This document shows positions 1 to 45,104 of a DNA stretch of 45,104 bases, piece after piece. The translations under genes and the position numbers were made by a program. The notes beneath the pieces were generated by a model that was not told the origin of the DNA, searched no databases, and saw nothing but the letters and a program-made list of their open reading frames with translations. Source of the DNA: a virus (lineage: Duplodnaviria; Heunggongvirae; Uroviricota; Caudoviricetes); IMG/VR virus record IMGVR_UViG_2619619135_000002, one strand, 5' to 3'. Every line of letters begins with the position of its first letter. The stretch's first letter is position 1.

Positions 1-564
1 TTAGCCAATACCAAACGCTCGGATTGAACCCAAATCCTCCAGATTGTTCAGATCCTCTTTCATTTCACGCTGACGGCGATAAATCTCGTCATTGCGCTCA
101 ACCTGTGCCTGCGCCATTGCTGTCGCCAGTTCTTCCAGTTCCGGCATTGACAGTTTCACCTGTTGATTATCAGCGTCACCCCACGCAAGGGCGGTTCGTG
201 CCGTATCAGATTTTGCGGCCATTACCACCGGATAAAGACGAGCCATTGAGTCGGGGCCAGCATTCCAGGTACGACCGTTCCATTCGAACGTGAACGCCTT
301 CGCCTCCTGTTCTGCTCGCCACGCCTCGATTTCCATCTTTTTGGCATCTTTTGCCGCTGCGATAAGTTCAGGTGTAATGGTGAACGGGGCGATTTCGCCC
401 CATTTGCCGCTCTGTAACTCTTCCCAGATACGCTGGCCTGTTTCATCCATGTCTTCCGGCGATGCTGTGTAAGGCAAATACTCTTCCACACCGAAAAACA
501 ACACCTCACAATCCACAGCGCCATTTTCCAGCCTGCATATCTTTTTAATATCTTTTATTTTCAT
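1..564 (-). CDS. tfa: Tail fiber assembly protein (Tfa-like chaperone); complete, stop codon TAA at 1-3
   Basis: 187-aa ORF directly downstream of the side tail fiber gene; position and size fit the tail fiber assembly family. Sequence differs from what I recall of lambda Tfa, so the family assignment is by context. Confidence 0.7.
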   Translation of the reverse strand: MKIKDIKKICRLENGAVDCEVLFFGVEEYLPYTASPEDMDETGQRIWEELQSGKWGEIAPFTITPELIAAAKDAKKMEIEAWRAEQEAKAFTFEWNGRTWNAGPDSMARLYPVVMAAKSDTARTALAWGDADNQQVKLSMPELEELATAMAQAQVERNDEIYRRQREMKEDLNNLEDLGSIRAFGIG

Positions 565-567
565 CAG

Positions 568-2877
568 CTACCGTACCCGCACAAATAACCCCACAATAGT
601 GTTGTTGTCAGCCATCAGTACACCACCCGAACCAGATAACGCTCTGTATGCTCCGGGCAGAGAAAGTGAATATGACCGTCCACTGACATAACAAGTTGGT
701 GTGATTCCTTTTACGCCGGCGCCTGTCGCCACCCCTCCCGAGAATTCCACATGCCCCAGCCTTGAGCCAGGATAAATCTTTCCTCTCTGCAGAGTTCTGG
801 TCATATCGCTGTCTGATGTACCGTAATAGGCTGCAAGAATAATATTACCGACTTCCGGGGCCTGGCTATCACTCCCAAGCAGACTGGCAATCCCGCTTCT
901 GTTTATGTAGCCTGAGTCCCAGGGGCGCAGGGACGGGTTTGTGGGATTTGCATCAAGAACTGTTCGATAGACATCCCCATACTGACCATAAAATGTCAGT
1001 AATTTTCTTTTGCCCTGATGTTCTGCCTGACTGTATACCCTGTCAGAAATTTTAATTTCGAGCACTCCGGTAAAACCAATATCCGGAATGATGGGATTAA
1101 AATCCGGATGTGTTCTCTGCTCCACAAGGTAGCGCCCTGGCGGCGTCTGCATACACCAGGTTACAAGCTCAGACTGACCATCACTGGCACTAAAATATTT
1201 AATCGTCGAAGTCAGTGCTCCAAAACCCAATGTCCCCGGTAATGCTCCTCTCCCTTCAGTGCGATCATAAATATTACTTTGTAATGCCACGCTATCTGAG
1301 ATTTCAAGCACCTGCCGCATATCTTCGGATGTGAACTGCGCCAGCAGTGAGCGGGCTTTTGCTGACAACGGAGACAGCGCGATATTCCCTCCGGTATTAA
1401 AATACAGAAGGTTATCTGCCCGTACTGTTAATTTGCTAATCGCTGTTAAAATATCGCTAAGCGGCTGTTTACCTGCCAGTGCGTTAGTGACCGTCGTCGC
1501 AAAGTTTGGGTCATTACCCAGCGCCGCTGCCAGTTCGTTCAGCGTGTCCAGGGCTTCCGGGGACGAGCCAACCAGCGCAGCGAGCAGTTTGCGGACAAAC
1601 GCCGCATTCGCCATCTCCAGTCCGACCGCATCATCCGGTGGGGTTGGTGTGGTTGGCGTACCGGTGAATGCCGGGCTGTCCAGCGGCGCTTTGGTTTTCG
1701 TCTCGTCCATGACGATTTTGACGGCTTTTGGGGTTGCAGCAAATGCTTCAGATGTGCTGTTGGCAGCACTGCTGAGCTGTACTATTCCCTTTTTCGTTGT
1801 ACTCGCATCCTCAAGCCCCACGGCGGATGCGATATCCTCTGCCCGCTTTGCCGCTGTCTCGGCTCGGGTTGCCGCGGACTCTGCTGTACTTTTGCTCCGC
1901 TCAGCCTCCGCCGCACTGTCTGCCGCCTCTGTCGCCTTCGTAGCCGCAGCGTTGGCGGACGTCTCTGCAGCAGTTTCTGAATCTGCTGCAGCTGAGGCGT
2001 TCTGTGCTGCCGCTGTTTCAGAAGACCTTGCGTTCGTCTCGGACGTTTTTGCCGCCTTCGCGGAATTTCCTGCCGCCGTTGCCGAGGAGGCTGCACTACT
2101 GGCGCTCGAGGCTGCACTCGTTTCTGATGATTTTGCCGCCTCTTTTGAAGCCGCCGCATTCCGGGCTGAAGTGGCTGCTTCTGACGCTTTCGTGGTCGCG
2201 GTGGATGCAGAAGTGGCTGCTGATTGTTGTGACGCTGCCGCATTCGTTTCAGACGTTTTCGCGGCACCGGCACTGGTGGCCGCCGCGCTTTTTGAGGACT
2301 CTGCTGCGGCAGCACTTTTTGATGCTTCAGTGGCCTTTGCTGATGCCGTTCCTGCGCTGGAAAAAGCCTCCTGAGCCGACGTCGCGGCCTGTCCGGCTGA
2401 CGTTCTGGCTGCGCGTGCTGAGTCTGCAGCATCAGTCGCATGGGTTGCCGCCTCACGGGCTGATGTGCTGGCATCGCTGGCTGACTTCTTCGCGGCTGCC
2501 GTGTTCTGTGCCACTACGGACGCGTTACGCGCCACCTCTTCCACCATCAGTTCAAAACGGCGCAGTGCCTCCGGACGGGCATCATCCTCCGTCATGGCAC
2601 CGAGAAAATCATTCAGCGTACCGGGTTGAGAATCTTCATACACGGTGATGGTCCCGGCATGTGACGGCGGGAATCCTTCCACCAACAGAATAACGCTGTA
2701 CTGACCGTACTCAACGTCCATGCTGTAACGCCCGGCTTCATCCGGATTTTCTGAGGCCACCGTGTTCACCACCACCGTGGTGCTGTTACGTTTTGCTTTC
2801 AGCTGGATTGTGCAGTTCTGTACCGGTTTTCCTGTGCCGTCTTTCAGTACACCTGAAATCTTTACTGCCATATTCAC
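568..2877 (-). CDS. stf: Side tail fiber protein (Stf-like)
   Basis: 769-aa ORF between lom and tfa with a long Ala/Ser/Thr-rich repetitive central region typical of lambdoid side tail fibers. Confidence 0.75.
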   Translation of the reverse strand: MNMAVKISGVLKDGTGKPVQNCTIQLKAKRNSTTVVVNTVASENPDEAGRYSMDVEYGQYSVILLVEGFPPSHAGTITVYEDSQPGTLNDFLGAMTEDDARPEALRRFELMVEEVARNASVVAQNTAAAKKSASDASTSAREAATHATDAADSARAARTSAGQAATSAQEAFSSAGTASAKATEASKSAAAAESSKSAAATSAGAAKTSETNAAASQQSAATSASTATTKASEAATSARNAAASKEAAKSSETSAASSASSAASSATAAGNSAKAAKTSETNARSSETAAAQNASAAADSETAAETSANAAATKATEAADSAAEAERSKSTAESAATRAETAAKRAEDIASAVGLEDASTTKKGIVQLSSAANSTSEAFAATPKAVKIVMDETKTKAPLDSPAFTGTPTTPTPPDDAVGLEMANAAFVRKLLAALVGSSPEALDTLNELAAALGNDPNFATTVTNALAGKQPLSDILTAISKLTVRADNLLYFNTGGNIALSPLSAKARSLLAQFTSEDMRQVLEISDSVALQSNIYDRTEGRGALPGTLGFGALTSTIKYFSASDGQSELVTWCMQTPPGRYLVEQRTHPDFNPIIPDIGFTGVLEIKISDRVYSQAEHQGKRKLLTFYGQYGDVYRTVLDANPTNPSLRPWDSGYINRSGIASLLGSDSQAPEVGNIILAAYYGTSDSDMTRTLQRGKIYPGSRLGHVEFSGGVATGAGVKGITPTCYVSGRSYSLSLPGAYRALSGSGGVLMADNNTIVGLFVRVR

Positions 2878-2935
2878 CCCACAAAAAAGCCCGCCTGAAC
2901 CGGCGGGCTGTCATAACACTGTGTTACCTGGCTAA

Positions 2936-3535
2936 TCAGAATTTATAACCGACACCCACGATGAAACCGTCAGTGCGCCAGTCACCACTGCCGGAGCCTT
3001 CATAAGCAATATCAATGGCCACGGATTCGGTCGGGTTAAACTGCACGCCTGCCCCCCACGCCAGAGACGTGTTGCTGTGGCGACTGTCATCACTTCCGGT
3101 CAGCACATCGTGCTTTTTCCCCTTGTTGTCAGTTACGCGGAGATAATCTCCGGAGAAAGTCGAAACACGGCTGTAAGCCACACCCGCCATCGCATACGCG
3201 CTGAACCATTCATTCACGCGCACAGAGGGCCCCGCCATCACGCTGAACCAGCGGTTACGCACTGAATCTTCATGCCAGCGGGTATCGCTGTAACGGGTAA
3301 GCTGGCGATTCTTGTCTCCTGCATAGCTGAATGACGTCACCAGCCCCAGTGTGTCCGTAAACTCATAACGGTATTTCACGTTAATCCCGTTCAGATTATC
3401 GCTGCCGGGAGCGTTCGTTGAGGCATGGATATACCCCGCGCTCAGCGTGGACTGATGTTCTGCTGCACTCGCTGGCGTAGCAGCGGCGACCTGCCAGACT
3501 ACTGCGGACAAAATAACAGCACATAATTTACGCAT
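2936..3535 (-). CDS. lom: Outer membrane protein Lom (Ail/Lom family beta-barrel)
   Basis: 199-aa ORF with an N-terminal signal peptide and C-terminal ...GVGYKF; closely matches lambda Lom as I recall it; sits immediately after J. Confidence 0.9.
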
Positions 3536-3602
3536 AATTACCTCTCGCTTTTCTGCAATAAAAAAGGCGCCATTTCTGGCGCCCGTATCTGGGTTATAAA
3601 AT

Positions 3603-6600
3603 TCAGCTAATCGTGATGCCTGCAGTGGCTTTCTTCATCACCACAACCAGCAAATCGCTGATACTTGCTGTGGGATACCAGTTATTTACCAGCCACGCTG
3701 ACACCGAAAACTCCAGCGTCATGTGACCGTGACCAGCCGGCATATCAATAACACCACTGTAAATCAGCGTATTATCCAGCGCGGTACGGTTATAAATTTC
3801 AGCGCCGTTTTTCCGTACGATCAGACGGCATGAGGAGTAAATATCAGTATGCTCTTTCTCATGTTTAGCGCCACTGAATGCCACCGCCGGAATAACAATC
3901 TGCCGGTCAAACGGCTGATCGTCATAAACCCTGACGGTAATGGTTCCTGATGGCCACCGCTCCGGTGCACGGGAGTCCCGGGGGAAAGCTTTGCCCACTG
4001 TTTTAACGAGATCGCCTTCAATCTGGTTCGCGGACAGTTTTCCCAGAACCCGACAGTTCTCGTTAATCGTGACGTTGTTGAGCGTCCCGGAGTTCGCATT
4101 CACGTTACCGCTGATATCGGCATTTTTCGCCGTCAGCCGCCCGTCCGGTGTCAGGGAAAATGCCGGAGGATTACCGCCGCTGGTAATGGTCGGAGCCGTC
4201 AGGCGTTTCAGGAACACGTCGTTCATGAATATCTGATCGCCCTGACCAACAAACATTGGTCTTGTGTTGCCATTAGACGGATCAATAAACGCGATACGGT
4301 TAGCGGCAACCAGGAACTGGCTCAGTTTGCCTTCCTCCGTGTCCTCCATGCTGAGGCCAAGCCCCGCGACATAATGCTTACCGTCTTCGGTCTGCTCAAT
4401 TTTGACGCCCCACATGGCATTCCATTTATCGTTGGCGTCCTTCCACTCTTTCGAAAACTCCTCCAGTTTGCTGGCGTTATCTTCCGTCAGCTCGACTTTT
4501 TCCAGCAGCTCCTTGCCGAGATGGGATTCGGTTATCTGACCTTTGAAAAAATCCAGATAACCTTCCGCATCATCGCTCGCCCGACCGACAGCCTCTACGA
4601 ATGCCGATTTGCCAACGGTGTTCACACTGCAGATATAAAAGTAATAATCATGGCCCGGTTTGATATTGATACTGGCAGCTATCCAGTACAGCGCCGTGCC
4701 AAGATAGCGGGCTGTGGTTTCAACCTGCCTGATATCGGTAATCCGCTTTTCCGAGAACCAGAACTCAAACTGTACCGTCGGATCATAAACCGCAAGATGC
4801 GGCGTGGCGGTGATCTGAAAATAGCCCGGCGTCAGCTCAATCTGTGACGGCGCTGCCGGTGCGGCAATCCGGAACGATACCGATGCCGGATCGCCCTGCT
4901 GTCCCCACGCATTTACCGCCCGGACTGTCAGCCTGTAGTTCCCCAGCGCCAGCTGCCTGAAGCGGTATGTGGTTTCCGTCGTCCGGGCCGTGCTGACCAG
5001 CCGCTCACTGCCGTCATCCGCTGCCACGGCCAGGCGAAGCAGGAAGCTCACGCCCTTCACCACCTTCGGCGTGTCCCAGCGCGCCAGCACCTGATATTCT
5101 CCGCTGTCTGCGGTGGCTTCGGCAGTCAGGTGCTGCACTGCTGGCGGCGTGACACCATTCACCGTGCCGCTCAGATCGCCGTCAAAGTGCGCCCCGTTAT
5201 CCACGATGGCCTCTTTTTCCGGTACATGCTGCACGGCAGTGATGGCATACGTGCCGTCATCGTTCTCACGGATACTCACGCAGCGGAACAGGCGCTGGCG
5301 CAACGTCGGCAGCTTCAGTCCCCATACGCTGTATTCTGCAACGCCGTCAGGAACACGGCTCACTTTCACCTTCACGCCGTCGGTGACGGACTGAACCTCC
5401 ACGCTGACCGGATTGCCACTTCCGTCAACCAGGCTTATCAGCGTGGTACCGGAGGATGGCAGCGTGATTTCACGGTCGAGCGTCAGTGTCCGGGTCTGGC
5501 TGTTCACCGCCAGCACGCGACCACCGGTGCGGATACCGGCATAGTCATCATCACAGATTTCAATAACATCGCCCGGTACATGGCGAAGCCCTTCTGCGCC
5601 GACGCTGAAATCCACGGTCTGCGTTTCCAGCAGTTCTGTTTTAATCAGCCACAGCCCGGCGCGGTGTGCCTGCCCCCGGCTGGTACAGCCAAAGGCATCC
5701 ATCTTCGTAACATTACGACCGTAACGGGCAATGGCCTGCGTGTCCTCCACAAGCTCTGTCGCTGTCTCCCAGCCGTTATCCGGGTCAATCCAGTTCACCT
5801 CAACGGCATTATGGCGGTCCTTCAGGGCGCTGAAGCTGTAGCGGAACGGCGCGCCATCATCCGGCATAACCACATTACTGCGGTTATAGGTCCACACCTT
5901 ATCCGATGGTCGGTCCTGCACGAACGTCAGCGTCTGCCCGTTCCATACCGGCATACAGCGCATCGCCGAGCAGAAATCACTGAGCACATCCCACGCCTTG
6001 CGCTGTGTGGTCAGGTACGCATTACAGGTGATGCGCGGCTCCGTGCCACCAAAGCCGTCCGGCACTGACTGGTCGCAGTACTGGCCGATGACATACAGCG
6101 CCCATTTGTCCACATCCGCCGCACCAAGACGTTTCCCCATGCCGTAGCGCGGATGGGTCAGCATATCCCACAGACACCAGGCCATGTTGTTGCTGTATGC
6201 CGGTTTAAACGTTCCGTCCCAGATACCGCTGTATTGCCGCGTCTGCGGGTTATAGTTCGACGGCACCTGCAGAATGCGCCCGCGCAGATGATAATTACGG
6301 CTCACCTGCTGACTGCCGAACTGCTCCGAATCCACCTGTACGCCAACCAGTGCCGTGTTCGGGTAGCACTGTTTCACATCGATGATTTCAGTGTATGACG
6401 ACCAGAGCGTTTTGTTCTGCAGCTGGTCTGTGGTGCTGTCCGGCGTCATCCTGCGCATCCGGATGTTGAACGGGCGCGGCGGCAGGTTACCCACCACCAC
6501 CGAGGCCAGATACTGCGAGGTGGTTTTGCCCTTAATGGTGATGTCTTTTTCCGTCACCCAGCCACCGTTACGTTGTATCTGAACCAGCAGGCGGACTTCC

Positions 6601-6998
6601 GACGGATTCCGGTCCCCCTTTGAGGTGGTTTCCACCAGTGCCTGCACACCGAAGGTAAAGCGCAGACGGTCGATGTTTGCCGACGTGATGGTCCGGGTGA
6701 TCGGCGTGTCGTACTTCACTTCCGTACCCAGCACCGTCTCGGAGCCGGAGGATTCAAATCCCTCCGGCGGTGTCTGCTCCTGCTCACCTGCCCGGAACAC
6801 CACCGTGACACCGGAGATGTTGGTATTCCCCTCAGTGTCCAGCACCGGCGTACTGTTCAGCAGCACGCTTTTTAATCCCTCCACCGGACCTTCAATCGGC
6901 CCTTCACTGATGGCATCGATCACACTCAGCAACTGCGTGGACTTCAGGTTGTCCTTCGCTTCGCGCGGGGTATGCCCCTTACTGCTGCCTTTACCCAT
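3603..6998 (-). CDS. J: Tail tip / host specificity protein J
   Basis: 1131-aa ORF (lambda J is 1132 aa); position after I; C-terminal receptor-binding region present. Confidence 0.95.
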
Positions 6999-7057
6999 TT
7001 CTCACGCTCCATAACGACAAAACCGCCCGGGGGCGGTTTCACATAAAACGTTTTTCA

Positions 7058-7699
7058 TCAGCGACCAATCACCACAACCTGACCACCATCACCTTCATCT
7101 GCCGTGCTGATCTCCTGAGATACCACCCGCGACCCCACACGCATTTCACCGTACAGAACGGGCAGGACATTGCCCTGGGCAACCATATTATCCAGTGAAG
7201 AAAAATAGGTGTTCTGTTTGCCGTTATCCGTTGTCTGTGTGCGGGGGGTTTTGGGTTGAGGGGCCAGCATCTGTGCAACACCGCCAAGCGTCATACTGGC
7301 ACCGAGAGAAAACAGCAGATTACTCGCCATAATTCCTACCCCCGGCATCCATATAGCAACCGCCATAACAGCCGCCCCCAGCACAGCCTGAAACACACCG
7401 CCACTTTTGGCTCCTGCCAGACGCGGCACGATATGGATCACAGCACCATTTGCCAGCGGTTCATTAAGACGGGCTGATAATTCTGTTTCACCTGTATCAC
7501 GCCCGGCAATGCGTACCTGATACCAGCCGTAGCTCAGCTTCTGACGAAACGCCGGGATCTGCATGACCAGCGCCCGGATGGCTTCGACCCCCGTTTTCAC
7601 ACGAAGGTCGATGCGGCGGCCAAATCGTTGTAAATCCCCGTAAAGGCAGATGCGTGCCATGCCCGGTGACGCCAGAGGGAGTGTGTGCGTCGCTGCCAT
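7058..7699 (-). CDS. I: Tail assembly protein I
   Basis: 213-aa ORF starting MAATHTLPLASPGMARICLYGDLQRFGRR, as in lambda gpI; overlaps the 3' end of K as in lambda. Confidence 0.9.
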   Translation of the reverse strand: MAATHTLPLASPGMARICLYGDLQRFGRRIDLRVKTGVEAIRALVMQIPAFRQKLSYGWYQVRIAGRDTGETELSARLNEPLANGAVIHIVPRLAGAKSGGVFQAVLGAAVMAVAIWMPGVGIMASNLLFSLGASMTLGGVAQMLAPQPKTPRTQTTDNGKQNTYFSSLDNMVAQGNVLPVLYGEMRVGSRVVSQEISTADEGDGGQVVVIGR

Positions 7700-8340
7700 T
7701 TGTCTGTATACCTCTCTCGTTTGCTCAGTTGTTCAGGAATATGGTGCAGCAGCTCGCCGTCACCACAGTAAATGGCGGCATGATTCGGCACCGATGAACC
7801 AAAACAGCACAGCAGCACATCGCCCGGTTGTGCTGATAACAACGGCACCTGATACAGCCCTGTGGCCTCCAGATTATCCAGATAGAGATTCTGACCGTGA
7901 CGCCACCAGTCATCCCCGCGATGAAAATCCGGCATCTCAACCCCCGCCAGATGATAAGCATCCCGGAACAGCGTGTAACAGTCCGTCACCCCGTGCTCAA
8001 AGCACCGCCCGGTGAGATGCGGCACACAGCGGAACTTATGAATCGCCCCCCGGCAGACCAGCCACCACGGCAAATCACTCTGCACCTGCAGTCGCCTGTC
8101 GGCCTCACTCAGCCAGGGCAGACCACCGGGGTGACTGTGGACCAGCGCCACAATATCACCCTGCATTTCGGCCTGCAGCCAGTCCTCCGGAGCCATCCGG
8201 AAATACGCCTCCGGCTCACCGGAGATATTCACGCAGGGAAAATATCTTTCCCCCTCCGGCGTTCTCACCACGAAGCCGCACGACTCCGCTGGCGCACATC
8301 GCCGGGCGTGCGCCAGAATCGCTGATTCTGTCTCTGTCAT
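7597..8340 (-). CDS. K: Tail assembly protein K (JAB/MPN plus NlpC/P60 domains)
   Basis: ORF begins 3 nt after the L stop (translational coupling). Contains HSHP (JAB-like) and a Cys/His NlpC/P60-type region. The start could instead be the internal Met 48 codons downstream. Confidence 0.85.
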   Translation of the reverse strand: MTETESAILAHARRCAPAESCGFVVRTPEGERYFPCVNISGEPEAYFRMAPEDWLQAEMQGDIVALVHSHPGGLPWLSEADRRLQVQSDLPWWLVCRGAIHKFRCVPHLTGRCFEHGVTDCYTLFRDAYHLAGVEMPDFHRGDDWWRHGQNLYLDNLEATGLYQVPLLSAQPGDVLLCCFGSSVPNHAAIYCGDGELLHHIPEQLSKRERYTDKWQRRTHSLWRHRAWHASAFTGIYNDLAAASTFV

Positions 8341-8345
8341 GGGAT

Positions 8346-9044
8346 TTACTGCGAAAGTTTGTTGATGGAAAGGTAGCCGCCAAAGTTGCCGACGTTATTG
8401 CGAAACTTACAGCCACTCAGGCATTTGCTGCATTTATCCTTCGTGATATCGGACGTTGGCTGGTCATATTCATCCGCGACCGCCGGACCGTGATAACCGC
8501 ACTCATCACCGCGATAGGTCCAGGTACAGGTGTTGGTCAGCATGATGCGCCCCGGAAAAACAGCGCCGTCCGTTTCCGTCGGCGTGGACAGTACAAAAGA
8601 AGCACTGACCGCACTCAGTTCGCTGCACTGCTCGATGCGCCAGCGGCTGATCACCTCCTGCTCCGGGTCGGCGTCACTGTTTCCGTTGACGAAGTTCACC
8701 GCATCCAGAAAACGGGCGTAAACCTTACGCCGGACCACCGTTCCGCCGACCAGACTCTGCATATCTTCCGCCATCCCGGTGACCATACCGTACAGGTTAG
8801 AAACCGTCAGCGTGGGGCGCGTACTGGTGCCTTTGCCATTCAGTTCAAAACCACTCCCCTGAATGGGATACGGCTGATACTGTCGCCCCTGCCAGGTGAC
8901 CGGCTCACCTTTTTCGTTCTGCTCATTACAGAAAAAATAACGTTCTCCACCGACCTCTGTCAGATCGATTTCCCAGAGCACCACGCTGGCCGACTGCTCC
9001 GCACGGGTGCATTCATTCAGTATTTCCTGCCGGATATCCTGCAT
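8346..9044 (-). CDS. L: Tail tip protein L
   Basis: 232-aa ORF, same length as lambda gpL, with a C-terminal Cys cluster; between M and K. Confidence 0.9.
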   Translation of the reverse strand: MQDIRQEILNECTRAEQSASVVLWEIDLTEVGGERYFFCNEQNEKGEPVTWQGRQYQPYPIQGSGFELNGKGTSTRPTLTVSNLYGMVTGMAEDMQSLVGGTVVRRKVYARFLDAVNFVNGNSDADPEQEVISRWRIEQCSELSAVSASFVLSTPTETDGAVFPGRIMLTNTCTWTYRGDECGYHGPAVADEYDQPTSDITKDKCSKCLSGCKFRNNVGNFGGYLSINKLSQ

Positions 9045-9373
9045 CAGTTCACCACCTGTTCAAACTCTGCGCTGAACTCAACACGCAGCATACTGACCCG
9101 CGACGACCATTTTGCGCAGGTCACCTTTATCTGCCGCCACTCATAAGGCGGCGTCCACAGAAAGGCTTTCCAGCCCCCGTGCTCAGCCAGAAACGACTCC
9201 AGCGCCGTGGCCTCCCAACGGGGAACAGAAAGCGTCACGCTGTACGTTTTCAGGTCGGCATTCAGCCCGGCAGGCGCTCGCTGGGAATAGCCATCACCAA
9301 AGCGCACCTTTCTTACGGAAGGGGCCGAAGCCACATCCATACCGGGTTTCACTTTCCAGCGGAAGGTTTTCAT
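9044..9373 (-). CDS. M: Tail tip protein M
   Basis: 109-aa ORF (lambda gpM is 109 aa) overlapping the H stop and L start. Confidence 0.9.
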   Translation of the reverse strand: MKTFRWKVKPGMDVASAPSVRKVRFGDGYSQRAPAGLNADLKTYSVTLSVPRWEATALESFLAEHGGWKAFLWTPPYEWRQIKVTCAKWSSRVSMLRVEFSAEFEQVVN

Positions 9374-11931
9374 CGTCCACCTCCGGAGAACAGACCACCA
9401 TCGCGCATCTGCCCGGTCACAACATCCATTGCCGCCTTACGGGCTACGTCATAAACAGCCTTCAGTGCCTGTGGCCCTATCTGACCGTTCGTGCCGTCGT
9501 TGTTAATCACCACATGGTTATTCTGCTCAAACGTCCCGGACGCCTGCGACCGGCTGTCCGCCATGCTGCCCGGTGTACCGACATAACCACCGGTGGCATA
9601 GCCGCGCATCAGCCGGTAGAGATTCCCCACGCCAATCCGGCTGGTTGCCTCCTTCGTGAAGACAAATTCACCACGGTGAACAATCCCCGCTGGCTCATAT
9701 TTGCCGCCGGTTCCTGTGAATCCTCCGGTTGCAAAATGGAATTTCGCCGCAGCGGCCTGAATGGCTGTACCGCCTGACGCGGATGCGCCGCCACCAACAG
9801 CCCCGCCAATGGCGCTGCCGATACTCCCGACAATCCCCACCATTGCCTGCTTAAGCAGAATTTCTGTCATCATGGACAGCACGGAACGGGTGAAGCTGCG
9901 CCAGTTCTGCTCACTGCCGGTCAGCATCGCTGCCATATTCTGTGCAATACCATCAAAGGTCTGCGTGGCTGCACTTTTTACCTGCGACATACTGTCCGTG
10001 GCGCTCTCTTCCCACTCACTCCAGCCGGACTTCAGGCCTGCCATCCAGCTCCCGCGAAGCTGGTCTTCAGCCGCCCAGGTCTTTTTCTGCTCTGACATGA
10101 CGTTATTCAGCGCCAGCGGATTATCGCCATACTGTTCCTTCAGGCGCTGTTCCGTGGCTTCCCGTTCTGCCTGCCGGTCAGCCAGCCCCCGGCTTTTCGC
10201 ATCAATGGCGGCCCGTTTTGCCCGTTGCTGCTGTGCGAATTTATCCGCCTGCTGCGCCAGCGCGTTCAGGCGCTCCTGATACGTAACCTTGTCGCCAAGT
10301 GCAGCCAGCTGGCGTTTGTACTCCAGCGTCTCATCTTTATGCGCCAGCAGGGATTTCTCCTGTGCAGACAGCTGGCGACGTTGCGCCGCCTCCTCCAGTA
10401 CCGCGAACTGACTCTCCACCTTCCACAAATCCCGGCGCTGCTGGCTGATTTTCTCATTCGCTCCGGCATGCTTCTCCAGCGTCCGGAGTTCTGCCTGAAG
10501 CGTCAGCAGGGCGGCATGAGCACTGTCTTCCTGACGCTCTCCCGCAGACACCTTCACGCCGGACTGCTTCGGCTTTTTCAGTGTCGCTTCATAGTCCTTT
10601 TTCGCCGCCGCCATCAGCGTGTTGTAATCTGCCTGCAGGATTTTTCCGTCTTTCAGGGCCTTATTCAGTTCTTCCTGACGGGCGGTATATTTCTCCAGCG
10701 GCGTCTGCAGCCGTTCGTAAGCCTTCTGCGCCTCTTCGGTATATTTCAGCCGTGACGCTTCGGTATCGCTCTGCTGCTGCGCATTTTTGTCCTGTTGAGT
10801 CTGCTGCTCAGCCTTCTTTCGGGCGGCTTCAAGCGCAAGACGAGCCTTTTCACGATCATCCCAGTAACGCGCCCGCGCTTCATCGTTAACAAAATAATCA
10901 TCCTTGCGCAGATTCCAGATGTCGTCTGCTTTCTTAAACGCAGCCTCTGCCTTAATCAGCATCTCCTGCGCGGTATCAGGACGACCAATATCCAGCACCG
11001 CATCCCACATGGATTTGAATGCCCGCGCTGTCCTGTCTGCCCAGGTCTCCAGCGTGCCCATGTTCTCTTTCAGGCGGCGGGTCTGGTCATCAAACCCTTT
11101 CGTTGCGGCCTCGTTCGCCGCCTGCAATGCCCCGGTCTCATCGCCGGAACGCTGCAACTGAGCAACATACGCAATCTGCTCCGCCGTCACGTTATGGAAC
11201 TGACGTGCCATCGCTGTCAGCCCCGACGTCGGGTCAGTGGTCAGCTTCCCGAAGGCTTCAGCGAGCTTGTCCACCTCCACACCGGATGCAGAGGAGAAAC
11301 GCGCCACACTCTGGCTGATGGACGCAATCTGAGCCTCACCGCTTACCCCCGCCTTAACCAGTGCGCTGAGTGACTCGCTGGTCTGGTTAAACGTCAGCCC
11401 TGCCGCCTGCCCGGCTCTGGACAGGACCAGCATACGATCTGCCGTCAGCCCCGACTGATGACCGGAAAGGACCAGCGTTTTGTTGAAATCGGACAAGGTT
11501 GAGTTGCCCTGATACCAGGCATACGCCAGCGCACCGGTCGCCACCGCCAGCGAGGTGGCCCCCACCATCGGCAGGGTGATCGCACCGGCAAGCCCCCTGA
11601 ACATGGGGATCATCCCGCCGAAGGAGTCCTTAACCTGACCACCCTGTTGCAGCAGGATCAGCCACGGACTTTGCCCGCCTGCAAGCTGCGTGGCCACGTC
11701 GGTGAACTGTGCAGGCAGCATACGCATGGCGGCTTTATACTGCCCGACGGAAATCCCCGCTTTCTGTGCAGCCAGCGCCTGTCGGCTCAGCGACTGTTCA
11801 ACGACTGCCGCTGTTTTTTTCGCATCACTTTCCGTACCGGAAAAATGACGCCTGACTCTGGCCATCTGCTCGTCAAATCTGGCCGCATCCAGACTCAAAT
11901 CAACGACCAGATCGCCTACCGGTTCAGCCAT
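9370..11931 (-). CDS. H: Tail tape measure protein H
   Basis: 853-aa ORF (lambda gpH is 853 aa), coiled-coil and Gly-rich C-terminus; follows G/T. Confidence 0.95.
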   Translation of the reverse strand: MAEPVGDLVVDLSLDAARFDEQMARVRRHFSGTESDAKKTAAVVEQSLSRQALAAQKAGISVGQYKAAMRMLPAQFTDVATQLAGGQSPWLILLQQGGQVKDSFGGMIPMFRGLAGAITLPMVGATSLAVATGALAYAWYQGNSTLSDFNKTLVLSGHQSGLTADRMLVLSRAGQAAGLTFNQTSESLSALVKAGVSGEAQIASISQSVARFSSASGVEVDKLAEAFGKLTTDPTSGLTAMARQFHNVTAEQIAYVAQLQRSGDETGALQAANEAATKGFDDQTRRLKENMGTLETWADRTARAFKSMWDAVLDIGRPDTAQEMLIKAEAAFKKADDIWNLRKDDYFVNDEARARYWDDREKARLALEAARKKAEQQTQQDKNAQQQSDTEASRLKYTEEAQKAYERLQTPLEKYTARQEELNKALKDGKILQADYNTLMAAAKKDYEATLKKPKQSGVKVSAGERQEDSAHAALLTLQAELRTLEKHAGANEKISQQRRDLWKVESQFAVLEEAAQRRQLSAQEKSLLAHKDETLEYKRQLAALGDKVTYQERLNALAQQADKFAQQQRAKRAAIDAKSRGLADRQAEREATEQRLKEQYGDNPLALNNVMSEQKKTWAAEDQLRGSWMAGLKSGWSEWEESATDSMSQVKSAATQTFDGIAQNMAAMLTGSEQNWRSFTRSVLSMMTEILLKQAMVGIVGSIGSAIGGAVGGGASASGGTAIQAAAAKFHFATGGFTGTGGKYEPAGIVHRGEFVFTKEATSRIGVGNLYRLMRGYATGGYVGTPGSMADSRSQASGTFEQNNHVVINNDGTNGQIGPQALKAVYDVARKAAMDVVTGQMRDGGLFSGGGR

Positions 11932-12762
11932 ACCTGACTCCTCCTGCGATCCCTTCTGATACTGTCATCAGCATTACGTCATCCTCCGTCATGTCCGCCA
12001 CATCCGGGGAAGCGGGGATAACTTCATTCCCGTCCGGGCCAAAGCGGACGCCTCCGGCAAGCCCTGCCGCTTTCTGCATCAGCACATCATCTTCAGGCTC
12101 TTCGTCAGCCTCGCGCCGGTTCAGCAGACTGAAATCCAGCGGATGCATATCCGGATCGCTGAAAAACAGGCTGAGTACGGTGTACGTCAGCCCGGAAAAG
12201 TGCATATCCAGCAGAACATCATGAAAATAATGGGTACTGTAAAAGCGGTGCCAGTCGGCATACTCCGTGGATGACATCCCGGCAAGCATGGCGCGCCAGT
12301 CGGGTCGCCCCATCTCACGCGCCAGTTTCAGGGCAAAACTCAGCTCACCGTCGAACACTTTCCCGCAGAAACAGGCTCTGCGGGCCCGGCGACCTCTGTC
12401 TGTTCAGGGGCATTATTCACAACAAACTCATACATACCAGACAGCCGGTACACCACGTTTTCAGCATGAGAAATTGCCTCCGTGGGCCAGGTGGTAAGCA
12501 CTTCCTGCTCAATCTGTTTAACGGCTTCATTCATGGACGGCATCTGCGTCTTCTGCGGATGGTTATGCCACAGGGACATCGCCACCAGAAACGCGCCGGT
12601 TCTGATGGCGTCTTCCACAGTAAACTTCCGGTTGCTGTCTGACTCCGCCTGTTCTGCCTGCCGTTTCATCAGGGCGAGATGCTCAATACGCTGCAGGGCT
12701 GACAGTTCAGAAAGCGTGACGGTCACGCCGTTATGTTCAAATGATTCGGTTTTCAGGAACAT
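11924..12762 (-). CDS. GT: Tail assembly chaperone G-T fusion, made by programmed -1 ribosomal frameshift
   Basis: Slippery heptamer G GGA AAG (plus-strand ctttccc at 12357-12363) lies in the 0 frame of G; the -1 frame continues as ...GKVFDGELSFALKLAREMGRPDW... to a stop at 11924. Same arrangement as lambda G/GT. Confidence 0.85.
12340..12762 (-). CDS. G: Tail assembly chaperone G
   Basis: 140-aa ORF (lambda gpG is 140 aa) ending ...VSAGKCSTVS; contains the slippery heptamer at its 3' end. Confidence 0.9.
   Translation of the reverse strand: MFLKTESFEHNGVTVTLSELSALQRIEHLALMKRQAEQAESDSNRKFTVEDAIRTGAFLVAMSLWHNHPQKTQMPSMNEAVKQIEQEVLTTWPTEAISHAENVVYRLSGMYEFVVNNAPEQTEVAGPAEPVSAGKCSTVS
12357..12363 (-). 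promoter_or_regulatory. Programmed -1 frameshift slippery site GGGAAAG (G to GT)
   Basis: Exact heptamer read directly from the sequence, in the correct frame relative to G and the overlapping T frame. Confidence 0.85.
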
Positions 12763-12777
12763 CGCTGACTCTCCGGA

Positions 12778-13518
12778 TTAACTGTCGGTGACAGTGATTT
12801 CTGCAACCGCAGCAAGTTCACCATTACCGGATACAACCGGAATGTTGACCTTACCTGCAGCAACGCCTTTCACGGTGATGGTCATACCACTGACCGACAC
12901 GGTGGCTTTTGTTTTATCCGCTGACACCGCACGGAAGCTCTTGTCAGTTGCGCCCTCCGGCTGGAATGCCACGGTCAGCGTGGTGCTCTGCCCTTTCACC
13001 ACCGAGGAGCTGGCAGGCGTCACGGTCATGCCGGTTGCCGCTGTTACCGTGCTGCGATCTTCTGCCATCGACGGACGTCCCACATTGGTGACTTTCACCG
13101 TGCGGGTGATCACTTCCTTCGCCGTCACCGCCTTACCGATACTGCTGACCCAGCCACGGAACACATCGACCGTGCCGTTCAGGAAGCGGATTTTATAGGC
13201 ACGGGTATCGCCTTCATTAAACCACGCCAGCAGCGCCTGCTGCCCCTGCTCTCCGGGCATCCACGCCAGCGTGAAGCTGGTATCTCCGGCAGATTTCTGC
13301 CCCTGCCCGGTCGCAGTCCAGTCTGCATCTTCATCATCGAGATAGCTGTCGTCATAGGACTCAGCGGTCAGTTCGCCGGGCGTCAGGTCTTTAACTTTTG
13401 CCAGACGCGACCAGTCAACGTCTGAAAGCGGATTCGCATAAGGGTCACCGTTCCCCTTATAAACCCACAGGGTGGTCCCGGCCCCTTTCACCGGTGCCAG
13501 AGGATTTGGTGTTGGCAT
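12778..13518 (-). CDS. V: Major tail tube protein V
   Basis: Start set at internal Met ([22 protein letters not shown]...), 7 nt after the U stop; matches lambda gpV; the C-terminal Ig-like domain (...VTVTDS) is present. Confidence 0.9.
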
Positions 13519-13525
13519 ATCGTCC

Positions 13526-13921
13526 TCACATTTCATAGGTAATGACATAAGTCAGATCGGCTGAACTCCACAGGCCCGCATCATCGTCGCGCCGGTAGTC
13601 ATAGCCACTGGCCACCATACTGGTGATCAAATCTGACAGTGCCGGGATATCGCTCATCACCGGATAAATCCGGGACTCCATCCACGAATCCAGCTCTGAA
13701 TCCGGCACCTGAGCAGGCAGGAAAACTTCAATATGCAGCTCCGCCTGCCAGGTATCGCTGTCCAGCTCTTCGCCCGTGTATTCAGCGCCGGTGAGATAAA
13801 CGGCAATTGCCGGAAAATCTTCCTCATCAAAAACAGCGGGGCGACCATCAAAAAGCGTCGCCCCGGTGTCATGCTTCTCCAGTGCATCCAGTACGGCTGC
13901 ACGGAGTTCAGTATGTTTCAT
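13526..13921 (-). CDS. U: Tail terminator protein U
   Basis: 131-aa ORF (lambda gpU is 131 aa) between Z and V. Confidence 0.9.
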
Positions 13922-14496
13922 CGCTTTATTACCATTCTCAGTTGATGCTGCAGCGCATAGCCCAGCTCTTTCGGAAGACGCTCACGCCGTATCCGCTCAA
14001 TATTCTGTTTAAACGCCGTGGTCAGCGGCACCGCCATCGGGATTTTCACCACATCAATGGGGTAACGGTTTTTCCCGGCCACACGCTGCATGACATGCCA
14101 GCGGCCATTTTTCAGTTGCTGAATAAACGCGCCGGGAATACGACGGTTTCCCACCACAAGTACGCTGCCGCCACCTTTCAGGGATGAACGCTGCCCCTTT
14201 TTACGACGTCTGCGGCGGGACAGGACAACCCGCGCGTTACCCAGCCTGATGACGGGCAAATCCCCCCGGTTAACCCTGATTCTGGCCTGCGGATTTTTGA
14301 CCGTGGCCCTTTTCAGCCTGGCCCTTTCCTTTACCAGTTTCCGGCGTACCTTTGTCTCACGGGCAACCTGTGACGCAGACTGCGATATCGCGGATGAAGC
14401 AACGCGGTTAATGGCCATTGCGGCGGCACCGGGCACCGCCGTTTTGCTGATACGGCTGAGGTTTTCAACGGCCTGCTCAAGACCTTTTATGGCCAT
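13918..14496 (-). CDS. Z: Tail completion protein Z
   Basis: 192-aa ORF (lambda gpZ is 192 aa); overlaps the U start. Confidence 0.9.
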   Translation of the reverse strand: MAIKGLEQAVENLSRISKTAVPGAAAMAINRVASSAISQSASQVARETKVRRKLVKERARLKRATVKNPQARIRVNRGDLPVIRLGNARVVLSRRRRRKKGQRSSLKGGGSVLVVGNRRIPGAFIQQLKNGRWHVMQRVAGKNRYPIDVVKIPMAVPLTTAFKQNIERIRRERLPKELGYALQHQLRMVIKR

Positions 14497-14507
14497 ACAT
14501 CCCCCTT

Positions 14508-14861
14508 TCAGCGGCGACGGTTAACGGCAGGCGGTACGCCACGCCCAAGCCAGAGATGACAGCTTCCGCCATCATCCGGCGAAATCCGGTCCACCCAGAA
14601 GTTTTCCTCGCCGATGGTCAGCGTGTCTCCACGCCGCAGCTGCCGCACCTCATCAGTCCGGACAAACAGGGACGGGCTGGAGCCTTCAACACGCACGCCC
14701 TGTCCGGCATAGCTGATATTTTCAGGGTCATCAAAAACACCACGTATCACCACACCTGACTGCTCACCGGATGTAATGGTGGCTGACGTTCCCATGTACC
14801 CGCGTATCGTTTCATCGGCGCGGGCAATGGCAGCATCGAACAGGTTATCGAAATCAGCCAC
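14508..14861 (-). CDS. FII: Head-tail joining protein FII
   Basis: 117-aa ORF (lambda FII is 117 aa) between FI and Z. Confidence 0.9.
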   Translation of the reverse strand: MADFDNLFDAAIARADETIRGYMGTSATITSGEQSGVVIRGVFDDPENISYAGQGVRVEGSSPSLFVRTDEVRQLRRGDTLTIGEENFWVDRISPDDGGSCHLWLGRGVPPAVNRRR

Positions 14862-14872
14862 AGCGCCTCCCG

Positions 14873-15307
14873 TTATTGCATTCTGGCCAGGCCGCGCTCT
14901 GTCATTTCGGCTGCCACACCGGCAGAGACACGAAACGCCGCTCCCGGCAGCACAAATGCCACAGGTTCATCCCGCGTGGCGTGAAGTGCATCAGTATGCA
15001 GCGTCACCAGTGCCACGACCGTGACCAGAGCAGCCGTATCAATCACGGTATCCGGCTGCGCTGATACCACCTCATTTTCATGTCCGATCAGCGCATTTTC
15101 CGGGCTGACAGATGTGTCCTGACCGGCAGCGTCATCCGTGTCATCAAGCTCCTCTTCCAGCTCTGCCACACGGAGCACCAGTTCTTCTTTCGTCCCCGTC
15201 AGGCTGACATCACGGTTCAGTTGCTCACCCAGCACCTGAAGACGGGCAATCAGTTCATCTTTCGTCATGGACTCCTCCACAGAGAGAAAATGGCCCCGAA
15301 GGGCCAT
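14873..15307 (-). CDS. FI: DNA packaging protein FI
   Basis: 144-aa acidic ORF starting 3 nt after the E stop; position equals lambda FI. Sequence assignment is by context. Confidence 0.75.
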   Translation of the reverse strand: MALRGHFLSVEESMTKDELIARLQVLGEQLNRDVSLTGTKEELVLRVAELEEELDDTDDAAGQDTSVSPENALIGHENEVVSAQPDTVIDTAALVTVVALVTLHTDALHATRDEPVAFVLPGAAFRVSAGVAAEMTERGLARMQ

Positions 15308-15309
15308 GA

Positions 15310-16335
15310 TTACGCCAGTTGTACGGACACGAACGCATCAGGATCAGCCAGCAGCATCAGCGGTGCTGACTGAATCATGGTGAACTCACGCGCCGGATCG
15401 CCGGTGGTCACCCAGTTTTTCGGGTAGCGGGCAGAGGCGTTAATACCTTCGCGCTGTGCGTCCGCATCCTGAATGCAGCCATAGGTGCGCAGACCGCGTG
15501 CCTGAGTGTTCCCCAGCACCATCGTGTTGTCCGGCAGGAAGTTCTTTTTGACGTCGTTTTCCACGTACTGTCCGGAATACACGACGATCGCCGTATCGCC
15601 ATACATCCCCTTATAGGACACCGCTTCGCCCAGGTCTTTTACCGCTGTCTCCAGCTCGGAATTAGAGCCGCGACGGGTATCCAGCTTCTCCTTGACGGCT
15701 TTGAAGGAACGGAACAGCGCCCAGCCTTTCGGATCAAACACGATGATATTCACCACGCCGCTGGCGTTCAGCGCGTAGGCTTCGATATCGTCGGTCGGGT
15801 CATACGTGGACTTGTCACGCTTGCTCCACTCCGTACCGCCGGACTGCGTGATGTTGTTCGCCACACTGCGGCCCATATCCACTTCAACCGGATCGAAGGC
15901 TTCACCGGTCATGGTATATTTGCCCTTAAGCACGGCAGAAACGGCCTGCATCTCTTCGACCTGAGCAATGGCCAGCTCTTCGTCTCGCATGTTCTGCATG
16001 ATGATGCGACGGCGGCGGTAAGCCGGGTCCGCCAGATTCTGCGGATCTTCATCCGGCAGGCGACGCAGGGTCATCTGCGGATTCACCTCATGCTTGGGTT
16101 TGACATATCCCGGCGTAAATTCAGAGGTGGAGCCGCCACGGGAGCGGATAACCTCACCGGAAACAATCGGCGAAACGTACAGCGCCATGTTTACCAGTCC
16201 CGGAATTTGTGAGAGATAGACTTTCTCCGTAGTGAAGGGATAGCTCTCACGGAAAAAGAGACGCAGAAACAGCGGATCAAACTTAAATTTCTGCTCATTT
16301 GCCGCCAGCAGCTGGGCGGTTGTGTACATCGACAT
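15310..16335 (-). CDS. E: Major capsid protein E
   Basis: Start at internal ATG giving 341 aa (MSMYTTAQLLAANEQKFKFDPLFLRLFFRESYPF...), essentially lambda gpE as recalled; the listed ORF has a 9-codon upstream extension. Confidence 0.95.
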   Translation of the reverse strand: MSMYTTAQLLAANEQKFKFDPLFLRLFFRESYPFTTEKVYLSQIPGLVNMALYVSPIVSGEVIRSRGGSTSEFTPGYVKPKHEVNPQMTLRRLPDEDPQNLADPAYRRRRIIMQNMRDEELAIAQVEEMQAVSAVLKGKYTMTGEAFDPVEVDMGRSVANNITQSGGTEWSKRDKSTYDPTDDIEAYALNASGVVNIIVFDPKGWALFRSFKAVKEKLDTRRGSNSELETAVKDLGEAVSYKGMYGDTAIVVYSGQYVENDVKKNFLPDNTMVLGNTQARGLRTYGCIQDADAQREGINASARYPKNWVTTGDPAREFTMIQSAPLMLLADPDAFVSVQLA

Positions 16336-16390
16336 AAAAAAATCCCGTAAAAAAAGCCGCACAGGCGGCCTTTAGTGATGAAGGGTCAGG

Positions 16391-16723
16391 TTAAACGATG
16401 CTGATTGCCGTTCCGGCAAACGCGGTCCGTTTTTTCGTCTCGTCGCTGGCAGCCTCCGGCCAGAGCACATCCTCATAACGGAACGTGCCGGACTTGTAGA
16501 ACGTCAGTGTGGTGCTGGTCTGGTCAGCAGCAACCGCAAGAATGCCAACGGCAGCACCGTCGGTGGTGCCATCCCACGCAACCAGCTTACGGGTGGAGGT
16601 GTCCAGCATCAGCGGGGTCATTGCAGGCGCTTTCGCACTCAATCCGCCGGGCGCGGTTGCGGTATGAGCCGGGTCACTATTGCCCAGCGGCTGGTAATGG
16701 GTAAAGGTTTCTTTGCTCGTCAT
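16391..16723 (-). CDS. D: Head decoration protein D
   Basis: [27 protein letters not shown]... matches lambda gpD (110 aa); start set at MTSK. Confidence 0.95.
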
Positions 16724-16732
16724 AAACATCCC

Positions 16733-18032
16733 TTACACTGGTGTGTTCAGCAAATCGTTAACGGCATCAGATACCGGGTTACCTGCAGCCAGCGGTGCCG
16801 GTGCCCCCTGCATCAGACGATCCAGCGCAGTGTCACTGCGCGTCTGTGCACTCTGTGGTGCTGCGGCCAGAATACGGCGGGCCGTTTCCACGGTCATACC
16901 GGGGGTTTCGGCCAGCACGCGTGCCTGTTCTTCGCGTCCGTGAGCCTCCTCACAGTTGAGGATCCCCATAATGCGACTGTTTTCTGCCGCAACCGCTGCG
17001 GTGATCTGCGCGTTCACGTCCGGCTGCGCCGCGCTGGCGTTCTCGCCCTCCGTCGCTTGCACCACGCCAGTAACGTCAGCCTGCGAAGCAGTGGCTGAAA
17101 CAGTTGTTGATTGAGTCTCTTTGGTCATTCGCCCTCCTGAGAGACGGGATTTACGTGCATCCAGTGCATCACGCATGACGGTGATCGCATCGGTACTGTT
17201 AACAAGTTCATCAGCCAGTCCGGCATCAATGGCCTCCTGACCGCTGTACACTGCAGCCTCGGTATCCAGCACAGCCTGCACGGACAGGCCGGTATATGCC
17301 GACACCTTCTGTGCAAACATCCGGCGGGTTGCATCCATCCGGGACTGCAGTGTCTCCCGGACATCATCCGGTAGATGGCTGTAGGGGTTGCCATCCACCT
17401 TATGGCTGCCGCTGTAAATCAGCGTGATTTCCACGCCCTGTTTCTCCAGTGCAGCGCCGTAATTACTGTGAGCCATCATGACGCCGATGGAGCCTGTCCG
17501 GGCGGTCTGCGTGACCAGACGCCGGGAGGCGGCACTGGCAAGCAGCTGACCTGCGCTGCAGTTCATGTCATTGGCCAGCGCCCATACCGGCTTTATGTCA
17601 CGCACACGGGCGATGATGTCAGCGCAGTCAAATGCTCCCGCCACCATTCCGCCCGGTGTGTCCATATCGAGCAGAATGCCGTCCACCATCGGGTCGCTGG
17701 CAGCCTGTTGCAGACGGGCGATAATGCCGTTGTAACCGGTCATCCCCGAGTACGGCTGCAGCGCCCGCGTCCGGCTGACCAGCGTGCCGGACACCGGCAG
17801 CACGGCGATGCCGTTCATGACCTGATAACTGCGGGCCTGTCGTGGTCCGTCATCATCACCGGATAACGCCAGCGTCGCGGGTGCCTCTCCGGCAGCCAGG
17901 CTGTCACCGGACACCGCATCCGTCAGGCGGCTGATCCCAAGCTGGCCTGCAAGCGCACAAAAGAAAACCCGCGCATAGGCGGGTTCAAGCATCAGCGGCT
18001 CATTAAAGGCCATGCTGGCAATATGCGGGAGA

Positions 18033-18052
<20 letters not shown>
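16733..18052 (-). CDS. C: Capsid assembly protease C (S49 family); the in-frame C-terminal part corresponds to scaffold Nu3
   Basis: Translation from the codon giving VTAELRNLPHIASMAFNEPLMLEPAYARVF... matches lambda gpC (439 aa). Start assigned to a GTG; the listed ORF extends 44 codons further upstream. Confidence 0.85.
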
Positions 18053-21733
<3,681 letters not shown>

Positions 21734-21759
<26 letters not shown>

Positions 21760-22279
21760 TCAGCAACCCCGGTATCAGTTCATCCAGCGCGGCTGCTTTG
21801 TTCATGGCTTTGATGATATCCCGTTTCAGGAAATCAACATGTCGGTTTTCCAGTTCCGGAAAACGCCGCTGCACCGACAGGGGGATCCCGTCGAGAATAC
21901 TGGCAATTTCACCTGCGATCCGCGACAGCACGAAAGTACAGAATGCGGTTTCCACCACTTCAGCGGAGTCTCTGGCATTTTTCAGCTCCTGTGCGTCGGC
22001 CTGCGCACGCGTAAGTCGATGGCGTTCGTACTCAATAGTCCCTGGCTGGAGATCTGCCTCGCTGGCCTGCCGCAGTTCTTCAACCTCCCGGCGCAGCTTT
22101 TCGTTCTCAATTTCAGCATCCCTTTCGGCATACCATTTTATAACGGCGGCAGAGTCATAAAGCACCTCATTACCCTTCCCACCGCCTCGCAGAACGGGCA
22201 TTCCCTGCTCCTGCCAGTTCTGAATGGTACGGATACTCGCGCCGAAAATGTCAGCCAGCTGCTTTTTGTTGACTTCCAT
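21734..22279 (-). CDS. Nu1: Terminase small subunit Nu1
   Basis: 181-aa ORF, MEVNKKQLADIFGASIRTIQNWQEQGMPVLRGGGKGNEVLYD..., wHTH; matches lambda Nu1. Confidence 0.95.
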
Positions 22280-22284
22280 TGTTC

Positions 22285-22480
22285 ATTCCACGGACAAAAA
22301 CAGAGAAAGGAAACGACAGAGGCCAAAAAGCCCGTTTTCAGCACCTGTCGTTTCCTTTCTTTTCAGGGGGTGTTTTAAATAAAAACATTAAGTTACGGCG
22401 AAGAAGAACGGAAACGCCTTAAACCGGAAAATTTTCATAAATAGCGAAAACCCGCGCGCCTGCCGCCCCGTGGCAGGCCA
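22285..22480 (-). other. cos region (cosB plus cosN cohesive-end site)
   Basis: Minus-strand reading upstream of Nu1 gives ...CACGGGGCGGCAGGCGCGCGGGTTTTCGCTATTTATGAAAATTTTCCGGTTTAAGGCGTTTCCG...AAAGGAAACGACAG..., colinear with the lambda left end as I recall it, except for a 5-nt difference inside the cohesive-end core. Confidence 0.8.
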
Positions 22481-22979
22481 CCCCACCGGAAGGACCCGCA
22501 CAAATGAGAGCGTTTGTCATTAACATTTACAGATAAGATGACGTACATCATTGAAACGCCATTCAGCCATATACCGGCAGCATTCGTAGTTGCACTCCGT
22601 AACTCTGCGACTAAGGTTAAAAACATGGCCCTCTTTTGCCACCGGCAAATCTTCAATGGATTTCCCCTGCCGGTTTTTTATTTTCGTCGATGCATAACAT
22701 TGCATTTACATCAATAGCGGCTATTGTCATTAGTATGTTGCATCAATGCATGGGTGGTATTGGCGGTCTTCGCCGGCCGGTTCTGTGTAGCTGCTCCCTG
22801 TGACCGTTTTTTTATTTCTCACATTATCGCAGCCCCTCACTGAAGTGCTGCTGTAATGCAAGTTACTTGCGAACCAGACAAACGTCCTTGCCGTTAGTTT
22901 CAATACGCGAATACTGCGGTTTACCATCAATGATGTCTGTCATTACGAACACCTCACCCGGCTGCAGTTCAACTGCACC

Positions 22980-23255
22980 TTACGGTAATTTCATGAAGGC
23001 AAATACCGGACAGCCCGGATGACGAGCATCTTCTGTTGCTTCCAGCATTGATTCACCAAACCACTCCGTCGTAGCACGACCATCAGCTGCTTTGTAGTGG
23101 ATCAAGTACTGGTTTTCGCCATCCGCATACTGCGCGCGGGCTTTAACCTCACCCCATTCATCACTGATGCGTACTTCCACCAGTTGTGACAGTTCAAACT
23201 TAAACGGAATAGACGCGACACCAACTAAAATCGGTTTGTTTTCTGTTTTTTCCAT
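22980..23255 (-). CDS. Hypothetical protein (91 aa from the third ATG)
   Basis: ORF with GGAG Shine-Dalgarno before the ATG; preceded by an intrinsic terminator; no recognisable motif. Confidence 0.5.
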   Translation of the reverse strand: MEKTENKPILVGVASIPFKFELSQLVEVRISDEWGEVKARAQYADGENQYLIHYKAADGRATTEWFGESMLEATEDARHPGCPVFAFMKLP

Positions 23256-23271
23256 CATCATCTCCAGATAT

Positions 23272-23295
23272 AAAAAAGCCCCGCATTTGCGGGGC
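23272..23295 (-). terminator. Rho-independent terminator
   Basis: Minus strand reads AGCCCCGCAAATGCGGGGCTTTTTTAT (7-bp GC stem, 4-nt loop, U-tract). Confidence 0.7.
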
Positions 23296-23317
23296 TACAA
23301 ACAGGCATCACAGCCAG

Positions 23318-23533
23318 TTAGCTAAGTCCGACAGACATAAAATCATCACTACCTAAACGATGGGAACCATAACGAACTTCATACTCCCCATTCAATTCAG
23401 AGCGTTTAGACTTTGCGCCATCCTCCGTTGCATAAATGCCGACCAGATGCCAGGGTTTGTCACGTACTACAGCCCAACCAAGAACCCATCCCTGATTATC
23501 AGGATCAGCCTTCAGGTTATTTTCTACAAACAT
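23318..23533 (-). CDS. Hypothetical protein (71 aa)
   Basis: Start set at MFVENNL, preceded by AAAAGGAGAACACT-ATG (strong SD); the listed ORF starts 10 codons earlier. Confidence 0.5.
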   Translation of the reverse strand: MFVENNLKADPDNQGWVLGWAVVRDKPWHLVGIYATEDGAKSKRSELNGEYEVRYGSHRLGSDDFMSVGLS

Positions 23534-23573
23534 AGTGTTCTCCTTTTGGGTACCCAGAGACATTCTATGTCAT

Positions 23574-23798
23574 TCATGAAACAAGCAACAACGTGGCCGT
23601 TACAATCCCCGCCATATTTGCGTTCAGATCACATTCAACAGAAATTTCTTCATCCGTGGCATCCACTTCATATGTCCGGGAATAACACTCCGTGCATTTA
23701 CCGCTGAAGATATCCTTAACCAGAACACGTCCACGCTGCAAAACCCTGAATGGAATCGTTCCGTTAAAGGGCTTTACGGTTACCAGTAATCTCTTCAT
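23574..23798 (-). CDS. Hypothetical protein (74 aa, contains a C-x-x-C pair)
   Basis: Start set at MKRLLVTVKPFNG, preceded by GGAGGGG SD; the upstream extension of the listed ORF lacks an RBS. Confidence 0.5.
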   Translation of the reverse strand: MKRLLVTVKPFNGTIPFRVLQRGRVLVKDIFSGKCTECYSRTYEVDATDEEISVECDLNANMAGIVTATLLLVS

Positions 23799-23971
23799 AT
23801 CCCCTCCGGATAAAAATGCCCCTTGCCGCCCGGGCTGTTGTTCAAAGTTCATCCTGATTCGGCAAGATTCAGAATGTATAAGACAAATTGGCACACACAG
23901 CAGAATTTCATGCTTTCCGGACGCTGGCGCATCCTTCATTTTTCAGCGAAATATTCTGCTCTTACAGGCGA

Positions 23972-24154
23972 TCAGTTCTGCAGACACTGCCGAACACCGT
24001 CGACAATTTCACAGACCCGAGACGCGGTATCGAAAAGCTGGCGCGCCTTATCCAGGCTGACGCATCCCACCAATAAAAAAGGCACCAGTATCGCTACCAG
24101 TGCCCATTTCGCCGCCGTTCGCGGCATTCTGTGTGTCCAGTGTTTTCGCGTCAT
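23972..24154 (-). CDS. Small lipoprotein (60 aa; lipobox LLVGC; 29-aa mature part with two further Cys)
   Basis: N-terminal basic region, hydrophobic stretch and L-V-G-C lipobox; start codon 2 nt after the stop of a 37-aa membrane peptide. Confidence 0.6.
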   Translation of the reverse strand: MTRKHWTHRMPRTAAKWALVAILVPFLLVGCVSLDKARQLFDTASRVCEIVDGVRQCLQN

Positions 24155-24155
24155 A

Positions 24156-24269
24156 TCACCACCAACGCACAGCCCAAATCAGAACAGCGACCGCCACAAG
24201 GCGAATTGCAAAGGCCGCAGCCCTTGTCAAATCAAGGCTCGCGGGAGTTTCCACTTCAATACCTTTCAT
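24156..24269 (-). CDS. 37-aa single-pass membrane peptide, translationally coupled to the lipoprotein
   Basis: ATG at 24269 to TGA at 24156 encodes MKGIEVETPASLDLTRAAAFAIRLVAVAVLIWAVRWW; below the ORF-track size cutoff; read manually. Confidence 0.4.
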   Translation of the reverse strand: MKGIEVETPASLDLTRAAAFAIRLVAVAVLIWAVRWW

Positions 24270-24360
24270 AATGGACAACCTCAAAAAGAATCTTTTATAC
24301 TTTCCCACGAGGATTTTCTCCGTACTCACTACTCACAATTTCCTCTTTGACGTGAAAACT

Positions 24361-24400
24361 AAAAACCCCGGGCTGTTCCAGCAGCCGGGGTTTTGTTTTG
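24361..24400 (-). terminator. Bidirectional rho-independent terminator directly after the endolysin
   Basis: AAAAA-CCCCGGGCTG-TTCCA-GCAGCCGGGG-TTTTGTTTTG: GC hairpin flanked by an A-run and a T-run. Confidence 0.7.
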
Positions 24401-24401
24401 C

Positions 24402-24785
24402 TTATCGTTTCAACTGAAAGTGAGGCCCGTCTTTCAGTGTTTTCCAGTCCCCGCCCCATTCGATGGCAGTTCCCAGCTCTGCGGCAGCCTGCTTAAACGC
24501 CTGCGCGATTTTCTCGTACAGAGGCCAGTCCCATGACACCTGGCTACCAATGTAGGCCACGACATCCACCGCATCACCGGTCAGGTGGCGGCTGTTCATG
24601 GTCTGGCTCTTACCTTCTGCAACCAGCTGTTTCTGGCGATACTTACTGCGCAGACCTTCCGTAATACCGAAATCAACCTCCGTCAGCTCCAGTGCACGGC
24701 GAACGACAGCAACCAGCTGTGGTTTAACGCCCTCCAGATTTTTTTCACTGCGACGACTGAATCTGAATTTACCCGACATACTCAC
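24402..24785 (-). CDS. Endolysin, peptidase M15 (L-alanyl-D-glutamate / D-Ala-D-Ala peptidase-type)
   Basis: 127 aa with ...SRHLTGDAVDV... and ...WGGDW... segments typical of zinc M15 phage endolysins; last gene of the lysis cassette. Confidence 0.75.
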   Translation of the reverse strand: MSMSGKFRFSRRSEKNLEGVKPQLVAVVRRALELTEVDFGITEGLRSKYRQKQLVAEGKSQTMNSRHLTGDAVDVVAYIGSQVSWDWPLYEKIAQAFKQAAAELGTAIEWGGDWKTLKDGPHFQLKR

Positions 24786-25057
24786 CTCAGGAATGGAAAG
24801 ATTTTTGTGACGTTCCCACGTGCGCGTATCACCAGCACGCAGAACAGCAGATTAAAAAACACCTGGAACCAGTCTGTTTCTAACGGGCGACCACACAGAT
24901 AGCTGAGTGGAACAAAGCCATAAAGCAGCATCAGCAACCAGGCCAGCCATGACATCAGCGGTTTATGTCTGGAATCACGGCGACGATAAAAAAAGAGCGT
25001 CAGCACGATAACCGTGCTTAACGCCACATTCAGCAATCCGGGAAGGTTACTTAACAT
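24782..25057 (-). CDS. Small membrane protein in the lysis cassette (possible antiholin or lysis accessory)
   Basis: Start set at MLSNLPGLL, preceded by GGAGGAGG SD; two or three hydrophobic segments; overlaps the holin stop and endolysin start. Confidence 0.55.
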   Translation of the reverse strand: MLSNLPGLLNVALSTVIVLTLFFYRRRDSRHKPLMSWLAWLLMLLYGFVPLSYLCGRPLETDWFQVFFNLLFCVLVIRARGNVTKIFPFLR

Positions 25058-25439
25058 TGCCGCCTCCTCCACCCCGCAGGCGGGAGAACAGGCCGGACAC
25101 CAGCGATGCAATATCCTGCTGGTGGATGAACGAGAGAATCTTCACCGACACCACTGACACCAGTACTGCACACAAGGCGTCGACAGGTGCACCGTCAAAC
25201 TCTGTATGCTTTACCAGCCAGGATGCCAGAACCTCTGCGCCCAGCACGCCGATAATGAACGACACCAGAAAATGCGCCGCCACACGCCAGGCTGAAAGCG
25301 CCTGCGGAATTGTTGCCACAAATAACGCCCCGGCGAACGCACCAAACACAATCCCGAAATCCGTTCCGGTAAACAGCCCGAATACCGTCGCCCCGCCGAG
25401 CGCCGCAGCCGTGCCGGAACCGGATAAGGGTTCAGACAT
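25047..25439 (-). CDS. Holin (130 aa, multi-TM, Gly/Ala-rich)
   Basis: Start set at MSEPLSGSG, preceded by CAGGAGAAAAAGT-ATG; three hydrophobic segments and a charged C-terminus; first gene of the lysis cassette. Confidence 0.7.
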   Translation of the reverse strand: MSEPLSGSGTAAALGGATVFGLFTGTDFGIVFGAFAGALFVATIPQALSAWRVAAHFLVSFIIGVLGAEVLASWLVKHTEFDGAPVDALCAVLVSVVSVKILSFIHQQDIASLVSGLFSRLRGGGGGNVK

Positions 25440-25457
25440 ACTTTTTCTCCTGTAAAT

Positions 25458-25479
25458 AAAAAAGGGCCACCAGCGGCCC
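25458..25479 (-). terminator. Rho-independent terminator immediately upstream of the holin
   Basis: Minus strand reads GGGCCGCTGGTGGCCCTTTTTTATTT. Confidence 0.65.
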
Positions 25480-25802
25480 GTAAAAAACAACACCCCGTCA
25501 AAGGCACCCGCAGATGCCTTCTGTGTGGTGTTATTCAGATTTGCGCCGTGCGTGGCGCGAAGAAATGAAATAAGACTTACCTGAAATTAAGGTTAATCCA
25601 GGGATTTAAACCATTTTTAATGCTTAGTAATATAAATGCGCCTCCCTGGAGGAGGCAGATGCTTATGATTCTTCATGGACTTTGTCCCGCGGCTTTAATC
25701 CGACGGCCGCGCCTTTTTTCACCCTCTCGCAAATTGCTAACCAAGGACCTTGTCCCACGAGTATTCCAGGATGCTCGTGTCTTTTTTTGTCCGGAGAAGA
25801 AA

Positions 25803-25826
25803 TAAAAAAAACCGCCTGGTGCGGCG
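25803..25826 (-). terminator. Rho-independent terminator downstream of the tRNA
   Basis: Minus strand reads CCGCCGCACCAGGCGGTTTTTTTTAT. Confidence 0.65.
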
Positions 25827-26082
25827 GTTAAGGATGTATTACCAGATTTTGCTTAGTATGTGATTAATCTCAATGTCACGTTTAGCGATGTTTACAACAT
25901 CGGGATGGCACATCACCGACCCTGCCAGGAAATACAAAATCTCCACCGACAATGCGCCATTCCGCTGTTGTAAAAAATCAGCACTGTGACTATAACTGGC
26001 TTCGAACCATAGCCAGAAGACAGATAAAAAACTGTCCCCACGCAATAAAAATACGCCAGTGCCGCAATAAGGCTTGTTTCTC

Positions 26083-26157
<75 letters not shown>

Positions 26158-26374
26158 ATACTGTACTGGCTTCCGGAATCACACGAATTACCAGGAAAGC
26201 CAGCACTGGTCCTTCAGACGATAGTAACACCCCTGTGAACACAAAAATAACCGTCTTCCGGACCAGTCAGAATACTAACGACAGTTTTTCAGACATCAAA
26301 AATATATTTGGTGTTCAGTTTTAAATATGTGTATACATCTGTATCAGAAATATACAACTTATATCATCACTGAA

Positions 26375-27421
26375 TTAAAAATCTTTCGTTATTTCTCTGG
26401 CCGTCTGATTAAAACGTTCCTCTTCCAGTTCCACGCCAATCGCCCTGCGTCCCAGCGACAGTGCCGCTTTTATTGTCGACCCCGACCCCATAAAAAAATC
26501 TGCGACCAAATCGCCTGGACGGCTGCTGGCAGTAATTATCTGACGCAACATATCCGCCGGTTTTTCACAGGGATGCTTACCCGGATAAAACTGCACGGGC
26601 TTGTGCGTCCAGACATCCGTATAAGGAACGACAGCCGATACGGAAAAATAACGCCGCAGTGATTTGTATTCCTCCAGCAGGCTGGCATATTGCCGGTTCA
26701 GTTCGCTGTATGTGCTGACCAGCTGGTGGTGTGGCTTTTCCAGTTCCCCGCGCTGATGTTTTTCTGCCGCAACACGCGCAAACAACGCCTGCAGTTTTCT
26801 GTAATCAGCTTCGCTCGGTAACTGCCACTGACTGGTGCCAAACCAGTGCGAAGTCATGTTTTTCTTTCCGGTGGCTTCAGCTATCTGTTTTGACGTTATC
26901 CCCAGTGATTCACGCGCATCACGGAAGTAAGAAATCAGCGGGGCCATGACGTGCTGTTTTAGCTCGCGTCCCTTTGCCGCATAGCCGTCATTTTTGGGCT
27001 GGTATGGCCCCTGATAATGTTCTGCAAACAGAATGCGTTCTGTTGCAGGGAAATACGCCCGCAGGCTTTCCTTGTTGCATCCGTTCCAGCGTCCGGACGG
27101 CTTCGCCCAGATAATGTGGTTCAGCACATTAAAGCGTTCACGCATCATGATTTCGATATCAGATGCCAGGCGATGACCACAGAACAGGTAAAGACTTCCG
27201 GCAGGCTTCAGTACACGCCAGAATTGCGCCAGACACTGGTCCAGCCATTTCAGGTAATCATCGTCGCCCTTCCACTGGTTATCCCAGCCCTCGGGCTTCA
27301 CTTTAAAGTATGGCGGGTCTGTGACTATCAGATCGACAGAATTTTCCGGTAAGGTCTGGATAAATTCCAGGCAATCAGCGTTGATTAACTCGCAACTGGA
27401 TATTTTTACAGTATTAGCCAT
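26375..27421 (-). CDS. Orphan DNA methyltransferase, beta-class amino-MTase (N6-adenine or N4-cytosine)
   Basis: 348 aa; catalytic motif IV DPPY near the N-terminus (LIVTDPPYF) and SAM-binding motif I FxGxG near the C-terminus (FFMGSGST), the beta-class order. No adjacent restriction endonuclease. Confidence 0.85.
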   Translation of the reverse strand: MANTVKISSCELINADCLEFIQTLPENSVDLIVTDPPYFKVKPEGWDNQWKGDDDYLKWLDQCLAQFWRVLKPAGSLYLFCGHRLASDIEIMMRERFNVLNHIIWAKPSGRWNGCNKESLRAYFPATERILFAEHYQGPYQPKNDGYAAKGRELKQHVMAPLISYFRDARESLGITSKQIAEATGKKNMTSHWFGTSQWQLPSEADYRKLQALFARVAAEKHQRGELEKPHHQLVSTYSELNRQYASLLEEYKSLRRYFSVSAVVPYTDVWTHKPVQFYPGKHPCEKPADMLRQIITASSRPGDLVADFFMGSGSTIKAALSLGRRAIGVELEEERFNQTAREITKDF

Positions 27422-27571
27422 AGATCAATAAGCACTTCTCTGATAGGCTCATACCGCTTTTGCGCAAAGCAGATGGGCCTGAGGTTTGCTTGTGACCCCA
27501 ACGCATGAGCAGATGGCTGGCAGGTGCCGCTAACACCCACCAGCCGCCCATTACCACAAATTAAAAAACCT

Positions 27572-27769
27572 TCACTGCGGAAGGCGTCTGTAACAACCGA
27601 ACTGATAATCTGCCAGACCCGCCATAACAAGCTGGGTCAGTATTAACTGGCAACGTTCGCGTGAAAGGTAAGTATTCTGCGCAATTTCCCCGACGGTCGC
27701 CGGTTCGGTGACGCTTAATTCATTAAACACCACTCTGGCAGTTTCGGTCATATCCTGCTGTTTTAGCAT
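27572..27769 (-). CDS. Small putative HTH DNA-binding protein (66 aa)
   Basis: Start set at MLKQQDMTETARV; ...ATVGEIAQNTYLSRERCQLIL... resembles a helix-turn-helix; upstream of the methyltransferase. Confidence 0.45.
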   Translation of the reverse strand: MLKQQDMTETARVVFNELSVTEPATVGEIAQNTYLSRERCQLILTQLVMAGLADYQFGCYRRLPQ

Positions 27770-27892
27770 GTCTTTTTCCCTTTTCTGGTTAACGTGACAT
27801 ACCAATAACTCTTGTCGAAAAAGCCAGCAAGCTGAAAGACCCGTATTCGCAACCACCAGCGCGTTTAACGTCCTGTGCCGTTTTTAGGGCAC

Positions 27893-27915
27893 AAAAAAAC
27901 CCGCTCAGTGGCGGG
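27893..27915 (-). terminator. Rho-independent terminator, second copy of the tR'-like hairpin
   Basis: Minus strand reads CCCGCCACTGAGCGGGTTTTTTT; near-duplicate of the terminator at 28617-28639. Confidence 0.65.
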
Positions 27916-27937
27916 ATCTTTTGATAAAAACGACAAA

Positions 27938-27958
27938 GGCACCATTAAGGTGCCTTTT
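27938..27958 (+). terminator. Plus-strand hairpin plus T-run (candidate terminator for the opposite direction)
   Basis: GGCACC-ATTAA-GGTGCC-TTTT read on the plus strand. Confidence 0.4.
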
Positions 27959-28110
27959 ACACAGGGGCAGCAGGCTTGTCATCACCTCATCGCTACTCCT
28001 GGCTTCCTGTTCGGAAGTCTCACAAGTCCCATCAGGGTACAGCGACAGTATCAGCCAACACACTATGTGTGTCAATATAAATTCATATCGAATTCGATAA
28101 TCGTTTTCGA

Positions 28111-28512
28111 TTATCGATACAGATAAGCCATCCCTATCCCGTGCAATACCGCCCGTTTAATATTCTCAAACTCATCTTCCGCAATCATAGGAACAATATA
28201 ATTTCGTCCCTCCCAGGTTCTGGTTTTTATGCGATCCAGTCGGCTCAATGAAACCGTCATCAACATGTCACATTTTACCCAGCAAGTAATATGCTCATTA
28301 CCAGGTATGGGGTTTTCTGATAACTCATGATGGCAATCTCTGCGAGGGAGCGGTTCAGTAGTGCTTATTGGTACCACTGTTACCAATTGATTGTTGTGCC
28401 TGTTTCTGGACACGACCACCACTGGCCTGACCTTGACTATTTCCGGAACAACCATTCCCCGAAAATCACACATTAAAACAGAACGAACAGACGGCTGATA
28501 CTTTAATACCAT
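28111..28512 (-). CDS. PemK/MazF/Kid-fold toxin-like protein (133 aa from the ATG)
   Basis: MVLKYQPSVRSVLMCDFRGMVVPEIVKVRPVVVVSRNRHNNQLVTVVPISTTEP... aligns by eye to the MazF/Kid N-terminal pattern (Y.P.....DF......RP.VV.S....N...V.P..T). No antitoxin-sized ORF immediately upstream. Confidence 0.6.
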   Translation of the reverse strand: MVLKYQPSVRSVLMCDFRGMVVPEIVKVRPVVVVSRNRHNNQLVTVVPISTTEPLPRRDCHHELSENPIPGNEHITCWVKCDMLMTVSLSRLDRIKTRTWEGRNYIVPMIAEDEFENIKRAVLHGIGMAYLYR

Positions 28513-28616
28513 AAATCTCTTTGCCTGATAATGACGACTTGTGAACTCCACTACAAACAAAATGATTCTGCTGAACAGGCAGTTTCGCACTATACATTAT
28601 AACCTGTTAAGCCAAC

Positions 28617-28639
28617 AAAAAAACCCGCTCGGCGGCGGG
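28617..28639 (-). terminator. Rho-independent terminator downstream of the Q-like gene (tR'-like)
   Basis: Minus strand reads CCCGCCGCCGAGCGGGTTTTTTT, 67-89 nt after the Q-like stop. Confidence 0.7.
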
Positions 28640-28705
28640 ATTTGCTTACTTTGCCATCGAGTACAAAATCGGCAAAATATCAGATTTGCACGAAATATAT
28701 GCCTT

Positions 28706-29395
28706 TTAATCTACTTTTGCAACACTTTGCTTTGAAAATGCCGTCTTTTGTTCTGAACGTGTTCTCATCACAAACAATAAAGCCTCACTATCCAGCCGGT
28801 GGAAAATGTGTTTCATTGCAACCCAGTGACCAGTAAATGTTTTGGACCAGTTTTTTGTTTTTACTCCCGCCAGTAATGCCAGTTCCTGATATTCATAAGT
28901 TTCACGCCCAGCCAGCTCACTCTTCACATCCTGTGCCGCCAGCCAGATTAATTTTTTCAGGCGTTCCCGTGTTTTCTCCGCAATTTTTCTGGTACCGGAT
29001 TGAGTATTAAATTCATTCCACGCCCACTGTGTTATCGCGATCTGATATTCCCAACAAATACTCCCGCTGTAACTCCACAACAACCAGGCTTTATGATGTT
29101 CTTCAAGAGACAGAACAGCCCGCCGCCACGATGATGTCGAAAACTCAACCGGACTGACCAGAGGAATTGACGTCCCCTTCGCCAGCGATTGTTTTCCCGG
29201 GATTGGTGGATTATCCCGCGTAATCATTTTTCCGGTCACTTCATCTCGGTACCGGATTTTTTTACGCCTGTAACGCCCTGTATCGAACATGGCATTCTCC
29301 TGCCAGGCTTCAAGCTGACCTTTTGTTGCCCCACTCAAATCAGCGGTGGCGATAATGAGCTGCTCACGCACAAACTGTAAATACTGGTTATTCAT
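28706..29395 (-). CDS. Putative late-gene antiterminator (Q-like), 229 aa
   Basis: ATG overlaps the RusA stop (ATGA coupling), the arrangement seen in DLP12-type nin regions; followed by an intrinsic terminator and then late and lysis genes. Assignment is by position; the sequence is not recognisably lambda Q. Confidence 0.5.
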   Translation of the reverse strand: MNNQYLQFVREQLIIATADLSGATKGQLEAWQENAMFDTGRYRRKKIRYRDEVTGKMITRDNPPIPGKQSLAKGTSIPLVSPVEFSTSSWRRAVLSLEEHHKAWLLWSYSGSICWEYQIAITQWAWNEFNTQSGTRKIAEKTRERLKKLIWLAAQDVKSELAGRETYEYQELALLAGVKTKNWSKTFTGHWVAMKHIFHRLDSEALLFVMRTRSEQKTAFSKQSVAKVD

Positions 29396-29751
29396 GCGCA
29401 CTCCAGTTCTGTGATTTTTATCCCCAACCGACCACCAGGAACGAGCTGACCGCGCACAATATTGATTTCATCAAACTGCTCGTCGTCTATGAGAAGCCCC
29501 GCATGCATCAGTGCATCCAGCGGTGCTTTCAGGATATTGTCCAGGTCCCGACGGCGCTTATCCGGCGGCTCTGCAGTAATTTTTATTGCCAGCCTTCCGG
29601 ACAGGCTTAATTTCAGCCGCTGCTGGCGAACAATAAGCACCACAGCCCGGCGATAACGCTTTCCCTCCTCCGAGATAAAATATGTGCTGCCACGGCGTCG
29701 CCAGTAAGTGTTCACCGTCGGCGGGTAAGGTAAAACCAAATCTATGAGCAT
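29392..29751 (-). CDS. rusA: Holliday junction resolvase RusA
   Basis: 119 aa with ...PPDKRRRDLDNILKAPLDALMHAGLLIDDEQ..., the conserved RusA catalytic Asp region; size matches E. coli RusA (120 aa). Confidence 0.85.
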   Translation of the reverse strand: MLIDLVLPYPPTVNTYWRRRGSTYFISEEGKRYRRAVVLIVRQQRLKLSLSGRLAIKITAEPPDKRRRDLDNILKAPLDALMHAGLLIDDEQFDEINIVRGQLVPGGRLGIKITELECA

Positions 29752-29763
29752 CAGTCACCTCTT

Positions 29764-30813
29764 TTACCCAAGCACGCCAGTTGCAAAGGCGTGATCAAGA
29801 AAACGAAAAATTAAATCAACCTGAGAACCATGCTTTTCTTCGAACGCCAGCGGATCCGCATGAAGCTCGTTGTGATGCTCCCGACACAGCGGTAGCGTGA
29901 AAATATCGTGAGATTTTGTCCCCATTCCGCCCTGACCATGACCAATCAGGTGATGGGGATCGTCGGCTGGCTTACCACAACACGCACACGGCTGTGTCTT
30001 CACCCAGCGTGTGTATTTCTCGTTAACCCAGCGGCGACGTTTAGGTCGTTTCATGAAAGATTCCGGAGACTCAGGATCAACGGCAATGCTGACCACCGTC
30101 TTTTCCTGTGGTGGGTTCTGTTGCTGGTGGGCGTGAGGCAGCGGCGCAAGATTTTTTGTGCGCTGTTTCAGTATGCTGGTGGCGGTCTGCTCTCCCGGTA
30201 CGATGTCGCTTTCACGGTACATTGAGCGGATTTTTTCCGCACGCAACCCCAGCGAACGACGTAATACCGCCTCCGGTAGCGCGTCCGCCACCTGATTGCG
30301 GACCGCCCACCAGGATAATTCAGCCAGCGATAATTCCCGCTCCTGTGTGCCATTCATTGCGTGACGAATGACGTCAATCATCCATGCTGACAAGTTTTGG
30401 TGAGCAAGTTGCTCAAGTGATTCGGAGGTCTGGTCACGCAACTGGTTGTCGCAGTGCCAGCACAACACCATTGCGCCGGTACCATAACGGTGAATGACGG
30501 TTTCACTATGGTGATAATCGCCGTGTGGCCACTGGCAGGATTTAACATGGCGCAGTAACCAGTCAGACAATGCGCCAGCGCCACCAGCAGCACGAATCAC
30601 TCGTTCGTCGCTGAAAAATGGCAGTAATGATTTATCCTCCGCCAGCGGCTGGCGAACGGCAGGAACGACCCCGGACGGCAGATTACGCATGCTTTTCGGT
30701 TCCGGCTCCACCAGTACCCGGGTATTGTGGAATACCGGCATGGATTCACGGCCCGGCTTAACTATCACCAGCCCGAGTTCCGGTACCAGAACAGGTCGAA
30801 GTAATACCCGCAC
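29764..30813 (-). CDS. DUF968-type nin-region protein (YdfU-like) with a C-terminal Cys/His zinc-binding or HNH-like motif
   Basis: 349-aa ORF; C-terminal ...CACCGKPADDPHHLIGHGQGGMGTKSHDIFTLPLCREHHNELHADP...; GTG start abuts the upstream stop; an internal ATG at 30741 is an alternative start. Confidence 0.6.
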   Translation of the reverse strand: MRVLLRPVLVPELGLVIVKPGRESMPVFHNTRVLVEPEPKSMRNLPSGVVPAVRQPLAEDKSLLPFFSDERVIRAAGGAGALSDWLLRHVKSCQWPHGDYHHSETVIHRYGTGAMVLCWHCDNQLRDQTSESLEQLAHQNLSAWMIDVIRHAMNGTQERELSLAELSWWAVRNQVADALPEAVLRRSLGLRAEKIRSMYRESDIVPGEQTATSILKQRTKNLAPLPHAHQQQNPPQEKTVVSIAVDPESPESFMKRPKRRRWVNEKYTRWVKTQPCACCGKPADDPHHLIGHGQGGMGTKSHDIFTLPLCREHHNELHADPLAFEEKHGSQVDLIFRFLDHAFATGVLG

Positions 30814-30814
30814 G

Positions 30815-31093
30815 TTACCTCCAGATGCGTTGCTGGAATGTGCGGGACGGACGCGGTGGGCGTTCGGAGTAAGGAAGCCTGACGGAGATTATCCAGTGAC
30901 GGTAGTCGAGGCTAAGGGCTTTTTTAACCTCGTATCCGCGCCTGCGGTAACACTGAATTATCCATTCAGCCTGCTCTTCAGTGCATGGTGGATGCTGGAA
31001 CCAGTCCGATTTGAATGCATGAAAACGCCGTCCGCACCTGCTGGCAAAGACGGCAGAATCATCAGAATTGTGTAATTTGGTATCGTGCGCCAT
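30815..31093 (-). CDS. Hypothetical nin-region protein (92 aa from the ATG)
   Basis: The listed ORF starts with TTG; the first ATG gives MAHDTKLHNSDDSAVFASRCGRRFHAFKSDWFQHPPCTEEQAEWIIQCYRRRGYEV...; stop immediately precedes the DUF968 start. Confidence 0.45.
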   Translation of the reverse strand: MAHDTKLHNSDDSAVFASRCGRRFHAFKSDWFQHPPCTEEQAEWIIQCYRRRGYEVKKALSLDYRHWIISVRLPYSERPPRPSRTFQQRIWR

Positions 31094-31551
31094 CGGTTGT
31101 CTCTGCTGGCGCAGCAGGTGCCAGTTGTTCAGGCTGGCGTATAAAGTATAAATAAACTGGTTCCAGTGTAAAGCCCCTACATTAATGGAATAAAAGTCAA
31201 ACAACAGATTGCTGGGATAAACACAACGCTTATTATTAAAAGCGATTAGATAAATTAAATTTTAATGTTATGCAATTTTACCAGATCACCATAACATCTC
31301 GTTTGAAACCACCGAAACAACAACCATATCAATATTGATTATGTTAAAGTGAGTAAATATGGAAAACAACAAATCTGCACATTACGCTCCTTTTTTATCT
31401 GTGATACTTTTTGTTTTATGCTGTGTGTGGGCATTATTTTTATAAAAATATTTACAGATAAAATAAACCCGCCGAAGCGGGTTAAGCGCGGGTGCGTTGA
31501 GGATGCCTGACACATCAGAGGCGGCGAGGGATTTCTCCCTCGCCTGGTCTC

Positions 31552-31707
31552 TTACTCCTCAGGTTCGTAGACTGTGAAGACAGCGACCTCCGTCTGGCCG
31601 GTTCGGATTCGTACCTCGCAGAGGTCTTTCCTCGTTACCAGTGCCGTCACTATGACGGTTAAACAGATGACGATCAGGGCGATTAACATCGCCTTTTGCT
31701 GCTTCAT
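31552..31707 (-). CDS. hok: Hok/Gef-family type I toxin (HokD/RelF-like), 51 aa
   Basis: MKQQKAMLIALIVICLTVIVTALVTRKDLCEVRIRTGQTEVAVFTVYEPEE: single TM helix plus the conserved C-x-[VI]-R periplasmic motif; near-identical to HokD as recalled. The in-frame upstream extension in the listed ORF is likely leader (mok-like) sequence. Confidence 0.85.
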   Translation of the reverse strand: MKQQKAMLIALIVICLTVIVTALVTRKDLCEVRIRTGQTEVAVFTVYEPEE

Positions 31708-32554
31708 AGCCTGCTTCTCCTTGCCTTTCGGCACGTAAGAGGCTAACCTAGATTTGCCGTTCATAGATTGAGCCTCAGATTAATGTTAAGCGTCTTGCAG
31801 GACGCGTAATGTTAACTGGGGCTTTTCTCTATCTGCCTTTGGTGTTCATGCCTGAGACAGATAGCCTCAAGCACCCGCAGCCATTGTACTTAACTCCCGT
31901 TACCTCGCCAATATAAAATCAATCAGAAAGGCGATCCATAAGGACAATAGCAAGACAATAAATTGCCATTACCCGCAATAGCCAGCGCACATTTGAGGAC
32001 CAGCACGACAACTTTCTGTATCGGACGTACACCAGTCCTGATAAATACAAGGCGGTCTCATCAGTGATGAAATGCAACTATTGAGTACAGTTTCTCTGAT
32101 TTTTCTGTAAAACATGGAACACAACAACTAAATATAACTAGCACTTCTTAAGATGTACAAATTCAGAGTTAAGATAACGTAAGCAGTTTTCTCAAAACTA
32201 AGTGTAAATTTTTAATGAAGAGCAGTGCTATGCTCCTGATCATATATTCATTGTTTGGAACTGGAGGAATATTTAGGTTGCTGGAGTGGTTGATTGAATT
32301 TAAATCAACTAAGACAAAAACCAACAATTAAAGATATGTGGTATATCAGAAAACAACTATCCGTATATTACTACAGAATTAAATACTAGCAACAAAGCTG
32401 TCTTTATTGATTTTTTATCTGATATCGAAATAAATAAACATAAAATAACCAACTAATTAAAACAGAGACTCGACAATGAGCCTCTATCTATTGTAACAGC
32501 ACTTCCAAATTTATTTTAGTAAGATAATAGCATGGGGCATACTAGCCCCATCTT

Positions 32555-35059
32555 TTAAACCGTTTCATCAAGGAAATACTTAGACGAATCATCCTGTTTC
32601 GGTTGATATGTTTTTTTTGCAGAATTAAGAACTCTTCTTAGTTCTTTTCTTAACTCAGGTAAACGCTCCTGAAGAGGGTTAGAACACCATTGTGAAGGCA
32701 ACCCTCTTATAATAGCTTCGGAACAAAGCGGTGAAATAAGTTTTTCCATTTGATAATAGAAAGTTTTTGCTCGACTTACACGCATTGTGATCCTTTTTAT
32801 TACATCTCTTTCAGACTCAATTCTAGCACTCAGATCTCTTAATCTACTCCATACCTTAGCATCAGCAATATATGTATCATAAAGCATACACTCTATAAAC
32901 GTGAAATTACTAATAAGTTCTTTTGCAATATACCCCCCCAGCCGAGAAGGAATGAAACTTGATGAAGCTGTTGGATCTCCGTGATTTACGGTGAACAAAA
33001 ACCTTTTATTGCATAAATCAACGAGAACTCGATGCGTGAAAGAGTCACCTATACCAATTAACCTTAACTTTTCAGTTATTACCGAACCATCGATTTGTCT
33101 GAATCCGGGATCGCTTGCATACGAAACGATAACATTAAGAATGTACAGCCTCAATAATTGCATTTGTGTCACAGCTAAATTCGAATCAAACGGGTTCGCA
33201 ATAGTCGACGTTGACTCGCTATAAGTCAACTCAGTACCCAGTAATATAGCTCTAAATGCCTCATGACGTGGAAGAAGATATCTTCCTTGTTCTCTGAAAA
33301 TTTGTACTGCTTTACCTGGACTCGTATACCCTCTTTCTAAGAACTCACGAGTCATACGTAATGCTAATCGAACATCATCCGTAGCAAGAACTTCAATACG
33401 TGTTCCAATCTCACTTCCCAGCACAGACCCACTAATAATATCGACTAATTGTGATATATCATCCAATACAACTTTAGCGCCATTTTCTGCAATAAAATTT
33501 CCACTTTTATTACTTGTCATATACTTTACTAGTGCAAAGCGTTTTGCAATCACACTACTTATTCTCGGTGGATCTATTTGTATAACTTCAAAATCGAAAG
33601 CATCTATAGCAGGTGAGTTTTTATGTTTGATAAATGTAGACTGCCTCAATGAAAGTACTAAATTTAATGAAAGCGCTCTGGAAATTGAAAATGACTCGGT
33701 AAATATCCGGGACTGGATATCATCAAACTCGATCTGATCAACGTTATCAATAACAAGAAAAAAAGATGTCTCTTTTGTAACGCGACTTATTATTTTATCA
33801 ACATAAGGTTTTATCTTTTTATATTGTTCATATAAAAAATCCGAGATTCTGGTATTTTTTTGATCCTCACTCAATAAAAAAAGAGGTCCTGATTTTATCG
33901 CCTCAATATCTTCTCGAAATGCATCAAATACAAAATCCTTATTACTCAAAACAGGATGCTTATTGATATATTCCAGAATTGATTTATAAATAAAATCGAC
34001 TATTGAACTTTCTGATGGATTATCTAGAAAGTCTATATGAACCCAATGCGGCGTCAAGATATCACATTGATTTGAAAAAAACTCTTTTATTCTAACCTTT
34101 CTCATGTAATGAAGAAATGTTGTTTTACCTGCACCTACAGTCCCAAGTAACAAGATCGCGAGAGGTTTGTCATTCCTGACTTTTATTTTTTTCTTCCCTT
34201 TAACCTGAAACTTATCAACTATTCTTTTTGTATCTTTATCATTAAGCCCTTTTAGTACTTCACCATTCAGCACACTTGAACGCCTACCTATATTCATTCT
34301 AATTTTACTATCGAATCTCATAGTTTCTGGTGTTGAAACATAACATTTATCAAAGGAGTCTTCATCCAAGTAAAGTATAGAATCAGAAAAAGCCAACCTT
34401 AATTCATCAGCAATCAAATGATATATTGGATTATTTGTCTGTGTTCTGTTTTGTTGCGAATAAAAATTTCTTAATTTTCTAAATTCTATTTGATTTTCGA
34501 CGCGACCTAAAAGTGCTGTTTCTAGACTTCCTGATATAACATTTTCACGACTAAGTAAATCATAGAATTCTTGATAATTATCATTTAAGCAATCTTCTAA
34601 CGACCAGAACACAAGCGCTATTGAATCATTAAATTTGACATTGTCATGCCTCTGAGCTGCAAAACATGCCCATACATTTCCATTCGTAGCGACAGCATAA
34701 TCTATACCAAATTTCCTGGCGTAATCTCTAGCTTGTATTATCGCTTCACCAAGATCACTTTGTAAAAAACTATTACTTAGCTTTATTTTTCTTTTTCCTG
34801 GAATTGTACTAAAGCTTGGCCCTGCCTTTTTAGCTTCAACAACAAGAGCAATATTAGCTGTTTTTAGTATATAATCAGCATAAGTTGTCAAACCATCTTC
34901 AGTCACATGCTCTTCTGGTTTTATATCACTATCAGTCCACATCAAGACTTCCTTTAATACCCGATCTATCACTTTTAGTCTTGTGGCTGCTTCATTTGCA
35001 TTTTCTAATTGTAAATGATGATAAGCTGATAATATTTCCGAAATAAATGTTTTCTCCAT
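32555..35059 (-). CDS. Large nuclease-NTPase fusion protein: N-terminal PD-(D/E)xK (HsdR-N/Mrr-like) nuclease domain plus STAND/NACHT-like P-loop NTPase plus alpha-helical C-terminal domain; candidate antiphage defence protein
   Basis: 834 aa. Residues about 60-77 TYADYILKTANIALVVEAKK give the D...E-x-K nuclease signature, followed by ...YAVATNGNVW... Walker A at about 306-313 (GTVGAGKT); Walker B at about 433-442 (FFLVIDNVDQ, a D-x-h-D-E/Q pattern typical of STAND NTPases). The gene and its flanks are visibly AT-rich relative to the rest of the prophage. Confidence 0.6.
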   Translation of the reverse strand: MEKTFISEILSAYHHLQLENANEAATRLKVIDRVLKEVLMWTDSDIKPEEHVTEDGLTTYADYILKTANIALVVEAKKAGPSFSTIPGKRKIKLSNSFLQSDLGEAIIQARDYARKFGIDYAVATNGNVWACFAAQRHDNVKFNDSIALVFWSLEDCLNDNYQEFYDLLSRENVISGSLETALLGRVENQIEFRKLRNFYSQQNRTQTNNPIYHLIADELRLAFSDSILYLDEDSFDKCYVSTPETMRFDSKIRMNIGRRSSVLNGEVLKGLNDKDTKRIVDKFQVKGKKKIKVRNDKPLAILLLGTVGAGKTTFLHYMRKVRIKEFFSNQCDILTPHWVHIDFLDNPSESSIVDFIYKSILEYINKHPVLSNKDFVFDAFREDIEAIKSGPLFLLSEDQKNTRISDFLYEQYKKIKPYVDKIISRVTKETSFFLVIDNVDQIEFDDIQSRIFTESFSISRALSLNLVLSLRQSTFIKHKNSPAIDAFDFEVIQIDPPRISSVIAKRFALVKYMTSNKSGNFIAENGAKVVLDDISQLVDIISGSVLGSEIGTRIEVLATDDVRLALRMTREFLERGYTSPGKAVQIFREQGRYLLPRHEAFRAILLGTELTYSESTSTIANPFDSNLAVTQMQLLRLYILNVIVSYASDPGFRQIDGSVITEKLRLIGIGDSFTHRVLVDLCNKRFLFTVNHGDPTASSSFIPSRLGGYIAKELISNFTFIECMLYDTYIADAKVWSRLRDLSARIESERDVIKRITMRVSRAKTFYYQMEKLISPLCSEAIIRGLPSQWCSNPLQERLPELRKELRRVLNSAKKTYQPKQDDSSKYFLDETV

Positions 35060-35768
35060 AGATTATTCTCTCTATAAAAAATAACGAAAATTTTTCTGAT
35101 TAGTTTTACCGCATTTAGTTACAATAACCTAGCTATGTCAAGTCTGATGTTATCCTAAATTTCATTTTTGTTATATTATCCTCTAATTCTTAAGGCACAC
35201 GTTTGAAAAGCGTCGACTTTCTCCTGTATGCTCTGAAGGTATCATTTACTCTGATTTTTCACGCAGTGTGCCGGATAGTTTTCTGTCAGGATAGAGCCCT
35301 AGATGACACGGATGACCGCTGATGACCTGAATATGATCATGTCGCTAACATTCGCCATGGGTAATATTATTAGCCAATCCCGCCCCATCTGTTCATTCTG
35401 CTCCTGAATGCCCCCCCCCGAAGTCAGCAGACTATGGCCTCGTTGCTGACATGCTCAGAGCCAACTCCTTACCCCCTTACGTAGAAGCAATCTCAGGCAC
35501 CATTAGTGATTACGGTAACCGAGCAGTTGTATTACACCGAACCGACTACCGCTATCATCAACACCTATCTTTGGGGCATAAAAGCGTGGCATAAAGGAAG
35601 CAACTAGGCAGTGATTATGTAAGTACATCTGTAAAACGGACCATCCATTTTAAATATCCTCTGATCCCCCTCAATATCCACCTCTAGCACAAAGCGGACA
35701 ACCACGCTAGCTCTCCCCTGTACCATGAAAATTTCAATTCACATATGTATTAATGCTCTTTAGTCTCT

Positions 35769-36191
35769 TCACTTCAATAAATACTGAGAATCCCCCTGAT
35801 AAAACGACAATATGCGCTGCATAACTTCGCTTTTACGGCACTCACTACAAATTATATTATGATGCCTGTCGTAGCGACGTATTTCTCCATCAGGTAATGA
35901 CCAGATAAGGTCCGGATCAACCGCAGATGGTTTCTTCAGCTTTGCCCTTGAGAGCTTTTTACGGGCATTTTGCCAGTCCTTACGCGCCTGTTCAGACGGG
36001 AATAACCCGTAACCAGAGTTGTATACATCGCCACTGGCAACCAGCTCTCTGGCCAGAACGCTCATCAGATATCTTGTTGCCCCAGTTTTAGCTTCCAGTT
36101 GTTGTAACGTCTCGCGCCCACTCTGGCGTACGAGTTCAACAACCTGCCCTTTAATTTTTTCCCGCTCTTCTTGTGTAAAAACTTTTGCCAC
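35769..36191 (-). CDS. Hypothetical protein (140 aa), possible HTH; occupies the position downstream of the replication initiator
   Basis: ORF of normal GC content with ...TLQQLEAKTGATRYLMSVLAREL...; no firm family assignment. Confidence 0.45.
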   Translation of the reverse strand: MAKVFTQEEREKIKGQVVELVRQSGRETLQQLEAKTGATRYLMSVLARELVASGDVYNSGYGLFPSEQARKDWQNARKKLSRAKLKKPSAVDPDLIWSLPDGEIRRYDRHHNIICSECRKSEVMQRILSFYQGDSQYLLK

Positions 36192-36231
36192 AAGCCCTCC
36201 TGAAAATTACCTCATGACCAGAAATTAACAC

Positions 36232-37308
36232 TTACCCCCTGAAGCCCGGCGGAATTTCGTTATCCGGTTCAGAAATATGATTCACACAACGCTGGTTGTT
36301 CGTGCCGCTTACCGGGAGCAACCAGGGGTTCTCAAAATTCCTGTCCGGTCCAAAAAACGTCGTCGCTCGCTGAACAAATTCCGTTCCCGTTTTCCCGGTA
36401 GCCGCCAGGTATCTTGCGTAACGCCTCACGCCATCCAGCATGGCCTCTGGTGGCACCCCCTCGCGTAATCTGGCCTTCCAGGCACTGAAAGCGGATTTCT
36501 TCGGGTTTGCTCCGGCACGCAACGGGTACTCCCGCCAGACCTGTTCGAACACATCCGGATAATCCACTCGTCCCACAGACTGCCCGGTGTTTTCCGGGAC
36601 TACCCGATCGGCTTCCCGCTGAATGGCGGAATCGGCTTCAGGCTGCTGCAGTTGGTGTGATTGCTCCGGCCTTGCGATCATCACCTGCTGCACAGCGCCC
36701 GAATCGGCTTTCAGCGCATACGCTGAATCGGCTTCCGGTGTCGTGCCTGCTGGCTGACCAGGATTGACGGTCTGAACATCCCCTGCCTGGTTCGTGGCGT
36801 TTTTTACGCCATGGACCATAGTGTTTTGATCTTCTTGATCTGTATCTTTATCTGTATCTTTATCTGTCGTGACTCGTCGTGACATGTGCGTGACATTTCG
36901 TGACGCGCCGTGACAATCGCCATTTTGTTCCCGCTTTCTTTCCCTCTCTCGCTGCGCCCTCTTGCGCTCTGCAGGAGATTTTGCGGTTTGCGAAATATTG
37001 CCGTTGTCCTCTTTAAGCACCTGGCGTTTTTCCCATCCAGTGATTAAATCACCATCAAGTCCCCGCCCCTGCATCGTCTGCAAAATTGAATCAATTACCT
37101 CTTCTGTCACGTCGAGCGCACTTGCCAAATCTTCTGTCGTGACATCAATGTGACCTCGCGTGACATTTCGTGACGCGCTCACCAGGAGGTGGATATACAC
37201 TGCCATCACTGTTGCAATTGGCTGCCCTGACACCCTGGCAATTGTTCGCCACTTAGGGTCATTTGGCATGTCATGCCATAATCTGAGCCAGGCGTTAGCC
37301 ATACTCAC
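36232..37308 (-). CDS. Replication initiator / replisome organiser (O-like) carrying the origin iterons inside its coding sequence
   Basis: 358 aa; N-terminal wHTH-like MANAWLRLWHDMPNDPKWRTIARVSGQPIATVMAVYIHLL; position downstream of cro/cII-like genes; two CGTGAC iteron arrays lie inside the gene, mirroring lambda O/ori organisation. Confidence 0.65.
   Translation of the reverse strand: MSMANAWLRLWHDMPNDPKWRTIARVSGQPIATVMAVYIHLLVSASRNVTRGHIDVTTEDLASALDVTEEVIDSILQTMQGRGLDGDLITGWEKRQVLKEDNGNISQTAKSPAERKRAQRERERKREQNGDCHGASRNVTHMSRRVTTDKDTDKDTDQEDQNTMVHGVKNATNQAGDVQTVNPGQPAGTTPEADSAYALKADSGAVQQVMIARPEQSHQLQQPEADSAIQREADRVVPENTGQSVGRVDYPDVFEQVWREYPLRAGANPKKSAFSAWKARLREGVPPEAMLDGVRRYARYLAATGKTGTEFVQRATTFFGPDRNFENPWLLPVSGTNNQRCVNHISEPDNEIPPGFRG
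36868..36914. repeat. Iteron array 1: five CGTGAC repeats at 10-11 bp spacing, with adjacent TGTATCTTTATC tandem repeats
   Basis: CGTGAC at 36868, 36878, 36889, 36899 and 36909; preceded by TATCTGTATCTTTATCTGTATCTTTATCTG at 36841-36867. Confidence 0.7.
37138..37174. repeat. Iteron array 2: four (C/T)GTGAC repeats at 10-11 bp spacing
   Basis: CGTGAC at 37138, 37159 and 37169 and TGTGAC at 37149. The 19-mer CGTGACATTTCGTGACGCG is shared with array 1. Confidence 0.7.
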
Positions 37309-37373
37309 CTCTTCTGATACCGAATCGTTTTACTCACGAGTTGCCGGAAGCGATTCGATATGGCTATTGTCAG

Positions 37374-37799
37374 TCAATGTACTGCCACAGCATTTCCTGC
37401 CGGGCCACCACGGTTCATCTGATTGAAACCGGCGATTGCCACTGCGACAAAATCATCAGCGTCTCTCACCAGTCGCGCCCGCGTCTCCACCAGCTCCCGA
37501 AAATAAGCTGAACTGTGGCTGTGCATTCTGGCCACCAGCAAAGGTGGCATTGCCTTTTCGATCGCTGGTAACAACGCCTGAATTTTTTCAACTGCATCAG
37601 GGGTGTCTTTCTCTACCCAGCGGAAAATTTTCTGGGTATTGCGAGCCAGGGCTTCCGGATGGCTGTCGTCGTACAGTTCCGGGAACGTCATTCCCAGTTC
37701 GAAATACGCTTTGGTAATTTTCGCAGCCGGTACTTTTTCGCCGTCCGGATGCGCCCAGGCATTCATCGCCATGCGGATGTGTTCATGCTTGATTTTCAT
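37374..37799 (-). CDS. cII-position protein, YdaT-like (142 aa from MKIKHEH)
   Basis: Position immediately after the Cro-like gene, as for ydaT after ydaS in Rac-type prophages; N-terminus MKIKHEHIRMAMNAW. Family assignment is from memory and uncertain. Confidence 0.4.
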   Translation of the reverse strand: MKIKHEHIRMAMNAWAHPDGEKVPAAKITKAYFELGMTFPELYDDSHPEALARNTQKIFRWVEKDTPDAVEKIQALLPAIEKAMPPLLVARMHSHSSAYFRELVETRARLVRDADDFVAVAIAGFNQMNRGGPAGNAVAVH

Positions 37800-38025
37800 G
37801 AATCCCCCCTTGGTTAGAAGGCGGATTATGATCAGAACCGGGAATGACAACCGTCGGTATGTGTAACTCATATTTGAGCGCCCCGGCAGTGACTGCCTGA
37901 ATTAGCAACGCCCATTTCCACGGAACCTCTTCCCCCCACATGCTGACTGTGGTTTTTGACGTTCCTAGAGCTGCGGCTGTTTTAACAACTCCGCCAAAAT
38001 AGCCTAATACTTCTGATTTTTTCAT
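37783..38025 (-). CDS. Cro/YdaS-like HTH regulator (80 aa from MKKSEV)
   Basis: GGAG SD before ATG; ...VKTAAALGTSKTTVSMW... HTH; divergent from the repressor gene across the operator region. Confidence 0.65.
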   Translation of the reverse strand: MKKSEVLGYFGGVVKTAAALGTSKTTVSMWGEEVPWKWALLIQAVTAGALKYELHIPTVVIPGSDHNPPSNQGGIHENQA

Positions 38026-38054
38026 GAGTCGCTCCATAAAACTGAACGCCAAAA

Positions 38055-38116
38055 GTTTAATAATCAAAACCAAAGAAAGTCAAGAAACAAAACCATATGT
38101 GTTTTAAAATCAAAAC
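38055..38116. promoter_or_regulatory. OR-like operator/promoter region with two 16-bp GTTT(T)-N6-AAAAC sites
   Basis: GTTTAATAATCAAAAC (38055-38070) and GTTTTAAAATCAAAAC (38101-38116, abutting the repressor ATG); a third related site sits at the PL-like promoter. Confidence 0.55.
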
Positions 38117-38755
38117 ATGAGCAAGCAAACAATATCTGAACGCATAACCCAACGTATGCATGCGCTAAACCTGAAAGGCAAAGACCTTGTCAATGCCACT
38201 GGCGCATCAAAAGGCTCCGTAAGTCAATGGATGAACGGTGGAGGAGCGCCGTCCTCGCGTTACATAAGTTCACTGGCAAAGATATTGAAAGTAAACGAAA
38301 ATTGGCTTCTTAATGGAGGAGAGTTAAATACAGGTGATTCGCTTGATCTATCTTTACCGCCGATAAAAACGGTTCCGCTACTATCACTTCAGCAGGCAGC
38401 AAGCTGGAGTGATTATATGAAAAATTCCTCAATAACCTCTTGTGTGCAGCTTGTCGGAGAAATCCCGGCCAATACCTTTGCAGTTGTTCTAGAGAGTGAC
38501 AGTATGTCAACATCTGGTGGGGGAGTTTCCATCCCAAATGGTTCAACAGTTTTTGTTGATCCCGATCGAACCGTACAACCAGGAAATATTGTCCTTGCCT
38601 TACCCAAAGGGACCACAACACCTGTCATTCGTAAACTGGAGATAGAAGGGCCGGATATTCTTTTAGTCCCCACGAATCCTCGCTACCCTTCAATTATGCT
38701 GGAAGATCTATCTTGCATATTGGGCGTATGCTTTAAAATTCAACAAGATATTTAA
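38117..38755 (+). CDS. Phage repressor (CI-like; HTH plus LexA/S24 autopeptidase domain)
   Basis: 212 aa; N-terminal HTH; C-terminal S24 domain with Ser in VLESDSMS and Lys in PVIRKLE; no Shine-Dalgarno and an operator abutting the ATG, consistent with a leaderless PRM-type transcript. Confidence 0.85.
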   Translation: MSKQTISERITQRMHALNLKGKDLVNATGASKGSVSQWMNGGGAPSSRYISSLAKILKVNENWLLNGGELNTGDSLDLSLPPIKTVPLLSLQQAASWSDYMKNSSITSCVQLVGEIPANTFAVVLESDSMSTSGGGVSIPNGSTVFVDPDRTVQPGNIVLALPKGTTTPVIRKLEIEGPDILLVPTNPRYPSIMLEDLSCILGVCFKIQQDI

Positions 38756-38822
38756 CCAACCTCATCTATTTGATTAACTGTATGCCATCGTGGTGATGGC
38801 TTAACAGCTGCCTGCCTAAAAT

Positions 38823-38868
38823 GTTTTGATAAAAAAACATTGACCTGAAAAGTTCATTTTTCTAAACT
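38823..38868 (+). promoter_or_regulatory. PL-like promoter with overlapping operator
   Basis: GTTTTGATAAAAAAAC (38823-38838) then -35 TTGACC (38840-38845), 17-bp spacer, -10 TAAACT (38863-38868). Confidence 0.5.
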
Positions 38869-38966
38869 TCATTCATTCCCTCACCCCACCCCACAGAACG
38901 CCGGGCAATACTTCGAGTTACCAGGCAGTGGTCAGGGGTTAAGTAGCCAGCCCGAGGCGTAAGAAC

Positions 38967-39197
38967 ATGACGGCAGGGTTCAACTTTAACTATGCAGCAG
39001 GTTTTTGTTCCGCCACCCCGGCGTTAAGGGGAAATGAGGTCAGCATGGATACTATCGATCTTGGCAACAACGAGTCTCTGGTATACGGCGTGTTTCCAAA
39101 CCAAGACGGCACGTTCACGGCGATGACGTATACCAAAAGCAAAACGTTTAAAACCGAAGCTGGCGCGCGTCGCTGGTTAGCCAGAAATACTGACTGA
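38967..39197 (+). CDS. Hypothetical small protein (76 aa; alternative internal start MDTIDLG)
   Basis: First ORF downstream of the PL-like promoter; GAGG SD candidates before both possible starts. Confidence 0.4.
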   Translation: MTAGFNFNYAAGFCSATPALRGNEVSMDTIDLGNNESLVYGVFPNQDGTFTAMTYTKSKTFKTEAGARRWLARNTD

Positions 39198-39208
39198 TGA
39201 GGTTGACG

Positions 39209-39538
39209 ATGGAATTTAAAGATTTACCAATGCCATTCCAGGAAATGGCAGCGAATATAGTTCATTCTCAATTGGCGACTCTTGACCTGAGTACCGTAGA
39301 AAAAGAAACCATCGATAATATATCCGGTAACGTGCGTCGTGCCTTTATCGGTCTGTACGAAGAGAAGCAACTCTCTGATAACCAGGATTTACATAAAAAA
39401 TACTTCCTGGAATTAATGGACATCATTAATAAGGGGTTTGGCTTGTTAATGGAAAAGAAAGGGATTCGGATAGAACCCCTTGAAAATTGCTTCGTAACAA
39501 GAAGCATCAATTCTTTTGATTCAAAACAAGAGAATTAA
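39209..39538 (+). CDS. Hypothetical protein (109 aa from MEFKD)
   Basis: GAGG 7 nt before the ATG; overlaps the stop of the preceding ORF; lower GC than the structural genes. Confidence 0.45.
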   Translation: MEFKDLPMPFQEMAANIVHSQLATLDLSTVEKETIDNISGNVRRAFIGLYEEKQLSDNQDLHKKYFLELMDIINKGFGLLMEKKGIRIEPLENCFVTRSINSFDSKQEN

Positions 39539-39782
39539 TTACAGATTTAACATGCTCTTTCTCATGATTGAAGCTCTCAGGGTTGAAAGTGCCCGGCTGA
39601 AGCGAGTCGATATAATCAACGAGATTCTTTCGTACCGTTTCATCTTTATTCATGGCAGATGCAAGGTATGAAATTGCTAACAATGTTATATCACTACGCG
39701 CCGCAGCATGCTGTAGTGTTTTATCAAAATCATTAATTTTCCGTATAAGAGAGTTAAGAGTTTCATTGACATCAAACCCCAT
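39507..39782 (-). CDS. Hypothetical protein (91 aa from MGFDVNETL), convergent with the PL-side genes
   Basis: AGGAGG SD 5 nt before the ATG at 39782. The 202-aa listed ORF includes a GC-rich upstream extension judged to be non-coding. Confidence 0.45.
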   Translation of the reverse strand: MGFDVNETLNSLIRKINDFDKTLQHAAARSDITLLAISYLASAMNKDETVRKNLVDYIDSLQPGTFNPESFNHEKEHVKSVINSLVLNQKN

Positions 39783-40348
39783 TTCATCCTCCTGAGGGTT
39801 AGTAATTAAGGAGTTCTCCACGGGTGAGGTGGAGTGCGTGCGCCGGACACGGGTGAGCATCCGGCACTGACAGTTTACTGAAAGGATATCTCCCTGAAAA
39901 GTCAGGGCATAACGCGAAAGCGCACGGCGAAGTTGTTGGTTCATAGATAGCCTGTCGTTAAATTTTCGTCGACCGTGCGCTTCCGGTTGTGGCACTCCGC
40001 GAAATGGCGCGGCGGTAAGTATGGCGGGGTTATTCCTTCCCCGTTGAGGACACCGGGTTGTCAGGTTGACCATACGCTTAAGTGACAACCCCGCTGCAAC
40101 GCCCTCTGTTATCAATTTTCTGGTGACGTTTGGCGGTATCAGTTTTACTCCGTGACTGCTCTGCCGCCCTTTTTAAAGTGAATTTTGTGATGTGGTGAAT
40201 GCGGCTGAGCGCACGCGGAACAGTTAAAACCAAAAACAGTGTTATGGGTGGATTCTCTGTATCCGGCGTTAATTGTTAACTGGTTAACGTCACCTGGAGG
40301 CACCAGGCACCGCATCAACAAAGTTCATTTGTAAAAATGGAGATAATT

Positions 40349-40570
40349 ATGATTGCTCATCACTTCGGAACTGATGAGATTCCTCGTCAGTGCGTGACTC
40401 CCGGTGATTATGTTATTCATAAAGGAAGAACATATATTGCTTCGGTAAACAACATTAAAAAACAACGGCTCTATATTCGTGATTTTTCCACACAACACTG
40501 TATTAAGGAAACCATGATTAAAGTCTTCCTTGGTCGTGATGGTTTACCTGTAAAAGCAGAGTCATGGTGA
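40349..40570 (+). CDS. Hypothetical protein (73 aa from MIAHHFG)
   Basis: GGAG 7 nt before the ATG; immediately upstream of the large exonuclease gene. Confidence 0.4.
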
Positions 40571-40693
40571 GCAGTAATAAAATAACTGCCACAATACGAC
40601 ATTCAGCTTAATGAATACATCAGATTTGATTCTTATATGCCAGCAATGGCAGGGATTTGTTCATCCTTAAATCTGTAATGAGGTTAAAACAAA

Positions 40694-43165
40694 ATGAGTA
40701 AAGTCTTTATTTGCGCCGCCATTCCGGACGAACAGGCAATAAAGGAAGAAGGTGCAGTTGCTGTAGCCACTGCCATTGAAGCCGGCGACGAACGCCGCGC
40801 CCGTGCCAAATTTACCTGGCAATTCCTGGAGCAACATCCGGCTGCTCAGGACTGCGCTTATAAATTTCTTGTCTGTGAGGATAAACCCGGCATGGCCCGC
40901 CCTGCCCTTGATTCCTGGGATACCGAATATATGCAGGAAAACCACTGGGATGAGGAATCCGCTTCCTTTATTCCGGTCGAACCAGAATCCGATCCGATGA
41001 ACGTCAATTTTGACAAGCTGTCCCTTGAAGTACAGAACGCGGTCCTAGTTAAGTTCGGTACATGTGAAAACATCACCGTTGATATGGTGATTAGTGCACA
41101 GGAATTGTTGCAGGAGGACATGGCAACATTCGACGGGCATATCGTTGAGGCATTGATGAAAATGCCTGAAGTTAACGTCATGTATTCAGAGCTTAAGCTG
41201 CTCGCCATCGGGTGGGTTAAACATAAATGTAATCCAGGTGCCAAATGGCCCGAAATTCAGGCAGAGATGCGCATCTGGAAAAAACGTCGCGAAGATGAAC
41301 GCAAGGAAACCGGAAAATACACGTCTGTTGTTGATCTCGCCCGCGCCAGAGCCAATCAACAGCACACTGAAAATTCAACAGGAAAAATCAACCCGGTCAT
41401 TGCTGCCACTCATCGCGAATACAAGCAGACATGGAAAACACTGGATGACGAACTGGCCTACGCTCTCTGGCCTGGTGATGTGGATGCCGGAAACATTGAC
41501 GGCAGCATCCATCGCTGGGCAAAAAATGAAGTTATCGACAACGACCGCGAAGACTGGAAGCGTATCTCGGCATCAATGCGCAAACAGCCTGATGCCCTTC
41601 GCTACGACCGCCAGACTATTTTTGGCCTTGTCCGTGAACGTCCGATCGACATTCACAAAGACCCTGTGGCACTGAACAAATACATTACTGAATACCTGAC
41701 TACAAAGGGCGTGTTTGAAGATGAAGGAAGAAATCAGAGCGCAACTGATACTCTCTCGGCGCCAGTACCAGAAACTGATGCAGTGGAAACGGCAATTCAG
41801 GACAACGAAAAAACCGAATGCAAAGTGGAAGTCGAACCATCTGTAGAGCGTGAGGGGCCGTTCTACTTCCTCTTCACCGACAAGGATGGCGAAAAATACG
41901 GTCGCGCAAACAAACTTTCTGGTCTGGGTAAGGCACTGGCTGCCGGGGCTACTGAAATCACGAAAGAAGAATATTTCGCCCGCAAAAACGGTACATACTC
42001 AGGTTCACAACAAAATACTGGTGCATCTGACACGACCGCACAACCAGGGCCGGTAAAAGTTACCGCTGACGAAGTAAACAAAATTATGCAGGCAGCCAAT
42101 ATCAGCCAGCCTGACGCCAATCAGTTGCTTGCTGTATCACGTGGTGAATTTGTTGCAGGGATTAGCGACCCGAATGATCCGAAATGGGTGAAAGGGATTG
42201 AAACCCGCGATTCTGTGAACCAGAACCAGCAAGAAACGGAACAGAACGACCAGAAAGCGGAACAAAACAGCCCAAATACGCAACAAAACGAGCCAGAAAC
42301 GAAACAACCTGAACCAGTAGTGCAACAGGAACCGGAAAAGATCTGCACCGCCTGCGGTCAGAGCGGTGGCGGCAACTGCCCTGAATGTGGTGCGATGATG
42401 GGCGACGCAACATACCAGGAAACATTCGATGACAAGAACCAGGTTGAAGTTCAGGAAGACGATTCGGAGAAAATGGAAGGCGCTGAACATCCACACAAGG
42501 AGAATGCTGGCAGCGCTCAGGACCACGCCAGCGATAGTGAAACTGGCGAGACGGCAGATCCCTTAATTAAGGTGAACGGTCATCACGTTATCACATCCAC
42601 CAGCAGGACGTGTGACCATCTAATGATCGACCTTGAAACCATGGGAAAAAATCCTGATGCCCCGATTATCTCAATAGGCGCAATATTTTTCGATCCACAA
42701 ACCGGAGATATGGGACCGGAATTTAGCAAGACCATCGATCTGAATACTGCTGGCGGAGTCATTGATCGTGACGTCATTAAATGGTGGCTTAAACAATCAC
42801 GCGAAGCGCAATCTGCCATTATGACCGATGAAATCCCGTTAGATGATGCACTGTTACAATTGCGGGAATTTATCGACGAAAACTCCGGTGAATTTTTTGT
42901 TCAGGTCTGGGGAAATGGAGCCAACTTCGATAACACGATTTTGCGCCGTTCATACGAACGGCAGGGGATCCCATGCCCGTGGCGTTACTACAACGATCGC
43001 GATGTACGCACAATCGTTGAGCTGGGGAAAGCCATAGACTTCGATGCCAGAACGGCTATTCCATTCGAAGGTGAGCGCCATAATGCACTTGATGACGCCC
43101 GTTACCAGGCAAAATACGTTTCAGCAATCTGGCAAAAACTGATCCCGAATCAGGCTGATTTTTAA
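40694..43165 (+). CDS. RecE-like (exodeoxyribonuclease VIII family linker) protein with a C-terminal DEDDh 3'-5' exonuclease domain
   Basis: 823 aa. Central region (...SRGEFVAGISDPNDPKWVKGIETRD...CTACGQSGGGNCPECGAMMGDATYQETFDD...) resembles the RecE linker as recalled. The C-terminus carries DnaQ-like motifs: Exo I MIDLET, Exo II VWGNGANFD, Exo III HNALDDARYQ. Confidence 0.7.
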   Translation: MSKVFICAAIPDEQAIKEEGAVAVATAIEAGDERRARAKFTWQFLEQHPAAQDCAYKFLVCEDKPGMARPALDSWDTEYMQENHWDEESASFIPVEPESDPMNVNFDKLSLEVQNAVLVKFGTCENITVDMVISAQELLQEDMATFDGHIVEALMKMPEVNVMYSELKLLAIGWVKHKCNPGAKWPEIQAEMRIWKKRREDERKETGKYTSVVDLARARANQQHTENSTGKINPVIAATHREYKQTWKTLDDELAYALWPGDVDAGNIDGSIHRWAKNEVIDNDREDWKRISASMRKQPDALRYDRQTIFGLVRERPIDIHKDPVALNKYITEYLTTKGVFEDEGRNQSATDTLSAPVPETDAVETAIQDNEKTECKVEVEPSVEREGPFYFLFTDKDGEKYGRANKLSGLGKALAAGATEITKEEYFARKNGTYSGSQQNTGASDTTAQPGPVKVTADEVNKIMQAANISQPDANQLLAVSRGEFVAGISDPNDPKWVKGIETRDSVNQNQQETEQNDQKAEQNSPNTQQNEPETKQPEPVVQQEPEKICTACGQSGGGNCPECGAMMGDATYQETFDDKNQVEVQEDDSEKMEGAEHPHKENAGSAQDHASDSETGETADPLIKVNGHHVITSTSRTCDHLMIDLETMGKNPDAPIISIGAIFFDPQTGDMGPEFSKTIDLNTAGGVIDRDVIKWWLKQSREAQSAIMTDEIPLDDALLQLREFIDENSGEFFVQVWGNGANFDNTILRRSYERQGIPCPWRYYNDRDVRTIVELGKAIDFDARTAIPFEGERHNALDDARYQAKYVSAIWQKLIPNQADF

Positions 43166-43226
43166 TGTTCAACCGTCGCCAGTTGTCGTTGGTATTCTGC
43201 AACTGGCGCGTTCCGGAGTGATAACC

Positions 43227-43496
43227 ATGAGCGAACAGTACCTGATAACGCTCGATGAGTGGAAACCAAAACGGTTCAGTCTCCCAATAACAAACACTAC
43301 CCTGGTGAAATACGGAAAACTAGGATACATCGTTCCAAGACCACAAAAAATTCGTGGGCGTTGGCTGATAGATCGCCGGGCAGTATTTGTTGGACCTGGT
43401 GAAACGGGAATTGCGCCGGAAATTCATACTGGCGATGATGATGCACTGAAGGAGATTTTAACTCATGTCACCGAGGCCACGAAAAAACAGCACTGA
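43227..43496 (+). CDS. xis: Excisionase (Xis-like)
   Basis: Small basic protein immediately upstream of and overlapping int; MSEQYLITLDEWKPKRFSLPITNTTLVKYG resembles the lambda Xis N-terminal pattern. Confidence 0.6.
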   Translation: MSEQYLITLDEWKPKRFSLPITNTTLVKYGKLGYIVPRPQKIRGRWLIDRRAVFVGPGETGIAPEIHTGDDDALKEILTHVTEATKKQH

Positions 43497-44583
43497 CGTA
43501 ACCGGTCTTTACGAAAAGTTTGATCGCAGAACTGGCAGGGTTTACTACCAGTATAAAAACCCTGTGACTGGAAAATTTCACGGTCTCGGAACAGACAAAG
43601 GCAAAGCAGAAAAAATCGCTTCCACAGCCAATCAGCGAATAGCTGCAGCAGAAGCTGAATATTTCATGCGCAAAATTGATGAAAGTCCGTCAGCAACAAA
43701 ACGTCGGGGTATCAGATTAAAGGCATGGGTTGATCGATATCTGAAAATACAGGACACGCGACTGAAAAATGGAGATATTGCAGCTACAACTCACAAAGAA
43801 AAAACTCGAATGGCTGCATACCTGGTTTCCCGTCTGGGAAACCACCCATTGAAAGAACTGGAAGTAAGAGACTTTGCATTAATACTGGATGAGTGGCTGG
43901 ATAAAGACATGGTCAGCACAGCGAGAGTAAATCGCGGATTATGGGTTGATATTTATAAAGAAGCACAGCATGCAGGGGAAGTCCCTCCCGGATGGAATCC
44001 TCCGGAGGCTACCCGTAAACCGATCCCTAAAGTAACCAGAGCCAGGCTCACTCTGGAAGACTGGCAAAAAATTTACAACGCAACGCCTGAAAAACACTTT
44101 ATCCGTAACGCAATGCTTCTTGCGATTGTTACTGGCCAGCGCCGTGATGACATTTGCCACATGCGTTTTTCAGATGTGTGGAACGATCACCTGCATATTA
44201 CCCAGGGAAAAACTGGAATGCGTCTTGCGTTACCGCTTACGCTACGCTGTGATGCCATCGGGATATCGCTAAAAGAAGTGATTAATGGATGCAGGGACAG
44301 GATATTGAGTCCATACCTGATTCATAGTCGGCACCAGAAACAACCAAAACCAATGAGTAAAGACAACCTGAGCGATTACTTTGCCAAAGCGCGGGATCTG
44401 GCTGGAATAATTCCACCAGCCGGAAAAACACCGCCAACATTTCATGAACAACGCTCCCTGTCAGAACGGCTGTACCGGGCACAGGGTATCGATACAAAAA
44501 CATTACTGGGACATAAAGTCCAGGCAACTACCGATCGTTATAACGATACTCGTGGTCAGGAATGGGTTAAATTGGTTATTTGA
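43465..44583 (+). CDS. int: Tyrosine integrase (lambda Int family)
   Basis: 372 aa; alignable by eye to lambda Int along its length, including ...AIVTGQRRDDICHMRFSDV..., ...TFHEQRSLSERLY... and ...LLGHK...RYNDTRGQEW (catalytic R, H-x-x-R and Y regions). Confidence 0.9.
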   Translation: MSPRPRKNSTDVTGLYEKFDRRTGRVYYQYKNPVTGKFHGLGTDKGKAEKIASTANQRIAAAEAEYFMRKIDESPSATKRRGIRLKAWVDRYLKIQDTRLKNGDIAATTHKEKTRMAAYLVSRLGNHPLKELEVRDFALILDEWLDKDMVSTARVNRGLWVDIYKEAQHAGEVPPGWNPPEATRKPIPKVTRARLTLEDWQKIYNATPEKHFIRNAMLLAIVTGQRRDDICHMRFSDVWNDHLHITQGKTGMRLALPLTLRCDAIGISLKEVINGCRDRILSPYLIHSRHQKQPKPMSKDNLSDYFAKARDLAGIIPPAGKTPPTFHEQRSLSERLYRAQGIDTKTLLGHKVQATTDRYNDTRGQEWVKLVI

Positions 44584-44684
44584 CAAGCAACGCACTCCCT
44601 AGTCGATAACAAGGAGTGCGCCTTTGATATCCCCCCCCCTGAGAAGCGGCACTTTACGCGTTGACAGGATGAGGTCTGACGTGA
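44584..44684. other. Candidate attachment-site / int 3' retroregulation region
   Basis: Lies directly downstream of int, where lambda carries sib and the attP core; contains an inverted repeat GCACTCC-N14-GGAGTGC (44592-44619) and a C9 tract (44631-44639). The exact att core cannot be determined without the other prophage end. Confidence 0.3.
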
Positions 44685-45104
44685 TTAACCAGGAAGTAAA
44701 GTTTTAACTATTTGGACAATAGCCCAACCAGCGGTCGGAAGACCTGCAGCCAATCCCACAGCCCACTTAATGATTTCAAATTTTGTATCCTTAATGGCAT
44801 TGTGAACGCGGTTTTCCGTACTGGTAACTTCGCGGATTAAAATGTCATGATTATTTTTTATCCGTTCTTCAAGTCTCATATGTTTTTCGGTAAAAATCTC
44901 ACGATCTTTACTCAAAGATTCAGCACATCCTTTTTGCTTCATATCGACTTTAAGATCGAGCTTCTCTATCTTTCTCAGTAATTCCTGTTGGCTGGCATGA
45001 AGCTCGCCTACTGATTTCATTAACCATTGAAGTTGTCCATTTTCACCAGTTCTGCCAGGCGGTCCATCCTGATTTGGGGCTCCATAACGCGATTCGTTGT
45101 TCAT
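44685..45104 (-). CDS. Hypothetical coiled-coil protein with a C-terminal transmembrane anchor (139 aa; may extend beyond the window edge)
   Basis: ORF beginning at the last base of the window; coiled-coil heptads and C-terminal hydrophobic segment ...IIKWAVGLAAGLPTAGWAIVQIV; may be host or prophage-border. Confidence 0.4.
   Translation of the reverse strand: MNNESRYGAPNQDGPPGRTGENGQLQWLMKSVGELHASQQELLRKIEKLDLKVDMKQKGCAESLSKDREIFTEKHMRLEERIKNNHDILIREVTSTENRVHNAIKDTKFEIIKWAVGLAAGLPTAGWAIVQIVKTLLPG

Follow-up and report, generated by a model that had tools for sequence, protein, structure and literature searches.

The analysed DNA (hereafter the window, meaning the whole stretch of 45,104 nucleotides) carries a lambdoid prophage of the Qin/Tritos type. 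An open reading frame on its plus strand has exactly the coordinates originally predicted (40694..43165). It starts with ATG, is preceded by a GAGG ribosome-binding site about 10 nt upstream and encodes 823 amino acids plus a stop. PHROG 2082 covers the entire product (1–823 of 823 aa), and the RefSeq counterpart, 99.8% identical, carries the name "3'-5' exonuclease". Its K-12 counterpart is the pseudogene ydfE, of which it is the intact form. The following features were identified at the locus.

38117..38755, plus strand: CI-like repressor of the LexA/S24 type, heading the leftward operon (Pfam Peptidase_S24 plus HTH_3)
40118..40169, plus strand: DicF sRNA of the early-left operon (Rfam RF00039, 76.7 bits; gathering score 48)
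about 40239–40322: dicB remnant, 3' of DicF (a dicB pseudogene is annotated at the matching place in the related loci L001 and L002)
40349..40570, plus strand: KilR-type FtsZ inhibitor of 73 aa, the upstream neighbour (NCBIfam NF008465)
40694..43165, plus strand: YdfE-family "3'-5' exonuclease", whole gene, intact form (ORF list, PHROG 2082, RefSeq)
43218..43496, plus strand: excisionase, xis (Pfam Exc; PGAP annotation)
43465..44583, plus strand: lambda-type integrase, int (Pfam Arm-DNA-bind_1 plus Phage_integrase)

The interval between the repressor and the exonuclease gene contains a DUF1391/ydfA-like ORF, a 113-aa ORF, DicF, the dicB remnant and the 73-aa inhibitor. Hence the left operon is not reduced to the exonuclease gene and a 73-aa ORF, as had been supposed. 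The latter ORF scores 140 bits against NF008465 (cut-off 92), and PGAP annotates its counterpart in near-identical prophages as kil. No gene separates the exonuclease from xis, and int forms the prophage end, adjoining potC in related genomes. No separate promoter-like site was seen upstream of the exonuclease gene. Since the gene lies at the end of a repressor-controlled operon and has no such site of its own, it should be silent in the lysogen.

The exonuclease is a modular early-left-operon protein composed of four parts, namely YdfE_N, a middle module, an acidic linker and a DEDDh head. The modules, together with a motif inside the linker, are located as follows.

40694..41473, plus strand: aa 1–260, YdfE_N module, without homology to the RecE N-terminus
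41474..42013, plus strand: aa 261–440, middle module, the YdfE_C region (BLASTP against RecE, phmmer map, AF2)
42014..42580, plus strand: aa 441–629, acidic Gln/Glu-rich linker (partial match of NCBIfam PRK09709, BLASTP, AF2 pLDDT)
42344..42388, plus strand: aa 551–565, CTAC...CPEC four-cysteine zinc-ribbon-like motif, kept in RecE
42617..43132, plus strand: aa 642–813, DEDDh (DnaQ-like) 3'-5' exonuclease domain of the Rv2179c/DexA clade (Pfam PF16473)

The YdfE_N module consists of an alpha/beta domain (about aa 1–100) followed by a helical domain (about aa 110–205) and is structurally an orphan. In the AF2 model the middle module comprises a helical domain at about aa 245–345 and a small beta/alpha domain at aa 388–435. 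No structural homologue showing what a YdfE/RecE-type scaffold binds was found. The linker is predicted to be mostly disordered, with pLDDT below 50 over most of aa 441–637, and contains a conserved motif at about aa 458–500. Its residues 445–625 match profile positions 438–602 of PRK09709. The four-cysteine segment CTACGQSGGGNCPECG (aa 551–566), aligned with CNACGQTGGDNCPDCG in RecE, matches Pfam DZR weakly (E 0.045).

The head, in which a DnaQ-type nuclease had been predicted in place of the PD-(D/E)xK type, is confirmed as DEDDh by the Pfam search. PF16473 (Rv2179c-like 3'-5' exoribonuclease) matches aa 642–813 over profile positions 2–177 of 177 with 222.5 bits (cut-off 27, E 4e-66), and RNase_T/DEDD gives a second, weaker match. 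All five DEDDh residues are kept: D646 and E648 (Exo I), D746 (Exo II), H796 and D801 (Exo III), aligned with D7, E9, D119, H186 and D191 of T4 DexA. The active site is intact. The AF2 model of aa 640–823 (pLDDT mostly 70–90) has an RNase H-like DEDD fold. Its best PDB match in Foldseek is T4 DexA (8kel, E 2e-9, probability 1.00), which a PDB sequence search of the head matches as well; next come RNase T and a Cas2-DnaQ domain, and REXO2 and 3'hExo are also among the structural neighbours. RNase T has been crystallised with duplex DNA carrying 3' overhangs. By sequence the substrate of the head could be DNA or RNA; it is an exoribonuclease that gave the Pfam family its name.

Comparison with orthologues yielded dN/dS of 0.18–0.32 for the whole gene and 0.14–0.36 in every folded module; the linker, at 0.3–0.55, is the least constrained part. 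All four modules are under purifying selection.

The description of the protein as RecE-like holds for a part of it. BLASTP against K-12 RecE aligns only aa 262–625, including the CxxC...CxxC motif, with RecE 278–591 (38% identity, E 2e-60). The middle module is thus homologous to RecE from RecE residue 278 on, and, as the alignment plainly shows, far more residues are identical after about aa 478, where the four-cysteine segment lies. The linker is the portion most similar to RecE and also the junction at which heads are exchanged. The first 260 aa form a different module, YdfE_N, and neither BLASTP nor phmmer aligned any part of the protein with the RecE nuclease domain (RecE 592–866), whose place is taken by PF16473. 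The RecE equivalog profile NF007259 scores 276 bits, well below its cut-off of 1269, and covers profile positions 438–602 only. The C-terminal PD-(D/E)xK 5'-3' nuclease domain of RecE was crystallised as residues 606–866. Elsewhere the nuclease domain is given as 564–866 (PMC11611040).

An annealase partner is absent, as predicted. Pfam scans found no recT/bet-like gene between the exonuclease and xis, and no annealase in the neighbouring ORFs or in the alternative-frame ORFs inside the gene, where a recT-like gene might have overlapped it; alternative-frame ORFs of 110–145 aa had no Pfam match. Searches of the 45-kb window by tblastn and phmmer with RecT, Bet, two Erf proteins, a RecT-like protein and Gp157, and likewise with lambda Exo, YqaJ, Gam, Abc2 and SSB, gave no match. 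The gene is not one half of a two-component exonuclease/annealase recombinase.

The gene is found in 3530 of 5426 complete E. coli genomes (about two-thirds), often in several copies, and so ranks among the commonest E. coli prophage genes. The canonical unit of recE nuclease and recT occurs in 1728 of the same 5426, about half as frequently. The features of the gene are not unusual, and its family is already catalogued. Relatives with at least 90% identity carry PF27430 (YdfE_N), PF16473 and PF27432 (YdfE_C), the assignment of PF27430 and PF27432 being indirect, as it was taken from the precomputed Pfam annotation of these relatives. In a homologue search with aa 1–640, E. coli clusters of at least 90% identity predominated. 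A scan of genome contigs with the single protein retrieved only eight loci, of which five belong to Escherichia and one to Shigella; the other two come from metagenome bins that bear the labels Veillonella and Proteobacteria. The isolated, viable phages HannyBb and Tritos carry the gene. No biochemical or genetic test of the protein was found in the literature searched, nor a functional study in the literature on Rv2179c or ydfE; a paper on Gifsy-1 and RtcR (PMC9879122), consulted for a possible connection with prophage nucleases, proved irrelevant.

Two candidate relatives were rejected. The exoD gene of DLP12 is a fragment of the lambda Exo type without similarity to this gene, not its C-terminal fragment. 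The exonuclease of phage D3, functionally paired with Erf (PMC3945230), is of the YqaJ/PD-(D/E)xK type; were it of the DEDDh type, it would have given experimental support for a role in recombination.

The new part of this analysis is the co-variation of the head with the next gene on a common scaffold. Head exchange was read from a phmmer domain map of 50%-identity representatives, and the co-variation was followed at about eight loci, which is a sample rather than a census. PD-(D/E)xK heads of the RecE type are followed by a gene for a RecT-type annealase, even on a YdfE scaffold: in P0133 (YdfE_N plus YdfE_C plus PD-(D/E)xK) the next gene is RecT-like (phrog_561, E 3.5e-101). A third head type (P0189, P0134) is followed by an overlapping Sipho_Gp157 gene. 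Genes with DEDDh heads are followed directly by xis/int, with YdfE-type and RecE-type N-termini alike. P0129, P0249 and P0141 (RecE_N plus Rv2179c-like), all with DEDDh heads, have xis/int or int next, and no annealase is called in the locus. This comparison shows that the head is a cassette which can be exchanged at the linker and which co-varies with the next gene; in effect, the DEDDh head replaces the unit formed by the RecE nuclease domain and recT. In phage mEp235 a stand-alone homologue lies inside a recombination module with the order Erf, SSB, exonuclease and a gene noted as anti-RecBCD.

A module of this kind has been described. A paper of 2025 in Genome Research describes DnaQ-like nucleases from the recombination modules of lambdoid phages and defines the Tritos class by a nuclease, no annealase, no anti-RecBCD function and richness in Chi; its authors term one- or two-gene recombination modules "somewhat suspect" (PMC12315714). 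The early-left operon here likewise contains no annealase, SSB or anti-RecBCD gene (PMC12315714, Table 1, class B), and its nuclease is orthologous to that of the class prototype. The Chi sites of the window form one further feature.

25118..44420, 8 on the minus strand and 4 on the plus strand: 12 Chi octamers (GCTGGTGG)

The expected number is 1.8, and none of 100 shuffled sequences reached 12. No Chi was found in the structural genes at 1–25 kb. The terminase genes (19834–22279, minus strand) place cos near 22.4 kb, so that all Chi sites lie between cos and int, and the eight on the minus strand are oriented for activity from the right cos end. In the class as a whole the strand split ranges from 21/6 to 7/2, and 8/4 lies inside these limits. 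The window fits as another member of the Tritos class, which is already known.

Because it has no annealase and no anti-RecBCD gene and is rich in Chi in the RecBCD-active orientation, the phage likely uses the RecBCD–Chi–RecA recombination of its host. We tentatively propose, at somewhat less than an even chance, that the protein trims 3' DNA ends, serving phage growth that depends on host RecBCD and RecA. Lytic growth would most likely rely on this host recombination, RecBCD entering at the right cos end, which matches the Chi orientation. The exonuclease would be made from the repressor-controlled left operon after induction or infection and would act on intermediates of phage replication or recombination, whose single-stranded 3' ends it would trim, while the scaffold may tether or target the nuclease. 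The purpose might be to render 3'-tailed ends blunt and so allow RecBCD loading; the protein would not serve to supply an annealase with such tails. The blunting step is drawn from general knowledge of E. coli ssDNA exonucleases. The proposal is weakened by the report that 3'-5' ssDNA exonucleases of the DnaQ type usually inhibit rather than promote homologous recombination (PMC12315714).

A wider form of this proposal, which we consider unlikely, sees in the YdfE/RecE scaffold a general platform that targets DNA ends, or else a factor of host recombination or replication, and onto which phages plug alternative nuclease heads. The DEDDh version would then be a pro-RecBCD factor, the opposite of Gam: 3' tails on phage ends would be trimmed, RecBCD would load, and phage Chi would convert it into a recombinase loader. 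If true, this would explain the recombination-dependent growth of Chi-rich lambdoid phages that have no annealase. Should the gene help phage DNA into the RecBCD–Chi pathway, a host-exploiting recombination strategy would have found its missing component on the phage side, with a bearing on prophage recombination in pathogenic E. coli. The strategy itself was deduced from the Chi statistics of these phages. For recombineering, the interchangeable heads offer a natural experiment on the role of the unexplained N-terminal 600 residues of RecE.

Another unlikely possibility is a superinfection-exclusion or defence nuclease, whose head would degrade nucleic acid of other phages, the prophage thereby protecting its host. 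The targets would be modified DNA, as proposed for EcD ("HREX"), or 3' ends of RNA phages, as shown for the ISG20-like "TONDO" exonucleases, which have auxiliary domains too. The head belongs to the clade of DexA, and EcD, a plasmid-borne DexA homologue from E. coli, degrades T4 DNA and protects against T4 (PMC12153337); DEDDh exonucleases with auxiliary domains, some of them in prophages, block MS2 and Qbeta (PMC13344964). However, a gene behind kil and DicF in a repressor-controlled operon is expected to be silent in the lysogen. Our protein does not fit the HREX sequence signature, which combines loss of the tetramer residue (DexA D90) with retention of the proposed 5hmC-recognition residues, W152 and an acidic residue at D169 (PMC12153337): D718 preserves D90, and Y766 and K779 take the places of W152 and D169, the assignment of K779 being less certain due to a gap in the alignment around DexA position 169. 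An EcD-like protein, only 37% identical, has A78, W132 and E145 at the positions of D718, Y766 and K779. The TONDO authors set their genes apart from other defence-associated DEDDh domains (PMC13344964), and no PADLOC system model matched convincingly, the one hit being a weak generic match to a Cas-associated DEDDh model (E 2e-5).

The original prediction leaned towards an anti-defence or nucleic-acid-processing factor. Such a protein would act on RNA or small nucleic acids (defence RNAs, retron msDNA or signalling oligonucleotides) and disarm host or co-resident defence in lytic growth. The naming of the Pfam family for the M. tuberculosis 3'-5' exoribonuclease Rv2179c, the presence of RNase T, REXO2 and 3'hExo among the structural neighbours, the missing annealase and the probably early expression, in a region where many anti-defence genes lie, are all consistent with it. 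We nevertheless find it improbable, given that T4 DexA, the nearest characterised relative in sequence and structure, is a DNA exonuclease and that the common scaffold otherwise bears a RecE-type DNA exonuclease head. The co-variation with recombination genes and the Chi content also argue against it: the genomic context points to DNA-end processing tied to host RecBCD/Chi rather than to anti-defence.

The inhibitory tendency of DnaQ-type enzymes (PMC12315714), in a phage without a Gam or Abc2 homologue, would suit an end-protecting or anti-recombination factor. Resection of the 3' strands at double-strand ends could leave long 5' overhangs on which RecBCD is unable to load, as a substitute for Gam, or recombinogenic 3' tails could be destroyed, which would keep RecA loading and SOS in check. 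Against this, Chi sites in the correct orientation are in strong excess, which speaks for use of RecBCD rather than for a block, and LLS, a Chi-rich lambdoid phage without a recombination module, grows better with RecBCD (PMC12315714). Moreover, as the exonuclease homologue and the gene noted as anti-RecBCD are both present in mEp235, their functions are not redundant. This makes the end-protecting role quite doubtful.

Scavenging of host DNA fragments for nucleotides to feed phage replication, the classical role of T4 DexA, whose annotated roles include host DNA degradation, seems very unlikely despite the homology: the accompanying endonuclease set was not found in the window, a conserved scaffold of 640 aa would be needless for it, and degradation of the host chromosome is not known from temperate lambdoid phages. 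That the gene is a non-functional, degenerating leftover of a RecE-type gene whose partner was lost, as the truncated K-12 fragment and the "somewhat suspect" standing of one- or two-gene modules (PMC12315714) might suggest, is hardly tenable and largely refuted by conservation, the full-length ORF being intact in 3530 genomes and in isolated phages, with the folded modules under the constraint given above and every catalytic residue in place.

Rv2179c of M. tuberculosis, the founder of PF16473 and thus a member of the same Pfam family as the head (E 4e-66), is a small stand-alone bacterial exoribonuclease, according to the Pfam description, and was not among the PDB sequence matches of the head. 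T4 DexA (exonuclease A, PDB 8KEL) belongs to the same DEDDh family with about 25–28% identity and is the best PDB match by both sequence and structure. The stand-alone DnaQ-like exonucleases of the lambdoid phages mEp460 and mEp235 are closer (58–60% identity); epsilon34 is named as a further phage with such an enzyme (PMC12315714). DexA and the lambdoid stand-alone enzymes have 180–230 aa, whereas here the domain is fused to the 640-aa scaffold. EcD, from the same clade, is also stand-alone, about 189 aa long, and starts with MIDTET.

RecE (exonuclease VIII of the Rac prophage) has the middle module, the linker and the zinc-ribbon motif in common with our protein, is also large and also follows kilR in its operon. 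It differs at both ends: its N-terminus is Exonuc_VIII (PF06630), unrelated to YdfE_N, and its C-terminus is a 5'-3' nuclease instead of a 3'-5' one. In K-12 recE is followed by recT, whereas the exonuclease here is followed by xis. The Qin prophage pseudogene ydfE of K-12 is 90% identical over aa 1–256 and has the same neighbourhood (ydfA-like ORF, DicF, dicB, the gene, int), but IS2 cuts it after residue 256, so that it has neither linker nor nuclease. The closest system is Tritos itself. TRITO_27 is 87% identical to the exonuclease over all 823 aa and occupies the same place: DicF and a cell-division inhibitor precede it, and as the last gene it adjoins xis/int. Its module likewise consists of the nuclease only, and its genome is Chi-rich too. 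In the window dicB is only a remnant and kil stands in place of ydfD; nothing essential differs.

The ORF at 40694-43165 (+) encodes a protein of 823 aa; it starts with ATG and is preceded, at about 10 nt, by a GAGG ribosome-binding site. In Pfam, residues 642-813 match the Rv2179c-like 3'-5' exoribonuclease domain (PF16473; 222.5 bits against a cut-off of 27, E 4e-66), and the same region is weakly matched by RNase_T. The only solved structures matched by sequence were those of T4 DexA (8kel and 8ken). Aligned against DexA and the mEp460 and mEp235 stand-alone exonucleases, the protein keeps all five DEDDh residues: D646, E648, D746, H796 and D801 correspond to DexA D7, E9, D119, H186 and D191, respectively. 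In the AlphaFold2 model of residues 441-823 this C-terminal domain (further referred to as the head) has pLDDT values mostly of 70-90, and its top PDB matches found by Foldseek are DexA (E 2e-9), then RNase T, then the DnaQ domain of a Cas2 fusion.

The similarity to K-12 RecE is confined to residues 262-625, which align with RecE 278-591 (BLASTP, 38% identity, E 2e-60). The identity is much higher from about residue 478 on (CTACGQSGGGNCPECG here vs CNACGQTGGDNCPDCG in RecE). No counterpart of the RecE nuclease domain in the 823-aa protein was aligned by BLASTP, and the NCBIfam RecE equivalog was not reached (276 bits against a cut-off of 1269). The original prediction of a RecE-like centre joined to a DEDDh domain is thus borne out by BLASTP, NCBIfam and Pfam: in place of the RecE-type nuclease there is PF16473 with its five conserved catalytic residues. 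For the scaffold preceding the head, the AlphaFold2 model of residues 1-450 (mean pLDDT 84.7) predicts an alpha/beta domain at about 1-100, helical domains at about 110-205 and 245-345, and a small beta/alpha domain at 388-435. The scaffold family is narrow, because a profile-free search with residues 1-640 yielded only 244 relatives among 1.84 billion 50%-identity representatives.

The window, a lambdoid prophage similar to Qin, has a hok/sok locus, DUF968, the Q antiterminator, DicF and a lambda-type integrase; in near-identical genomes the integrase adjoins potC. The first 256 residues of the protein are 90% identical to ydfE, the K-12 Qin pseudogene interrupted by IS2, so that the gene in the window is ydfE in its intact form. 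The Pfam architecture PF27430 (YdfE_N), PF27432 (YdfE_C) and PF16473 is precomputed for relatives at least 90% identical, and PHROG 2082 ("exonuclease") covers the protein from the first residue to the last. At least 80% of the gene was found by megablast in 3530 of the 5426 complete E. coli genomes (annotated there as "exonuclease" or "3'-5' exonuclease"), vs 1728 genomes for the unit of the recE nuclease and recT. E. coli genomes with any match have a median of two matching places and a maximum of ten. Isolated phages with the gene include HannyBb and Tritos, and it always adjoins xis/int. Hence the gene is extremely common among prophages and already catalogued, and the class of its module was published in 2025 (PMC12315714); the remaining value lies in its candidate function and in exchangeable heads that travel with partner genes.

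In pairwise comparisons with six orthologues, dN/dS is 0.14-0.36 in the N-terminal, middle and nuclease modules and 0.3-0.55 in the linker. Judged from these sequences, the gene is maintained and functional, under purifying selection, and gene decay is unlikely. Within one gene pair dS varies several-fold among modules (comparisons with loci L002, L010, L020, L021 and L022); with L002 it equals 0.44 for the middle module and falls to 0.016 for the head. Recombination breakpoints therefore lie inside the gene.

The left operon and the genes following it contain these elements:

38117-38755, CI-like repressor (upstream bound)
between the repressor and the exonuclease gene, DUF1391/ydfA-like ORF
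between the repressor and the exonuclease gene, 113-aa ORF
40118-40169 (+), DicF sRNA (Rfam, 76.7 bits)
40239-40322 (+), shortened dicB remnant, after DicF
40349-40570 (+), intact KilR-type FtsZ inhibitor of 73 aa, after the dicB remnant
43218-43496, xis, next after the exonuclease gene
43465-44583, int, following xis

The operon is thus richer than originally predicted, when it was read as the exonuclease gene plus one 73-aa ORF. Since no promoter-like site was found between kil and the exonuclease gene, the simplest reading is that this gene closes the operon under repressor control, ahead of xis and int. At the place of DicF, dicB and KilR, Tritos and related phages carry intact dicB and ydfD, so the cell-division-inhibitor cassette is mosaic too. 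A long ORF at 39507-40115 (-), antisense to the operon between the 113-aa ORF and DicF, matched no family; related prophages have a 145-aa hypothetical protein there (RefSeq).

No member of the RecT, Bet, Erf, Rad52 and Sak families was found by Pfam in the ORFs from 32.5 kb to int, in four further ORFs of the Q/nin region or in alternative-frame ORFs within the exonuclease gene. Six-frame tblastn and phmmer searches of the 45-kb window gave nothing significant for RecT, lambda Bet, two Erf proteins, a RecT-like protein, Gp157, a phage SSB, lambda Exo, a YqaJ nuclease, Gam or Abc2. The prediction that no recT/bet-like gene lies between the exonuclease gene and xis held in all these searches, other frames included, and xis directly adjoins the gene.

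Reference modules were mapped onto long relatives from the 50%-identity set. The N-terminus of the scaffold relatives is of the YdfE or RecE type (PF06630), while the middle module and linker are common. Four kinds of head occur: DEDDh, PD-(D/E)xK as in RecE, a third type annotated "exonuclease" (PHROG 2489/7838) and a fourth type (PHROG 26058); the last two have no Pfam match. All four combinations of YdfE or RecE N-terminus with DEDDh or PD-(D/E)xK head were found. Representative architectures and next genes are as follows:

P0129, P0249, P0141: RecE_N and DEDDh, then xis/int or int; no gene of the locus called as an annealase
P0133: YdfE_N, YdfE_C and PD-(D/E)xK, then a RecT-like gene (phrog_561, E 3.5e-101)
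K-12 RecE: RecE_N and PD-(D/E)xK, then recT
P0189, P0134: third head type, then an overlapping Sipho_Gp157 gene
P0126: fourth head type, then small ORFs, xis and int

Given this co-variation of head type and next gene, the unit of exchange seems to be the head plus its partner, joined in the disordered linker, with the DEDDh head partnerless; the basis is a sample of about eight loci, not a full census. The third head occurs in P0130, P0134, P0136, P0153, P0165, P0176 and P0189 (loci L016-L019), always with the overlapping Sipho_Gp157 gene next; the fourth, in P0126 (L013-L015), has no obvious partner gene. Proteins with these two heads may be the "RecE-2" proteins of PMC12315714, described there as having no recognisable nuclease domain.

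Several other features were noted in the prophage. An 834-aa ORF at 32555-35059 (-) lies in a 34% GC island (about 32-35 kb, vs about 50-58% elsewhere). It is hypothetical in RefSeq, matches NACHT/P-loop, HSDR_N and a model of a methyl-directed restriction enzyme only weakly, and resembles a cargo gene, possibly for defence, that was inserted between the replication region and the nin region. At 31552-31876 (-) there is a type I toxin-antitoxin locus of the hok/sok type, with a hokD-like ORF and sok RNA (31702-31876; Rfam, 110 bits). A PemK/MazF-like toxin ORF (28111-28590, -) is located just upstream of the Q antiterminator gene, transcribed from the (-) strand. Between the lysis genes and Q, tRNA-Gly (anticodon TCC; 26083-26157, -) adjoins an N6_N4_Mtase DNA methyltransferase gene (26375-27421, -); the related prophage L002 has two tRNAs there.

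The window contains 12 Chi octamers (GCTGGTGG; 25118-44420) vs 1.8 expected, a count reached in none of 100 shuffles. They are confined to the stretch from the cos-proximal lysis region to int, and the structural genes (25 kb) contain none. The (-) strand carries eight of the 12, in the active orientation for RecBCD entering the right cos end, as located via the terminase genes (19834-22279).

We tentatively propose that the protein, made upon induction or infection, would trim phage DNA intermediates at their 3' ends for a phage relying on host RecBCD-Chi-RecA, a reading we hold to be somewhat more doubtful than probable. In one specific form of this proposal, 3' tails would be blunted so that RecBCD can load. 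Host ssDNA exonucleases blunt 3' tails for RecBCD loading, and RNase T, a close structural neighbour of the head, was crystallised on duplex DNA with 3' overhangs. Anti-defence or RNA processing is also conceivable. Gam-like end protection would agree with the lack of anti-RecBCD genes, but the excess of oriented Chi sites is at odds with it. A defence or exclusion nuclease could be modelled on EcD/"HREX" (PMC12153337) or the ISG20-like TONDO exonucleases (PMC13344964). However, an EcD-like 189-aa protein recovered from published primers, which carries the reported A78, is only 37% identical to the head; the head departs from the proposed HREX signature (it retains DexA D90, as D718, and has Y766 for W152 and K779 for D169); and a location after kil within a repressed operon speaks against activity of the gene in the lysogen. 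Host-DNA scavenging is unlikely.

The proposed trimming of 3' ends can be compared with known modules. In mEp235 a stand-alone homologue lies inside the recombination module (in the order Erf, SSB, exonuclease and a gene noted as anti-RecBCD), which ties the DEDDh domain family to recombination functions. PMC12315714 reports sporadic DnaQ-type nuclease genes near int, remarks that 3'-5' exonucleases "curiously, usually inhibit homologous recombination", and reports that the lambdoid phage LLS, Chi-rich and devoid of a recombination module, is helped in its growth by RecBCD. Its "Tritos" module type is a nuclease without annealase, SSB or anti-RecBCD protein, and all four members are Chi-rich (top/bottom-strand Chi from 21/6 to 7/2). 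The Tritos nuclease is 87% identical to ours over all 823 residues, the gene order is the same, and the window agrees with the class in every feature tested, having the nuclease only and being Chi-rich.
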